Assembly (NCBI GenBank): GCA_044507815.1 | Contig: JBIQIX010000014.1 | Location: 18,057 to 82,056 of the forward strand | Direction of reading: 5' to 3' | DNA from: Flavobacteriales bacterium | GTDB taxonomy: Bacteria > Bacteroidota > Bacteroidia > Flavobacteriales_F > PHOS-HE28 | Length of the DNA stretch: 64,000 bases | In this document: piece after piece, positions 1 to 64,000 of the stretch | How positions within the stretch are numbered: the stretch's first letter is position 1 | How the letters are laid out: every line of letters starts with the position of its first letter | Notes under the pieces: model-generated | What the model was told of the DNA's origin: nothing | The model's input: only the letters and a program-made list of their open reading frames with translations | Databases searched by the model: none | Program-made: the position numbers and the translations under genes

Positions 1-413
<413 letters not shown>

Positions 414-484
414 TCCGGCCGTTGGAAACCCAAGCATTAACACCGCTTGGCAGCCCCTCGGCACATGGTGAAGGCCAGGCTGCG

Positions 485-492
485 TAACTTTG
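485..492 (+). promoter_or_regulatory. Bacteroidota-type -7 promoter box (TAnnTTTG): TAACTTTG
   Basis: Exact match to the TAnnTTTG consensus, 28 nt upstream of ATG 520. It overlaps the TTG at 490 that the ORF track uses as the start. Confidence 0.45.
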
Positions 493-519
493 GTATCCTT
501 CAGTACCCAACTACCTGAA

Positions 520-2607
520 ATGACACGAATTCTCCGAACTGGGGCAGCAGCTCTTCTGCTGTCCACACTCCCCTTTTTGGCCCAGGCCCAAGAGGCATCA
601 TTCCAATGTGCGAACAACGAGTTCCACCTGATGGGCGATCTGGTGCTCGGCCACCCGGAGCGCTTGGCCGAGATCGAACAGGCCAAGGCACAACTGGACC
701 ACTTTACGCGGACCTTCACGGCCAGCGCGCAGCGGGATGACAACCAGTACATCATTCCGGTGGTGTTCCACATCATCCACAACAATGGACCGGAGAACAT
801 CAACGATGAACAGGTTTATGATGCTGTACGCGTGATGAACGAGGACTGGAACAAGCAAAACAGCGCGTGGCCCGATGTACAGCCTGAATTCCTGGACCGC
901 GTGGCCGATATGCAGGTCACCTTCAAGCTTGCCCAATTGGACCCACAGGGCAACTGCACCAATGGGATCACCCGTACGCAAAGCACACTTACCACCGCCG
1001 GCAACCAGGACATGAAAAACCTGAGCCGCTGGCCCCGCGACCGGTACCTGAACATCTGGGTGGCGGCCAGTGCAGGCGGCCCCAACACCCTGGGCTACTC
1101 TATGTACCCTTCCGCGGTTTCCGGCTCTTGGGGTGCCGCGGCCGATGGTATCGTGGTGGTGCATAACGCGGTGGGCTCGATCGGCACGGCCAACCCTTCA
1201 TTCAAGCACACACTTACACACGAGGTGGGCCATTGGCTGAACCTGAAGCATTGCTGGGGCGATTCCAACAACCCCGGCTCTCCCGCCAATTGCAATATGG
1301 ACGATGACGTGGAGGATACGCCCCTTACCCAGGGCTGGCAAACCTGTAACGTGCGTGGTGCCAGCTGCGGCTCGCCGCTGGACAACGTGGAGAACTTCAT
1401 GGAGTACACCATGTGCGAAAAGATGTTCACCAACGGGCAAAAGGCCCGCGTGCACGCCGCGTTGAACAGCAGCATCGCCTCGCGCAACAACCTGTGGTCC
1501 CCGGCGAACCTCGCGCTCACGGGCGTGAACCTGCCCGCCGAACTGTGCCAAGTGGCCTTCAAAAGCAACCTGCGCGTGGTATGCACCGGCCAGGCTGTAA
1601 CCTTCTCCGACCTGAGCTACAATGGAGTGACGGAGTGGAACTGGAGCTTCCCGGGGGCGGAACCCGCAACGTCGACCACGGCCTCGCCCACAGTAAGCTA
1701 TTCCCAAGGGGGTGAGTACAACGTTACCCTTACGGTGGGTAACGGCACCAACACCATGAACACCACCTATCAGGAGTACATCACCGTGCTGCCCGGCCCC
1801 GGTGTGGTGCCTCCTGTAATGGAGGGTTTCGAGAACGGGACCGACCTGGCCAATACGTTGTGGAGCGTGAACGATGCCAACGACGGCAGCTTTCAGATCT
1901 CCGGGGCCACCGGCTTCAACAGCGCGCAAAGCGTGCGCTTGGCCAATAACAATGGCCGCGCGGGCTTGAAGTATGAGCTGATCAGCTCCACTATTGACAA
2001 CACCGTTGATGCGCCCCTGCGGGTGTCGTTCCGTTATGCCTTCGCCAAGCGGAACAACAACAACAACGACGCGCTGCGGGTATATGCCAGCCGGGATTGT
2101 GGTGAAACCTGGAACATGCGCAAGGCCATCACCGGCGCAAGCCTGCCCACGGCGCCCAACACCAACGCTTCCTTCGTGCCCACCAACACACAGTGGGAAT
2201 ATGTGGAATTGCCGCCGATCGGTAGCCTGTTGTCGGTCTCCAACCTGCGGCTGAAGTTCGTGTTCGAGAGCGACGGTGGCAACAATTTCTGGCTGGACGA
2301 CATCAATATCAACGGTGCCTCTACCGGCATCGCCAGTGCAGGCACCGCCGATGAGCGCGCGATCACCATCGTGCCCAACCCCGCCAAGGACCGCGCCGCG
2401 GTTTCTGCCTTCCTCGGCACCGCCGGGCCGGTGCGTGTGGACCTGATGGACCTGCTGGGCCGCCCTGTGCGCTCCATTGATGCCGGCAGCAAACCCGCCG
2501 GTGCCGCCCGCTGGGACCTCGACCTGGCCGGCCTGCCCTCAGGCATGTATTTCGTGCGCATCGACCAGGGCGGGCACGTGCAAGTGGCCAAGTTCACCAA
2601 GGAATAA
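520..2607 (+). CDS. Secreted zinc metalloprotease (metzincin, M43/pappalysin-like) with PKD domain and T9SS C-terminal sorting domain
   Basis: Signal peptide MTRILRTGAAALLLSTLPFLAQAQ. Zinc site TLTHEVGHWLNLKHCWGD (HExxHxxxxxH). PKD-like segment VCTGQAVTFSDLSY..WNWSFPGA..YNVTLTVGNG. C-terminal ..ITIVPNPAKDRAAVSAF...GMYFVRIDQGGHVQVAKFTKE is typical of a type-A T9SS CTD. I prefer ATG 520 over TTG 490. Confidence 0.85.
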   Translation: MTRILRTGAAALLLSTLPFLAQAQEASFQCANNEFHLMGDLVLGHPERLAEIEQAKAQLDHFTRTFTASAQRDDNQYIIPVVFHIIHNNGPENINDEQVYDAVRVMNEDWNKQNSAWPDVQPEFLDRVADMQVTFKLAQLDPQGNCTNGITRTQSTLTTAGNQDMKNLSRWPRDRYLNIWVAASAGGPNTLGYSMYPSAVSGSWGAAADGIVVVHNAVGSIGTANPSFKHTLTHEVGHWLNLKHCWGDSNNPGSPANCNMDDDVEDTPLTQGWQTCNVRGASCGSPLDNVENFMEYTMCEKMFTNGQKARVHAALNSSIASRNNLWSPANLALTGVNLPAELCQVAFKSNLRVVCTGQAVTFSDLSYNGVTEWNWSFPGAEPATSTTASPTVSYSQGGEYNVTLTVGNGTNTMNTTYQEYITVLPGPGVVPPVMEGFENGTDLANTLWSVNDANDGSFQISGATGFNSAQSVRLANNNGRAGLKYELISSTIDNTVDAPLRVSFRYAFAKRNNNNNDALRVYASRDCGETWNMRKAITGASLPTAPNTNASFVPTNTQWEYVELPPIGSLLSVSNLRLKFVFESDGGNNFWLDDININGASTGIASAGTADERAITIVPNPAKDRAAVSAFLGTAGPVRVDLMDLLGRPVRSIDAGSKPAGAARWDLDLAGLPSGMYFVRIDQGGHVQVAKFTKE

Positions 2608-2982
2608 CGCCATTGCGATAGCAGGCCGTCCGGGGATCCGCTGCTTCGCGCAAATGGGAAGTGCACGTGCACTGGACGGTTTTCCGAAGGGAAGCTTTCC
2701 CGCCAAAAGGGCCGTCATCAAGCCGCCGGGAGCGGTATGTTGGCGGCCCTGCTGGTTTCCCGCCTCACCTTCATTTCCTGCCTCCTTTTTACTGCTTCAC
2801 CATCCAGTACTGGACCGGTCGCTGGGTTGAGGTGGGGTGGAAGAGGAGGGCCCTTCATCACCGTTGGCAAGTTCGGCAAGGGTTGGAGCGGCCAAGCATG
2901 AGAGGAGTTCCTCGAAAAAAACCGGGAATCTGCGCCGCGGTTGAACGGGGCAGCTTCGCGGTAGGCCGAAGGTTTGCGGACC

Positions 2983-3417
2983 TTACTTGTAGCCCACCAA
3001 AATGCCCACACAGCCCACGGTAAGCAGGTTGTTGCCGCCCTTGGAGCTTTCCGGCACATCGATGTGCACGGTGAGCTTTTGCGTGGTGGCCACCTTGAAA
3101 TCGAAGGTTTCCTTGGGGGTTTCGGCGTTGCTTTCGGTAATGGTGTTCCCGTTGCCGTCCTTGAGCTGCCAGTTCACCGTGCCCAGAATGGGGTGGGAGC
3201 ACACCATGAGCCGGTATTCCTGCCCGCTGTAAAAGGTGAGGTCCACCTGCGCCTCCTCGCCGGGGGCGAGCTGTGCGGCGTTGAAGGTTTCATTGAACTT
3301 GTAGGGGGCCATGCCCGGCATGCACTTGTTCTTCGCGAAGCTCCGGCATTGCGCCTGGGCCGTGTTGGCCGTGGCGAAAGCCAGCATCAAGGACAAAATG
3401 ATCGGGATGTGCTTCAT
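2983..3417 (-). CDS. Hypothetical secreted protein
   Basis: ORF 2983..3435. ATG at 3417 gives MKHIPIILSLMLAFATANTAQAQ, a signal peptide. It lies co-directional and tightly spaced behind the lipoprotein gene and polA. No recognisable domain. Confidence 0.6.
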   Translation of the reverse strand: MKHIPIILSLMLAFATANTAQAQCRSFAKNKCMPGMAPYKFNETFNAAQLAPGEEAQVDLTFYSGQEYRLMVCSHPILGTVNWQLKDGNGNTITESNAETPKETFDFKVATTQKLTVHIDVPESSKGGNNLLTVGCVGILVGYK

Positions 3418-3431
3418 GGGTCGGGGGGAGG

Positions 3432-4316
3432 TCAATTGATGATGCCTGCACGGATCGAGGCCGCCGCTTGGGTGATGGATTGGAGCTGCTCGTTGTTGAG
3501 CGTTGCCGTGGGGGCGGTGCCCCCGATGACGGCGATGCCATTTTCCTGGGTTATTACGCTATTTCCCTTCGGCAGTTCCACATCGGCGTACAATTCGTCA
3601 AGTTTCTCGAGGTCCTTCAGCACGGCGGCAATAGCGGGGTCGTCCGGGCTGTAGGTACGCACCAGCTCCAACAGGTCGGTCAACGACAGGCGTTGTTCGG
3701 CCACGCGTTGGCGCAAGGCGGGCGTATCGTGCTGGCGGGTGATCTGCGTGGCGATGTACAGCCCCTCGATCCATCCGCCGGCCACCATCAGCGCGCTGAT
3801 GTTGTCGCGTTGGTTCTCCTTCAGGTAGGCATCCACCTGCAGGTAGGTTTCGCTGATGATCCCCAGGAGCGAATCGCGGTTGCTGCGGTTCTTCTCCAAG
3901 CGGTCCACCACCTCCTGGTTGAATGCGTTGTTCACATCCAGCTTCTTCGCCAGTTTTTGGGCGCAGCTGGTGTACAGCATGCTTTCCTGCGTGTTGTTGT
4001 ACACGCTGGCATAGCTGAGGTCGGCCCCGTATACCCCGAGGTTGAGCGCCTGTTTGCTGGCGGATGTGTAGTTGTCCACGTTCTTCACATCGTTCAGGAT
4101 GGCCTTGTCGTACTCGGCGCCGGCTTTTTTCAGCAGCCCGGCGGTTTCCATGGGCGAGGGTATGCTATGGAAGATGCTGCGGGTGCGCTGTGAGCGCAGG
4201 GCGGCGGTGGAGTCGGTGGTTTCCGTCGTAAGCTGGTCGGCAGGCGCCTGGGGACCGCCGCAAGCGGCAAGGGCCATGGCGGCGGCAAGGGCTGGGATCA
4301 ACAGGTTCGGTCGCAT
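3432..4316 (-). CDS. Hypothetical lipoprotein
   Basis: ORF 3432..4367. The internal ATG at 4316 gives MRPNLLIPALAAAMALAACGG, a textbook lipobox (LAAC). The rest looks helical with no recognised domain. Start at 4367 cannot be excluded. Confidence 0.65.
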   Translation of the reverse strand: MRPNLLIPALAAAMALAACGGPQAPADQLTTETTDSTAALRSQRTRSIFHSIPSPMETAGLLKKAGAEYDKAILNDVKNVDNYTSASKQALNLGVYGADLSYASVYNNTQESMLYTSCAQKLAKKLDVNNAFNQEVVDRLEKNRSNRDSLLGIISETYLQVDAYLKENQRDNISALMVAGGWIEGLYIATQITRQHDTPALRQRVAEQRLSLTDLLELVRTYSPDDPAIAAVLKDLEKLDELYADVELPKGNSVITQENGIAVIGGTAPTATLNNEQLQSITQAAASIRAGIIN

Positions 4317-4377
4317 TATGGGTGCGCAGATTTTTTCGCGCTGTCGGGGTAAAGATGCCTTCTTCATCGCAAGGGGA

Positions 4378-7206
4378 TCAATGGGCCTCCAACCAGTTTT
4401 TCCCCACGTTCATGTCAACAACCAAGGGCACGGCCAGTTCCATGGCCGATTCCATGATCGTTCTCACCTGCTGCCGCATCAGTTCTTCCTCGGCAAGGTG
4501 GCAATCAAAAACCAATTCGTCATGCACCTGCAGCAAAAGCCTGCTGCGCATGTGGTTGTCCCGCAGCCATGCGTGTATGCGGATCATGGCCACTTTGATG
4601 ATGTCGGCGGCCGTGCCCTGCATGGGTGCGTTGATGGCCACGCGCTCGGCGGTGGCCCGCACGGTGTTGTTGGCGCTGCGCACATCGGGCAGGTAGCGCC
4701 GGCGCCCCATCAGCGTTTCTACATAGCCGTGCTCGCGGCAAAAGGCAATGGTGTGGTCCATGTAGCGCTTCACGCCGGGGAATTGCGCGAAATAGCCGGT
4801 AATGATCTCCTGGGCCTCGCCCCTTGGGATGCCCAGCACCTGCGACAGGCCGAAGGCGCCCTGCCCGTAGGCAATGCCGAAATTAACGGCCTTGGCACGG
4901 TTGCGCTGTTCGCGGTCCACTAATGCGATGGGGGTGTTGAACACGCGTGCCGCAGTGGCCGCATGGATGTCCAATCCCTGGCGGAAGGCCTCTTGCATAT
5001 TGATGTCCCCGCTCATGTGCGCGATGATGCGCAGCTCGATCTGCGAATAGTCGGCGCTGAGCAACCCATGCTCTTCGTCGCGCGGCACAAAGGCCTTGCG
5101 AATCTTGCGCCCGTTTTCGGTGCGGATGGGGATGTTCTGCAGGTTGGGTTCATCGCTGCTGAGGCGGCCCGTGGAGGCCACCGCCTGGCGGTAATTGGTG
5201 TGCACGCGCCCATCGCGCGGATCAACCGCCTGCGGAAGAGTGTCCACATAGGTGCCTTTCAGCTTCCGCAGGCTGCGGTAGTCCAGGATCATCTGGATCG
5301 AGCGGTGCTCGTGCACCATGGCGCTGAGCACGTCCTCGCTGGTCTGGTATTGGCCCGTGCGCGTTTTTTTCGGCCTTTCGCCGCCCAGTTTCAGCGTTTC
5401 GAACAGTACATCGCCCAATTGCTTGGGGGAATCGATGTTGAACCGGACCCCGCAGCATTCGATGATCTTCTCTTGCAGGGCGAGCAATTCCTGGCCGAGC
5501 TCGCGGCCAAATTCCTCCAAGGCCGCGGTGTCCAGGCGGATCCCTTCACGCTCCATGTCGGCCAGCACGCGCACCAGGGGCATTTCCACCTCGCGGAAAA
5601 GCTTTTCCTGGCCACGCTCGCGCAATTTCACGGCCAGGATGTGGTACAGCTGCCATGTGATGTCGGCATCCTCTGCGGCATATTCAGCTATGCGGTCCAG
5701 GGGCACTTCGCGCATGGAGCGTTGGCCGCGGCCACGCGGGCCGATCAGCTCGGTGATGGGCTGGGGCCGGTAGCGCAGCAGCGTTTCCGCCATATAGTCC
5801 ATGCTGTGGCGCAGGTCCGATTCCAACAGGAAATGCGCCAGCATGGTATCGAATTGCGGGCCTTCAATGCGTACGCCGTGATTCTCCACGGCCAGCATGT
5901 CGTACTTCAGGTTCTGGGCCACCTTCATAATGCGGGGATCGGCCATCACCGGGGCAAAGGCCATCACCACCGTTCGCGCTTCGGCCGGGTCGGCCGGCAC
6001 CGGCACGTACCATCCTTCATGCGCCTTCCAGCTGAAGGAAAGGCCCACCAGGCTGGCTGTCAGCGGGTCGAAGCCTTCGGTCTCGGTGTCGAAGCAGAAG
6101 GCGTCCAAGGTGGCCAGTTGGTTGGCCAGCGCGGCGATCTCGTCCGCGGTTCGGGCGATCCGGTAATCGTGGGGTGTACTGCCCAGGTCGGCCAGCGGCG
6201 GCGGGCTTCCCTCCATGGCCACGCCACTTTCCTGCCCGAACATGCTCATTTGCGAGGCCGGTGCGGCCTTTTTGCCGGCCGGCATGGCCACCGGTACAGC
6301 GGCCAGCGCTGTTTCCTCGCCCAGCACCGTCTTCAGCAGGCTGCGGAATTCCAGTTCGCTGAACACCTCCTGTATTTTTTCGGGATCGGGCTGGTCCAGG
6401 TGCAGCGCTTCGTGGTCCAATTCCACCGGCACGGAGGTGAAAATGGTGGCCAGCTGCTTGCTCATGCGCGCCTGGTCGGCGTAGGTCACCACATTCTCCT
6501 TTTGCTTGCCCTTCAATTGGTCGGCGTTTTCCAGCACGGCCTCCAGGCTGCCGAATTGCTGCACCAGCTTGATGGCGGTTTTTTCGCCGATCCCGGGTAT
6601 GCCGGGTATGTTGTCCACGGCATCGCCCATCAATCCAAGTATGTCGCGCACCTGGTCGGTGTCCTCAAGGCCCCAGCGCCCACAAACCTCCTTCGGCCCA
6701 AGGATCTCGGGCGGGGCACCGCTGCGGCCCGGTTTGTAGATCAACGAGTTCGGCGTGACCAGCTGCCCAAAATCCTTGTCCGGCGTTACCATATAGGTCA
6801 CATAACCCTCGGCCTCGGCCTTTCGGGCCAAGGTGCCGATCACGTCGTCGGCCTCGTACCCCTCGCTTTCGATCACGGGAATGCGGAAGGCCTCAATGAT
6901 GCGGCGGATGTAGGGTTCGTTGCTGCGGATATCGTCCGGCGTTTCCTGCCGGTTGGCCTTGTACCCGGGGTGCAATTCCATGCGCTCCGCGGGTGCGCCG
7001 GAATCGAAGACCACGGCGATGTGCGTGGGTTTTTCCCGCTTCAGCAGGTCGAGCAGGGTAAGGGTGAACCCGAAAGCCGCGCTGGTGTTGAAGCGTTTGC
7101 TGTTGATGCGCGGATTGCGGATGAAACTGAAGTAGGCCCTATAGATCAGGGCATACGCATCCAGCAGGAAAAGGCGCTTATCGCCATTGGACAAGGGGTT
7201 GCTCAT
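4378..7206 (-). CDS. polA: DNA polymerase I
   Basis: 5'-nuclease N-terminus (KRLFLLDAYALIYRAYF), a 3'-5' exonuclease region (FCFDTETEG), and polymerase motifs (DYSQIELRI.., QVHDELVF). ATG at 7206 (MSNPLSNGDKRLFLLD) is preferred over the extended ORF start at 7326. Confidence 0.97.
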   Translation of the reverse strand: MSNPLSNGDKRLFLLDAYALIYRAYFSFIRNPRINSKRFNTSAAFGFTLTLLDLLKREKPTHIAVVFDSGAPAERMELHPGYKANRQETPDDIRSNEPYIRRIIEAFRIPVIESEGYEADDVIGTLARKAEAEGYVTYMVTPDKDFGQLVTPNSLIYKPGRSGAPPEILGPKEVCGRWGLEDTDQVRDILGLMGDAVDNIPGIPGIGEKTAIKLVQQFGSLEAVLENADQLKGKQKENVVTYADQARMSKQLATIFTSVPVELDHEALHLDQPDPEKIQEVFSELEFRSLLKTVLGEETALAAVPVAMPAGKKAAPASQMSMFGQESGVAMEGSPPPLADLGSTPHDYRIARTADEIAALANQLATLDAFCFDTETEGFDPLTASLVGLSFSWKAHEGWYVPVPADPAEARTVVMAFAPVMADPRIMKVAQNLKYDMLAVENHGVRIEGPQFDTMLAHFLLESDLRHSMDYMAETLLRYRPQPITELIGPRGRGQRSMREVPLDRIAEYAAEDADITWQLYHILAVKLRERGQEKLFREVEMPLVRVLADMEREGIRLDTAALEEFGRELGQELLALQEKIIECCGVRFNIDSPKQLGDVLFETLKLGGERPKKTRTGQYQTSEDVLSAMVHEHRSIQMILDYRSLRKLKGTYVDTLPQAVDPRDGRVHTNYRQAVASTGRLSSDEPNLQNIPIRTENGRKIRKAFVPRDEEHGLLSADYSQIELRIIAHMSGDINMQEAFRQGLDIHAATAARVFNTPIALVDREQRNRAKAVNFGIAYGQGAFGLSQVLGIPRGEAQEIITGYFAQFPGVKRYMDHTIAFCREHGYVETLMGRRRYLPDVRSANNTVRATAERVAINAPMQGTAADIIKVAMIRIHAWLRDNHMRSRLLLQVHDELVFDCHLAEEELMRQQVRTIMESAMELAVPLVVDMNVGKNWLEAH

Positions 7207-7399
7207 TGCGGGGGCGTGAAGGTAGGAACGGACAAGGTGCGCGCCGTGTTGGGGGCGGGCCGAACGCATCCGGGCCGGATCTCCGGTGAACAGGGAACCC
7301 GGACCGGTATGGCCAGGCTGGTGCATGCGGGATTTAGAACGTGATCGGCCCGGCGGCGGAACGGTTTCCCGGCGGTGTTCATGGGCAGGTAAAAACCAC

Positions 7400-7407
7400 T
7401 ATATTTG
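7400..7407 (+). promoter_or_regulatory. Bacteroidota-type -7 promoter box: TATATTTG
   Basis: Exact TAnnTTTG match in the divergent polA/rimP intergenic region, about 75 nt upstream of ATG 7483. Confidence 0.45.
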
Positions 7408-7482
7408 CACCCGTTTCGGTGCGGCGAAGATGTGGAAGAGGGGACCGCCCCTCTTTTTTGTTCCCCACCGGCGGAGTACGCA

Positions 7483-7950
7483 ATGATCACCACCGAACAA
7501 CTGGTTTCAGCACTGCAGCGGCATATGGAGGGCACATCCTGCTTTCTGGTGGATGCCGGGGTGCGCCCGGGCGGCAAGGCCGTTGTGGAGGTGGACAATG
7601 ATGAGGCCCCAATCACCCTGGGCGAGCTTACGGCCATCAACCGCGCCCTGCGCGAGGAGTTCGGCGAGGCCCTGGACGACATGGAACTGCAGGTGGGCAG
7701 CCCCGGCATAGGGAAACCCTTCAAGGTGGAGCGCCAATACCTGAAATCCATCGGCCAAACCGTGGAAGCCGTGCTGCTGGACGGCACGCAGCTACTGGGG
7801 CAGCTGGAGGCCTATGACGGCACGGCCCTTGGCCTGCGCGTGCTGCAACCCTCGAAGGTGAAGGGCCGCAAACCGAAACTTTCAACCGAAACCACGGTGA
7901 TCCCGATCGCCGAAATAAAGGCCGTGCAGGCCACCATCAACATCAATTGA
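7483..7950 (+). CDS. rimP: Ribosome maturation factor RimP
   Basis: Lies immediately upstream of nusA-infB, the conserved rimP-nusA-infB order. Size (about 155 aa) and the pattern ..CFLVDAGVRPGGKAVVEVDND..ITLGELTAINRAL..E....DMELQVGSPGIGKP fit RimP. Start taken at ATG 7483. Confidence 0.88.
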   Translation: MITTEQLVSALQRHMEGTSCFLVDAGVRPGGKAVVEVDNDEAPITLGELTAINRALREEFGEALDDMELQVGSPGIGKPFKVERQYLKSIGQTVEAVLLDGTQLLGQLEAYDGTALGLRVLQPSKVKGRKPKLSTETTVIPIAEIKAVQATININ

Positions 7951-7960
7951 ACCAGTGCAA

Positions 7961-9199
7961 ATGAGCACACTTAACCTTATCGAATCCTTCGGGGAATTCA
8001 AGGATGTAAAGAACATCGACCGGGTGACCATGATGGGCATCCTGGAGGATGTGTTCCGCGGTGTGGTGAAGCGCAAGTATGGCGAAGAGGCCAACTTCGA
8101 CATCATCATCAACCCCGATAAAGGCGACCTGGAGATCTGGCTGAACCGCGAGATCGTGCCCGACGGCGAAGTGGAGGACGAAGGCACCCAGATCGCCCTG
8201 TCAGAGGCCCTGAAGATCGAGCCCGACTTCGAGGTGGGCGAGGAGGTGAGCCAAGAGGTGAAGATCGCCGACTTCGGCCGCCGCAACATCCTTTCGCTCA
8301 AGCAGAACCTGCAAGGGCGGATCATGGAGCTGGAAAAGGACCACATCTATACCAAGTACAAGGAGCGGGTGGGCGAGATCATCACCGGGGAAGTGTACCA
8401 GGTGTGGAAACGCGAAACGCTGGTGCTGGACGATGAGGGCAACGAGCTGATCATGCCCAAGGACCAGCAGATCAAAACTGACTTCTTCAAGAAGGGCGAT
8501 ACCGTGCGCGCCGTGGTATGGAAAGTTGAAATGCGCAACAACACCCCGGTGGTGCTCCTCTCGCGGGCGGCCCCGGAGTTCCTGGAAAAATTGTTCGAGC
8601 AGGAAGTGCCGGAGGTGGCCGACGGGCTGATCACCATCAAGCGCATTGTGCGCGAACCCGGCGAGCGGGCCAAGGTGGCGGTGGAGAGCTACGACGACCG
8701 CATTGATCCGGTGGGTGCCTGCGTGGGCATGAAGGGCAGCCGCATCCACGGCATTGTGCGCGAGCTGCGCAACGAGAACATCGACGTGATCAACTGGACC
8801 GCGAACGACCAATTGCTGATCCAGCGTGCACTGAGCCCAGCCAAAGTGGGCGAGATCAAGCTCGACGAGGCCAACAAGCGCGCCGAGGTGTACATGAAAC
8901 CCGACCAGGTGGCCCTGGCCATCGGCAAGGGCGGGCACAACATCAAGCTAGCCGGCAGGCTCTCGGGCTACGACATCGATGTGTACCGTGACAGCGACGA
9001 GGTGACCGACGACGTGGACCTGGATGAGTTCCGCGACGAGATCGAGCCCTGGATCATCGAATCGTTGAAGAACATCGGCTGCGACACGGCGCGTGCCGTG
9101 CTGGAGATCGCGCCGGACGAACTCTCCAAGCGCACCGACCTGGAGGATGAAACAGTACTGGAAGTGCTTCGCATACTGAAGCTTGAACTTTCCAAATAA
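7961..9199 (+). CDS. nusA: Transcription termination/antitermination factor NusA
   Basis: N-terminus ([23 protein letters not shown]), an S1 domain ([11 protein letters not shown]), and KH domains ([28 protein letters not shown]; [19 protein letters not shown]). GTG 7955 is an alternative start. Confidence 0.97.
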
Positions 9200-9236
9200 G
9201 CGGTGGACACCGCAAAGGCAAACGAAGCATAGTTGA

Positions 9237-11963
9237 ATGAGTGAAACGGCAGGAAAGGCGGTACGATTGAGCAAGGTCACGCGGGACTTCAACCTGGGCG
9301 TGCACACCGTGGTGGAGTTCCTGGCCGCCAAGGGCCATGCCGTGGAGGCATCCCCCAACGCCAAGATACCCGGCGAGCTGTATGCTTTGCTGGAGAAGGA
9401 ATTCGGACAGGACAAGGCGGAAAAGGAGGCCAGCAAGCAGGTGATCCAAGAGCGCCAGGAGCGTGAGGTGGTCGCCTTGGCCAGTGCGCCGGAGGCCGTG
9501 GAACCGCCGCCCCCGGCGCCTGCCCCCGCCGCCCCTGCCCCGCCCCCGGCCGAGGAGCCTGCTGCACCGGCACCAGAGGCCGCGCCACCGGCGCCGCCCG
9601 CCGCCAAGGCCCCGGCCGAGCCGGAGCGGCCCGTGGCCAAGCAGGACAAGCCCGCCGATGACGGGCCAGAGGTGATCAAGGCCGCGCCGCAGCGCATGGC
9701 CGGCCCCAAGACCGTGGGCAAGATCGACCTGGAGGCGCGCAAGAAACCAGCGCCGGCACCACCCGCCGCAAAAAAGCCGGCGGCCCCGGCCCCAGCGCCG
9801 CCGCCCGCCCCGCCCGCCACAACGCCACCCGCTGTGGAAAAGGCGCCAGAGCCCGAGACCATACGGGTGAACGTGGAGCGTTTGGCCGGCCCCAAGACCG
9901 TGGGGCGCATCGAACTGCCCAAGGAGCGCGAGCGCAAACCCGCCGACCGCGATCGCGGGCGTAGGAAACGCATTGTAAAACCAGGCCCGGTGAACGTGGG
10001 CCGCGTGGTGCAACAGGAACAACGCAAGGCCGCCAGCGGCAAGCCCGGGGAGCTCGACGAAAATGCCGTGAAGCGCAAGGTGAGTGAAACCCTGGCGCGC
10101 CTCACCGGCGGCGGCGGCAAAAGCCGCTCCGCCAAACGCCGCGGCGATAAACGCATGGAGCGCTTCCAGCGCCGCGAGGAAGAGGACCAGGCACGCCAAT
10201 TGGCAGGCCGTACGCTGAAAGTGACCGAATTCGTTACCGCAAGCGAACTGGCCTCCATGATGGACGTGCCCGTCACCGACATCATCAAGGCCTGCTTCTC
10301 ATTGGGCATGATGGTGAGCATCAACCAGCGCCTGGATGCCGAGACCCTTGCGGTGATCGCCGAGGAATATGGCTTCACCGTGGAATTCGTGGGCACCGAC
10401 GTGCAGGACGAGGGCCTGGCGGAGGAGGACGATCCGGCACGCATGGCGCCGCGCGCCCCCATCGTTACCGTCATGGGCCACGTGGACCATGGTAAAACCT
10501 CGTTGCTGGACCAGATCCGCAAGGCGAACGTGATCGCTGGCGAGGCCGGCGGCATTACGCAGCACATCGGCGCATACCGCGTAACGCTGGACAACGGCAA
10601 GCGCATCACCTTCCTCGATACCCCCGGCCACGAGGCCTTTACCGCGATGCGCGCACGCGGAGCACAGGTCACCGACATCGCCATTATCGTGATCGCCGCC
10701 GATGACAGCGTGATGCCGCAAACGCGGGAAGCGATCAACCATGCCCAGGCAGCCGGCGTGCCCATGGTGTTCGCGTTCAACAAGATCGACAAGCCCCAGG
10801 CCAACGCGGACAAGATCCGCGAACAACTTTCGCAGATGAACATCCTGGTGGAGGAATGGGGCGGCAAGTTCCAGACCCAGGAGATCAGCGCCAAAAAGGG
10901 CATGGGCATCGACCAGTTGCTGGAAAAGGTGCTGCTGGAAGCGGAACTGCTCGAATTGAAGGCCGATCCGGGCAAGCGCGGCTCCGGCGTGGTGATCGAA
11001 AGCACCTTGGAAATGGGCCGCGGCTACGTGACCACCCTTCTGGTGGAGGGCGGCACCATGCGCAAGGGCGACGTGATCCTGGTGGGCCAGCACAGCGGGC
11101 GTGTGCGCAACATGTTCAACGAGCGTGGCCAACAAGTGAGCGAGGCAGGCCCATCGGTGCCCGTTTCCATCCTCGGGTTGGACGGTGCGCCCAATGCCGG
11201 CGATCATTTCCATGTGATGGACGATGAGCGCGAGGCCAGGCAGATTGCCACGCGCAGGCAGCAACTCCAGCGTGAGCAGGGCATCCGTACCCGCAAGCAC
11301 ATCACGCTGGACGAGATCGGGCGGCGCTTGGCGATCGGCGATTTCAAGGAACTCAACATCATTGTGAAGGGCGACGTGGATGGATCGGTGGAGGCCCTTA
11401 CCGATTCGCTGCTCAAGCTCAGCACCGAGAACATCAAGGTGGATGTGATCCACAAGGCGGTGGGCCCGATCGCCGAAAGCGACGTGCTCCTGGCATCGGC
11501 CTCCAATGCCATCATCATCGGCTTCCAGGTGCGGCCCACCATTGGTGCACGCAAATTGGCCGAGCACGAAGAGATCGAGATCCGCCTCTATTCCATCATC
11601 TATGACGCCATCGAGGAGTTGAAGCAGGCCATGGAAGGCATGCTGGCGCCCAAGGAAGAGGAAAAGGTGACCGGTACAGCCGAAGTGCGCGAGACCTTCC
11701 GCATCAGCAAAGTGGGCACCGTTGCAGGTTGCTACGTGCTCGATGGCAAGATCACGCGCAACAGCCGTGTGCGCGTGATCCGCGAAAGCATCGTGGTGTA
11801 CACCGGAGAATTGTCCGACCTGAAGCGGTTCAAGGATGATGTGCGCGAGGTCACCCACGGCTACGAATGCGGCCTTAGCATCAAGAACTTCAACGACATC
11901 AAGGTGGGCGACCACATCGAGGCGTTCGAGATGGTGGAGGTGAAGCGCACCCTGGACGATTGA
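9237..11963 (+). CDS. infB: Translation initiation factor IF-2
   Basis: Pro/Ala-rich N-terminal region, then a GTPase domain ([28 protein letters not shown]) and the conserved C-terminal domains. Confidence 0.98.
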
Positions 11964-11980
11964 CCACCGGGTTACCGGGC

Positions 11981-12016
11981 ATGCCGAACGCCGCGCCCCG
12001 TCGCGGCGTTCGGCAT
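11981..12016. terminator. Perfect 15-bp-stem hairpin between convergent infB and the SPOR gene (putative bidirectional terminator)
   Basis: ATGCCGAACGCCGCG (11981..11995) pairs perfectly with CGCGGCGTTCGGCAT (12002..12016) across a 6-nt loop. There is no clear T-run. It sits 18 nt after the infB stop. Confidence 0.55.
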
Positions 12017-12051
12017 TCATGGCCGGCCCATGCCAGCCGGGCGCGATGGGG

Positions 12052-12522
12052 TCACTTGGCCACGTCCCTGCCGATCAGCGCGGGGGGCTCAATGTCATCC
12101 GGCACAATGTAGAGGCCGGGAAATTCGGGCTTGAGCAATTCGCGCAGCGCCTCGGCGGAAACGCGATCGCGCAGATCGCCCACACGCACCCTGAAATTGG
12201 GGGCCAGGTAGCTGAGGTAGGCAGGCACCTCCGGGTGCTGCACCAAAAACGCGCGCCGCGTGTTCTCGGCCGTGCCGCGGTCGCCCAGGAAGATCTGCAC
12301 CCGGTAGCCGCGCAGCGTCTGTTTGCGCGCGGCATAATCGGCCATCATCGATCGCACCCGATCACTTTCCACCACGCGCACGTCACCTGCGCGCAGGCTG
12401 TCCGCACCCACGACCACCGGCATATGGCGATCGCCCTGCGCCCTGAAAATGGACAGGCTGTCCCGTTGCGCAAAAACTGGCGAAAGGCAAGGCAACAGCA
12501 GGAAAAAGAGGGTCGTGCGCAT
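12052..12522 (-). CDS. SPOR domain-containing protein (secreted)
   Basis: ATG 12522 gives the signal peptide MRTTLFFLLLPCLSPVFAQ. The C-terminal ..GYRVQIFLGDRGTAENTRRAFLVQHPEVPAYLSYLAPNFRVRVGDLRDR..AEALRELLKPEF.. has the SPOR-like beta-alpha-beta pattern. Confidence 0.65.
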   Translation of the reverse strand: MRTTLFFLLLPCLSPVFAQRDSLSIFRAQGDRHMPVVVGADSLRAGDVRVVESDRVRSMMADYAARKQTLRGYRVQIFLGDRGTAENTRRAFLVQHPEVPAYLSYLAPNFRVRVGDLRDRVSAEALRELLKPEFPGLYIVPDDIEPPALIGRDVAK

Positions 12523-12742
12523 GGGCCAAATGTACCGGTGGCGCTCAAGTTGCAAGCATCGGGCCACGGCGGCGGGCTTTGGGCGGCTTGAAGGCAGAGC
12601 TGAAAAATTACAACGCCATGGCAGGCGTTTGGCCAATGGTAGTGCGGATTGCCGGTCGTTGGTCGAATCTTAGAACCGTTCTAAATAGGCCGTTCAGGCC
12701 ATACCCGTTGGCTGTATGGCTACAGCCATATCGCTTCGCGGC

Positions 12743-12750
12743 TACTTTTG
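12743..12750 (+). promoter_or_regulatory. Bacteroidota-type -7 promoter box: TACTTTTG (candidate promoter of the act-cta block)
   Basis: Exact TAnnTTTG match 44 nt upstream of ATG 12794. A 7-bp-stem palindrome GGCTGTA-TGGC-TACAGCC lies just upstream at 12710..12727. Confidence 0.4.
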
Positions 12751-12793
12751 CGCGGCGCGGAACCGATGGTCTCCGCCCACTAAATCGTTTGGA

Positions 12794-14113
12794 ATGTCCC
12801 TTGTTTACAGGCTTTTTAAGCGGTCATCCAGGGTATTGGGCCCTGCCGCCCTCTTTGTTCTCATAGCGCTCGGCCACCCCGCCTCGGCCCAGATCGATCA
12901 GGCCACCTACGACAGTGGGGAGAAGCTGTTCAAGGCCAATTGCGCCAGCTGCCACAAGCCCGATAAGGACATGACGGGCCCCAAGCTCCAGGGCTCGAAG
13001 CAACTTTGGGAAGGGAAAGGCGATATCCATGAGTGGATCAAGAACAGCCAGGCCTACATCAAAAGCGGCAACGCGTACGCCAAGCAGTTGTTCGAGGACC
13101 ACAACAAGATCGTTATGCCCCCGCAGGCCCTCAGCAATGAGGAGATCGACGCGATCCTGTACTTCAGCGACAACTATGCGCCAGCCGGCGCCAAGAAGAC
13201 CGAAGGCCCCGCGGAGCCCCAGGCCGAGGTGAAGTCCTCCAGCAATTGGGAATGGTGGGTGATCACCGGCCTGTTGTTCCTGGTGGTGCTGCTTTCGCTG
13301 GGCGGCGTGCGCAACCAGCTCACCAACGCCGTGCGCGAAAAGCAGGGCCTGCCCGCAGAGGCCCCATTGGGCACTTGGGGCCGCATCCGCCGCTGGGCCG
13401 GCCGCCACAAGGGCTGGGCCAGCGTGTTCGTGCTACTCATCGTGGTGTGGCTTTCCGTACTCCTCTGGAATTGGATGTTCAACATCGGTGTGTACGGCGG
13501 CGATAAGGTGGAGCATTACAAACCTTCACAGCCCATCAACTTCGACCATACCCTGCACGCCGGCAAGGACAACCTCGCCATCAATTGCCAGTACTGCCAC
13601 AGCGGCGCCGAGAAGAGCCGCCACGCCGGCATACCCAGCGCCAACGTGTGCATGAACTGCCACCAGGCCGTAAGCGAGGGCCCCAATACGGGCACCGCAG
13701 AGATCGCCAAGATCTACGCCGCCACTGGCTGGGACCCCACCACCATGAAATACACGGGTGAACAAAAACCGATCGTGTGGAACAAGGTGCACAACCTGCC
13801 CGACCTCGCCTACTTCAGCCACGAACAGCATGTGGCCGTGGGCAAGATCGAATGCCAGAAGTGCCACGGCCCGGTGGATACCGAAATGGACCAGGTGCAG
13901 CAATGGAGCCCATTGACCATGGCCTGGTGCCTGGATTGCCACAACACCACCGAGGTGGCCGTTACCAATACCGAGAACGGCTATTACAAGGAGATCCACC
14001 GCCGCTTGGCACAAACCCCCATGGGCCAGCAGGAATTGCGCAAATACCTGGAGGACGAAAAGATCACCGTTCGAGAACTTGGCGGATTCGAGTGCGCCAA
14101 GTGCCATTATTAA
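12794..14113 (+). CDS. actA: Alternative complex III subunit ActA, multihaem c-type cytochrome (six CxxCH motifs)
   Basis: Haem motifs CASCH, CQYCH, CMNCH, CQKCH, CLDCH and CAKCH. Signal peptide, then two hydrophobic helices (WWVITGLLFLVVLLSLGGV; WASVFVLLIVVWLSVLLWNW). First gene of an actABCDEF-ordered operon. Confidence 0.9.
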   Translation: MSLVYRLFKRSSRVLGPAALFVLIALGHPASAQIDQATYDSGEKLFKANCASCHKPDKDMTGPKLQGSKQLWEGKGDIHEWIKNSQAYIKSGNAYAKQLFEDHNKIVMPPQALSNEEIDAILYFSDNYAPAGAKKTEGPAEPQAEVKSSSNWEWWVITGLLFLVVLLSLGGVRNQLTNAVREKQGLPAEAPLGTWGRIRRWAGRHKGWASVFVLLIVVWLSVLLWNWMFNIGVYGGDKVEHYKPSQPINFDHTLHAGKDNLAINCQYCHSGAEKSRHAGIPSANVCMNCHQAVSEGPNTGTAEIAKIYAATGWDPTTMKYTGEQKPIVWNKVHNLPDLAYFSHEQHVAVGKIECQKCHGPVDTEMDQVQQWSPLTMAWCLDCHNTTEVAVTNTENGYYKEIHRRLAQTPMGQQELRKYLEDEKITVRELGGFECAKCHY

Positions 14114-14135
14114 GATCCATCAGCTTTACAGACAG

Positions 14136-17396
<3,261 letters not shown>

Positions 17397-17408
17397 GAGA
17401 GAACGGCA

Positions 17409-18803
17409 ATGCATCAAGAAGCAGCGATAAGGCCACCGCTTATTCTGGGCCACCGCACCTACGCAGACATCACCGCTGACGTGGTGGCGCCCATCGAGAA
17501 CAAGGCGCCCCGCATGTGGTACGTGCTGATGACCATAGCGTCGATTATCGCATTGTACGGCATCGGGTGCATCCTGTACCTGGTCAGCAAGGGGATCGGC
17601 ACCTGGGGCCTCAACAAAACCATCAACTGGGCATGGGATATCACCAACTTCGTGTGGTGGGTGGGCATCGGCCACGCCGGCACGCTCATTAGCGCGGTGC
17701 TCCTCTTGTTCCGCCAGAAGTGGCGCATGGCCGTGAACCGCTCGGCCGAGGCCATGACCATTTTCGCCGTGATGATGGCCGCCCTGTTCCCCATGATCCA
17801 CATGGGCCGTATTTGGCTGGCCTATTTCGTGTTCCCGCTGCCCAACCAGTTCGGTTCGCTGTGGGTGAACTTCAACTCCGCACTGCTTTGGGACGTGTTC
17901 GCCATCTCCACCTATTTCTCGGTGTCGGTGGTGTATTGGTACATCGGCCTGATCCCCGATTTCGCCACCCTGCGGGACCACGTGACCAAACGCTGGCAGA
18001 AGACCTTCTATTCGGTGCTGTCCTTTGGCTGGTCGGGCAACGCCAAGGCCTGGCAGCGGTTTGAGGAAGTGAGCCTCGTGCTCGCAGGCCTGGCCACCCC
18101 GCTCGTGTTCTCGGTGCACTCGGTGGTGTCCATGGACTTTGCCACTTCTTTGGTGCCCGGTTGGCACAGTACCATTTATCCGCCCTACTTCGTGGCCGGT
18201 GCCATCTTCTCGGGCTTCGCCATGGTGCAAACCCTGCTCGGGATCATGCGCAAGACCTTGAAGCTGGAGGCCTATGTGACCCGTAAGCACGTGGAATACA
18301 TGAACATCGTGATCATGGTCACAGGCGGCATTGTGGCCGTGGCCTATGCTACCGAGTTCTTCATTGGCTGGTACAGCGGCGTGGAGTACGAGTATTACAC
18401 CTACATGTCGGTTGGCGCGGCCACGGGCCAGTATTGGTGGGCCTTCTGGGCGCTGATGCTCTGCAATATCCTCATCCCGGCCACCCTCTGGTTCAAGCGG
18501 GTGCGCACCAGCTTCTTCTGGTCGTGGGTCATTTCGATCGTCATCAACGTGGGCATGTGGTTCGAGCGCTTCGACATCATCGTGCTCTGCCTGCACCGCG
18601 ATTACCTGCCCTCGGGCTGGACCATGTTCTACCCGTCCTGGGTGGATGTGGGCACCTTCCTGGGCACCATCGGCATCTTCTTCACCCTGTACTTGCTGTT
18701 CGCACGCTACTTCCCGGTGCTGGCGCTCAACGAGCTCAAGAGCATATTGAAGAGCAGCGGGGAGAGCTACAAGGGCGAGGTTTTACCCAAATCACAGCAT
18801 TGA
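17409..18803 (+). CDS. actC: Alternative complex III subunit ActC (NrfD/PsrC-like polytopic quinol-interacting membrane subunit)
   Basis: Strongly hydrophobic multi-helix protein of the NrfD type (..WAWDITNFVWWVGIGHAGTLISA..). Positioned after actB. Confidence 0.93.
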   Translation: MHQEAAIRPPLILGHRTYADITADVVAPIENKAPRMWYVLMTIASIIALYGIGCILYLVSKGIGTWGLNKTINWAWDITNFVWWVGIGHAGTLISAVLLLFRQKWRMAVNRSAEAMTIFAVMMAALFPMIHMGRIWLAYFVFPLPNQFGSLWVNFNSALLWDVFAISTYFSVSVVYWYIGLIPDFATLRDHVTKRWQKTFYSVLSFGWSGNAKAWQRFEEVSLVLAGLATPLVFSVHSVVSMDFATSLVPGWHSTIYPPYFVAGAIFSGFAMVQTLLGIMRKTLKLEAYVTRKHVEYMNIVIMVTGGIVAVAYATEFFIGWYSGVEYEYYTYMSVGAATGQYWWAFWALMLCNILIPATLWFKRVRTSFFWSWVISIVINVGMWFERFDIIVLCLHRDYLPSGWTMFYPSWVDVGTFLGTIGIFFTLYLLFARYFPVLALNELKSILKSSGESYKGEVLPKSQH

Positions 18804-18807
18804 TCCA

Positions 18808-19341
18808 ATGGCCAACAAAGTGATCTACGCCGTTTACGAGGATCCCGAACAACTCAAGGACGCAGCACGAAAGCTGGTCACGGCAGGGATCCGTGTGCGC
18901 GACGTGTTCAGCCCCTTCCCCGTTCACGGGATCGACCCCATCATCGGCCTTAAGCGCACGCGCCTGGGCATCGTATCCTTCATGTTCGGTGTCATGGGCC
19001 TATCGCTGGCCATACTGGGCACCTACTACATGATGATCTACGACTGGCCGATGAACATCGGTGGCAAGCCCAACCGGTTCTACTACCAGAACGTGACCGG
19101 TTTTGTGCCGGTGCTGTTCGAATTCACCGTGCTGTGTGCAGCACATGGCATGGCCATTACCTACCTGATCCGCAACAAGACCCTGCCCGGCATGCCGGCC
19201 CGCAACCCGGACCCGCGCAGCACCGATGACAAGTTCATCATTGAATTGCACACGCAGGAGAACAGTGCGCATGCCCCGGAGGCCATTACCGGACTGCTGC
19301 GCGAAACAACCGTGTTCGAGATCAACGAGCGCCAATATTGA
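18808..19341 (+). CDS. actD: Alternative complex III subunit ActD (DUF3341)
   Basis: N-terminus MANKVIYAVYEDPEQLKDAARKLVTAGIRVRDVFSPFPVHGID followed by two TM helices. Position fits the operon order. Confidence 0.88.
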   Translation: MANKVIYAVYEDPEQLKDAARKLVTAGIRVRDVFSPFPVHGIDPIIGLKRTRLGIVSFMFGVMGLSLAILGTYYMMIYDWPMNIGGKPNRFYYQNVTGFVPVLFEFTVLCAAHGMAITYLIRNKTLPGMPARNPDPRSTDDKFIIELHTQENSAHAPEAITGLLRETTVFEINERQY

Positions 19342-19343
19342 GC

Positions 19344-20030
19344 ATGAAAAGCCTGATGACAAACCCGGCCGGCGTGGCCTTGGCACTTTGCGGCACCGCA
19401 CTGCTGCTGGGCTGCACCCGCGACGCGGACAGTCCCGGCCTGGAGTACATGCCGGACATGTACCGCGGCCCGGCCATCGAAGCCTATGTGGACTATGGGC
19501 AGGATCCCTACTACTTCGGTGATAGCCTGGCCAAGGCCCAGCGCGCCACCCAAAGCGCAAGGTTGCCCGTGACCGGCACCATCCCATTCGCGGAAGACCC
19601 CGCCGATGCCGCTTTCAATTTCCCTTTCCCGTACCCCAACACCCAGGAAGGCTATGAGGCCGCAGGGCGCGAACTGCACAGCCCCATACCCATGACCACC
19701 GCCACCGTCGATCAGGGACGGAAGCTTTATGAGGTGTTCTGCATACAATGCCACGGACCGGCAGGCAAGGGCGATGGCACGGTGGTGAGCAAGGGTGGGT
19801 ACCCGCCACCACCCGCTTACGACGGGGCGCAATTGAAGGACCTGCCGGAAGGGAAGGTGTTTCACGCCATCACCTGGGGGCGCAACATCGCCATGGGCAG
19901 CCATGCCAGCCAACTGAACAAGAAGGAGCGCTGGCTGGTGGTGCAATACGTGAAGTACCTGCAGCACGGGGGAAAAATGCCGGGTGAGGCCGGCCAGGAC
20001 ACCACAACCACGGCCAACGCCAGTGAATAA
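19344..20030 (+). CDS. actE: Alternative complex III subunit ActE, monohaem cytochrome c lipoprotein
   Basis: Lipobox ALLLGC. Single haem motif CIQCHG with a downstream Met. Follows actD directly. ATG 19344 is preferred over the TTG 19338 used by the track. Confidence 0.88.
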   Translation: MKSLMTNPAGVALALCGTALLLGCTRDADSPGLEYMPDMYRGPAIEAYVDYGQDPYYFGDSLAKAQRATQSARLPVTGTIPFAEDPADAAFNFPFPYPNTQEGYEAAGRELHSPIPMTTATVDQGRKLYEVFCIQCHGPAGKGDGTVVSKGGYPPPPAYDGAQLKDLPEGKVFHAITWGRNIAMGSHASQLNKKERWLVVQYVKYLQHGGKMPGEAGQDTTTTANASE

Positions 20031-20040
20031 CCAAGCAGCG

Positions 20041-21249
20041 ATGAATTTCACCATTACAAAACGGGCGAACACCATCACCTTGGCGCTGATGCTTATCGGC
20101 GTGGTGATGGCCATAATAGGCGTGGTGGGCGACGAAACCGACCACAAGCAATACTCCTGGGCGGCATTCTATGCCAATGCCCTGTTCTTCTTCTTCATCG
20201 CCTTGGGCACGTTGTTCTTCTATGCGCTCAACCATGTGACGGAAACGGCCTGGACCATTCTGGTGAAGCGCGTGTACGAGGCCATTACCACCTATTTGCC
20301 CTGGGGGGCGGTGGCCGTGCTGATCGTGCTGGTGGCCGGCAGCATGGGGCTGCACCACATATGGCCATGGATGGATGCGCGCGTGCTGGACGTGGACAAT
20401 GTGGAGCACTACGACTCGCACATCGCCTGGTTGTCGCCGTACCTGAACAAGCCTTTCTTTTGGGTACGTGCCCTGCTGATCATGGGCGTGTTCGTGTTCT
20501 ATGCACGCTGGTTCCGCAAGCACAGCCTGCAAATGGACAATGAAACGGGCGCGGGCCTGTTGGCCAGCCACTGGAAAACCTACCGCCGCAGCGTGCTCTT
20601 CATCGTGTTCTTTGCCTTTTTCAGCACGGTACTGGCCTGGGATTGGATCATGAGCATCGATGTGCACTGGAAGAGTGCCCTGTTCGGCTGGTACGTGTTC
20701 GGTGGCATGTGGGCATCGGGCATGATCACCGCCGTGGTGTTCGTGCTTTACCTGAAGGGCAAGGGCTACCTGCCGCAGGTGAACGCCAGCCACCTGCAGG
20801 ACATGGGCAAGTGGATGTTCGCGGTCAGTTTCCTGTGGAGCTACCTTTATTTCGAGCAATACCTGTTGATATGGTACTCGAACATCCCGGAGGAAAGTTC
20901 CTATTACTTCGTTCGCATCAACAACCATCCCTGGCTCACCTGGGTGATGTTCTTCATCAACTTCGCGCTGCCCATGGTACTGCTGATGAGCCGCGACACC
21001 AAGCGCTCGCCCAAATACCTGATCGGCGTGGCCGTCATTATCTTCGTGGGGCATTGGTTGGATACCATACAGATGATCATGCCGGGTTCTGTGGGCCCGC
21101 ATTTCCAGCGGATCGGTATTATGGAGATCGGTTTCTTTGCGGCCTTTCTCGGTCTTTTCGTCCGCACCGTACTGTCCGCCTTTGCCAAGGCACCCCTCAC
21201 GGTGGTGGCGCACCCCTTCCTGGAAGAAAGCGTTCATCACCACATTTGA
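20041..21249 (+). CDS. actF: Alternative complex III subunit ActF (second NrfD-like membrane subunit)
   Basis: Polytopic membrane protein after actE. ATG 20041 (MNFTITKRANTITLALMLIGVV..) is preferred over the ORF start at 19984, which overlaps actE. Confidence 0.88.
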   Translation: MNFTITKRANTITLALMLIGVVMAIIGVVGDETDHKQYSWAAFYANALFFFFIALGTLFFYALNHVTETAWTILVKRVYEAITTYLPWGAVAVLIVLVAGSMGLHHIWPWMDARVLDVDNVEHYDSHIAWLSPYLNKPFFWVRALLIMGVFVFYARWFRKHSLQMDNETGAGLLASHWKTYRRSVLFIVFFAFFSTVLAWDWIMSIDVHWKSALFGWYVFGGMWASGMITAVVFVLYLKGKGYLPQVNASHLQDMGKWMFAVSFLWSYLYFEQYLLIWYSNIPEESSYYFVRINNHPWLTWVMFFINFALPMVLLMSRDTKRSPKYLIGVAVIIFVGHWLDTIQMIMPGSVGPHFQRIGIMEIGFFAAFLGLFVRTVLSAFAKAPLTVVAHPFLEESVHHHI

Positions 21250-21284
21250 ATTTGGAATCCATTAGAGCATAACCGAACCGGATA

Positions 21285-22568
21285 ATGACGACGTTGCTGA
21301 TACTTGCGGTGCTGGTCCTTGGCTTCATGGTGGTGCTGCGCCTGAGCCGGGTGGCCGAGCTTACCCGCGAATTGCGCGGGCTGCGCGAAGAGGTCATCCC
21401 CGAGAGCGAGAACCGCATGTCGGGCAGATTGATGTGGGCCTTTGGTGCCATTTACCTGATTCTATTCATCTGGCTGCCCATACACTACCACGACGTGTTC
21501 CTGCCCGTGGCCGCCAGCACGCAGGGCGTTTGGATCGATCAGATGTTCACCATCAACTGGTGGATGCTCGGGATCGTGTTCTTCGGCACCAACATCGCGC
21601 TCTTCTATTTCGCGGGCAAATACTACCACCGTGCCGGCAAACGGGCCTTTTGGTACCCGCACAACAACAAGCTGGAGATGGTATGGACCATCGTTCCGGC
21701 GGTCACGTTGATCGGGGCCATTATCTACGGCATCATCATTTGGAACAGGATCACCGCCCCACCGGCCCCGGGCACCATGGAAGTGGAGGTCTATTCCAAG
21801 CAGTTTGACTGGACCTTCCGCTACCCGGGGAAGGATGGGAAATTGGGCGCAACGGACTATCGCCTGATCGGGGCCGAGAACCCGTTGGGCATACTGACCC
21901 GCAAAACCATTTCCAAGCGCATCGCTGAACTGCGGAGCGAAGCTGCTGAAGCGGTCGCGGACCGCGATGCACAGATCGCCATCCTGCCCAAGAGCAAGCT
22001 GGACGAGAAGGAGAAGGACATCGCCCACCTCAACCGCACTTTGGAGCGCCTGCTGAACCTGCAGCAATTGATGGAGGAGGACATTAAGGTGAACGGCGAC
22101 AACAGCAAGTACCTGCATGGCGCCGACGACCAGGTGACCAAGGAATTCCAATTGCCCGTGGGGCAGGACGTGGAGCTGCTGTTCCGCAGCCAGGACGTGA
22201 TCCATAGCGCCTACCTGCCGCACATGCGCGCCCAGATGAACACCGTGCCCGGCATGACCACCCGCATGCACTTGGTGCCCACCATCACCACGGACAGCAT
22301 GCGCGTGATCACGGACAATCCCGATTTCGATTACATCCTCATGTGCAACAAGGTATGCGGCATCTCGCACTACAACATGCAGTCGCCGCTTACGGTGGTA
22401 ACGCCCGGTGCCTTCAAGGTATGGAGGATCATGCTGCCCCCGTTCGAAAAAGGTGGAACGGCCGGGGCCGCAGCCACAGAACAGGAAGGAACACCCGCCC
22501 CGGCCGATACGGCCGCAACACCGGAGGCCCAGGCCACCGCACAGGCCCGTACCGGAACGAATCAATAA
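21285..22568 (+). CDS. ctaC: Cytochrome c oxidase subunit II (no fused cytochrome c domain)
   Basis: Two N-terminal TM helices. Cupredoxin CuA site DVIHSAYLP ... CNKVCGISHYNM (C-x3-C-x3-H-x2-M). No CxxCH motif. Coiled-coil-like insertion and an Ala/Thr-rich tail. Confidence 0.94.
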   Translation: MTTLLILAVLVLGFMVVLRLSRVAELTRELRGLREEVIPESENRMSGRLMWAFGAIYLILFIWLPIHYHDVFLPVAASTQGVWIDQMFTINWWMLGIVFFGTNIALFYFAGKYYHRAGKRAFWYPHNNKLEMVWTIVPAVTLIGAIIYGIIIWNRITAPPAPGTMEVEVYSKQFDWTFRYPGKDGKLGATDYRLIGAENPLGILTRKTISKRIAELRSEAAEAVADRDAQIAILPKSKLDEKEKDIAHLNRTLERLLNLQQLMEEDIKVNGDNSKYLHGADDQVTKEFQLPVGQDVELLFRSQDVIHSAYLPHMRAQMNTVPGMTTRMHLVPTITTDSMRVITDNPDFDYILMCNKVCGISHYNMQSPLTVVTPGAFKVWRIMLPPFEKGGTAGAAATEQEGTPAPADTAATPEAQATAQARTGTNQ

Positions 22569-22581
22569 TTGAACTGAGACC

Positions 22582-24387
22582 ATGAGCGCCGCAATCAACC
22601 CGCCGGTGGACCACAACCAAGGCCACGCGCACGCGGATCTTCACCAGCACAAGGAGAGCTTTATCTCCAAGTACGTGTTCTCGCATGATCACAAGATGAT
22701 CAGCAAGCAGTTCCTGATCACTGCGATCATCATGGCCGTGGTGGCCATGATCATGTCCATCATCTTCCGCCTGCAGATCGCCTTCCCCGGTGAAAGCTTC
22801 GCCTTCACCCACTTCTTCCTGGGCGACAAATGGGCCCCCAACGGTGTGCTCAGCCCCTCGATGTTCCTCGGGCTGGTCACCATACACGGCACGATCATGC
22901 TCTTCTTCGTGCTCACGGGCGGCCTTTCCGGCACGTTCAGCAACTTGTTGATCCCGTTCCAGATCGGGGCGAGGGACATGGCCAGTGGCTTCATCAACAT
23001 GTTGTCCTACTGGTTTTTCCTGGCCGCCTCGATCATGATGCTTTCCTCCCTGTTCGTGGAGAGCGGCCCCGCAGCAGGCGGTTGGACGGTGTACCCCCCG
23101 CTTAGTGTGTTGCCCGAGGCCATCCCCGGCTCCGGCACGGGCATGACCCTTTGGTTGTTCAGCATGGTGCTGTTCATCGCAGGCTCGCTCATGGGCAGCC
23201 TCAACTACATCGTTACCGTGCTGAACCTGCGCACCAAGGGCATGAAAATGACCCGCCTGCCGCTCACCGTTTGGGCATTGCTGCTCACCGCCATCGTCGG
23301 TGTGCTGGCGTTCCCCGTGCTGGTGAGCGCCGTGGTATTGCTGATCATGGACCGCCTGATGGGCACCAGCTTCTACCTGAGCGAGATCTACATCGCAGGT
23401 GAGGCCCTGGACAACCTCGGCGGAAGCCCGATCCTGTACGAGCACCTTTTTTGGTTCCTGGGGCACCCCGAAGTGTACATCGTGATCCTGCCCGCATTCG
23501 GCATCAGCTCGGAGGTGATCTCCACCATGAGCCGCAAGCCGATCTTCGGCTACCGCGCCATGATCGGTTCACTCATGGCGATCTCGTTCCTGAGCTTCCT
23601 GGTATGGGCGCACCACATGTTCGTCACCGGCATGAACCCGTTCCTGGGGTCGATCTTCGCCTTCACCACCACGCTGATCGCCGTGCCCAGCGCCATCAAG
23701 GTGTTCAACTACATCACCACGCTCTGGCGCGGTAACATCATTTTCAGCCCCGGCATGCTGTTCAGCATCGGCATGGTGTCCACCTTTATCGCCGGTGGCC
23801 TTACCGGCATCATCGTGGCCAACGCCGCGCTGGACATCCACGTGCACGACACCTATTTTGTGGTGGCGCACTTTCACATGGTGATGGGCGTGAGCGCGAT
23901 CTTCGCCATGATGGCCGGCGTGTACCATTGGTTCCCCCGCATGTACGGCCGCATGATGAACAACCGGTTGGGCTACGTCCATTTCTGGGTCACGCTGGTC
24001 TGCGCCTACGGCGTGTTCATCCCAATGCACTATGTGGGCCTTTCAGGTCCCCGCCGCTATTATGAGTACACCGAATTCCCCATGTTCCAAGGGCACTTCA
24101 TGGACCTGAACATCATTATCACGGTGTTCGCGGCCATCGGCGGTGCGGTACAGGTGGTATTCCTGTACAATTTCTTCCGCAGCATTTGGTGGGGCCAAAA
24201 GGCACCCCAAAACCCTTGGCACAGCAATACCCTGGAATGGACCGCACCCGTGGAGAACATCCATGGCAACTGGCCCGGTCCGTTGCCCGTGGTGCACCGC
24301 TGGCCGTATGACTACAGCAAACCCGGCAAGCCGGACGACTACGTGCCCCAAACCGTTCCCCTGGAGGAAGGAGAGGAGGAACATTGA
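22582..24387 (+). CDS. ctaD: Cytochrome c oxidase subunit I
   Basis: Canonical haem-copper oxidase motifs: WFLGHPEVYIVILPAFG, VWAHHMF, and HDTYFVVAHFHMV. Confidence 0.98.
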   Translation: MSAAINPPVDHNQGHAHADLHQHKESFISKYVFSHDHKMISKQFLITAIIMAVVAMIMSIIFRLQIAFPGESFAFTHFFLGDKWAPNGVLSPSMFLGLVTIHGTIMLFFVLTGGLSGTFSNLLIPFQIGARDMASGFINMLSYWFFLAASIMMLSSLFVESGPAAGGWTVYPPLSVLPEAIPGSGTGMTLWLFSMVLFIAGSLMGSLNYIVTVLNLRTKGMKMTRLPLTVWALLLTAIVGVLAFPVLVSAVVLLIMDRLMGTSFYLSEIYIAGEALDNLGGSPILYEHLFWFLGHPEVYIVILPAFGISSEVISTMSRKPIFGYRAMIGSLMAISFLSFLVWAHHMFVTGMNPFLGSIFAFTTTLIAVPSAIKVFNYITTLWRGNIIFSPGMLFSIGMVSTFIAGGLTGIIVANAALDIHVHDTYFVVAHFHMVMGVSAIFAMMAGVYHWFPRMYGRMMNNRLGYVHFWVTLVCAYGVFIPMHYVGLSGPRRYYEYTEFPMFQGHFMDLNIIITVFAAIGGAVQVVFLYNFFRSIWWGQKAPQNPWHSNTLEWTAPVENIHGNWPGPLPVVHRWPYDYSKPGKPDDYVPQTVPLEEGEEEH

Positions 24388-24423
24388 TCCTTGCCGCATG
24401 GCCCCGGCCTTGGCACTGCATTC

Positions 24424-24459
24424 CGTAAGATCCGCGCCCTTCGCGCGGATCTTACGTTT
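24424..24459 (+). terminator. Intrinsic-terminator-like hairpin after ctaD
   Basis: CGTAAGATCCGCGC (24424..24437) pairs perfectly with GCGCGGATCTTACG (24443..24456) across a 5-nt loop, followed by TTT. It sits 37 nt after the ctaD stop. Confidence 0.65.
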
Positions 24460-24466
24460 ACGGGGA

Positions 24467-25090
24467 ATGCTGGGCGCCCTGGCACTGCTGGCCATGCCGT
24501 GGGGCGCGCGGGCCCAATTGCTCGACAGCCTGGCGATCTTTTCACGGGAGCGGCCCCGCTTTGTGGCCAAGCTCGATTCGCGCGGGTCATTCATCAGCAA
24601 CAGTAATGTGCGCCTGTTCGGCGTAAAGGCCGGCGTGGAGCACGATGGCCGCCTGCAGTACGGTGTGGGATATGCCTTTCTCACCAGCCATGTGGGGCAC
24701 GATCGCACCGTTGATGGCCGGCCAGGCCAACCGGTGGAATTGCGCCTGTCCTACGCCACGCCTTATGTTGAATATGCCTTCTACCAACGTGGACCTTGGG
24801 AGGCGCGCATTCCTGTGCAATTCGGCATCGGCGGGGCGCGCTTGGTGCACGCGGGAGCGGATGGTGCCCGGCGCACGGTAGAGCAAAGCTTTGTGCTGTT
24901 CTATGAACCGGCCATGACCGTGCAGTACAGGTTTCTGCGTTGGCTCGGGGCAGGGGCGGGTTGGGGCTTCCGGCTGCAACTCGGTGGCTCGCGCATGGGC
25001 GAGAACCTGACGGCCCCGGTTTATTTGCTGGGGTTGAAAGTGTTCATGGGCGAGCTCTGGGCGGACATCAACCGCGGTGGGCGTGGTTAA
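24467..25090 (+). CDS. Hypothetical secreted / outer-membrane-like protein
   Basis: ATG 24467 gives the signal peptide [17 protein letters not shown]. Alternating hydrophobic pattern and aromatic-rich strands. The longer ORF starts (24143, 24398) overlap ctaD or the terminator hairpin. Confidence 0.6.
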
Positions 25091-25104
25091 CTTTGGCCAC
25101 CGCC

Positions 25105-26130
25105 ATGCCCGGATCGTTCGACCTGCGCCAAGAGCAACGCTCCGCCTCCGACAAGGAGATGGAGCAGGTGCTGAGGCCGCGCCGCTTTGAGGAATTTGCG
25201 GGACAGAAGGCCGTGACCGACAACCTGAAGGTGTTCGTGCAGGCCGCCAAACTGCGCGGCGAGGCGCTTGACCATTTGCTCCTGCATGGCCCTCCAGGCC
25301 TGGGCAAGACCACCTTGGCGGGCATAGTGGCGCAGGAAATGGGCGTGGGCATGCGCGTGACCAGCGGGCCAGTGCTGGACAAACCCGCCGACCTGGCGGG
25401 GCTGCTCACCAACCTGGAACCCAACGACCTGCTTTTCATTGACGAGATCCACCGGCTGAGCCCGATCGTGGAGGAATACCTCTACAGTGCCATGGAGGAC
25501 TACCGGATTGATCTGGTGATCGATGCGGGGCCCAACGCACGCACCGTGCAGATCCCCTTGAACCCGTTCACCTTAGTGGGGGCCACCACCCGCAGCGGCT
25601 TGCTTACAGCGCCATTGCGCGCGCGTTTCGGCATCAACAGCCGGCTGGATTATTACGACGCCGATACGCTGACAGGCATATTGGAACGCTCGGCCGGTTT
25701 GCTGAACGTACCGATCGGGGCCGACGCAGCGCATGAGATCGCCCGGCGCAGCCGGGGCACGCCGCGCATTGCCAATGCTTTGTTGCGCAGGGTACGCGAC
25801 TTTGCGCAGATCCAGGGCAACGGCTCCATCGACATGGCCATAGCCAAGCACGCCCTGAAAGCCTTGAACGTGGATGCCCATGGCCTGGATGAGATGGACA
25901 ACCGCATCCTGCTCTGCATCATCGAAAAATTCGCGGGCGGGCCAGTAGGGCTGAACACGGTGGCCACGGCGGTGGGCGAGGAGAGCGGCACCATTGAGGA
26001 AGTATATGAGCCGTTCCTGATCATGGAAGGCTACATCATGCGCACGCCCAGGGGCCGGCAGGCCACCGAACGGGCCTACAGGCACTTGGGCAAAGCGTCA
26101 CAGGCCAAGCCCGGTACACTCTTCGAATAA
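25105..26130 (+). CDS. ruvB: Holliday junction branch migration DNA helicase RuvB
   Basis: [12 protein letters not shown], Walker [15 protein letters not shown], Walker [10 protein letters not shown], sensor ..[18 protein letters not shown]. Start at ATG 25105. Confidence 0.97.
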
Positions 26131-26180
26131 GTGGCCCGGGCCAACGACGGCCCGCCATGGTTACATTCGCGGCCCGTATT

Positions 26181-26270
26181 GGAGAAGTGGCCGAGTGGTT
26201 TAAGGCGCACGCCTGGAAAGTGTGTTTACCCGAAAGGGTAACGGGGGTTCGAATCCCTCCTTCTCCGCCA
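26181..26270 (+). tRNA. tRNA-Ser (anticodon GGA), long variable arm, CCA encoded
   Basis: Acceptor stem GGAGAAG/CTTCTCC. D-arm GTGGCCGAGTGGTTTAAGGCGCAC. Anticodon stem-loop CACGC-CTGGAAA-GTGTG. Long variable arm TTTACCCGAAAGGGTAAC. T-arm GGGGGTTCGAATCCCTC. Discriminator G followed by CCA. Confidence 0.93.
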
Positions 26271-26288
26271 ACGCCGCCCGCGAAGCGG

Positions 26289-26352
26289 CTTAGAAATGCC
26301 GAACGGCGGATGCCGAGCTTGCTCGAAGCATCCGGCGTTCGGCATTTCTAAG
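26289..26352. repeat. 64-nt near-perfect inverted repeat (hairpin) 18 nt downstream of tRNA-Ser
   Basis: CTTAGAAATGCCGAACGGCGGATGC (26289..26313) pairs with GCATCCGGCGTTCGGCATTTCTAAG (26328..26352) with one mismatch. An inner CGAGC/GCTCG pair is also present. It may act as the tRNA terminator. Confidence 0.7.
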
Positions 26353-26370
26353 GGGCCGCGCAGCGGCCGC

Positions 26371-26503
26371 GGCGTTGTAGCCTCCCCCACTGGGAAGTCT
26401 TCACCGGCGGCCGCCGGTGAAGCCAATCCCGACAATGCTGTACGGCGTTGTAGCCCCCTTGGGAAGTCTTCACCGGCGGGTGCCGATGAAGCCAATCCCG
26501 ATA
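26371..26503. repeat. Two tandem copies of a ~70-73-bp non-coding unit, each containing an internal palindrome
   Basis: Copy 1 spans 26371..26443 and copy 2 spans 26444..~26503. Both begin GGCGTTGTAGCC and share GGGAAGTCTTCACCGGCGG..GAAGCCAATCCCGA. Copy 1 holds the perfect 24-bp palindrome CTTCACCGGCGGCCGCCGGTGAAG. In copy 2 it is degenerate (CTTCACCGGCGGGTGCCGATGAAG). Confidence 0.7.
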
Positions 26504-26609
26504 GTCCGCCGGTCAGGTTGGCTCTGTGGAAAGAATCGTTCAGCGCAGATACGGTTGCAGCCCCGCAGTACTGATCAAACGTCCGATTGTACACCCTTGC
26601 CTTGCCTTG

Positions 26610-26617
26610 TATTTTTG
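26610..26617 (+). promoter_or_regulatory. Bacteroidota-type -7 promoter box: TATTTTTG
   Basis: Exact TAnnTTTG match ending 9 nt before ATG 26627, implying a very short leader. Confidence 0.45.
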
Positions 26618-26626
26618 CCGCCCCTC

Positions 26627-27613
26627 ATGCCACGCATTGGCCCTATCCAACTTCCGGAATTTCCGCTGCTCCTTGCACCCATGGAGGATGTGAGCGACCC
26701 GCCTTTCCGGGCACTCTGCAAAAAGCACGGCGCGGACCTGATGTATACCGAGTTCATCAGCAGCGAGGGCCTGATCCGCCAAGCCGCCAAGGGCCTGAAA
26801 AAGCTGGACATCTTCCCCGAGGAACGTCCAGTGGGCATCCAGCTCTTCGGTGGCAGTGAGGATGCCATGGAAGAGGCTGCCCGTATCGCCGAACAGGCCG
26901 GTCCGGAACTCATCGACATCAACTATGGATGCCCGGTGAAGAAAGTGGTGGACAAGGGCGCTGGCGCATGCCTGCTGCAGGACGTGGATAAAATGGTGCG
27001 CCTTACCGGGAAGGTGGTGAAGGCCGTGAAACTGCCCGTTACCGTAAAGACGCGCTTAGGCTGGAATGACCACACCAAGAACATCATGGAAGTGGCCGAG
27101 CGCCTTCAGGATGTCGGGATCCAGGCGCTCAGCATCCATGGCCGCACCCGCGCACAATTGTACAAGGGCGAGGCGGATTGGAGCCTGATCGGCGAGGTGA
27201 AGAACAACCCGCGCATACACATCCCCATCTTCGGCAACGGCGACATCAATTCACCGGAAAAGGCCCTGGAATACCGCAACCGCTACGGGGTGGACGGCAT
27301 TATGATCGGCCGCGCCAGTATCGGTGCGCCGTGGATCTTTAACCAGGTCAAACACTTCTTCGCCACCGGCGAACACCTGCCGGCACCCACGATCGATGAC
27401 CGCGTGGATGCCGCCCGCGAGCACCTGGAGCGCAGCCTGGTGTGGAAGGGTGAACACGAGGGCATCGTGGAAATGCGCCGTCATTACACCAACTACTTCA
27501 AGGGCCTGCCCAATTTCAAGGAGCACCGCTTGAAGTTGGTGACCGAGAACGATCCGCGCGTGGTGCTGGAATTGCTGGAGGAGGTACGTGGATGGCTGGC
27601 GCTGGCTGCGTGA
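26627..27613 (+). CDS. dusB: tRNA-dihydrouridine synthase (DusB-like)
   Basis: MPRIGPIQLPEFPLLLAPMEDVSDPPFRALC.., ..IDINYGCPVKKVV, ..LSIHGRTR, ..GNGDI... The ORF-track start at 26417 runs through the tandem repeat and is rejected. Confidence 0.92.
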   Translation: MPRIGPIQLPEFPLLLAPMEDVSDPPFRALCKKHGADLMYTEFISSEGLIRQAAKGLKKLDIFPEERPVGIQLFGGSEDAMEEAARIAEQAGPELIDINYGCPVKKVVDKGAGACLLQDVDKMVRLTGKVVKAVKLPVTVKTRLGWNDHTKNIMEVAERLQDVGIQALSIHGRTRAQLYKGEADWSLIGEVKNNPRIHIPIFGNGDINSPEKALEYRNRYGVDGIMIGRASIGAPWIFNQVKHFFATGEHLPAPTIDDRVDAAREHLERSLVWKGEHEGIVEMRRHYTNYFKGLPNFKEHRLKLVTENDPRVVLELLEEVRGWLALAA

Positions 27614-27701
27614 GGGGAATGCCGATACCTCGCGTTCGCCTGCCTTCCGAATAAATTTCTTGATCGTTCGCCGTTCACCGGACCCGTAGCGTACGCTGTC
27701 G

Positions 27702-27920
27702 CTACTGGGCATGCGTTGTTGGCCGCCGTTGCTTGAGGTCATATGCCCACAAGCCGAGCAGGCCCATCACCGGCATCTCCAACGCACCATGTGCGGTCCA
27801 GCGCTTCCTCTGCTGCGCAGCCAGCTGTTCTTCAGGGAGCTCATTGTTCTTTCGCAACGTTTCCACCGCTTCCAGGAAGAATGCAGTGATCGGCCCGAGA
27901 ACGTTCGGGCCGCTTTTCAC
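27702..27920 (-). CDS. Possible small hypothetical protein (72 aa) or gene remnant
   Basis: The only ORF in a 372-bp gap. Third-codon positions are mostly G/C by eye, consistent with coding. No recognisable motif. Confidence 0.3.
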   Translation of the reverse strand: MKSGPNVLGPITAFFLEAVETLRKNNELPEEQLAAQQRKRWTAHGALEMPVMGLLGLWAYDLKQRRPTTHAQ

Positions 27921-27991
27921 CTGTCCACCATGGCACCCTTACTTTGCGCCTCCCGATTTTTTAATGAACCCTTGCCCCCTAAGCATTGCAC

Positions 27992-30076
27992 ATGAATATC
28001 CTCACCCGCAACAACAGCTTTTTCCTCGCCGGCCTGATAGGCCTGTCCGTTAGTACCGTCGTACTTGCCCAACCCATGAAGCCCTTCACCTATCAGGACA
28101 TGCTGCTGCTGGACCGGATCAGCGGCTTGGATGTTTCCAATGACGGCAATTCCGCCGTCTTCAACGTGCGCGCCACCGATATGGCGAACAACAAAGCCGT
28201 GAACAGCCTTTGGCTGAAGGACCTCACCAAGCCTGCCGTGCCCGAGGTGAAACTCGCCATCAGTGAGGGCGGCGCCAGCGATGCCCAGTGGGGCCCCGAC
28301 GGCAAGACGCTCTACTTCCTCTCTTCACGCAGCAGTGATGGGATCAATCAACTGTGGAAGAGCGATGGCAAGGGCGAAATGGCCGCGCAGGTCACTACGC
28401 TGCCGCTAGATATCCAGGCGTACCGCATCACCCCGGACGGCAAGGGGGTCGTGTTTGCACTGGCTGTTTTTCCGGAGTGCAAGGGCAACGAGATCGCCTG
28501 CACGGTGGAACGCAATTCGAAACGAAAGGCCGACAAGGCCACAGGCACCCTGTACACCAAGATGTTCGTGCGCCACTGGAGCACTTGGGAGGACGGCACC
28601 AGGAACCATCTCTTCTACATGCCGCTGGATGGCTCTGCCGCACCCGTGCCGCTGATGGAGGGCTTGGACGGCGATACGCCCTCCAAGCCGTTCGGCGGCA
28701 CCGAGGATTTTGCCATTTCGCCGGATTCCAGGACCGTCTATTTCAGCGTGCGGCTGGATGGCCCCAAAGAACCGTGGAGCACCAACTTCGACATGTTCAG
28801 CGTGCCCGTTACCGGGGGCAAGGCAACAAACCTCACAGCGGATAATCCCGCTTGGGACGCGGCGCCGGCACCTTCACCCGATGGCAAGACCCTGGCCTAC
28901 CTCGCCATGAAGCGCCCCGGCTTCGAGGCCGATCGCTTCTGGATCCAGCTGCGCGATCTGCCCACCGGCAAGGTCACCACGCTCGCTGGCGATTGGGACC
29001 GCAGCGTGGGCAGCATGAAGTGGAGCGGTGATGGCAAAAGCCTGTTGGTGACCGCACAGGATGTAGGCCGCACCAAGCTGTTCCGCGTGGACGTGAAGAC
29101 CGGGAAGGTCACGCCCATGAGCACCGACGGCCACATCGACGCCTTCTTCGGAACCCCTAGGGGTTTCGTATTCCTGAAAAGCGGCCTCAACAGCCCATCA
29201 CAGCTTTTCGCGGCCAGGCCGAACGCCAAATTGATCGATGATGGCGCCATGAAGCTCACTGCGATCAACAAGAACCTGGAAGCGCTGGCCTTCGGGGCGT
29301 ATGAGCAATTCCATTTCAAGGGTTGGAACGACGAAACCGTGTATGGTTACGTGATCAAGCCCGCCAACTACGTGGACGGGAAGAAGTACCCCGTGGCCTT
29401 CCTGATCCATGGCGGCCCGCAGGGCAGCTTCAGCGAATCGTGGAGCTTCCGCTGGAACCCTCAGACATACGCCGGCGCGGGCTACGCCGTGGTGATGATC
29501 GATTTCCACGGCAGCACCGGCTACGGGCAGGCCTTCACCGATGCCATCAGCCAGCATTGGGGCGACCGCCCGCTGGAGGACCTGCAAAAAGGCTGGGAGC
29601 ACGCAAAGAGGACCTATCCCTTTCTGGATGCGGATCGCGCTGCAGCGCTGGGCGCCAGTTACGGAGGCTTCATGGTGAACTGGATCGCCGGCGTGTGGCA
29701 GGATGCCTTCAAATGCCTCGTGTCACATAACGGCGTTTTCGATCAGCGTGCCATGGGCTACAGCACCGAAGAGTTGTGGTTCACCAATTGGGAAATGGGC
29801 GCAGATGTGTTCACCGACCCTGAAGCTTATGAAAAATTCAATCCCATGTTGCACGCCAAGGATTGGAAAACACCCATGCTCGTGATCCACTCCGACCACG
29901 ATTACCGCATCCCGCTTTCGCAGGGCCTGGGCGTGTTCACGGCGTTACAACACAACAATGTGGAGTCCGAGTTCCTGCGCTTTCCCGATGAGAACCATTG
30001 GGTGTTGAAGCCACAGAACTCACGCATGTGGCACGATACGGTCTTCGGGTGGTTGAGGAAGTACATCGGGGAATAG
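27992..30076 (+). CDS. S9 family serine peptidase (prolyl oligopeptidase / acylaminoacyl-peptidase-like), secreted
   Basis: Signal peptide MNILTRNNSFFLAGLIGLSVSTVVLAQ. Beta-propeller-like N-terminal half. Catalytic domain FLIHGGPQG, nucleophile elbow GASYGG, ..HSDHDYRIP.., ..FPDENHW. Confidence 0.92.
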   Translation: MNILTRNNSFFLAGLIGLSVSTVVLAQPMKPFTYQDMLLLDRISGLDVSNDGNSAVFNVRATDMANNKAVNSLWLKDLTKPAVPEVKLAISEGGASDAQWGPDGKTLYFLSSRSSDGINQLWKSDGKGEMAAQVTTLPLDIQAYRITPDGKGVVFALAVFPECKGNEIACTVERNSKRKADKATGTLYTKMFVRHWSTWEDGTRNHLFYMPLDGSAAPVPLMEGLDGDTPSKPFGGTEDFAISPDSRTVYFSVRLDGPKEPWSTNFDMFSVPVTGGKATNLTADNPAWDAAPAPSPDGKTLAYLAMKRPGFEADRFWIQLRDLPTGKVTTLAGDWDRSVGSMKWSGDGKSLLVTAQDVGRTKLFRVDVKTGKVTPMSTDGHIDAFFGTPRGFVFLKSGLNSPSQLFAARPNAKLIDDGAMKLTAINKNLEALAFGAYEQFHFKGWNDETVYGYVIKPANYVDGKKYPVAFLIHGGPQGSFSESWSFRWNPQTYAGAGYAVVMIDFHGSTGYGQAFTDAISQHWGDRPLEDLQKGWEHAKRTYPFLDADRAAALGASYGGFMVNWIAGVWQDAFKCLVSHNGVFDQRAMGYSTEELWFTNWEMGADVFTDPEAYEKFNPMLHAKDWKTPMLVIHSDHDYRIPLSQGLGVFTALQHNNVESEFLRFPDENHWVLKPQNSRMWHDTVFGWLRKYIGE

Positions 30077-30373
30077 AGCCCAATGCCTGTTGAAGGGTGA
30101 AGCACTTCTTGATCCTGGTCGTGCTGGGGCAACTTCAATCATGGCGATCAACCTGCGCATTGCCCACTGGCTAAGCCGGCGGCGGGATTGGTGACCAGAA
30201 ACGATAGAGGATGTAGACGCTATCCCATCACACGGCGAATTGAAGGCCGAAACCTGGTTTCCAACCCGGTCTGGGGTAGAAGAAAATCAGTAATATCGTA
30301 CAACCTTCCCAGCCCACAACCTGCTGATGACCGACCCCAACGGCATGCGGGCATCGGCCAAATGGCTTAAGCA

Positions 30374-31285
30374 ATGAAAAGCAAAACGCTCACCTTCTTC
30401 GCATTGCTGGTGTTGGGCGGCCAATCCGTTCTAGCACAAAACTGGTGCCCGCCAGGCGCAACCTGGAACTATGACCTGATGTCATTTATGATCGAGGGAT
30501 GCGAAACGCGGACCTATGCAGGCGACACCATTTTGGATGGACGGAACGCACAGCGGATCTTGGTGAACACCGTGTTGATGAATTACATGAGCGGTTCGCT
30601 CGATACAACGAACACGGTGCTTTACACCGCGCAGGAGGATGGACTGGTCCTCGCGTGGGGCACGGGATCGGGCGAAAGCTGGGATACCTTGTACTGGTGC
30701 TCGGCAGAACCCGGTGATCGTTGGTACCCGCCGGGTGCCGATGGCCAATGCGCGGGCCAACATCCTTTGGGCATGCTGCAGGTAGTGGATACCGGGCACG
30801 TGGTGATCAACGATCAGCGTCTTCGCTTCCTTGATATGGCCTATGTGGGCGAGTTCGGCCAGCAGGTGGACCCGTTCACCATCACCGAGCGGTTGGGGGC
30901 GCCATGGATGGTCATACCACCCGGTGGCTGCATCGTTTCCGAGGCCGGGTCAACCATACGCACTTACATGGACGATGACATGTCCTATGATTCCGGCGCC
31001 CCAAGTACCTGCGAGGACCTGATCGATCAGGTCGGTCAGGTACAGGCGGGGCCTGCCTTTGCTGTATACCCCAACCCCGCTGGCGAATGGGTCCGTTTCC
31101 CGAGCGATGCCGTACACGTGGCCCATGTTTCGGTGCTTGATGTGCACGGGCGGATCATGCACACAAGTGCCGTGAACGGTAATGGCCGCTTGGATATCCG
31201 CGTTTTGGCCCCGGGGTATTACATGCTCAAGCTATTCGGTCCGCGTGGCACGTTGCTAGGGTATGCCCCGATGATGAAGGAATAA
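30374..31285 (+). CDS. Hypothetical secreted protein with T9SS C-terminal sorting domain
   Basis: Signal peptide MKSKTLTFFALLVLGGQSVLAQ. C-terminal FAVYPNPAGEWVRF....VSVLDVHGRIMH......LDIRVLAPGYYMLKLF is CTD-like. Confidence 0.75.
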   Translation: MKSKTLTFFALLVLGGQSVLAQNWCPPGATWNYDLMSFMIEGCETRTYAGDTILDGRNAQRILVNTVLMNYMSGSLDTTNTVLYTAQEDGLVLAWGTGSGESWDTLYWCSAEPGDRWYPPGADGQCAGQHPLGMLQVVDTGHVVINDQRLRFLDMAYVGEFGQQVDPFTITERLGAPWMVIPPGGCIVSEAGSTIRTYMDDDMSYDSGAPSTCEDLIDQVGQVQAGPAFAVYPNPAGEWVRFPSDAVHVAHVSVLDVHGRIMHTSAVNGNGRLDIRVLAPGYYMLKLFGPRGTLLGYAPMMKE

Positions 31286-31441
31286 AAGCCTTGGGTTCCT
31301 CTCAACAGCGTCACCGCTGCGATTCGCCAATGCGAGGTCGCTTCGTCGCAGGGCCTCTTAAAGCTGACGCCAGGCTGTGGTGCCGAAACCCGGTCCTGCC
31401 GCTATGGAAAACCAGGTTTCAGCGGAGAAAGATGATTTCCG

Positions 31442-31672
31442 CTACTTCTTCCAATAGTTATTCGCCGCCGCGATGGTCTGGAAGTTGATCGCGATCACCT
31501 GGGAGGCTGCGGTGAGGGCGTTGGGGTCGTTGGCGTAAACGGGGCGCAATTTGTGCAGCACTTCCGTGTCGGGCTGGGTGTATTTCACGCCGCGCCGGCT
31601 TAGGGTTATGGCCAGTTCAAATCCTTCCTGCGGGGTGGCGGTGATCAACGTGGGAAGCCAGGTATCAGTCAT
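31442..31672 (-). CDS. Hypothetical small protein (76 aa)
   Basis: ATG-initiated ORF. Third-codon positions are predominantly G/C by eye, like the confirmed genes. No recognised domain. Confidence 0.5.
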   Translation of the reverse strand: MTDTWLPTLITATPQEGFELAITLSRRGVKYTQPDTEVLHKLRPVYANDPNALTAASQVIAINFQTIAAANNYWKK

Positions 31673-31818
31673 TTTGGATGAGGGTATGAATGGATGATCA
31701 GGTTAGCATGCCTTGCGGCGTGTGCAAGGTAACAGCGTTTCCTGAGGTGGGCACACCTTGGAGCGCTAACAGTAACCTTGGCGGAAGTGCTGCGTTGGAA
31801 GGTGCCATCCCAAGCCGA

Positions 31819-33093
31819 GTGAAAGCCTCAAGTACGCCATACCTGCTCCTGTTCCTGTGCATGGCCGCAGTGGTGCCCGTACGGGGCCAAGGCCGGGTGG
31901 CGGATCCAGGCGATTGCATCGATGCCATTTTCATCAAGGATTCGATCATTACCTGCGACAGGCCCGTGCGCGGATTCGGGAATGTGCTCGAGATCAAGGA
32001 GAACCCCAGTTCCGACCTGAAATGGCTGGAGCGCGAGCACAACACGGTATGGTACCTGTTCAGGGCCCCCGTTACAGGCCCCTTGACCTTCGACATTATT
32101 CCGCATGACGTGGAGGATGATCTCGACTTCCTGCTTTTCCAGGGCAACGTGCCCGACTTCTGCGAAAAGGTGCGCACCAAGCAGGTGGTTCCTGTAAGAA
32201 GCAATATCTCCCGCAACGACAGGGCGTTGAATTCGATGTGCGGCCTATCCAAGGAGGCCAGCGACGATCATGTGCGATCGGGCGTGGGCAGTTCCTACAG
32301 CCGCGCCCTGGATGTGGTGGAAGGTGACATGTACTACCTGCTGGTGGATTATCCGCAACGGCCGCGGGCCGGGTTCACCGTGCATTTCCATTACCCGGCT
32401 CCACCGCAGCCCCCGCCGGCGCCCGAAAAGCCCCAAACGCTGATCGTATCAGTGGTCGATAGCGCATCGGGAGCCCCGCTGCAGGCCTCGATCTCCATTG
32501 AGGGCATGCGCTTCGATTCCATTGTGCAGGCCAAGGGCCAAAGCCGTTACGAGTTCAACATGGACAACTACCGCAACCTGCGGATCAATTGCTTGCGCCA
32601 AGGCTACATGTTCCGCAGCCAGCGGGTAAAGCCATCGGGCGATGCCTTGGTGGAAGTGGAGGTGGCCCTGGTGCCGATCAAGCCGGGCACCAAGGTGGTG
32701 CTGGACGACATCCGCTTTGTAGGCAACGACAGCAAGGTGCTGCGCAATTCGGAAGGCTCGCTGTACATGCTGCTGCATTTCATGGAACAGAACCCGACGG
32801 CGCGGATCGAGATCCAAGGCCACGTGAACGGGCCTTCGGTAAAAAAGAAGATGAACACCGAATTGGTGGAGTTGAGCACCGAAAGGGCCCAAACGGTCTT
32901 CAATTTCCTGTTGGTGAACGATATCGACCCTTCCCGCTTGGCCTATGTGGGGCTCGGCAATGCGCACATGCTCTACCCGGAGCCGCGCAACAAGGCCGAA
33001 AGCGAGGCCAACCGCCGCGTGGAGGTGCGCATTACGGCATACGACCAGTTGGCCACGCCTTCCGCACCGTCGCCACGCCGCCCATCCCATTGA
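31819..33093 (+). CDS. OmpA-family protein (N-terminal unknown domain, CarboxypepD_reg-like segment, OmpA C-terminal peptidoglycan-binding domain)
   Basis: C-terminus IEIQGHVNG.......ELSTERAQTVFNFLLVNDIDPSRLAYVGLGNAHMLYP.......EANRRVEVRI is OmpA_C-like. GTG 31819 gives a plausible signal peptide (VKASSTPYLLLFLCMAAVVPVRGQG). ATG 31690 is the longest-ORF alternative. Confidence 0.82.
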   Translation: MKASSTPYLLLFLCMAAVVPVRGQGRVADPGDCIDAIFIKDSIITCDRPVRGFGNVLEIKENPSSDLKWLEREHNTVWYLFRAPVTGPLTFDIIPHDVEDDLDFLLFQGNVPDFCEKVRTKQVVPVRSNISRNDRALNSMCGLSKEASDDHVRSGVGSSYSRALDVVEGDMYYLLVDYPQRPRAGFTVHFHYPAPPQPPPAPEKPQTLIVSVVDSASGAPLQASISIEGMRFDSIVQAKGQSRYEFNMDNYRNLRINCLRQGYMFRSQRVKPSGDALVEVEVALVPIKPGTKVVLDDIRFVGNDSKVLRNSEGSLYMLLHFMEQNPTARIEIQGHVNGPSVKKKMNTELVELSTERAQTVFNFLLVNDIDPSRLAYVGLGNAHMLYPEPRNKAESEANRRVEVRITAYDQLATPSAPSPRRPSH

Positions 33094-33148
33094 ACGGCGC
33101 TCCCTACAGGGCGCGGCTATTTTTGTTCCCCTTACCCAAGGGCCAAAC

Positions 33149-34567
33149 ATGCGGTTGATCATCGGGCTGTTCCTAATTGTGTGGTTGCAGGGTGCCATGG
33201 CCCAAGCGCCGCTCACCTTGGAACAATGCTTGGCCAAGGCGCAGTCGGCCAACCTCGATGTGCGCGATGCCATGCTCAATGCCGAATTGGCGGATGAGGC
33301 CAGCGACCAGTCGCGCTGGAACCTGCTGCCCACGCTCAATGGCGCCGCCACCCACGGCTACAACTGGGGCAAGACCATCGACCAGTACACCAACACCTTC
33401 GCCAGCAGCCGGGTGCGCACCAACAACCTGTACTTGAGCAGCGATGTGGTGCTCTTCCAGGGGGGGGCGTTGCGGCAACGGATCAAGCAGGCCGATGTGA
33501 ACCGCAAAGCGGCGGGCAGTGCATTGCAGGCCGCCCGCGACAATGTGGCCGTGGCGGTGGTGCGGGCCTTCCTGGACCTAGTGGGCACGCGCGAGCAGGT
33601 GGCCGCTGCTGCCGAACAGGCGGCTGCCACCCGTGCGCAGGTACAAGTGACCGGTGAAATGGTGCAGGCAGGCCGGGTCGCACGGGCCGACCTGCTGGAG
33701 GTACAGGCACAGGCAGCGCAGGAGGAGTACAACCTGGAGAACCTGCGCACACAGGCCGAAAGCGCCAAGATCACCCTGGCCCAGTTGATGCAGCTCGAAC
33801 CGGCGGAAGTGGAGGCCTTCGATATTGTGGCCCCGGGTACCGGCACCATGGAACCCACCGCACCCACGGCCACCGTAGAGGAAGTGCTGCCGAAGGTGCT
33901 GGCCACCAATCCGTTCTACCAACGGGCGGCCTTCGCCCGGGAAAGCGCGCGGCACGGAACCCGCATTGCCAAGGCCACCGGCTACCCCTTGCTTGCATTG
34001 GGGGGCACGTTGGGCACCGGCTATTCGGGCCGCAACCTGGAGGCCGTGGGCCAGCCCAAGCCCGACGGTTCGATCTTGATCGGTGCAACCAGTAGCGGAG
34101 AACCGGTATTCGCGCCCAACTTCTCCCAAAGCACCCGGGTAAAATCGTTCGGACAGCAACTGGACGACAATTTGAATGAATCCATTGGGCTTACGCTCAA
34201 CATCCCCATCTTCAACAACCTGCGCAACCATTATGCGATCGGCCAGGCCCGCATACAGGAGGACCTTGCGGAGAACGACCTGCTGCGCGCGCGCAACAGC
34301 CTGCAGGTGGATGTGCAGAACGCCCTCACCGCCCAACGGGGTGCCTTCCGGCAGTACATCAGCGCCAAAACGGCCCTCGACGCAGCGCAGGAAGCCCTGC
34401 GCATGGCCGAGGAACGCTTCGCCTCCCAGGCCGCCACGGCAACCGACCTTACCTTGGCCAAGTCGCGGCAGCAACAGGCCAACGCCCAGCTGATCAGCGC
34501 CAAGTACAATTACCTCATGGCCATGAACGTCCTGAACATCTTGCAGGGCCTGCCCGTAAGTCTTTAG
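33149..34567 (+). CDS. TolC-family outer membrane efflux protein
   Basis: Signal peptide MRLIIGLFLIVWLQGAMAQ, then LTLEQCLAKAQSANLDVRDA. Two internally repeated helical halves end ..AKYNYLMAMNVLNILQG, as in outer membrane factor proteins. Confidence 0.88.
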   Translation: MRLIIGLFLIVWLQGAMAQAPLTLEQCLAKAQSANLDVRDAMLNAELADEASDQSRWNLLPTLNGAATHGYNWGKTIDQYTNTFASSRVRTNNLYLSSDVVLFQGGALRQRIKQADVNRKAAGSALQAARDNVAVAVVRAFLDLVGTREQVAAAAEQAAATRAQVQVTGEMVQAGRVARADLLEVQAQAAQEEYNLENLRTQAESAKITLAQLMQLEPAEVEAFDIVAPGTGTMEPTAPTATVEEVLPKVLATNPFYQRAAFARESARHGTRIAKATGYPLLALGGTLGTGYSGRNLEAVGQPKPDGSILIGATSSGEPVFAPNFSQSTRVKSFGQQLDDNLNESIGLTLNIPIFNNLRNHYAIGQARIQEDLAENDLLRARNSLQVDVQNALTAQRGAFRQYISAKTALDAAQEALRMAEERFASQAATATDLTLAKSRQQQANAQLISAKYNYLMAMNVLNILQGLPVSL

Positions 34568-34569
34568 CC

Positions 34570-35259
34570 GTGGCCCTGTTGCTCAGCTTCGACACGGCGA
34601 CCCCCCATTTGGCGGTGGCGCTTTCCCGGGGCGCCACGCCTTTGGCCTGGCGCGAGGATCCCGGCCCGGCACTTTCGCACGCCGAACTGCTCAACGTGTT
34701 CATCGCCGGGGTATTGGCGGATGCGGGGGTGCGCTTCGCCGACCTGCACGCCGTGGCCGTGGGCACCGGACCGGGCAGCTATACCGGCCTGCGCATCGGC
34801 CTCTCGGCCGCCAAGGGCCTCTGCTTCGCGCTGGATAAGCCGTTGATCGGCATGGGCACGCTGGAGGTGCTGCTGCACCAAGTGTTTGCTACGCAGCAAT
34901 TACCGGGGGCATCCCGGTTGTTCCCCATGGTGGATGCGCGCCGCATGGAAGTGTACACGCGGGCCTTCGATGGCGCGGGGCAGCCCTTGGACACGACCCG
35001 GCCGGTGGAGCTGGATGAGGCCTGGTGCGCGGCCCAAGTACCCGGCACGGTGGTTTTTGGCGATGGCGCCGATAAGGCGGCGGCCCTGTGGCGCCAATTT
35101 CCACACCTGGTTCATGTGCCGGGGATAAGGCCCGCCGTGCAAGGGCTGGCCCGCTGCGCGCAGGGTTATGCCGCGGCCGGCCGGTACGGCGACCTGGCGT
35201 ATTTGGTGCCCGAGTACGGCAAGCCCGCCAACGTGGCCCAAAAGCGGGGAAAGGAATGA
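34570..35259 (+). CDS. tsaB: tRNA t6A37 biosynthesis protein TsaB (YeaZ)
   Basis: LLSFDTATPHLAVALS.., ..HAVAVGTGPGSYTGLRIGLSAAKGL... GTG start 3 nt after the TolC stop. Confidence 0.88.
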   Translation: MALLLSFDTATPHLAVALSRGATPLAWREDPGPALSHAELLNVFIAGVLADAGVRFADLHAVAVGTGPGSYTGLRIGLSAAKGLCFALDKPLIGMGTLEVLLHQVFATQQLPGASRLFPMVDARRMEVYTRAFDGAGQPLDTTRPVELDEAWCAAQVPGTVVFGDGADKAAALWRQFPHLVHVPGIRPAVQGLARCAQGYAAAGRYGDLAYLVPEYGKPANVAQKRGKE

Positions 35260-35349
35260 CCGAAGCGCGGAGCGGCACGTCCCTGCGCACTTTTTTCCGC
35301 CCAAGGCCGGTCGTCAACAAGAGGTTGTTGGTTTTCCGGTGAAAGGCAT

Positions 35350-35357
35350 TACATTTG
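35350..35357 (+). promoter_or_regulatory. Bacteroidota-type -7 promoter box: TACATTTG (rplM-rpsI promoter)
   Basis: Exact TAnnTTTG match. It overlaps the ATG at 35355 that the ORF track uses as the rplM start. Confidence 0.5.
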
Positions 35358-35399
35358 CGCCCCCTTAGTAGGGAACGTCCTATCAATACCCCCTTTACC

Positions 35400-35855
35400 G
35401 TGGCATCCACATCCCATACCACATCCATGGCCAATGCAGCCACCACGCAGAAAGAATGGCTGCTGGTCGATGCAGAGAACGAGGTCATCGGGCGCTTGGC
35501 CAGCAAGATCGCCATGCTGGTGCGTGGCAAGCACAAGCCCACATTCACCGCGCACGTGGACACGGGTGACCACGTGATCGTGGTGAACGCTGAAAAGATC
35601 CGCCTCACCGGCAACAAGATGGCCGATAAGGAGTACCAGCGCTACAGCATGTACCCGGGCGGCCAGCGCAGCGAAACGGCCGAGCGGCTGATCGCACGCA
35701 AGCCCGAGGCCCTGCTGGAACATGCGGTCCGCGGCATGTTGCCCAAAACGCGGTTGGGGCGCGCGCAATTCAACAACTTGCACGTGGTGGTGGGCACCGA
35801 GCATAAGCACAGTGCGCAGAAGCCCCGCCAGATCGACCTTAACACCATCAAGTGA
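35400..35855 (+). CDS. rplM: 50S ribosomal protein L13
   Basis: ..[56 protein letters not shown]... GTG 35400 gives a 151-aa product, the usual L13 length, and lies downstream of the -7 box. Confidence 0.94.
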
Positions 35856-35857
35856 GC

Positions 35858-36244
35858 ATGGAGCCCATCATTAGCCTCGGCCGCCGGAAAACCTCCGTGG
35901 CACGCGTTACCCTTACCGAGGGCAGCGGCAACGTATATGTGAACGGTGTGGAAGGAAAGGAATACTTCCCCATCCTTACCCAGCAATTCAAATTGAACCA
36001 ACCCTTCAAGCTTACGGGCACCGAGGGCAAGTTCGATGTGACCGTGAATGTTGACGGCGGCGGGATCACCGGACAGGTGGAGGCCGTACGCCTGGGCATT
36101 GCCCGCGCCTTGGTGAGCGCGGACGAGGCACACAAGCCCTTGTTGAAGGCCGAGGACCTGATGACGCGCAACCCCCGCGAGGTGGAGCGCAAGAAGTTCG
36201 GCCGCAAGAAGGCACGCAAGCGCTACCAGTTCAGCAAGCGTTGA
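35858..36244 (+). CDS. rpsI: 30S ribosomal protein S9
   Basis: MEPIISLGRRKTSVARV.., C-terminal ..RNPREVERKKFGRKKARKRYQFSKR. 128 aa from ATG 35858. Confidence 0.97.
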   Translation: MEPIISLGRRKTSVARVTLTEGSGNVYVNGVEGKEYFPILTQQFKLNQPFKLTGTEGKFDVTVNVDGGGITGQVEAVRLGIARALVSADEAHKPLLKAEDLMTRNPREVERKKFGRKKARKRYQFSKR

Positions 36245-36402
36245 TATCCCACGCTTGTTGAAGCCCGCCAGGGCCCCGAGCCAAAACGAGGGAGCGAAGG
36301 CGGGTTCAGCATCCAATTCGGCCAGACCCGGGAAACCGGCTACCGCGCCGGATGCCTGCAAAACGGGAAAAAGGAAAGTGAACCCATAAACAGCAAGTTG
36401 AC

Positions 36403-37254
36403 ATGGCTCGTCTCGAATTCAATACCCTGCTGGAGGCAGGCGTGCACTTCGGCCACCTGCGCCGCAAGTGGAACCCCAACATGGCGCCCTACATCTTCGC
36501 CGAGAAGAAGGGCATCCATATCATCGACCTCAATAAAACGGCCGTAAAGCTGGAAGAGGCCTCCAACGCCATGCGCTCCATTGCGCGAAGCGGGAAGAAG
36601 ATCCTCTTCGTGGCCACCAAAAAGCAGGCGAAGGACATTGTGGCCGACAAGGTGAAGCCCACCGGTATGCCCTATGTTACGGAACGCTGGAGCGGGGGCA
36701 TGCTCACCAACTTCGGCACCATCCGCCGCGCCATCAAGAAGATGTCCAACATCGACCGCATGAAGGTTGATGGCACCTTCGACAATATGAGCAAGCGCGA
36801 ACGGCTGCAGGTGAGCCGCCAGCGCGAAAAAATGGAGAAGAACCTGGGCAGCATCGCCGACCTTACCCGGCTGCCCAGTGCGCTGTTCATCGTGGACATC
36901 GTGAAGGAGCACATCGCATTGGCCGAGGCCCGCAAACTGGGCATCCCCACCTTTGCCATGGTGGACACCAACAGCGATCCCTCCTTGGTCGATTTCCCCA
37001 TTCCCGCCAACGACGATGCCACCAAGAGCATCGAGCTGATCGTGGATACCATGATCGCGGCCATCCAAGAGGGGCTTGAGGACCGCAAGCGCGACAAGGA
37101 CAGCGGCACCGCCACCCCCGATGAGGAAGGCGATGAAGAGACCGCCGAGTCCACGGCCGAGCGTCTTGCCCGCGAGCGCCGCAAGCCGGCCAACGCCGAA
37201 GTGGCCGAACCGGCAAGCAGCGAGGGCGCCGAGGGCGAGGCCACCGCGGAATAA
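36403..37254 (+). CDS. rpsB: 30S ribosomal protein S2
   Basis: LLEAGVHFGHLRRKWNPNMAPYIF.....IHIIDLNKT, ..FVATKKQAK.., followed by an acidic C-terminal tail. Confidence 0.97.
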   Translation: MARLEFNTLLEAGVHFGHLRRKWNPNMAPYIFAEKKGIHIIDLNKTAVKLEEASNAMRSIARSGKKILFVATKKQAKDIVADKVKPTGMPYVTERWSGGMLTNFGTIRRAIKKMSNIDRMKVDGTFDNMSKRERLQVSRQREKMEKNLGSIADLTRLPSALFIVDIVKEHIALAEARKLGIPTFAMVDTNSDPSLVDFPIPANDDATKSIELIVDTMIAAIQEGLEDRKRDKDSGTATPDEEGDEETAESTAERLARERRKPANAEVAEPASSEGAEGEATAE

Positions 37255-37319
37255 GCGTGCGGCTGCCGACGGCCGCCCCGGATGTTTTCAATTTTCAACC
37301 TTAAAGCATGAGCATAACC

Positions 37320-38144
37320 ATGGCCATTACCGCCTCTGACGTGAACAAGCTGCGCCAAATGACCGGCGCCGGCATGATGGATTGTAAAAAGGCCCTCGAG
37401 GAGGCCAACGGCGACTTTGAGGCCGCCATCGACCTGCTCCGCAAGAAAGGCCAGAAAGTGGCCGCCAAGCGCGCCGACCGCGAGGCCAGCGAGGGCCTGG
37501 TGCTGGCCAAGACCAATGCCGCCAACACCAAGGGCGTGCTGGTGAGCGTGAACTGCGAAACCGACTTCGTGGCCAAGAATGCCGACTTCGGCAAAATGGC
37601 CGATACCATCGCCGATATCGCACTGGAGAAAATGACCTCCGACGTGGAAACGCTGAAGGCGCTGCCCTACGGCGATGGCCTCACCATTGCGGACAAGCTG
37701 ACCGAGCAGACCGGCGTGATCGGTGAAAAGATCGATGTGGGCTACTGCCAGACCATCGGCGCGGAATTCGTTTACGCCTACAACCACCCGGGCAACCGCG
37801 TGGCCAGCCTGGTGGGCATGAACAAGGCCGGCCATGAGCAGGTGGCCAAGGATGTGGCCATGCAGGCCGCCGCCATGGCCCCGATCGCCCTGGACAAGGC
37901 CAGCACCCCGCAAGAGGTGGTGGACAAGGAACTGGAGATCGGCAAGGAACTGGCCATCCAGGAAGGAAAGCCGGCCGACATGGCGGAAAAGATCGCCCAA
38001 GGCCGCCTGAACAAGTTCTTCAAGGAAAGCACCCTGTTGGCCCAGGAGTTCATCAAGGACAACAAGATGAGCGTTGAGCAATACGTGCAAAAGGCCGACA
38101 AGGACCTGAAAGTGACGGATTTCAAGCGCCACGCACTGGCCTGA
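37320..38144 (+). CDS. tsf: Translation elongation factor Ts
   Basis: MAITASDVNKLRQMTGAGMMDCKKALEEANGDFEAAIDLLRKKG. ATG 37308 is an alternative start. Confidence 0.97.
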   Translation: MAITASDVNKLRQMTGAGMMDCKKALEEANGDFEAAIDLLRKKGQKVAAKRADREASEGLVLAKTNAANTKGVLVSVNCETDFVAKNADFGKMADTIADIALEKMTSDVETLKALPYGDGLTIADKLTEQTGVIGEKIDVGYCQTIGAEFVYAYNHPGNRVASLVGMNKAGHEQVAKDVAMQAAAMAPIALDKASTPQEVVDKELEIGKELAIQEGKPADMAEKIAQGRLNKFFKESTLLAQEFIKDNKMSVEQYVQKADKDLKVTDFKRHALA

Positions 38145-38157
38145 TCACCGCCTTGCG

Positions 38158-38203
38158 AAAAATGGCAACGGCCCCGCGGAAACGTGGGGCCGTTGCCATT
38201 TTA
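38158..38203. terminator. Strong bidirectional intrinsic terminator (20-bp stem, GAAA tetraloop, A-run/T-run flanks)
   Basis: AAAATGGCAACGGCCCCGCG-GAAA-CGTGGGGCCGTTGCCATTTT. It lies between the convergent tsf stop (38144) and the stop of the minus-strand T9SS cargo gene (38219). Confidence 0.78.
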
Positions 38204-38218
38204 CCCCCCGGCAGGGAG

Positions 38219-39232
38219 TCATTGAATGAGCACCCGGACCTGCTGCAAGGGCGTGCCATCCGTTTCAATGAGCAGCCAATAGCTGCCCGGCTCCACCATG
38301 CTTGTATTCAATTGCCAATTCGGACCACTCACGGACCTGCGCATGACCAACTGCCCAAGCAGGTCAATGAGTGAAACCGTGGCGGCACCACTTGGGCCAC
38401 CTTCCACGTTGATGGTTGCCTTGGCCGGGATGGGGTAGACCTTGAAGGAATTGGTTGCGTGCCCGTCCATCGATTGCTGGATGTTCACTGCGCAAGCTGG
38501 ATATCCGTTGTGCCGCCAAAGAAGCGTACCATTCCGGGCATAGCACGTCAACCGGGTGGAATCGGGGATCCCGGATGCATAAGGATCTTCGAGTGCCCCC
38601 GCCGATAGGGGCGCCAATGGACCATGCAGGCTGCCGATGCCCTCGATCCAAGTATCGCTTAAATAGCTTTCAAGGCTCATGTAAAGCGTGCTTGAACTGA
38701 AGCGGAAAACCCGGCGTGTCACATTCTCTATCTGGACAAGGTCGATGGCCTCGACAGTAAGGGTGTCGCGGAAATTGGATCCTGCCCTGCCAAAGGGCAT
38801 GGCCATGCCAACCTGCAGGCCGAAGTTGTACACTGTGTCCACCGGGAAACCGGGCTCGCCGAACAGGACCAATTGCCCGGCCTGGCGCACAAGGCCGCGG
38901 AACATGGGCACTGCGGCACTTGAAGTTCCGGTGGAGTACATCCGTTGCCAGGTTTCACCATTGATCACGGTATCGCCTGAATAGGTGTAGAGCGTGGAGG
39001 AGGTCGCAACGAAATCCGGATGTTCCTGTGAGCCTTGTGGAAATGAATGGGCCACGTGCCATGCGCCATTCACATCATCGAAGCGAATGACCGATTGGGC
39101 AGCGCCGACGGTGGCGGATAGAAGAAAGCACGCGAAGAGGACCCAGATGATCAGGCTGTGGGGCGCCCTATGCCCATGGGATGAAAGTGTGGCGGGGTCA
39201 GACATCGTGCTCGAGCCGTGATCTGTCGGCAT
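38219..39232 (-). CDS. Hypothetical secreted protein with T9SS C-terminal sorting domain
   Basis: N-terminal hydrophobic segment HSLIIWVLFACFLLSATVGAAQS. C-terminal FKVYPIPAKATINVEGG...ATVSLIDLLGQLV.......GSYWLLIETDGTPLQQVRVLIQ is CTD-like. The start is ambiguous among 39205, 39232 and 39286. Confidence 0.75.
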   Translation of the reverse strand: MPTDHGSSTMSDPATLSSHGHRAPHSLIIWVLFACFLLSATVGAAQSVIRFDDVNGAWHVAHSFPQGSQEHPDFVATSSTLYTYSGDTVINGETWQRMYSTGTSSAAVPMFRGLVRQAGQLVLFGEPGFPVDTVYNFGLQVGMAMPFGRAGSNFRDTLTVEAIDLVQIENVTRRVFRFSSSTLYMSLESYLSDTWIEGIGSLHGPLAPLSAGALEDPYASGIPDSTRLTCYARNGTLLWRHNGYPACAVNIQQSMDGHATNSFKVYPIPAKATINVEGGPSGAATVSLIDLLGQLVMRRSVSGPNWQLNTSMVEPGSYWLLIETDGTPLQQVRVLIQ

Positions 39233-39313
39233 GCGGATGCGGGTGGATACGAAAGTAGCTGATCCGGGAAACACAATTCCCTGCATGGGTCCCGGGTCCT
39301 ATTTTCGCGCCCG

Positions 39314-40042
39314 ATGAACCAGGCTGCCCCTCCCCGGAAATTCAAGCGGATCCTTTTGAAACTCTCGGGCGAAAGCCTGATGGGCGACCAGGCTTACGGG
39401 ATCAGCAGCAAGCGGCTGAGGCAATATGCCGAGGAGATCGTGGCAGTGGCACAGGCCGGTGTTGAAGTGGCCATTGTGATCGGTGGCGGCAACATATACC
39501 GGGGCATCCAGGCCGAGGCCAGCGGCATCGACCGTGTGCAGGGCGACCATATGGGCATGTTGGCCACCGTGATCAACAGTTTGGCCCTGCAAAGCGCATT
39601 GGAGACCGCCGGAATAAAGACACGCCTGCTCAGTGCGATCAAAATGGAGCAGATCGCCGAGCCGTTCATTCGCCGCAGGGCGGTGCGCCACCTGGAAAAA
39701 GGGCGCATCGTGATCTTCGGCGCGGGCACGGGCAACCCTTACTTCACCACGGACAGTGCGGCGAGCCTGCGCGCCATCGAGATCGAGGCCGATGTGATCC
39801 TGAAGGGCACCCGTGTGGACGGCATTTACACGGCCGATCCCGAGAAAGACCCCACGGCCACGCGTTACGACACGATCTCGTTCGATGAGGTGTACGAGAA
39901 GGGCCTTGCCGTGATGGACATGACGGCATTCACGCTATGCCGCGAGAACAAGTTGCCGATCATTGTCTTCGACATGAACAAGCCCGGCAACCTGCACAAA
40001 CTGGTGAGCGGGGAGCAGTTGGGCACGTTGGTGGAGTTCTGA
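39314..40042 (+). CDS. pyrH: UMP kinase
   Basis: [14 protein letters not shown].., ..[13 protein letters not shown].., ..[26 protein letters not shown]. Confidence 0.97.
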
Positions 40043-40104
40043 CCCGTGCTGCGCGCGGCGATCGTGTCGAAAGGGGTAACTTCGCGCCTCTTTCCAAAAT
40101 ACCC

Positions 40105-40665
40105 ATGAGCGACGTAACCTCCCTGATCGCGCAATGCGAGGACCTTGACCGCAAGGCGGTGGACCACCTTGAGAAGGAATTGGTGAAGATCCGCGCCGGC
40201 CGTGCCAACCCGGCCATGCTGGAGGGCGTGCGTGTGGAATACTATGGCAGCGAGGTCCCGTTGAGCCAGGTGAGCAACATCAACACGCCCGACGCACGCA
40301 CCATCATTGTGCAGCCGTGGGAAAAGAAGATGATCGACCCGATCGAAAAGGCGATCATGGCGGCCAATCTGGGCTTCAACCCCAGCAACAATGGCGAACA
40401 CGTGATCATTGCAGTGCCCATGCTCACGGAGGACCGCCGCAAGGACCTTGTGAAGATGGCAGGGCGCGAGGGCGAGAATGCGCGCGTGAGCATCCGCGGC
40501 GCGCGCCAAAAGGCCATGGAGGGCATTAAGAAGGCGCAGAAGGAAGGATTGCCGGAGGATGTGGCCAAAAGTGCCGAAGGTGAAGTGGAGAAAGCGACCG
40601 GCAAATGGAACAAGAAAGTGGATGAGCTGATCGCGGCCAAGGAGAAGGAGATCATGACCGTGTGA
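40105..40665 (+). CDS. frr: Ribosome recycling factor
   Basis: ..HLEKELVKIRAGRANPAMLEGVRVEYYGS..PLSQVSNINTPDARTIIVQPWEK... 186 aa from ATG 40105. Confidence 0.97.
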   Translation: MSDVTSLIAQCEDLDRKAVDHLEKELVKIRAGRANPAMLEGVRVEYYGSEVPLSQVSNINTPDARTIIVQPWEKKMIDPIEKAIMAANLGFNPSNNGEHVIIAVPMLTEDRRKDLVKMAGREGENARVSIRGARQKAMEGIKKAQKEGLPEDVAKSAEGEVEKATGKWNKKVDELIAAKEKEIMTV

Positions 40666-40675
40666 CTCCTCGGCC

Positions 40676-41698
40676 TCAGGCCCAAACCGGGCAGCCCTCA
40701 CTGCAATTCCTGCACATATCGATGGATCTCCGATCGTGCAGCACCCGGTCGCGGAAAGCATTGTACTTCGCTCCGTTCCAGATCTCACTGAAACGCTGCT
40801 TGTTCAGGTCGCCCATTACCCACTTGGCATCCTTGTCGAAGCAGCAGGGAACCACCTTCCCGTCCCACGTGACCACGCAGCTATGCCACATTTTCCAGCA
40901 GCTGTTGGCTTGCCTGCCCTTGGTTTCCCATACCCCGTCCTTGTTGCGTCGATAGCGTGAATATTTTTCCTGGTTGGGGATCAACGGATGGTCATCACGC
41001 GGATCGTACACCTGCGCGGTCTTCAACCACAGGTCGTCCGCGCCGATCTGCCTGGCCAGTTTGCGCACTTCAGGGATCTGGTGTTCGTTCGGTTTCACCA
41101 CCAGGAACTGGAACACGATATGGGGGGTCAGGCTCTTCAATTTCTTCTTCCACGCCACTACGCGTTCCGCGCCTTCGATCACCTTTTCCAGCGTGCCTTC
41201 CCGGCGGTAGGCGGAATAGGTCTCCTGGTCGGTGCCGTCGATGCTGATGATCAGCCGGGACAGGCCGCTGCGCACCGTTGCCTCGGCCTTGCTGTCCGAA
41301 AGGAAATGTGCGTTGGTGCTTGTATTGGTGTAGATGCCCTTTTGGTTGGCATAGTGCACCATGTCCAGGAAACCGGGGTTGATGTACGGCTCGCCCTGGA
41401 AATAGAAGGTGAGCGCCCACAGGTCGTCCGCGAGTTCATCGATCACGCGCCGGAAGAACTCCTGCTTGAGGTTGCCGGTGGGGCGGGTGAAGGCACGCAG
41501 GCCGCTGGGACACTCTGGGCAGCGCAGGTTGCACGCGGTGGTGGGCTCCATGCTGATGCTGAAGGGCATGCCCTGGATCCCGGGGTTCCGCGTTCTTTTG
41601 GCCTGCCTGAAACTGCTCCAGATCCGATAGGCGTTCCGCATTCGGCGAACGGTGATCGGGCGGGCCCACAGGCGTGCATCGCGAAGCTGCGGCAACAT
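40676..41698 (-). CDS. Radical SAM enzyme with C-terminal SPASM/twitch-type Cys-rich domain, substrate unknown
   Basis: Radical SAM cluster motif TTACNLRCPEC (CxxxCxxC). Glycine-rich FQGEPYINP. C-terminal Cys cluster CWKMWHSCVVTWDGKVVPCCFD ... CRNCSEGC. ATG 41698 is chosen; the longest ORF starts at 41785. Confidence 0.85.
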   Translation of the reverse strand: MLPQLRDARLWARPITVRRMRNAYRIWSSFRQAKRTRNPGIQGMPFSISMEPTTACNLRCPECPSGLRAFTRPTGNLKQEFFRRVIDELADDLWALTFYFQGEPYINPGFLDMVHYANQKGIYTNTSTNAHFLSDSKAEATVRSGLSRLIISIDGTDQETYSAYRREGTLEKVIEGAERVVAWKKKLKSLTPHIVFQFLVVKPNEHQIPEVRKLARQIGADDLWLKTAQVYDPRDDHPLIPNQEKYSRYRRNKDGVWETKGRQANSCWKMWHSCVVTWDGKVVPCCFDKDAKWVMGDLNKQRFSEIWNGAKYNAFRDRVLHDRRSIDMCRNCSEGCPVWA

Positions 41699-41844
41699 GG
41701 GCGCAAGGTACCGGTTCGAGGGGCTGCAGCTTTGTGGTCGCCCGTTCCGCCGATGCCATGGGATCAGGTCAGGTTCCTGAAGCATGCCGTCATCGCCCGG
41801 TTCCTGTTACTTTCCCCGCCCATCACTGTCCTATAGTCGAGATC

Positions 41845-44319
41845 ATGCGGCCCTTGATCTTCTTTTTCACATGTGTGCTGCCATTATGGGCTGGCGCACA
41901 GCACGTGGTCACTGGCCGCGTGGTGGATGCCACCACCAACGAGCCCTTGGCCTTCGTGCCTTTTGTGATCGAGGGCAGCCGCATGGGCACCACCTCGGAC
42001 ATCGATGGGCGCTTTACGCTTGTTGTGCCGCACCTGCCTGTAACGCTGCGGGCCAGCTATGTGGGCTATGAACCGCAGGTCTTCACCGTTACCGATGTGG
42101 CCTTGTTCCCGGTACGCCTGGTGCCCAGCAACATTGAATTGCAGGCCGTGAAGGTGCTTCCCTCCGAAAATCCGGCGCACCGCATCATCCGCGCCGTGCA
42201 TGCCAACCGCAAGGAAAACGACGGGCTGCACCGCCGCAGCTACCGGTACACCAGCTATGGCAAGACCGTGTTCGACCTGGCCACCGATAGCGCCCAGTCC
42301 GTTGGGGCCGGGCACGAGGGCCGGGTGATGCCGGATACCACCTTGGCCCAAGCAGTGGACACGGCCAAGCTGGACAGTGGGGAGGCCAAGTTCCTGCGCA
42401 TGCTGCAGCAACAGCACCTGTTGTTGATCGAGAGCGCGACCAAGAAAAGCTTCATTCCGCCATCTTCCGCCAAGGAAACCGTGCTGGCCATGCGCGTAAG
42501 CGGGCTGAAGGATCCCAGCATCTTGGGCTTGGCCGCGCAAACCGAGACCTTCAGCATCTACGCCGCCCAGATCGACATCGGCGACAAGAGCTACCTGGGG
42601 CCGATCGGGCCGGGAAGCACCGCGAAATACCTTTTCCTGCTGGAGGACACGCTGTACCAAGGCAACGACAGTGTGTACGTGATCAGCTACCGCCCGCGGC
42701 GGGGAACCAAGTTCGATGGCCTGAAAGGCCTGTTGTACATCAACACCGATGGCTACGCCGTGCAGAATGTGACCGCCGAGCCCATGGTGAAGAGCGGCAT
42801 CAGCATCCGCTTCCAGCAACAACACAGGCGTTTTCCCACAGCCACGGGCGGCATGGCATGGTTCCCCGAACAGCTGAACACCTTCATCTATGCGGGCATG
42901 CTAAGCGTGAACGGCTTGAACGTGATGGGGGAGGGAAGGATCTACCTGAAGGACATTGAGCTGGACGTGGACATCCCGCGCAAGGAAGTGCGCGGCCCGG
43001 AACTGGTGATGGAGCAGATGAGCATCCGCAGGGACAGCGCGCTGTGGGCCGGCCTGCGGCCAACACCACTGGATGCCCGCGAGCTGCGCACGTATGAATC
43101 CATCGACAGCCTGGGCGAGCGGGAAAACCTGGACCGCAAACTGAAGTTCCTGTCCGCCCTGGCCACGGGCAGGTTGCCGCTGGGGGCCGTGGACCTGCGC
43201 CTCAACCAGATCATCGCCTTCAACGATCATGAAGGTTTCCGCCTGGGCGTTGGGCTGGTGACCAACGATCGGGTGAGCCGCCTTGCCGCGCTGGGTGGCT
43301 ATGTGGCCCACGGTTTCGGCGACCACCAATGGAAGTACGGCGGCGACCTCAGCCTAAGGCCCGTATATGGCCGCGACCTGGGCCTGAAGCTGGCCTATGA
43401 AAATGACGTGGCCGAGACCGGCGGCGTGCGTTTTGCCAAGAACCAGGGCCTGCTGGACACGGAAGGCTTCCGCATGTTCTTCGTGGACCGGATGGACCGG
43501 ATCGAACGGTACAGCGCCAAGGTGCACACCCGTGTGGGCAGTTCGCTGAAACTGTGGATCGGCACCGAACGCGCACAACGGGTGAACGAGCTGGGCTATG
43601 CCTACATCAGCCGCGTCAGCGACCAGGTGGTCCTGCGCCAGGGCAGCTTCCTTACGGGTGCCTTTACGCTGGACCTGCGGTGGGCCTACAAGGAAAAGCT
43701 GGCCCGGCTGCCCGGCCGCGAGTTTTCACTGGGCACCAAGTACCCGGTGGTGTGGCTGCACGCCATGCGCGCCGAAAAAGGGCTTTGGGACGGCGAATGG
43801 GAGACGTGGCGCGTGGATGCCCAGGTTGAAAAAACCTTCAAGGTCCGGCTGCTCGGCGAGCTTTCATTGCGTGCCATGGGCGGCCTGGCCGATCCGGAAG
43901 CGCCCATGCCGTTCCTGTACAACATGCGTGGCATCAACAACAAGCGCTTCCCCGTGGCGGGCAGCCAGGTGTTCGAGACCATGCATCCCAACGAATTCCT
44001 GGCCGATCGCTACATCAGCTTCCACCTCAAGCACAGCTTTGGCAAGCTATTGGTCAACACCAAGCACTTTAAGCCGCGCCCGGCCATCGTAAGCAGTGTG
44101 GCCTTCGGCGACCTGTCCCATCCGGAAAACCATGAAGGGTTGTCGTTCAGGCCGCTGCGCCAGGGCTTCTACGAAAGCGGCCTGTTGCTGGAAAACCTGC
44201 TCCGCTCCGGCTTCTCCAGCTTTGGCGTGGGCGCCTTCTACCGTTATGGCCCCTATGCGTTGCCTTCGGCCACCGACAATTTCGCGGTGAAGCTGGCCAT
44301 GGGGTTCGTGTTTGATTGA
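41845..44319 (+). CDS. CarboxypepD_reg-like domain protein, large C-terminal region (DUF5686-like; probable outer-membrane protein)
   Basis: Signal peptide MRPLIFFFTCVLPLWAGAQ. N-terminal VTGRVVDATTNEPLAFVPFVIEGSRMGTTSDIDGRFTL is a carboxypeptidase-regulatory-like fold. The long beta-rich remainder ends in aromatic-rich ..FAVKLAMGFVFD. The family name comes from memory of the architecture and has not been searched. Confidence 0.7.
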   Translation: MRPLIFFFTCVLPLWAGAQHVVTGRVVDATTNEPLAFVPFVIEGSRMGTTSDIDGRFTLVVPHLPVTLRASYVGYEPQVFTVTDVALFPVRLVPSNIELQAVKVLPSENPAHRIIRAVHANRKENDGLHRRSYRYTSYGKTVFDLATDSAQSVGAGHEGRVMPDTTLAQAVDTAKLDSGEAKFLRMLQQQHLLLIESATKKSFIPPSSAKETVLAMRVSGLKDPSILGLAAQTETFSIYAAQIDIGDKSYLGPIGPGSTAKYLFLLEDTLYQGNDSVYVISYRPRRGTKFDGLKGLLYINTDGYAVQNVTAEPMVKSGISIRFQQQHRRFPTATGGMAWFPEQLNTFIYAGMLSVNGLNVMGEGRIYLKDIELDVDIPRKEVRGPELVMEQMSIRRDSALWAGLRPTPLDARELRTYESIDSLGERENLDRKLKFLSALATGRLPLGAVDLRLNQIIAFNDHEGFRLGVGLVTNDRVSRLAALGGYVAHGFGDHQWKYGGDLSLRPVYGRDLGLKLAYENDVAETGGVRFAKNQGLLDTEGFRMFFVDRMDRIERYSAKVHTRVGSSLKLWIGTERAQRVNELGYAYISRVSDQVVLRQGSFLTGAFTLDLRWAYKEKLARLPGREFSLGTKYPVVWLHAMRAEKGLWDGEWETWRVDAQVEKTFKVRLLGELSLRAMGGLADPEAPMPFLYNMRGINNKRFPVAGSQVFETMHPNEFLADRYISFHLKHSFGKLLVNTKHFKPRPAIVSSVAFGDLSHPENHEGLSFRPLRQGFYESGLLLENLLRSGFSSFGVGAFYRYGPYALPSATDNFAVKLAMGFVFD

Positions 44320-44523
44320 AGGGTCTTTTCAGGGTTGCAAAGCACGAAGCCCCGTTAAGCTGGCCCGGGGAAACGAGGGGGCCGTATTGGACGCGGGTTG
44401 TGCGCGACAATCGCGGGCGCTGGCCGGACTGAACGGCACCCTCGCATTTTTCCGGCCTCTTCTAAGCGCTTTTCGCCACCTTTGCGCGCTCCGCGCGGCG
44501 AACCCCTCCGCCGGCTTGATCAC

Positions 44524-46941
44524 ATGTGGGCTTGGCTCGCCGGAAGAATCCTGCGCAATAGGATAGGTATCTTGATCGCCGTTGGCATCCTTACGGTCTT
44601 TATGGGCTGGAAGGCGACCGCGGTGCAAATGAGCTACAAGCACGGCGGGCTGCTGCCCAAGAGCGATCCGGCCTACGGCGAATACGAGGATTTCCTGCGC
44701 ACCTTCAGCGAGGATGGCAATGTGATCGTGGTGGGCACCCAGGGCGAAGCGCTTTACACGCCTGCGAACTTCCGCCGCTGGCAGGCCCTGGGCAACGACC
44801 TGCGCGCCATTCCCGGCATCGACAGCGTGTTCAGCGAGGCCAGCCTGTTCACGCTGGTGCGCAACGACAGCCTGCAGAAATTCGAGCTGCACAAGCTGAT
44901 GGCCTGGGCGCCCGCCACGCAGCAGGGCATGGATTCGCTGAAGGCCGCCATACGCGACCTGCCCTTTTACCGCCAACTGTTGTACAACGACAGCACCAAG
45001 GCCAGCCTGATGATGGTGTTCGTGAACGCCAAACTGTTCAACACCGACAAGCGGGAAAAGGTGATCGCGCAGCTTGAGGAGCGCACCGACCGCTTTGCGC
45101 AGGAAAGCGGCCTGCCCATGCACCGCAGCGGCCTGCCGTGGGTAAGGGTGAAAAGCACCCAGCTGGTAAAGGGTGAAATGCCTGTGTTCGTGGTGCTCAG
45201 CCTCAGCATTTGTGCATTGTTGCTGCTGTTCTTCTTCCGCTCGTGGCGCGTTATGATCATCAGCCTCGGCGTGGTGGCCGTAAGCGTGGTGTGGGCCTTC
45301 GGCTTCATGGGCCTCATGGGCTACAACATCACCCTGCTGCAATCGGTGATCGCCCCGCTGCTGATCGTGGTGGGCGTGCCCAACAGCATCTTCCTGATCA
45401 ATGCCTACCACCACGACTATGTGCAGCATGGCAACAAGATGAAGGCCCTGCAGCGCATGATCAGCCGGGTGGGGGCGGCCTGCTTCATCACCAACGCCAC
45501 CAAGGCAGCGGGTTTCGCCGCCTTCATCATCACCTACAGCGACACCCTCAAGCAGTTCGGGCTGGTGGCCACCGTGGGCATCATGGGCATACTGGTCTTC
45601 GGTCTCACGCTCATCCCCATCATCCTTAGCTACATGCCCGAGCCCAAGCCCAGGCACCTGCGCCACCTCGACCGGCGCTGGCTCGACCGCAGTGTGGAGC
45701 TGATCGTGCGCCTTTCGCGCGAGCAAAGGCCGGCCATCTACGGAACCACCTTCCTGGTGGTGGTGGCGGCCTGCATAGGCATGGCCAGGTTGAAGGATGA
45801 AAGCCGCATCGTGGACGACCTGCCCGCGGATAACCCCGTGCTGGCCGACCTGCATTTCTTCGAGCGCAACTTCCATGGGGTGATGCCCTTGGAGATCATC
45901 GTGGGCACCGGGAAAAAGGGCGGCGTGCTGAAGGATGCCACGCTCAAGCGGCTCGACAAATTGGCCGATACGCTGGCCACCTACCCGGAGTTCAGCCGTC
46001 CGCTGAGCATCGTGGACGCCGTGAAATTCACCCGGCAGGCCTTCTACGGCGGCGACCCGGAACGCTATGCGCTGCTGACAGGCACCGACAAACGGTTCAT
46101 GCTGCCCTACCTGGAGAACCTCACCGGCAACAAGGAGCAGGGCGGCCGCAGCATGGGCAAGGCCTTTATCGACAGCACACTGGCCACCACCCGCGTTACC
46201 GTGCAAATGGCCGATGTGGGCACCACCCGCATGGAGGGCCTGCTCAACAAGCTTCGCGCGCAAACGGACAGCATCTTCCCGGCGGACCGCTACAACGTGG
46301 TGTTCACGGGCACCAGCGTGGTCTTCCTCAAGGGCAGCAGTTATTTGGTGAGCAACCTCGTCACCAGTCTTTTCTGGGCCATTGTCATCATCGTGGTACT
46401 GATGGCGCTGCTGTTCAATTCACTGCGCATTCTGGTGGTGGCGCTCATCCCCAACCTGGTCCCGCTGATCGTTACCGCGGGCATCATGGGCTTTGCGCAC
46501 ATCCCCATCAAGCCCAGCACCATGCTGGTTTTCGGCATTGCCCTGGGCATAGCGGTGGACAACGCCATCTTCTTTTTGGCGCGCTACCGCCTGATGGTGA
46601 AGCTGACCAAGGGCGACCTGGCCCGCAGCGTGGACAGTGCCGTGCGCGAGGTGAGCGTGGGCATCATCTACACCAGTGTGGTGCTCGTGCTGGGCTTTGC
46701 CACCTTCGCCTTTTCGCGCTTTGGCGGCATACAGGCCATGGGCATCCTCACCACCATCACCCTGCTTACCGCCATGCTCACCAACCTGCTGGTGCTGCCG
46801 TCGCTCGTGCTCTCGCTCAACAAGCGCATCATGTCAAAGGCATTCAACGAGCCCATGCTGGAGATCCTGGATGAGGAGGAGGACATTGAACTGGGCGCCC
46901 TGCAGGTGGAAAAAACCAACAACCACAACACGTCCACATGA
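44524..46941 (+). CDS. MMPL/RND-superfamily exporter (two 6-TM bundles, sterol-sensing-domain-like)
   Basis: Repeated architecture of TM1, a large periplasmic loop and a 5-TM bundle, present twice (e.g. [21 protein letters not shown]...; [20 protein letters not shown]...). Start at ATG 44524. Confidence 0.83.
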
Positions 46942-47804
46942 AAGGAATCATCCTGGCCGGCGGAAGCGGCACCCGCCTGCACCCGCTTACCCTTGCCGTG
47001 AGCAAGCAGCTCATGCCGGTGTACGACAAGCCGATGATCTATTACCCGCTGAGCACCCTGATGGCCGCGGGCATGCAGGATGTGCTCATCATCAGCACCC
47101 CGCACGACCTGCCGAACTTTGAAAAGCTGCTGGGCGATGGACGCAACCTGGGCTGCCGGTTCAGCTATGCCGTACAGAAGGTTCCCAACGGGCTGGCCCA
47201 GGCCTTTGTGATCGGCCGCGATTTCATCGGTGACGACAGCGCTGCGCTGATCCTGGGTGACAACATTTTCTACGGTGCCGGCCTGGGCCGCCGGCTGAGC
47301 GCCCATACAAAAATGGAGGGTGGCCTGGTATTCGCCTACCATGTGAGCGATCCCGAACGCTACGGCGTGGTGGAGTTCGATGCCGGCAATGTGGCGGTAA
47401 GCATTGAGGAGAAGCCCGCGCGGCCGAAGAGCAACTATGCCGTTCCGGGCCTGTACTTCTACGATAACGACGTGGTGCGGATCGCGGCCGAGCTGAAGCC
47501 CAGTGCGCGCGGCGAGTACGAGATCACTGACGTGAACAAGGAATACCTGCGCCAGGGCAGGCTCAAGGTGGAGATCCTGGACCGGGGCACCGCCTGGCTC
47601 GACACCGGCACCTTCGCATCGCTGATGCAGGCCGGCCAATTCGTGCAAGTGATCGAGGCCCGGCAAGGCCTGCGCATCGGCTGCATCGAAGAGGTGGCCT
47701 ACAAAAAGGGCTTCATCGATGCAGCGCAATTGAAGGCCTTGGCCCAACCGTTGGTAAAAAGCGGCTATGGCGAGTATTTGATGAAGCTGGTGGAGGGTGA
47801 ATAG
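46938..47804 (+). CDS. rfbA: Glucose-1-phosphate thymidylyltransferase
   Basis: [18 protein letters not shown]...[22 protein letters not shown].. and ..LGDNIFYG... The start overlaps the MMPL stop (ATGA at 46938..46941). Confidence 0.96.
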
Positions 47805-48786
47805 CGCGTCCCTGAACAATGTCCACGCAACGCACCGCGCACCCATGCCCTCCCATACCCTGATAGAAACCCGGATCGCCGCATGGATAGAGGCGCTGCC
47901 CATGGGCAACCTGTACGCCCCCATGGCCTACCTCATGGGCCTACCGGCCAAACGGGTGCGGCCCATGCTGGTGCTGATGGCCTGCGAGCTGTTCGGCGGC
48001 CGGGCCGAGGATGCTTTGGATGAAGCCTTGGGCATTGAGCTGTTCCACAACTTCACCCTCATGCACGACGACATCATGGATGAGGCGCCCTTGCGGCGGG
48101 GCCATGCCACCGTGCACGTGAAGTGGGGCGTGAACACGGCCATTCTCAGCGGCGATGCCATGCTGGTGAAAGCCTTTCAGCTGATGGCCAAGCGGTCCGC
48201 CGTGGCGGAATTGTTCAGCCACCATGCACTGGCGGTGTGCGAAGGGCAGCAGCTCGATATGGAATTCGAGCAGCGCGATGATGTCACCACGGTGGAATAC
48301 CGTGCGATGATCCGCTTGAAGACCGCCGTGCTGTTGGCCTGTTCACTGCGCGTGGGCGCGGCAATTGCCGGCGCATCACAAAAGGACAGTGATCGCATCG
48401 GTGCTTTCGGCGAACACATCGGGCTGGCCTTTCAACTGCGCGATGACCTGTTGGATGCCTTCGGTGATCCCGCCAGGACCGGTAAGCGGCAAGGCGGTGA
48501 CCTGCGTGCAGGCAAGAAAACGTTCTTGTTGATCCGGGGGTTGGAGCGTAGCGCCGACAACGAGCGAAGTGAATTGCGCGAGGAATTGGCGAAGCCCGCT
48601 GATCAGCGGGATGTATCGCGCATGTTGAAAGTGCTTGAAGCGCTTGGTGTGCCCGAAGAGGCCGAACGTACCATTCAGGCAGAAGAGGCGAAGGCCATGG
48701 AGGCGTTGGACGCGATCGATGTCCCGGAGGATCGGAAGCTGCCGTTGCGGGCACTTTCGGCACAACTGATGGCGCGGAGCTATTGA
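47797..48786 (+). CDS. Polyprenyl diphosphate synthase (trans-isoprenyl diphosphate synthase family)
   Basis: First Asp-rich motif LMHDDIMDE. Second motif [13 protein letters not shown]. Also [17 protein letters not shown] 47797 overlaps the rfbA stop by 8 nt. ATG 47845 is an alternative start. Confidence 0.9.
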
Positions 48787-49682
48787 AGCAGATCGCCCAA
48801 GGCCGCCGTTAGCTCCGGGTGCCGGAACTCAAACCCGCAGCCCACCAACTTCACATTCGAAACACGTGATCCCTCGAGCACCAATTCGCTCGGACCGCCC
48901 AGAACGGCACGCAACGCAAAAGCGGGAATGTTCGGCAGAAGGTAAGGACGATGTAACGCATGGGCAACCTCGCGCATAAAGTCGTGGTTCCTTACATCCT
49001 CCGAAGCGGCGATGTTGTAGGCGCCTTGCATGTCCGTGTGCTGGATGGCTTGCAGGTAAGCGCGCGCCAGGTCTTCGATGTGGACCCACGGCATCCACTG
49101 TTTCCCTGAACCAAACGGTGATGCAAGGCCCCAACGAGCGGGCGCCGCCATCTTCGGCAACGCACCACCTTCGCTGGCCAGCACCACGGAGGTGCGCAGC
49201 TTCACCACGCGGCATGGTGGCGACCAAGCGTCCGCCGCATCCTCCCAGGCCTGGCAGAGCTGGCCCAGAAAGTCATTTGACGATGATTCTTCTTCAGTGA
49301 AGACGTGATCGCTCGTCACCGTGCCGTAGTAGTTGACCCCGCTGGCACTGATGAACGTCTTTGGCCAAGTACCGGACTTTTCCACTTCGCGCTTCAGCAG
49401 ATCGGCAGCATCCACGCGGCTCGCATAGAGCACCTGCCTGCGCTCCTTCGTCCAGCGCTTATCGGCGATGCCCGCACCGCTTAGGTGGACGATGTGGTCC
49501 GCATTTTCCAAGGCCCTGGGATCCACGAAGCCTTTCGCTATGTTCCATTTGAAAGTCGGCACAACCGCATCGGGATGAGCGCTGCGGCTGAGATGCCGCA
49601 CAGCAAAGCCCTCCTTAAGCAAAAGCTTCGTGAGGTGGCCGCCGATGAAGCCACTTCCTCCGGTGATGACCACGGTGCTCAT
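48780..49682 (-). CDS. TIGR01777/YfcH-type NAD-dependent epimerase-like protein (Rossmann fold plus DUF1731-like C-terminus)
   Basis: MSTVVITGGSGFIGGHL (GxxGxxG) and C-terminal ..[29 protein letters not shown]. The stop overlaps the polyprenyl synthase stop convergently by 7 nt. Confidence 0.85.
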   Translation of the reverse strand: MSTVVITGGSGFIGGHLTKLLLKEGFAVRHLSRSAHPDAVVPTFKWNIAKGFVDPRALENADHIVHLSGAGIADKRWTKERRQVLYASRVDAADLLKREVEKSGTWPKTFISASGVNYYGTVTSDHVFTEEESSSNDFLGQLCQAWEDAADAWSPPCRVVKLRTSVVLASEGGALPKMAAPARWGLASPFGSGKQWMPWVHIEDLARAYLQAIQHTDMQGAYNIAASEDVRNHDFMREVAHALHRPYLLPNIPAFALRAVLGGPSELVLEGSRVSNVKLVGCGFEFRHPELTAALGDLLQ

Positions 49683-49990
49683 AATTTCCTGTGCTTCACG
49701 ATTTCGGCCGCCGCGATAAAAGAAATGTGCCCACACTCTTCCTTGGCATGGGAGATACCAAAAAGCGAGTGGCCAAAATTCCTTCGGCCGTGTAATTGAT
49801 CGCGGCCAAAGAGCTCTTCAACAATTCGCAAGCTACATCCAAAATGAACGAAGTGTCGGTGTTGTTACGGCCTGTGTAGCGGCATCCCCGCTGGCCGCGC
49901 AATGTTGGGCAAGCGCTTGCCCTGAAACGTGGCCGAGCTGCATGCCGTGTTGTTGGTGCGCAATTTGTGCCGCAGGGGAAAATGATCTGC

Positions 49991-51520
49991 ATGGAACGCG
50001 ACGGCTACACCACGAGCTTATGGCAAACCACGACGTCTGAAGAAGCACCAGGCCCTGCGGCGTTGCCCGTGCATACACTGGATGCCGTGGTGGTGGGCGC
50101 GGGCATTACCGGAATGAGCACGGGCATGGCCCTGGCGCTGGCTGGTAAGAGCTGCCTGGTGCTGGAGGCACACACCGCCGGTTTTGGCACCACCGGGGGG
50201 ACCACTGCGCACATCAATACCTTTTTCGACCTGTCCTATGACCGAATGATCAGCAAGTTCGGCAAGGCCGACGCCATGCTGGTGGCTCAGGCCGGCAGTG
50301 AGGCGGCGGAGCGCATCCGCCGCTGGTCGGCCCGCTATGCACCGCAGGCCAATTGGCAATCCCGCACGGCCTATCTGCTGGCCAAGGATCAAAAACAGGC
50401 GGATCAGTTGGAGTCCATGGTACATGGCGCGCAGGAGGTGGGGCTCGATGCCGATCTCACATCCGGTGTGCCGCCCTATTTCGATCCGGTGAAGGCGGCC
50501 CGGATCGGAGGCCAGGCCAGTTTCCATCCCGGCCGGTACCTGATGGGCCTCGTTGCGGCATTCCGTGCGGCTGGCGGCCTCTTGGTTGAAGGTTGCCGCA
50601 TGATGGGGGTGGAGGCCAAGGAAGAGCTGCTGGAAGTGCGCACCGATCGTGGAACGGTGCGGGCCCGCAACCTGGTGTACGCCACGCACGTGCCCCCAGG
50701 GGTGAATGTGCTCCATTTCCGCAACGCGCCCTACCGCAGCTATGCGTTGGCGGCCAAGCTGCGGCCGGGGACGCCGCCCTTGGGCGCCTTGGTGTACGAC
50801 CTTGACGATCCGTACCACTATTACCGCGAGGAAGAAGTGGATGGGCAGCGCTTCTTGATCGCGGGCGGCGAGGACCATAAGACCGCCGAGGGCAACGAAC
50901 CCGCGCATATGCGCGCATTGGAGGCGCATGTGCGCGGGCTTTTTCCCGTGCAGGAGGTATCCCACCAGTGGTCATCGCAATGGTTCGAGGCCACCGATGG
51001 GCTGCCGTACATCGGTCATTTGCCCATGGCCGACAAAAGGATCTGGGTGGCCACCGGCTACGGCGGCAATGGAATGACCTTCGGCACCTTGGCGTCGATC
51101 GTGCTCACGGACCTGATCGTGAAGGGAAGCAGCCCATACGGCGAGGTATTGCGTCCCGGACGGGTGAGCGTGGTGGCGGGCTTCGCCAATTTCGTGAAGG
51201 AGGCCGCGGACGTGGTGCGCCAATTGGTTTCGGCGCCCTTTCCCAAGGAAAAGCTGCACGAGCTGGCCGACCTGGCCAACGGCGAGGGGCGGGTGGTACA
51301 GTTTGATGGGCGGCAAGTGGGCCTTTACCGCGATGGGCAAGGCCGGTTGCATGGGGTATCACCGGCGTGCAGCCACATCAAATGCTCGTTGGCATGGAAT
51401 GGCGCGGAACGCAGCTGGGACTGCCCTTGCCACGGCTCGCGCTTCGGGGTGGACGGCAACGTGCTCACAGCGCCCGCGCGCAAACCGCTGCAGCAGGTGG
51501 AACTGGGGGAAGCGAAGTAA
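49991..51520 (+). CDS. FAD-dependent oxidoreductase fused to a C-terminal Rieske [2Fe-2S] domain
   Basis: Dinucleotide fold DAVVVGAGITGMSTGMALA. C-terminal Rieske motifs CSHIKC ... CPCHGSRF. Start is ATG 49991, or alternatively 49982. Confidence 0.87.
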   Translation: MERDGYTTSLWQTTTSEEAPGPAALPVHTLDAVVVGAGITGMSTGMALALAGKSCLVLEAHTAGFGTTGGTTAHINTFFDLSYDRMISKFGKADAMLVAQAGSEAAERIRRWSARYAPQANWQSRTAYLLAKDQKQADQLESMVHGAQEVGLDADLTSGVPPYFDPVKAARIGGQASFHPGRYLMGLVAAFRAAGGLLVEGCRMMGVEAKEELLEVRTDRGTVRARNLVYATHVPPGVNVLHFRNAPYRSYALAAKLRPGTPPLGALVYDLDDPYHYYREEEVDGQRFLIAGGEDHKTAEGNEPAHMRALEAHVRGLFPVQEVSHQWSSQWFEATDGLPYIGHLPMADKRIWVATGYGGNGMTFGTLASIVLTDLIVKGSSPYGEVLRPGRVSVVAGFANFVKEAADVVRQLVSAPFPKEKLHELADLANGEGRVVQFDGRQVGLYRDGQGRLHGVSPACSHIKCSLAWNGAERSWDCPCHGSRFGVDGNVLTAPARKPLQQVELGEAK

Positions 51521-51543
51521 AGGCACCCTCCGGCCGGCCGGGC

Positions 51544-52416
51544 TTAACGCGATTGCTCCAGGATCCGGAAGTCCTCCTTGATAAAGCCCATCTTCTTGTC
51601 GAAGAGCGCGGCCTCGTCGCGTTGGTACATCAGTTCGCCGGTGCTGGCATTGAAGATGCGGCGGAAGCACCACTTCGTCTTGTATTCGCCGGTGATCACC
51701 ACGTCGGCCACCGCTACGCCGGGCTGTTCCTTCGCCGCGGCGGCCATCAATTGGTTATGGCCCATCAGCTTCACCTTCTGCGTATAGGTCTCCTGTATGG
51801 CTTGCTGGCCCGGCAGGCTTTTGTCCAATTGTTCATCGGCCACCCACAATTCCATGTCCTTGATCAGGCGGTTGCGGCTGGCATACAGGCGGTCCGCCGT
51901 GGCCTTGTCGGTGATCTTGCCGTTCTCCACCTGGGCCAGGTAATCCTGCAGGCTTTTCACGTACACCTTCAGCATGGGGGCGCCACCGTTGTCCATCAGC
52001 TTGGCATCGATCATGATCGAGGCGATCTCTTGCGCCGGGGGCAGGTTCGTCACCACATCATCCTCCACGTTCAATGCTTCGCCCTTTTTCATTTTCCAGC
52101 CTTGCACCAAGGTCAGGAATACGGCCTCATGCTTTTCCTTGTCGGTTTTCCGCACTTTCATCAAGTAGGTCCTGGCCGGGTCGATCGGCGCGGTGGCCAG
52201 GTCGGTGGTGGTGCCAAAGTCGGGCGTGGCCGTGAATTTCCAGTCGGCCTTCACGGCCTCCATCAGGCCGCGGTTGTACGGGCTATCCTTGGCATCGCGC
52301 AGCACCAAGGTGGTGCTGGCCTTGGCCGCGGCCAAGGCCTTTTTGTCGAATGTGCCGTACTGGGCCATGCTGGCGGAGGAAACGGCGATGGCGGCGAGAA
52401 GAAGCGTATTGCGCAT
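51544..52416 (-). CDS. Hypothetical secreted protein
   Basis: Signal peptide MRNTLLLAAIAVSSASMAQ. Codon usage looks like that of neighbouring genes. No recognised domain. Confidence 0.7.
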   Translation of the reverse strand: MRNTLLLAAIAVSSASMAQYGTFDKKALAAAKASTTLVLRDAKDSPYNRGLMEAVKADWKFTATPDFGTTTDLATAPIDPARTYLMKVRKTDKEKHEAVFLTLVQGWKMKKGEALNVEDDVVTNLPPAQEIASIMIDAKLMDNGGAPMLKVYVKSLQDYLAQVENGKITDKATADRLYASRNRLIKDMELWVADEQLDKSLPGQQAIQETYTQKVKLMGHNQLMAAAAKEQPGVAVADVVITGEYKTKWCFRRIFNASTGELMYQRDEAALFDKKMGFIKEDFRILEQSR

Positions 52417-52523
52417 GTACAGGGCTGAAAGTTGGTTGTTGAAGGCTGGCCGGGTCCATGGCCCCGGTCCATCGGCGAAAATAGTGCCAAGCCCTTTGCA
52501 CCTTTGGCACCGGCTGGCGTAAG

Positions 52524-52880
52524 ATGAATGGAAGCATGTCGAAACGGGGGAGCGATGGCCTGCGCAGGCGGCTTGATGAGGCTGTTGTGCTGCGCCAGAC
52601 CGTGGAGCAGCTCCGCAAAGACCTCCGCGAGCCTGGCCTGGCCCTGCCCGCCACGGGCGAAAAGGCCTTTGAGGACCTTCGGGCCCAAGTACTGGCCGTG
52701 CTGCGGGCGCGCGAAAGCGAGGGCGGGCATGCGTTTGGACTGGTGATCAACCGGGTGGACCTGACGGAGCGCCAGCTCCAGCAACTGCTCAAGGGCGGAT
52801 TGAACGACCTGGCCGCTGCCGTGGTGCTACGCTGCCTGCAGAAAGTGCTTAGCCGCATGCGCTACGCGGGACTGGCTTGA
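52524..52880 (+). CDS. Hypothetical protein (118 aa, helical, Arg/Leu-rich)
   Basis: ATG-initiated ORF filling the gap before sucA. No recognised motif. ATG 52536 is an alternative start. Confidence 0.5.
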   Translation: MNGSMSKRGSDGLRRRLDEAVVLRQTVEQLRKDLREPGLALPATGEKAFEDLRAQVLAVLRARESEGGHAFGLVINRVDLTERQLQQLLKGGLNDLAAAVVLRCLQKVLSRMRYAGLA

Positions 52881-53111
52881 TGGAACACCATCGATGGCCC
52901 ACTTGCCCTTCAGCGCGGTTTCATGCCCTTTACGGTAACGCAGTAGATCTTGAAGCTTTCCGTTCTTCCGCTGGATATGGCCACAAGTATTCTCTTCCGG
53001 CAAGCGGCCACCCCGGCCCATTCGGAAAGTGCCGGGTCAGGCTGCCCGCGCCCGCCTTGGTGCAGCGAACATGGGCCGCCCCGCTTCCGTTAGAAAGGCC
53101 CCTGCCGTGGC

Positions 53112-53119
53112 TACCTTTG
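53112..53119 (+). promoter_or_regulatory. Bacteroidota-type -7 promoter box: TACCTTTG (sucAB promoter)
   Basis: Exact TAnnTTTG match 24 nt upstream of ATG 53143. It lies inside the longer ORF-track call that starts at 53029. Confidence 0.5.
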
Positions 53120-53142
53120 CAGCCCGGCATTCTTTTCCGGCC

Positions 53143-55950
53143 ATGGACAACAACAAGTTCCTCAGCAATATCGACCCTGCCGCGCTGGATGGCATGTACC
53201 AGCAGTACCTCGCCGACCCCTCCTCGGTATCGGGCGATTGGGCCCGTTTTTTCGACGGATTCGAATTGGCCCGCACACGCTACCCCGAGTTGCCGGGCCA
53301 GCCCGCCGCACCGGCGCAAGGCCCCGCCAACGAGCATGTGGCCAAGGAGTTCAAGGTACTGGCCCTGATCAACGGCTACCGCGAGCGCGGCCACTTGTTC
53401 ACGCGCACCAACCCCGTCCGCGAGCGCCGCACCTATACCCCCACGCTCGATCTGGAGAACTTCGGGTTGGGCCAGGAAGACCTTGATGTGGAGTTCGATG
53501 CCGGCTCCGAGATCGGCATCGGCCGGGCCACGTTGGCCAAGATCCTCGAGCATTTGAAGGCCACCTATTGCCAGAGCATCGGGGCCGAGTACCGCTTCAT
53601 ACGCGATGTGGAGCGCACCGAATGGCTGCAGCAGCGCATGGAAAAGGACCGCAATGCGCCGCAATTCACCACCGGTGAAAAGAAGGAGATCCTGCGCAAG
53701 CTGGGCCAAGCCGTGGTGTTCGAGCGTTTTTTGGGAAAGCGGTTCATCGGGCAGAAACGCTTCAGCCTCGAGGGTGGCGAAACCTTGATCCCCGCATTGG
53801 ACACGGTGATCGAGCATGGCGCCGACGCCCATGGCATAAGCGACGTGGTGATCGGCATGGCGCATCGCGGGCGCCTGAACGTGCTGGCCAACACCTTCAA
53901 CAAGACCTACGAATCCATTTTCGCCGATTTTGAGGGCCGCGACTACGAGGACAACTACGTGGAGGGCGACGTGAAGTACCACATGGGCTTCAACAGCTGC
54001 ATGGTCACCAACAAGGGAAAGGGCGTGAACCTGATCCTGGTGCCCAACCCCAGCCACTTGGAAAGCGTGGGCCCTGTAATGCAGGGGCTGTCGCGGGCAC
54101 TGATCGAAAAGAACCACAACCTCACACCGGGCAAGCTGGTGCCGGTGATCATCCACGGCGATGCGGCCATTGCCGGGCAGGGCGTGGTGTACGAGGTGGT
54201 GCAAATGGCCCGCCTGAAGCCCTACAACGTGGGCGGCACGCTGCATATCGTGGTGAACAACCAGGTGGGCTTCACCACCAACTACGTGGACGGGCGCAGC
54301 AGCACCTATTGCACGGATGTGGCCAAGGTGACCCAGTGCCCGGTGTTCCATGTGAACGGCGATGATGCCGAGGCCGTGTGCCATGTGATGAAATTGGCGC
54401 TGGACTACCGCCAGCAGTTCCAGAGCGACGTGTTCATCGACCTGCTGGGCTACCGCCGGCACGGGCATAACGAGGGTGATGAACCCAAGTTCACCCAGCC
54501 GATCCTGTACAAGTCCATCGCCACGCACAAGGACCCGCGCGCCATCTACAGCGAAAAGCTGCTGGCCAGTGGTGCCATTGAGGCCAGCGTGGCCGAGGAA
54601 ATGGAGGAGAGCTTCAACAAGCTCCTGCAGGCGCGCCTCACCGAATCGAAGGAACTGCCCAAAGCGGTGATCACCTCCTTCATGGCCGATCGCTGGATCG
54701 GGCACGAGCGGGCCACCGGGGAAGGCTTGCTGGCATCGCCCGCTACAGGCGTGAAAAAGGAATTGCTGCTCAACATCGCGGCCAAATTGGCCGAGGTGCC
54801 CAAGGGCATGAAGTTCTTCAATAAGCTCGAGCGGATCCTGCATGAGCGCGCCAAAATGGTGGCCGAGGACAGGCTGGACTGGAGCATGGGTGAGTTGCTG
54901 GCCTACGGCTCGCTGCTGTGCGAGGGCCACTCGGTGCGACTTACCGGCCAGGATGTGGAGCGGGGCACCTTCAGCCACCGCCATGCCGTGGTGAAGGTGG
55001 AGGACAGCGAGGAGGAATACATCCACCTGAAACACCTGCAGGAAGGGCAGGCCCTGATGCAGGTGTACAATTCGCCCCTGAACGAATATGCCGTGCTGGG
55101 CTTTGAGTATGGCTACGCACTGGCCACCCCGTCCAGCCTTACGCTGTGGGAGGCGCAGTTCGGCGATTTCGTGAACGGCGCACAGATCATCATCGACCAG
55201 TACATCACCGCGGCCGAGGAAAAATGGAACACCATGAGCGGCCTGGTGATGCTGCTGCCCCACGGCTATGAGGGCCAGGGTGCCGAGCACAGCAGTGCAC
55301 GGCTGGAAAGGTTCCTGCAACAATGCGCCGAGCTCAACATCATTGTGGCCAATCCTACCACGCCCGCCAATTTCTTCCACCTGTTGCGCCGGCAGCTGGC
55401 CTGGAATTTCCGCAAGCCGCTGATGGTGTTCACCCCCAAGAGCCTGTTGCGCCATCCGCGTTGCGTCAGCACCATGGATGAGCTTGCCGATGGCAGGTTC
55501 CACGAGGTGTACGATGATGCCACGGCCGAGCCGGACAAGGTGAGCACTTTGATCCTGTGCCAGGGCAAGGTATATTACGAACTGCTGGAGGCCAAGGAGG
55601 AATCCGCGGCCACGGACGTGGCGATCGTGCGGGTGGAACAGCTTTATCCGTTGCCCGCGCCCCAATTGGCGGCCATCTTCAAGCGTTACCGCAACGTGCA
55701 GGAGGTGCGCTGGGTGCAGGAGGAACCGCGCAACATGGGCCCGGCCACGTACATGAATGAACAGTTGCCCGGTGTGGAAGGTGCGCCGGCCATCGGCGGG
55801 CTGAAGATCATCTCGCGCCACGCCAGCGGTCCCCCGGCCACTGGAAGCGGTGTGCGCAGCGCCAAGCAGCAGAAGCAGTTGTTGGCCGAGGCCTTCGCCG
55901 ACCGGCCCGCGGCCCAGGCCAAGCGCAGCAAAACAAAGGTGCGTGCCTGA
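53143..55950 (+). CDS. sucA: 2-oxoglutarate dehydrogenase E1 component
   Basis: MDNNKFLSNIDPAALDGMYQQYL.., ..LINGYRERGHLF..TNP.., ..GMAHRGRLNVLAN.., ..HGDAAIAGQGVVYE.., ..LLPHGYEGQGAEHSSARLERFLQ. Confidence 0.97.
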   Translation: MDNNKFLSNIDPAALDGMYQQYLADPSSVSGDWARFFDGFELARTRYPELPGQPAAPAQGPANEHVAKEFKVLALINGYRERGHLFTRTNPVRERRTYTPTLDLENFGLGQEDLDVEFDAGSEIGIGRATLAKILEHLKATYCQSIGAEYRFIRDVERTEWLQQRMEKDRNAPQFTTGEKKEILRKLGQAVVFERFLGKRFIGQKRFSLEGGETLIPALDTVIEHGADAHGISDVVIGMAHRGRLNVLANTFNKTYESIFADFEGRDYEDNYVEGDVKYHMGFNSCMVTNKGKGVNLILVPNPSHLESVGPVMQGLSRALIEKNHNLTPGKLVPVIIHGDAAIAGQGVVYEVVQMARLKPYNVGGTLHIVVNNQVGFTTNYVDGRSSTYCTDVAKVTQCPVFHVNGDDAEAVCHVMKLALDYRQQFQSDVFIDLLGYRRHGHNEGDEPKFTQPILYKSIATHKDPRAIYSEKLLASGAIEASVAEEMEESFNKLLQARLTESKELPKAVITSFMADRWIGHERATGEGLLASPATGVKKELLLNIAAKLAEVPKGMKFFNKLERILHERAKMVAEDRLDWSMGELLAYGSLLCEGHSVRLTGQDVERGTFSHRHAVVKVEDSEEEYIHLKHLQEGQALMQVYNSPLNEYAVLGFEYGYALATPSSLTLWEAQFGDFVNGAQIIIDQYITAAEEKWNTMSGLVMLLPHGYEGQGAEHSSARLERFLQQCAELNIIVANPTTPANFFHLLRRQLAWNFRKPLMVFTPKSLLRHPRCVSTMDELADGRFHEVYDDATAEPDKVSTLILCQGKVYYELLEAKEESAATDVAIVRVEQLYPLPAPQLAAIFKRYRNVQEVRWVQEEPRNMGPATYMNEQLPGVEGAPAIGGLKIISRHASGPPATGSGVRSAKQQKQLLAEAFADRPAAQAKRSKTKVRA

Positions 55951-56028
55951 GTGTTGGAACCCCGGCAGGCCACTGCCGGAAAAGGAAAGTGATACCTGTT
56001 AGAAACCCATCCATTTGCCCCATCGAAC

Positions 56029-57357
56029 ATGGCCGAGATCGAAGTGAAAGTGCCCAGCCCCGGTGAAAGCATCAGCGAAGTGCGCATTGCACAATGGCTG
56101 GTGGCCGACGGCGATACCGTGAAGAAGGACCAAGTGATAGCCGAAATCGACAGCGACAAGGCCACCTTGGAGCTCAACGCCGAGGAAGCTGGAAAGATCA
56201 GCCTGCTGGCCGAGGCCGACCAAACGGTGAACGTGGGCGATGTGGTGGCGAAGATCGACACCAGTGTAAAGGTGGAGGAGAAGAAGGAGAGCGGCAAGGA
56301 ACAAGCGAAAGGGAAGGAAGAAGAGAAAGGAAAGGAAAAGGAGGAGGGAGGAAAAGAAGAGGCAAAAGCGAAAGAAGGGGGGAGTGATGGGGCGAAAGAG
56401 AAGGAAGATGGAAAAGTGAAGGCCCCGGCTGAAAAGAAGGATGGCGGCAAAAGCGATGGCGCCGCCCATGCCACCCCGGTGGCCAAGGCCATGATGGCCG
56501 AGAAGGGCATTGCCGGCGGCGACGTAAAGGGAACCGGACCGCAGGGCCGCATCACGCGTGGCGATGTGGAGGCCTATATCGCCGGCGGCCTGTCGGCACC
56601 CGTGCAGATGAACGGCTGGGGCGGAACGCGCAACAGCACCAGCACCAAAATGAGCACCCTGCGCAAGAAGGTGGCCGAGCGGCTGGTGAGCGTGAAGAAT
56701 GAAACCGCCATGCTCACCACCTTCAACGAAGTGGATATGAGCGCGGTAATGGCCGTGCGCGAGAAATACAAGGACAAGTTCAAGGAGAAGCATGGGGTAA
56801 GCCTGGGCTTCATGTCCTTCTTCACCAAGGCCGTTACCGAGGGCCTGCGGTTGTTCCCCAACATCAACGCGCAGCTCGACGGGGAGAATATCGTGAACTA
56901 TGACTATGCCGATATCGGCATAGCGGTCAGCTCGCCCAAGGGCTTGATGGTGCCGGTGGTGCGCAACGCGGAGAAAATGAGCCTGGCCGAGATCGAGAAG
57001 GCGATCAAGGAACTGGCGATCAAGGCCCGCGACGGCAAGCTGAGCTTGTCGGAAATGACCGGTGGCACCTTCACCATCACCAATGGCGGTGTGTTCGGCA
57101 GCATGCTCAGCACGCCGATCATCAACCCGCCGCAGAGCGCCATCCTGGGCATGCACAACATTGTGGAGCGGCCGGTGGCGGTGAACGGCCAGGTGGTCAT
57201 TCGGCCGGTGATGTACGTGGCGTTGAGCTACGACCACCGCATTGTGGACGGCAAGGAAAGCGTGAGCTTCCTGTACAAGCTGAAGGAGATGCTGGAAGAC
57301 CCCGCCAAACTGGTATTGGGCGGCAAGGATCCGGGCGAGATACTGGCGGGGCTATAG
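56029..57357 (+). CDS. sucB: Dihydrolipoyllysine-residue succinyltransferase (2-oxoglutarate dehydrogenase E2)
   Basis: Lipoyl domain ..[13 protein letters not shown]... Peripheral subunit-binding domain [14 protein letters not shown]....[14 protein letters not shown]. Catalytic ..[15 protein letters not shown]... Confidence 0.97.
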
Positions 57358-57653
57358 CCGCCTGCGGCCGATGGCAGCGGCCAGGATCGGTGCATTCGTG
57401 GTATTCCCAAGAAGGCCATTACCGTTAGCAAAGGTTAATGCGCCCAACATGGGCGTGTTGACAAGTGCCTGAATGTGCGGGAAAAGGCGTGGTGGGCACG
57501 GCTCTATGTTTGGCCTGGTCGTACACCACCCTCGGAAGGCAAGTGAATTCCTGCAAGGCATCCACAGGGCATGAAAGCCCGGCTTTATTAAGCGGACAGC
57601 AGCGGTGAACAAGGACTTGCAGGGCGGGACCGGCCGATCCTATATCCGCCTAC

Positions 57654-60600
57654 ATGGTTGATCAACTACCCCCCGCCCCGGCAACAAAATCCGAGAAACG
57701 CTTCTTCCCCGGCCGGGCATTGTCCTTCTTGCGCAACCTGGCCCTGGCCGCAATGGCCCTGCTTTTCTGGCAGGGTGAGGCGTATGCCACCCACGCCATG
57801 GGGGGCGAGCTTACCTACCGTTGCTTGGGCAACAACCGCTGGGAAGTGACCTTGAATTTCTACCGCGACTGCAACGGCGTTGCCGCGCCCACCAATTGCT
57901 CCAACGGGCTCGAGTTCAGGGTGCGGTCGGCCAGCTGCGGGGCCAATTTCACGCAGTGCTTCCCCAACACGCCCACGGTGGAGGTCATCACGCCCATTTG
58001 CCCATCGGAGACCGACCGCTGCGTGAGCTCCTCGGGCACGTACGGCGTTCAGAAGTACACCTACAAACGGGTCGTTGACCTGGGCAGCTATGCCAGCTGC
58101 AATGCCGACGATTGGTTCTTCTCATGGTCGCTGTGCTGCCGCAACAACGCCATCACCTCGCTGAACAACCCCGGCAACCGCGACCTCTACCTGGATGCGC
58201 GGCTCAACAAGGCCGCCGGTGCATGCAACAACTCGCCCACCTTCACCAACTCGCCCGCCGCCTTCTACTGCATCGGCGAACAGATCAGCTACAACCCCGG
58301 CGCGGTGGATGTTGATGGCGATTCATTGGTGTACTCCTTGATCGCGGCCCGCGGGGCCGGAGGAACCAACATTCCTTACAACAACAACTACTCGGCGGCC
58401 CAGCCCATACGCAACACCGGCGGGGCGAACGCCGTGAGCATCAATCCGCAAACAGGCACCATGACGGTTACGCCCAGCGTGATCCAGACCGCCGTGGTGA
58501 CCTACCAGGTGCAGGAATACCGCAACGGCGTGCTGATGGGCACCATTACCCGTGATGTGCAGTTCGTGGTCAGGCCCTGCGCGGGCAATTCCGCGCCAAC
58601 CGTCAGCGGCATCAACGGCACCTCCAACTATTCCATGCAGGTATGTGCCGGCACACCGGTTTCCTTTACGGTGAACAGCAACGACGCCAACGCCGGGCAG
58701 GCCGTTACCATGGGTTGGAACAGCGGTATCCCAGGCGCCTCGTTCACCGCGGCGGGCTCGCCATTCCCCACGGGCACCTTCACCTGGACCCCCACGGTGG
58801 CCAACATCGGCAACAACACCTTCACCGTGCATGTGGAGGACAATGGTTGCCCGATCAAGGGGACCAACGACTTCGGCTTCTCCATCCTGGTCACCCCGCC
58901 CGCCACCCCCGCGGACGCCGGCCCTGACTTCTCCGTTTGCGGCACCAGCGCAACCATGGCCGCGGTGCTGCCCTATTCCGGCCTGCAGGGCACATGGTCC
59001 GTGGTAAGCGGCAGCGGAACCTTCTCCAACGTGAACTCGCGCACCGCAACGGTCAGCGGCCTGGCACCCGGGGCCAATGTATTCCGTTGGACGGTGAATT
59101 ACCAGACCTGCGGCACCACCTCGGCCACGGTAACCGTTACCAGCTACAACAATGCACAGGCGGCGGCCAATGCCGGCCCTGACCAGCAGATCTGCGGCCC
59201 CCCCAACAGTGTGACACTCGCGGGCAACACCGTGGCCGCACCGGGCACGGGCACATGGAGTTTCGTGACCGGATCGGGAACCATCACCGATCCATCCTCG
59301 CCCACAACAACCGTAACCGGCCTGGCCAATGGCGTGAACCGTCTGCGGTGGACCATCAACAACGGGCCATGCGGCACCACGCAGTCGGAAATGACGGTAA
59401 CCGTGTTCAACAGCGCCCAAGCGGCGGCCAATGCCGGACCCGACATCAACATCTGCTCAACCACCAGCACGGTGACCATGGCGGGCAATGCGGCCACCGC
59501 ACCGGCAACCGGGTTGTGGACCTTGGTAAGCGGCAGCGGCACGATCACGAACCCCGCCAGCCGGAACACCACGATCACCGGGTTGCCCGTGGGCGTGCAC
59601 GTGTTCCGCTGGACCATCAGCAACGGGCCTTGCACCCCCGGCTCAACTTCCGATGAAGTGACCGTGACCGTCTATTCCAGCACAAGCCCCAACGCCAACG
59701 CCGGCCCCGACCAGCAGATCTGCGGCTCTGGCGGCACCACATTGGCGGCCAATACACCCATTGCGCCCGCCAGCGGTACATGGACAGTGGTAAGCGGGAC
59801 CGGGACCTTCGCCGACGCCAACAACCCGAACACGGCGGTTTCCGGCCTTGCCCTGGGGCCCAACGTATTCCAATGGACCGTGAATAACGGGCCATGCGCG
59901 AACGGGGTCACCACCAGCCAGGTAACCGTTACCACCTTCGATCCTGCCGTGGGCGGCGCCAACGCAGGCCCCGACCAATCGTACTGCCTGCCCACCACAT
60001 CGGTAACCATGGCCGCCAGCGCGGCACCGGCGCCCGCACAGGGCACCTGGACCTTGGTGAGCGGGTCGGGCACCATCACCAATCCCCATCAGCGCAACAC
60101 AACGGTTACCGGCCTTACGGTGGGGGAAACCGTGCTGCGCTGGTCCATTACCAATGGCCCCTGCATGGTCACCCCGCCGAGCGACGAGGTGTCCATCTTC
60201 ATTTACGACAACAATGCCCCGGCCGCCAACGCCGGGCCTGACCAACAATTGTGCACGCCGGCCACCGCCACGAACCTGGCCGGCAACACGCCTGTTTTCC
60301 CGGCCACTGGCCAATGGACCGTAGTGGCGGGCAACGGCACCTTCGCCAACCCTGCGGATCCCACCACTTTGATCACCGGTCTGGCCGTGGGCGTGAACAC
60401 CTTCCGCTGGACCCTCAACAACGGGCCATGCGCCAACCCGGTCACGCAGGATGAGGTTTCTGTTGTGGTCTACGACGCCTCCACGCCGGTGGCCCATGCC
60501 GGCCCCAACCAAGAGCTGTGCACGCCCACCAACAGCACCACCTTGGCCGGCAGCGCCGTGATCGCGCCCGCCACCGGGACCTGGACGTTGGTGAGCGGGA

Positions 60601-63600
60601 CCGGCACCATCGTTTCGCCGAACAGCCCCAGCAGCCAAGTGACCGGCCTGGCCGTAGGCGATAACGTATTCCGGTGGACCGTGCTCAACGGCAACTGCGC
60701 CAACCCGACAACCACGAGCGATGTCCGCATACGGGTGTTCAACAGCAGCAACCCGGTGGCCAATGCCGGCCCCGACCAAACGCTTTGCTCAAGCTCCAAT
60801 TCCACCGTGCTTGCCGGAAGCAGCCTCACCTATCCCGCATCGGGCATGTGGACCCTGCAAAGCGGTGGAGGCACCATTGTAACGCCGAACAGCCCCACCA
60901 GCGCAGTAACCGGCTTGCCGGTAGGGGTGAACGTGTTCCGCTGGACCGTGTCGAACGGGCCTTGCCCCAACGGCAACACCTTCGATGAAGTGGCCATTAC
61001 CGTTTTCGAGAATGCGCATCCGCCGGTAACGGCCACCGGCACCCAAAGCATTTGTGTGCCCACCTCGGCCAACACGGTAACCGTTACCGGGTCCACCCCG
61101 GTGGCACCGGCAACCGGGCAATGGACACTGATCAGCGGCAGCGGCACCATCACCTCGCCGGGCAGCCCGGTCACCACCATCACCGATATGGGCTATGGCG
61201 TGAACGTGTTCCAATGGACCGTGGCCAACGGGCCCTGTGCCTTCCCCCTGAACAGCGCCCAGGTATCGATATCCGTGTACAATGCAACCATGCTCACGGC
61301 CGATGCCGGGCCTGACCAAAGCCTGTGCACGCCCATCACCAGCACTACCCTGTCGGGCAGTGCGCTCATCGCACCGGGCACCGGCCACTGGACCGTGGTC
61401 TCGGGCACGGGAGCATTCGCCGATGCCAGCGATCCGAACACCACCGTGTCGGGGCTTTCACTCGGCAATAACGTATTCCGCTGGAGCGTGGACAACGGAC
61501 CCTGCGCCGCGCCCAGCTCCGATGACGTTTCCGTATCGGTGTTCAACGGAAGTGCGCAGCAGGCCAACGCCGGCCCCGACCAGTCGCTTTGCAGCACCTC
61601 GCCGGCCACCACCTTGGCGGCCAATGCGGCCATAGCGCCGGCCACCGGCTCGTGGAGCGTGTTGCAGGGCACGGCCACCTTCGCCAACCCCACCGTGGCC
61701 AACACCGCGGTAAGCGGCCTTTCCACCGGGGTGAACATCCTGGTGTGGTCGATCAACAACGGCGCCTGCGGCACCAGCACAGCCCAGGTGAGGATCACCG
61801 TGTACAACGATGCCAATCCCGTGGCCAATGCCGGTCCCGACCAGGAACTGTGCACGCCGGCCACGGCAACCACCCTTTCCGGCAGCAGCGTATTGGCACC
61901 GGCCACGGGCCAATGGACCCTGGTGAGCGGCACGGGCAACATCGTATCGCCCAACAGCCCCACTACCCAGGTGAACGGCCTGGGGCTGGGCCATAACGTT
62001 TTCCGCTGGACGGTGAACAACGGGGCCTGCGCCAGTGGCATCACCACGGATGAAGTGACCATCAGCGTATTCAGCGGCACGGCACAGGTGGCCAATGCCG
62101 GTCCCGATCAGGACCTGTGCACCCCGGCCAGCACGGCCAGCCTGGCCGCCAACCTGGCAGTGGCCCCCGCCCAGGGCACTTGGAGCGCCGCCGCGGGGAT
62201 CAGCTTCAGCGACATCCATTCGCCCTTGGCAACCGTGAGCGGCCTGCAAGTGGGCGACAACATCCTCACCTGGACCCTTGACAACGGCAGCTGCGGTACC
62301 ACCAGCGACCAAGTGAACATCCGTGTATTCGATGCCGGCCAGCCCTTGGCCAATGCCGGTCCCGACCAGGAACTGTGCAGCCCCGGCAATTCAACCACAC
62401 TGTCCGGCAGCCCGCTCATCTATCCCGCCACGGGCACATGGACCCTGGTGAGCGGAAGCGGGGCCATTGCCGATCCGTCAGCCCCTGCAACGGCCATTAC
62501 CGGCCTGGCCATCGGCCCCAACGTATTCCGCTGGACCGTATCCAACGGCGATTGTTGGACCAATAGCCAGGATGAGGTCACCATCACCTTGTTCGACAGC
62601 ACGGTAAGCGGTTCCGATGCGGGCCCCGACCAGCAGATCTGCACGCCCCGCTCGTCGGTGACCATGGCCGCCAGCGCGGCCCCCTTCCCGGCACAAGGCA
62701 CATGGAGCCTGGTGAGCGGCGGAGGAACCATCGCCGATATCCACAGCCCCACCACCGCCGTGACCGGATTGCCCGTGGGCGAGAACAAGTTCCGCTGGAC
62801 CGTTTCCAATGGTGCATGCCCGGTAAACCCGCCCAGCGATACGGTGTCCATCTTCGTGTTCGACGCCAATAACCCGGTGGCCGATGCCGGCCCCGACCAA
62901 AGCCTGTGCACCCCGGGCAGCTCCACCACACTGGCCGGCAGCAGCGTAACCTTCCCGGCGCAGGGCACTTGGACCCTGGTGAGCGGTGGCGGCACGCTGG
63001 CCAATGCCAATGATCCGCACAGTGCGGTCAACGGATTGCCCATCGGCGAGAACGTGTTCGAGTGGACGGTGCTCAATGGACCGTGCGCCGATCCGATGAC
63101 CAAGGACCGCGTGAGCATCTTCGTGTACGATGAAACGCAGGCCAGCGCCAATGCCGGCCCGGACCAAAGCCTGTGCACGCCGAACACCAGCGCAACGTTG
63201 GCCGCCAACGCGGCGGCCTTCCCGGCGGTGGGCACATGGAGCCTGGCGCAGGGCCAAGGCACCATCACCGATCCCGCCTCGCCCACAACAACCGTCACCG
63301 GCCTGGGCATTGGTGAAAACGTATTCGTGTGGACCATCGACAACGGCCCTTGCGCCAACGGCATCACCACGGACGCGGTGAGCATCTTCCTCTTCGACTC
63401 CAATACACCCAATGCGGACGCAGGCCCTGACCAAGAACTTTGCCTGCCCACCACCAGCACCACCCTGGCCGGCAGTGCGGCCAATTATCCCGCCACCGGC
63501 ACATGGACCGTGGTGCAGGGCACCGGCATCTTTGCCGACCAGCATGCCCCCAACACCGCGGTAAGCGGACTCTTCGTGGGCACCAACATCTTCCGCTGGA

Positions 63601-64000
63601 CCGTGAGCAACGGCCTGTGCAGCAACAGCAGCAGCGAGGTCACCATCTTCCTCTTCGACGATACGAACCCGGATGCCAGCGCCGGCCCTGACCAGCAGCT
63701 CTGCACACCGGGCAGCAGCATCACCATGGCTGGCAGCAACGTGATCTTCCCGGCGCAGGGCACATGGACCCTGGTGAGCGGCACCGGCGTGATCACTGAT
63801 CCGCATTCACCCACCACCGCAGTGGTTGATCTGGCCGTGGGCACCAGCGTATTCGCCTGGACCGTGGACAACGGACCGTGCAGCAACGGCATCACCACCG
63901 ACCTGATGCAGGTGGAGGTGTTCGACCAGCAGAATCCCGTGGCCCATGCCGGTCCCGACCAGGAACTGTGCACGCCCGGCACCACCGCCACATTGGCCGG
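57654..64000 (+). CDS. Giant secreted cell-surface repeat protein (adhesin-like; probable T9SS cargo), N-terminal 2,115+ codons; 3' end beyond the window
   Basis: My manual translation from ATG 57654 finds no stop through 64000. The ORF track lists no plus-strand ORF in this frame here, as expected for an unterminated ORF. Signal peptide ..LALAAMALLFWQGEAYA|THAMGGELTYRC. Cys-rich head with cadherin-like NPGAVDVDGDSLVYSL / INPQTGTMTVTP. Then 20 tandem modules. Confidence 0.9.
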   Translation, partial: MVDQLPPAPATKSEKRFFPGRALSFLRNLALAAMALLFWQGEAYATHAMGGELTYRCLGNNRWEVTLNFYRDCNGVAAPTNCSNGLEFRVRSASCGANFTQCFPNTPTVEVITPICPSETDRCVSSSGTYGVQKYTYKRVVDLGSYASCNADDWFFSWSLCCRNNAITSLNNPGNRDLYLDARLNKAAGACNNSPTFTNSPAAFYCIGEQISYNPGAVDVDGDSLVYSLIAARGAGGTNIPYNNNYSAAQPIRNTGGANAVSINPQTGTMTVTPSVIQTAVVTYQVQEYRNGVLMGTITRDVQFVVRPCAGNSAPTVSGINGTSNYSMQVCAGTPVSFTVNSNDANAGQAVTMGWNSGIPGASFTAAGSPFPTGTFTWTPTVANIGNNTFTVHVEDNGCPIKGTNDFGFSILVTPPATPADAGPDFSVCGTSATMAAVLPYSGLQGTWSVVSGSGTFSNVNSRTATVSGLAPGANVFRWTVNYQTCGTTSATVTVTSYNNAQAAANAGPDQQICGPPNSVTLAGNTVAAPGTGTWSFVTGSGTITDPSSPTTTVTGLANGVNRLRWTINNGPCGTTQSEMTVTVFNSAQAAANAGPDINICSTTSTVTMAGNAATAPATGLWTLVSGSGTITNPASRNTTITGLPVGVHVFRWTISNGPCTPGSTSDEVTVTVYSSTSPNANAGPDQQICGSGGTTLAANTPIAPASGTWTVVSGTGTFADANNPNTAVSGLALGPNVFQWTVNNGPCANGVTTSQVTVTTFDPAVGGANAGPDQSYCLPTTSVTMAASAAPAPAQGTWTLVSGSGTITNPHQRNTTVTGLTVGETVLRWSITNGPCMVTPPSDEVSIFIYDNNAPAANAGPDQQLCTPATATNLAGNTPVFPATGQWTVVAGNGTFANPADPTTLITGLAVGVNTFRWTLNNGPCANPVTQDEVSVVVYDASTPVAHAGPNQELCTPTNSTTLAGSAVIAPATGTWTLVSGTGTIVSPNSPSSQVTGLAVGDNVFRWTVLNGNCANPTTTSDVRIRVFNSSNPVANAGPDQTLCSSSNSTVLAGSSLTYPASGMWTLQSGGGTIVTPNSPTSAVTGLPVGVNVFRWTVSNGPCPNGNTFDEVAITVFENAHPPVTATGTQSICVPTSANTVTVTGSTPVAPATGQWTLISGSGTITSPGSPVTTITDMGYGVNVFQWTVANGPCAFPLNSAQVSISVYNATMLTADAGPDQSLCTPITSTTLSGSALIAPGTGHWTVVSGTGAFADASDPNTTVSGLSLGNNVFRWSVDNGPCAAPSSDDVSVSVFNGSAQQANAGPDQSLCSTSPATTLAANAAIAPATGSWSVLQGTATFANPTVANTAVSGLSTGVNILVWSINNGACGTSTAQVRITVYNDANPVANAGPDQELCTPATATTLSGSSVLAPATGQWTLVSGTGNIVSPNSPTTQVNGLGLGHNVFRWTVNNGACASGITTDEVTISVFSGTAQVANAGPDQDLCTPASTASLAANLAVAPAQGTWSAAAGISFSDIHSPLATVSGLQVGDNILTWTLDNGSCGTTSDQVNIRVFDAGQPLANAGPDQELCSPGNSTTLSGSPLIYPATGTWTLVSGSGAIADPSAPATAITGLAIGPNVFRWTVSNGDCWTNSQDEVTITLFDSTVSGSDAGPDQQICTPRSSVTMAASAAPFPAQGTWSLVSGGGTIADIHSPTTAVTGLPVGENKFRWTVSNGACPVNPPSDTVSIFVFDANNPVADAGPDQSLCTPGSSTTLAGSSVTFPAQGTWTLVSGGGTLANANDPHSAVNGLPIGENVFEWTVLNGPCADPMTKDRVSIFVYDETQASANAGPDQSLCTPNTSATLAANAAAFPAVGTWSLAQGQGTITDPASPTTTVTGLGIGENVFVWTIDNGPCANGITTDAVSIFLFDSNTPNADAGPDQELCLPTTSTTLAGSAANYPATGTWTVVQGTGIFADQHAPNTAVSGLFVGTNIFRWTVSNGLCSNSSSEVTIFLFDDTNPDASAGPDQQLCTPGSSITMAGSNVIFPAQGTWTLVSGTGVITDPHSPTTAVVDLAVGTSVFAWTVDNGPCSNGITTDLMQVEVFDQQNPVAHAGPDQELCTPGTTATLA
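58914..64000 (+). repeat. In-frame tandem array: 19 complete and 1 partial coding modules of 255-273 bp (85-91 aa)
   Basis: Module starts (the codon before the AGPD motif) are at 58914, 59169, 59430, 59697, 59961, 60228, 60495, 60762, 61029, 61302, 61566, 61827, 62094, 62352, 62616, 62883, 63150, 63417, 63678 and 63945. All are in phase with 57654. Recurrent DNA islands include GCCAATGCCGGCCCCGACCAG, TTCCGCTGGACCGTG and AACGGGCCNTGCGCC. Confidence 0.9.

What the first reader, a model, noticed from the sequence alone, without database searches (positions are those of the whole stretch)
57654..64000. Open-ended giant ORF that the supplied ORF track does not show: a surface repeat protein of more than 2,115 aa
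The reading frame set by ATG 57654 has no stop codon up to base 64000 (6,347 nt). Because it never terminates inside the window, it is absent from the ORF list. The list shows only other-frame plus-strand ORFs and a ladder of minus-strand ORFs (58323..63991), which are compositional shadows.

The predicted product has three parts:
- a signal peptide (..AMALLFWQGEAYA|THAMGGELTYRC)
- a Cys-rich head of about 375 aa
- a long array of Ig-sized modules

This layout resembles the very large T9SS-dependent gliding and adhesion surface proteins of Bacteroidota. The total length, the C-terminal sorting domain and any partner genes lie beyond the window, so its system context is unknown. It is by far the largest non-housekeeping object here.
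Basis: partly seen in the sequence, partly recalled or inferred. Interest (0 to 1): 0.7.

Follow-up and report, generated by a model that had tools for sequence, protein, structure and literature searches.

The report
Giant T9SS surface fibre gene, truncated
The open-ended reading frame is real: it is the first two thirds of a roughly 3,245-residue cell-surface fibre protein of an uncultured Flavobacteriales bacterium, which its relatives export through the type IX secretion system and probably tether to the cell wall, so it is an uncharacterised member of a known class rather than a new kind of system.

Summary
The frame from ATG 57654 has no stop in 2,115 codons, against about 50 expected by chance. 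GC3 is 0.82, and substitutions against orthologues fall mainly on codon position 3.

The product has four parts:
- a Sec signal peptide
- a 375-aa head of three beta-sandwich domains (15 Cys; D1-D2 have no Pfam or NCBIfam family)
- 19 complete K319L-like PKD repeats
- the start of a 20th repeat

The 3' end could not be recovered. The window aligns colinearly with a full-length orthologue (78% identity, one gap). That orthologue has 31 repeats and a T9SS type B sorting domain. Of 50 intact orthologues, 49 are 3,243-3,272 aa.

Wherever the gene's end is captured, a PorP/SprF gene follows (61 of 61 loci), and then a PorE-like gene (60 of 61). This is the gene order of Aureispira ghpA-ghpB-ghpC and of F. 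johnsoniae Fjoh_3952-3951-3950, whose fusion forms static foci.

Most likely this is a fixed-length, cell-wall-tethered adhesive fibre of about 130 nm, not a SprB-type gliding adhesin.

I rate it a new member of a known kind, of moderate interest.

The parts
57358..57653 (+). Intergenic region between sucB and the giant gene. It contains one TAnnTTTG match (57505-57512), the Bacteroidota -7 box consensus recalled from my own knowledge.
   Evidence: Sequence read. The motif count across the window is at chance level (10 found, 10.6 expected), so this is only a candidate promoter. No sigma-70-type promoter was found.
57654..64000 (+). 5' part (2,115 codons) of the giant gene, open at the window's end. 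It is about 65% of an expected gene of roughly 3,245 codons.
   Evidence: No stop codon. Colinear 78% identity to residues 1-2116 of the 3,243-aa orthologue in L005, with one gap.
57654..57788 (+). Sec signal peptide, aa 1-45. It has a basic n-region, the hydrophobic stretch NLALAAMALLFW, and cleavage at AYA|TH.
   Evidence: AF2 places a helix at aa 20-38 followed by coil. The motif [AVS]-x-A|[TS]-H-x-x-G is conserved in 100 homologues: Ala at -1 in 92, His at +2 in 96. No dedicated signal-peptide predictor was available.
57789..58241 (+). Head domain D1, aa 46-196. A Cys-rich beta-sandwich at the mature N-terminus, the presumed distal tip. It has no Pfam, NCBIfam or close PDB relative.
   Evidence: AF2 pLDDT 92 and pTM 0.87. 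Best Foldseek PDB match has E = 6e-3 and TM <= 0.48. No Pfam hit at E <= 10. 3,807 clusters at 50% identity match at E <= 1e-3; in nearly all of the 150 listed the match starts within about 70 residues of the N-terminus.
58242..58583 (+). Head domain D2, aa 197-310. A cadherin-like beta-sandwich carrying the invariant D-x-D-G-D-S-L motif; Ca2+ binding is my inference.
   Evidence: Invariant D219, G222, D223 and L225. The profile matches cadherin-23 weakly (E = 0.0036). Foldseek finds protocadherin and Ig arrays.
58584..58916 (+). Head domain D3, aa 311-421. An Ig-like domain of He_PIG / Big_9 type.
   Evidence: Pfam He_PIG E = 9.7e-5 and Big_9 E = 1.1e-4, both just below their cut-offs. The AF2 model is confident here.
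58917..63947 (+). 19 complete K319L-like PKD repeats, aa 422-2098. Each is 85-91 aa (261-267 nt) and has two conserved Cys (AGPDQxxC ... NGxC).
   Evidence: Pfam PF22352, 327.6 bits, 16 stretches. Segmentation and identity matrix. DNA periodicity. Homologous to GhpA residues about 4600-5750.
63948..64000 (+). Start of the 20th repeat (AHAGPDQELCTPGTTATLA...), cut by the end of the window.
   Evidence: It corresponds to repeat 20 of 31 in the L005 orthologue.

Best explanation
The window holds the first 2,115 codons of a single gene, expected to be about 3,245 codons long. It encodes a type IX secretion system (T9SS) type B substrate of an uncultured, high-GC Flavobacteriales bacterium.

Shown directly: the intact coding frame, the signal peptide motif, a three-domain beta-sandwich head, and 19 complete K319L-like PKD repeats plus the start of a 20th.

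Shown in colinear orthologues only: 31 repeats in all, a C-terminal type B sorting domain, and two co-oriented downstream genes, one for a PorP/SprF-family outer-membrane barrel and one for a PorE-like OmpA-type protein. Peptidoglycan binding by the latter is inferred from P. gingivalis PorE.

Inferred mechanism:
1. Sec exports the protein to the periplasm.
2. The T9SS translocon passes it across the outer membrane.
3. The cognate PorP-like shuttle collects its C-terminal domain and keeps it on the surface.
4. The PorE-like partner ties that complex to the cell wall.

The result would be a static fibre of 34 beta-sandwich domains, about 130 nm long at roughly 4 nm per domain. It would present the conserved D1-D3 head at its distal end as the binding module, for cell-cell, cell-surface or prey/particle adhesion. 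The ligand is unknown. The low DNA identity between repeats would limit recombination between them, which fits the near-constant length.
For: - Real gene.
- Domains: K319L-like PKD. Head model with pLDDT 92.4 showing three beta-sandwiches, which matches Ig and cadherin arrays.
- Orthology: 78% identity over 2,116 aligned positions with one gap to L005. sucA-sucB lie upstream, as in the window, in 46-49 of 83 loci.
- Full architecture in L005: 31 repeats plus CHU_C at aa 3155-3241.
- C-terminal and partner families: TIGR04131, TIGR03519 and a PorE family hit in L003 and L001; PorP_SprF in L005.
- Partner survey: CTD captured in 61 loci, PorP in 61 of 61, PorE-like in 60 of 61.
- Length constancy: 49 of 50 intact orthologues are 3,243-3,272 aa. 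Every repeat is positionally conserved with a gap fraction near 0.
- Literature: PorE-PorP-type B cargo complex, and the proposal that PorE-linked cargo is non-mobile (PMC9143113). [quoted passage not shown] GhpA-GhpB(PorP)-GhpC(PorE) is an outer-membrane-anchored fibre (bioRxiv 10.1101/2024.01.29.577165).
Against: - The C-terminal third, the sorting domain and both partner genes are not in the window. They are inferred from orthologues at 56-93% head identity.
- No near-identical contig could be found.
- No T9SS core gene lies in the window. T9SS presence rests on three type A cargo proteins.
- Static anchoring, the adhesive role of the head and the physical length are inferences. No ligand, expression or localisation data exist.
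- A minority of relatives have longer arrays (3,429 aa; more than 3,760 aa; 4,119 aa), so the window's own length is not certain.
Confidence: 0.75

Rival explanations
1. It is a GhpA-like 'grappling hook': several parallel protomers form a rigid, fixed-length hollow stem anchored by the PorP/PorE homologues. The head would catch prey or partner cells, possibly as part of a predatory (ixotrophic) lifestyle.
For: - The only strong PDB sequence hit is GhpA. Window aa 543-1392 match GhpA 4884-5724 at 298 bits, and three repeats alone score 359 bits.
- Part of that GhpA stretch lies in the cryo-EM-resolved heptameric base region, 4151-5009.
- The gene order is the same: cargo, PorP homologue, PorE homologue.
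- Length is strictly conserved across 49 species, in line with the uniform 240 nm length of the hooks.
Against: - The N-terminal module differs. GhpA has a hook of about 1,400 aa resembling Antigen I/II adhesins. The D1-D2 head here does not match GhpA; the profile hit covers only positions 338-531.
- The stalk is about half as long.
- Homology is limited to the repeat type found in the last 12 or so GhpA repeats.
- Oligomerisation was not testable, and T6SS co-occurrence was not examined.
Confidence: 0.12
2. It is a SprB-like mobile gliding adhesin, propelled along the cell surface by the gliding machinery.
For: [quoted passage not shown]
- NCBI names orthologues 'gliding motility-associated C-terminal domain-containing protein'.
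- The same D1 head tops many proteins with SprB repeats: 14 of 20 sampled.
Against: - There are no SprB repeats (PF13573) in the window protein or in L005.
- The upstream genes are sucA and sucB, not sprC/sprD; the sprCDBF operon is recalled from my own knowledge.
- A PorE-like gene follows PorP in 60 of 61 loci. In F. johnsoniae, the mobile substrates lack PorE-like genes and the PorE-linked Fjoh_3952 fusion shows only static foci.
- The NCBI name is only the old name of the TIGR04131 domain.
Confidence: 0.08
3. It is a released or surface-bound polymer-binding scaffold, for example a carbohydrate-binding PKD array serving nutrient capture, rather than an adhesin fibre.
For: From my own knowledge, PKD-type domains occur in secreted glycoside hydrolases and proteases of Bacteroidota. 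One Foldseek hit is an endo-fucoidan hydrolase carrying Ig-like modules.
Against: No catalytic or known carbohydrate-binding domain was found in 3,243 aa of the orthologue. The type B CTD with dedicated PorP and PorE partners argues for retention on the cell.
Confidence: 0.04
4. It is an artefact: a non-coding stretch that happens to be open in a high-GC sequence, a mis-assembled repeat array, or a pseudogene.
For: High-GC DNA gives long spurious ORFs, and many are seen in this window. Several orthologues in long-read MAGs are broken by frameshifts.
Against: - Zero stops against 50 expected.
- Third-position substitution bias.
- 327-bit Pfam hit.
- 49 intact orthologues.
- Repeats are only 59% identical at the DNA level, with no long exact repeats.
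- In the frameshifted MAG copies, the CTD still sits about 9.7 kb from the start, which points to sequencing errors.
Confidence: 0.01

Closest known systems
Fjoh_3952-Fjoh_3951-Fjoh_3950 of Flavobacterium johnsoniae: a type B CTD putative adhesin, its cognate PorP/SprF-like shuttle, and a PorE homologue (PMC12618676). The P. gingivalis PG1035-PorP-PorE complex is the same kind of system (PMC9143113).
   Same: Orthologues show the same three-gene order: type B cargo, then PorP/SprF family, then PorE-like. The expected behaviour is the same too: secretion through a dedicated shuttle and static tethering to the cell wall.
   Different: The passenger part was not compared, because no Fjoh_3952 sequence was at hand. 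Here it is a 3,245-aa fibre with a D1-D3 head and 31 K319L-like PKD repeats. Static behaviour is inferred here, not observed.
GhpA grappling hook protein of Aureispira sp. CCB-QB1, with GhpB and GhpC (PDB 9flp; bioRxiv 10.1101/2024.01.29.577165)
   Same: It has a signal peptide, an N-terminal binding module, a long Ig-like repeat stem and a T9SS CTD, with PorP and PorE homologues downstream. Its C-terminal-most 12 or so repeats (about 4600-5750) are clearly homologous to the repeats here.
   Different: GhpA is 5,898 aa with 52 repeats and a hook of about 1,400 aa resembling Antigen I/II adhesins. Here there are about 3,245 aa, 31 repeats and an unrelated 375-aa head. Heptamer formation and a role in predation are unknown here.
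SprB gliding adhesin of F. johnsoniae
   Same: [quoted passage not shown]
   Different: No SprB repeats and a different operon context. [quoted passage not shown]
K319L-like PKD domain family (Pfam PF22352; KIAA0319L / AAV receptor PKD domains, PDB 6nz0 and 2yrl)
   Same: The repeat unit is a member of this family: 327.6 bits, and direct hits to 2yrl and 6nz0.
   Different: The eukaryotic proteins have about five such domains in a membrane receptor. Here 31 are strung together in a bacterial secreted fibre.

Membership tests
T9SS type B substrate (TIGR04131 / PF13585 CHU_C cargo) | N-terminal Sec signal peptide | tested here: met
   It has a basic n-region, a hydrophobic core and an A-Y-A|T-H site. 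The [AVS]-x-A|[TS]-H motif is conserved in 100 homologues. No dedicated predictor was run.
T9SS type B substrate (TIGR04131 / PF13585 CHU_C cargo) | C-terminal type B sorting domain | not testable with these tools
   It lies beyond base 64000, and no extension of this genome was found. It is present in colinear orthologues: TIGR04131 at 66.7 and 56.7 bits, PF13585 at 91.9 bits in L005, and a tblastn match in 61 loci.
T9SS type B substrate (TIGR04131 / PF13585 CHU_C cargo) | Cognate PorP/SprF-family gene immediately downstream | not testable with these tools
   It lies outside the window. It is present in 61 of 61 orthologous loci that include the gene's end: TIGR03519 at 264.8 bits and PF11751 at 286 bits.
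T9SS type B substrate (TIGR04131 / PF13585 CHU_C cargo) | Host is a Bacteroidota organism with a T9SS | tested here: inconclusive
   No T9SS core gene is in the window. Three other ORFs carry type A CTDs (PF18962). All 80 closest loci are Flavobacteriales/Bacteroidota MAGs.
GhpA grappling hook | N-terminal hook module of about 1,400 aa resembling Antigen I/II adhesins | tested here: not met
   The head is 375 aa and forms three beta-sandwich domains. The head profile matches GhpA only through its Ig/PKD part (profile positions 338-531). D1 has no close PDB relative.
GhpA grappling hook | Stem of tandem Ig-like repeats homologous to GhpA's | tested here: met
   298 bits to GhpA 4884-5724. Seven significant stretches fall within GhpA 4619-5739. 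The match is to the C-terminal-most repeat type only.
GhpA grappling hook | ghpB (PorP) and ghpC (PorE) homologues downstream | not testable with these tools
   They lie outside the window. They are met in orthologues: 61 of 61 and 60 of 61 loci.
GhpA grappling hook | Heptameric parallel assembly into a rigid hollow stem | not testable with these tools
   No multimer prediction or imaging was available. Constant length is compatible with this but is not evidence for it.
SprB-type gliding adhesin | SprB repeats (PF13573) | tested here: not met
   No PF13573 hit in the window protein or in the full L005 orthologue.
SprB-type gliding adhesin | sprC-sprD-sprB-sprF-type operon (recalled from my own knowledge) without an adjacent porE-like gene | tested here: not met
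   Upstream lie sucA and sucB. Orthologues have a PorE-like gene after PorP. Mobile cargo lacks such a gene.
K319L-like PKD domain (PF22352) | Score above the Pfam gathering threshold | tested here: met
   327.6 bits against a cut-off of 27, in 16 stretches.

The most novel reading that the evidence does not exclude
The module is a second, structurally distinct kind of grappling-hook-like appendage. Protomers with exactly 31 repeats would assemble laterally into a rigid fibre of fixed length, anchored by PorP and PorE homologues. The fibre would be tipped by the D1-D3 head, an uncharacterised domain family of about 3,800 sequence clusters with an invariant His at position 2 of the mature N-terminus. 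That head would then be a widespread, unrecognised binding module of Bacteroidota surface fibres, used by abundant uncultured Flavobacteriales (many of the MAGs come from activated-sludge and freshwater samples) to capture cells or particles.
Probability: 0.12. Interest if true: 0.6.

Novelty: new member of a known kind. Interest (0 to 1): 0.35.

Why it matters
The gene belongs to a large clade-wide family. At least 80 species-level genomes of uncultured Flavobacteriales carry it. Databases label it only as a 'gliding motility-associated C-terminal domain' protein.

Three points give a specialist something to work with:
- The cargo-PorP-PorE gene order predicts a static, cell-wall-tethered fibre. 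That prediction can be tested against the model recently proposed for F. johnsoniae and P. gingivalis.
- The repeat number (31) and total length are almost invariant across species whose heads are only about 57-83% identical to this one. This suggests that length itself is under selection, as with the uniform Aureispira grappling hooks.
- The head domain D1 has no Pfam, NCBIfam or close PDB relative, yet it caps thousands of long T9SS cargo proteins with different stalk types. It is a good candidate for a new curated domain family and for ligand hunting.

None of this overturns current understanding.

Tried and rejected
- **Extending the window.** An exact 90-nt match of the window's 3' end found nothing in genome contigs or metagenome contigs. 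A protein search with the last 400 aa gave at most 70% identity, and every listed protein was shorter than 740 aa. A metagenome locus search gave at most 67% identity. The closest relative, L004, has 93% head identity but sits on a 5.9-kb contig that ends in repeat 4. The true 3' end therefore remains unseen.
- **Locus search with the 24-sequence head alignment.** I repeated it with 9 closer sequences.
- **Assembly artefact or recent repeat amplification.** Rejected. TRF found nothing and copies are 60-75% identical at the DNA level. Each repeat has its own orthologue in L005, including the deviant repeat 9 that lacks AGPDQ.
- **Close structural relative for head domain D1.** None was found: only generic Ig-like matches at E >= 6e-3 and TM <= 0.48. 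The whole head gave only generic Ig and cadherin array matches.
- **LPMO-like histidine brace.** I considered this because of the invariant His next to the cleavage site. I rejected it because the His is residue 2, not 1, of the predicted mature chain, and D1 has no second His.
- **Heavy canonical Bacteroidota O-glycosylation.** The motif D-[ST]-[AILVMT], recalled from my own knowledge, occurs only 3 times in 2,115 aa, so it is not a prominent feature despite 23% Ser plus Thr.
- **Promoter.** There is no sigma-70-type site. The single TAnnTTTG match upstream is not more than chance across the window.
- **NCBIfam on the window fragment.** No hit, as expected without the CTD.

Full report
**1. 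Observation**

Translating window 57654-64000 on the + strand gives 2,115 codons with no stop. The other five frames of the same stretch carry 10-78 stops. 200 shuffles of the stretch give a mean of 50 stops and never fewer than 29.

ATG 57654 is the first possible start after the in-frame stop at 57606-57608. Orthologues start at the same methionine.

GC at the three codon positions is 0.53/0.59/0.82. The GC3 value matches sucA, sucB and polA of the same window.

Differences from orthologous genes fall mainly on the third codon position: 0.19/0.13/0.42 per site against L005 and 0.06/0.04/0.31 against L004. This frame is therefore the one under purifying selection.

**2. Anatomy inside the window**

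- Signal peptide. Residues 1-45 look like a Sec signal peptide. They have a basic n-region, the hydrophobic stretch NLALAAMALLFW, and an A-Y-A|T-H site. In 100 homologues with a complete N-terminus the motif is [AVS]-x-A|[TS]-H-x-x-G, with Ala at -1 in 92 and His at +2 in 96.
- Head. Residues 46-421 carry 15 cysteines. AlphaFold2 with 121 homologues models the head with high confidence (pLDDT 92.4, pTM 0.87) as three consecutive beta-sandwich domains.
  - D1 (46-196) is Cys-rich.
  - D2 (197-310) carries an invariant D-x-D-G-D-S-L motif and resembles cadherin repeats.
  - D3 (311-421) is a He_PIG/Big_9-type Ig domain that scores just under the Pfam cut-offs.
  - D1 and D2 have no Pfam hit even at E <= 10, and the window protein as a whole has no NCBIfam hit at E <= 0.1.
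  - D1 modelled alone (pLDDT 92) has no close solved relative. The best Foldseek match has E = 6e-3 and TM <= 0.48.
- Repeat array. From residue 422 there are 19 complete repeats of 85-91 aa, then the first 17 residues of a 20th. Pfam calls them K319L-like PKD domains (PF22352, 327.6 bits against a cut-off of 27). Each repeat has two conserved cysteines (AGPDQxxC ... NGxC) and two conserved tryptophans.
- Divergence of the copies. Amino-acid identity averages 50% (range 33-67%). Nucleotide identity averages 59% (maximum 71%). The DNA period is 261-267 nt, and Tandem Repeats Finder reports nothing. An assembly artefact of near-identical repeats is therefore not a concern.

**3. What lies beyond the window**

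Direct extension failed, so the rest is inferred from relatives.

A scan of species-representative genomes with the head found 80 loci, all in uncultured Flavobacteriales/Bacteroidota MAGs. The closest is labelled Cryomorphaceae, with 93% head identity.

The window protein aligns to residues 1-2116 of the 3,243-aa protein of L005 at 78% identity with a single one-residue gap. Each repeat therefore has its own orthologue. This includes the deviant repeat 9, which lacks the AGPDQ motif.

The L005 protein consists of the same head, 31 repeats, and a CHU_C / type B T9SS sorting domain at residues 3155-3241.

Of 50 orthologues that are intact in their locus, 49 are 3,243-3,272 aa and one is 3,429 aa. 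A few others are still open at more than 3,580 to more than 3,760 aa, and one cluster representative is 4,119 aa.

In an alignment of 27 orthologues, every one of the 31 repeats is present with a gap fraction near 0. The head (0.66-0.68 mean pairwise identity) and the CTD (0.69) are the best-conserved parts. The five repeats nearest the CTD (R27-R31) are the least conserved, at 0.50-0.56.

The expected length of the window's gene is thus about 3,245 codons, that is about 3.4 kb more.

**4. Neighbours**

Upstream in the window are sucA (53029-55950) and sucB (56029-57357). The same pair lies upstream of the orthologue in 46-49 of 83 loci, which supports positional orthology.

Downstream, every locus that includes the gene's end has a PorP/SprF-family gene right after it (61 of 61). 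It is followed by a PorE-like gene in 60 of 61; the exception is cut by the end of the locus.

Family assignments were checked with curated models:
- TIGR04131: 66.7 and 56.7 bits
- TIGR03519: 264.8 bits
- PorE family NF052230: 89.9 bits, below its cut-off of 600, on a truncated protein
- PF11751: 286 bits

The precomputed PD40, CarboxypepD_reg and OmpA hits match the PorE domain layout described in PMC9143113.

The rest of the window is ordinary chromosome: polA, nusA, infB, ruvB, dus, rpsB, respiratory genes, and three other proteins with type A T9SS sorting domains.

**5. How it most likely works**

Established work on the families involved:
- Type B cargo is collected and retained by a cognate PorP/SprF-like outer-membrane barrel.
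- In P. gingivalis, PorE binds peptidoglycan and PorP. The authors proposed that non-mobile type B cargo is tethered through PorP-PorE, whereas mobile cargo such as SprB has only a PorP-like partner (PMC9143113).
- In F. johnsoniae, the Fjoh_3952 fusion shows only static foci; its gene is followed by the shuttle Fjoh_3951 and the PorE homologue Fjoh_3950. [quoted passage not shown]
- The Aureispira grappling hook protein GhpA is encoded with GhpB (PorP homologue) and GhpC (PorE homologue). It forms an outer-membrane-anchored fibre of uniform length (bioRxiv 10.1101/2024.01.29.577165).

GhpA is also the only strong hit of the window protein among solved structures. The repeats match GhpA residues about 4600-5750, the repeats nearest its sorting domain.

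By analogy, I infer the following. The protein is exported by Sec and the T9SS. It is held by its PorP-like partner and tied to the wall by the PorE-like partner. It stands as a fibre of 34 beta-sandwich domains, with the D1-D3 head at the far end as the binding module. At about 4 nm per domain that gives roughly 130 nm. This per-domain figure is my estimate, in line with 52 repeats plus a hook in the 240-nm GhpA fibre.

The shown steps are the gene, its domains, and the architecture and gene order in orthologues. The inferred steps are secretion, static tethering, extension, and adhesion by the head.

**6. Rivals**

- GhpA-like multimeric hook. This is possible: the repeat type, gene order and conserved length all fit. 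However, the head is unrelated to GhpA's hook of about 1,400 aa, the stalk is half as long, and oligomerisation could not be tested.
- SprB-like gliding adhesin. This is unlikely. There are no SprB repeats, the operon context is different, and a PorE-like partner is present.
- Enzyme or polysaccharide scaffold. No catalytic or known binding domain supports this.
- Artefact or pseudogene. This is excluded for the part seen. The frameshifted copies in some MAG contigs, several of them long-read assemblies, keep the CTD at about 9.7 kb from the start, which looks like sequencing error.

**7. The head as a family**

D1 alone finds 3,807 clusters at 50% identity (E <= 1e-3; 1,266 at E <= 1e-10). 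In nearly all of the 150 listed hits the match starts within about 70 residues of the N-terminus, in fragments and proteins of about 110 to 4,800 aa.

Of 20 long members, 17 end in a type B and 2 in a type A sorting domain. Their stalks are built from SprB repeats (14), PKD (7), K319L-like PKD (7) or Ig_7 (6).

One MAG that carries the orthologue (L015) also carries a paralogue, L018. It has the same head (72% identity) on an unrelated body with a type A tail.

The head is thus a mobile, widespread cap for T9SS surface fibres that no curated family describes.

**8. Comparison with the known, and novelty**

The object works like the type B cargo-PorP-PorE modules already described. It shares its repeat type with GhpA.

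It is not a GhpA orthologue, because the head test is not met. It is not a SprB, because the repeat, operon and PorE tests are not met.

NCBI already annotates orthologues, but only generically.

I rate it a new member of a known kind. The points of interest are the near-invariant 31-repeat length and the uncurated head family.

Interest is 0.35.

The most novel reading that the evidence does not exclude is a second kind of grappling-hook-like multimeric appendage with a new tip. I give it a probability of about 0.12.

Noticed in passing
window 57789-57800 (aa 46-49, T-H-A-M): The His at position 2 of the predicted mature N-terminus is present in 96 of 100 homologues (motif [AVS]-x-A|[TS]-H-x-x-G). 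A free N-terminal X-His could be a metal site or matter for folding. It is not an LPMO-type brace, because there is only one His in D1 and it is not residue 1.
   Followed up: partly
window 490-2607 (+), 30374-31285 (+), 38219-39286 (-): Three other predicted T9SS substrates with type A sorting domains (PF18962). The first is a Peptidase_M43 plus PKD protein. The 30374-31285 hit (26.5 bits) falls just below the Pfam cut-off of 27. They are indirect evidence that the organism has a T9SS.
   Followed up: partly
window 12716-18803 (+) and 22582-24387 (+): A respiratory cluster: a multihaem cytochrome c, a 1,105-aa molybdopterin/4Fe-4S protein and an NrfD-type membrane subunit, which looks like alternative complex III. 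COX1 follows. The ORFs between them (19870-21243 on the minus strand, 21285-22568 on the plus strand) have no Pfam hit.
   Followed up: no
window 40676-41785 (-): A radical SAM/SPASM-domain protein, the kind of maturase that often sits beside a small peptide gene. Its neighbourhood was not examined.
   Followed up: no
window 41674-44319 (+) and 44398-46941 (+): A DUF5686 plus CarboxypepD_reg protein, followed by an MMPL/RND-type transporter.
   Followed up: no
L018 4193-7720 (same MAG, SVL2_sbin.57, as the orthologue in L015): A paralogue with the same D1-D3 head (72% identity to the window's). Its body is different (MopE-type metal-binding motif, Dictyostelium-type Cys repeats) and it ends in a type A sorting domain. 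The head is therefore shuffled between stalks and secretion signals within one genome.
   Followed up: partly
L020; L030, L036, L040, L043; protein P0124: Length variants of the orthologue: 3,429 aa (about two extra repeats), still open at more than 3,580 to more than 3,760 aa, and 4,119 aa (about ten extra repeats). These contrast with 3,243-3,272 aa in 49 other species.
   Followed up: partly
L001, L002, L003, L016, L021, L022, L047, L066: In these MAG contigs, several from long-read (tig/ONT-named) assemblies, the orthologue is split by frameshifts into 2-4 called genes. The CTD still lies about 9.7 kb from the start. Gene callers therefore report several 'hypothetical proteins' where there is one giant gene.
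   Followed up: partly
window 61032-61304 (repeat 9, aa 1127-1217): This is the only repeat lacking the AGPDQ motif (ATGTQSIC instead), and it has a 2-aa insertion. The same deviation occurs at the same position in L005, which marks positional orthology of the repeats.
   Followed up: yes
window 57505-57512: A TATGTTTG match to TAnnTTTG, the Bacteroidota -7 promoter consensus (recalled from my own knowledge), lies 142 nt upstream of the start codon. The motif is no more frequent in the window than chance (10 found, 10.6 expected).
   Followed up: partly
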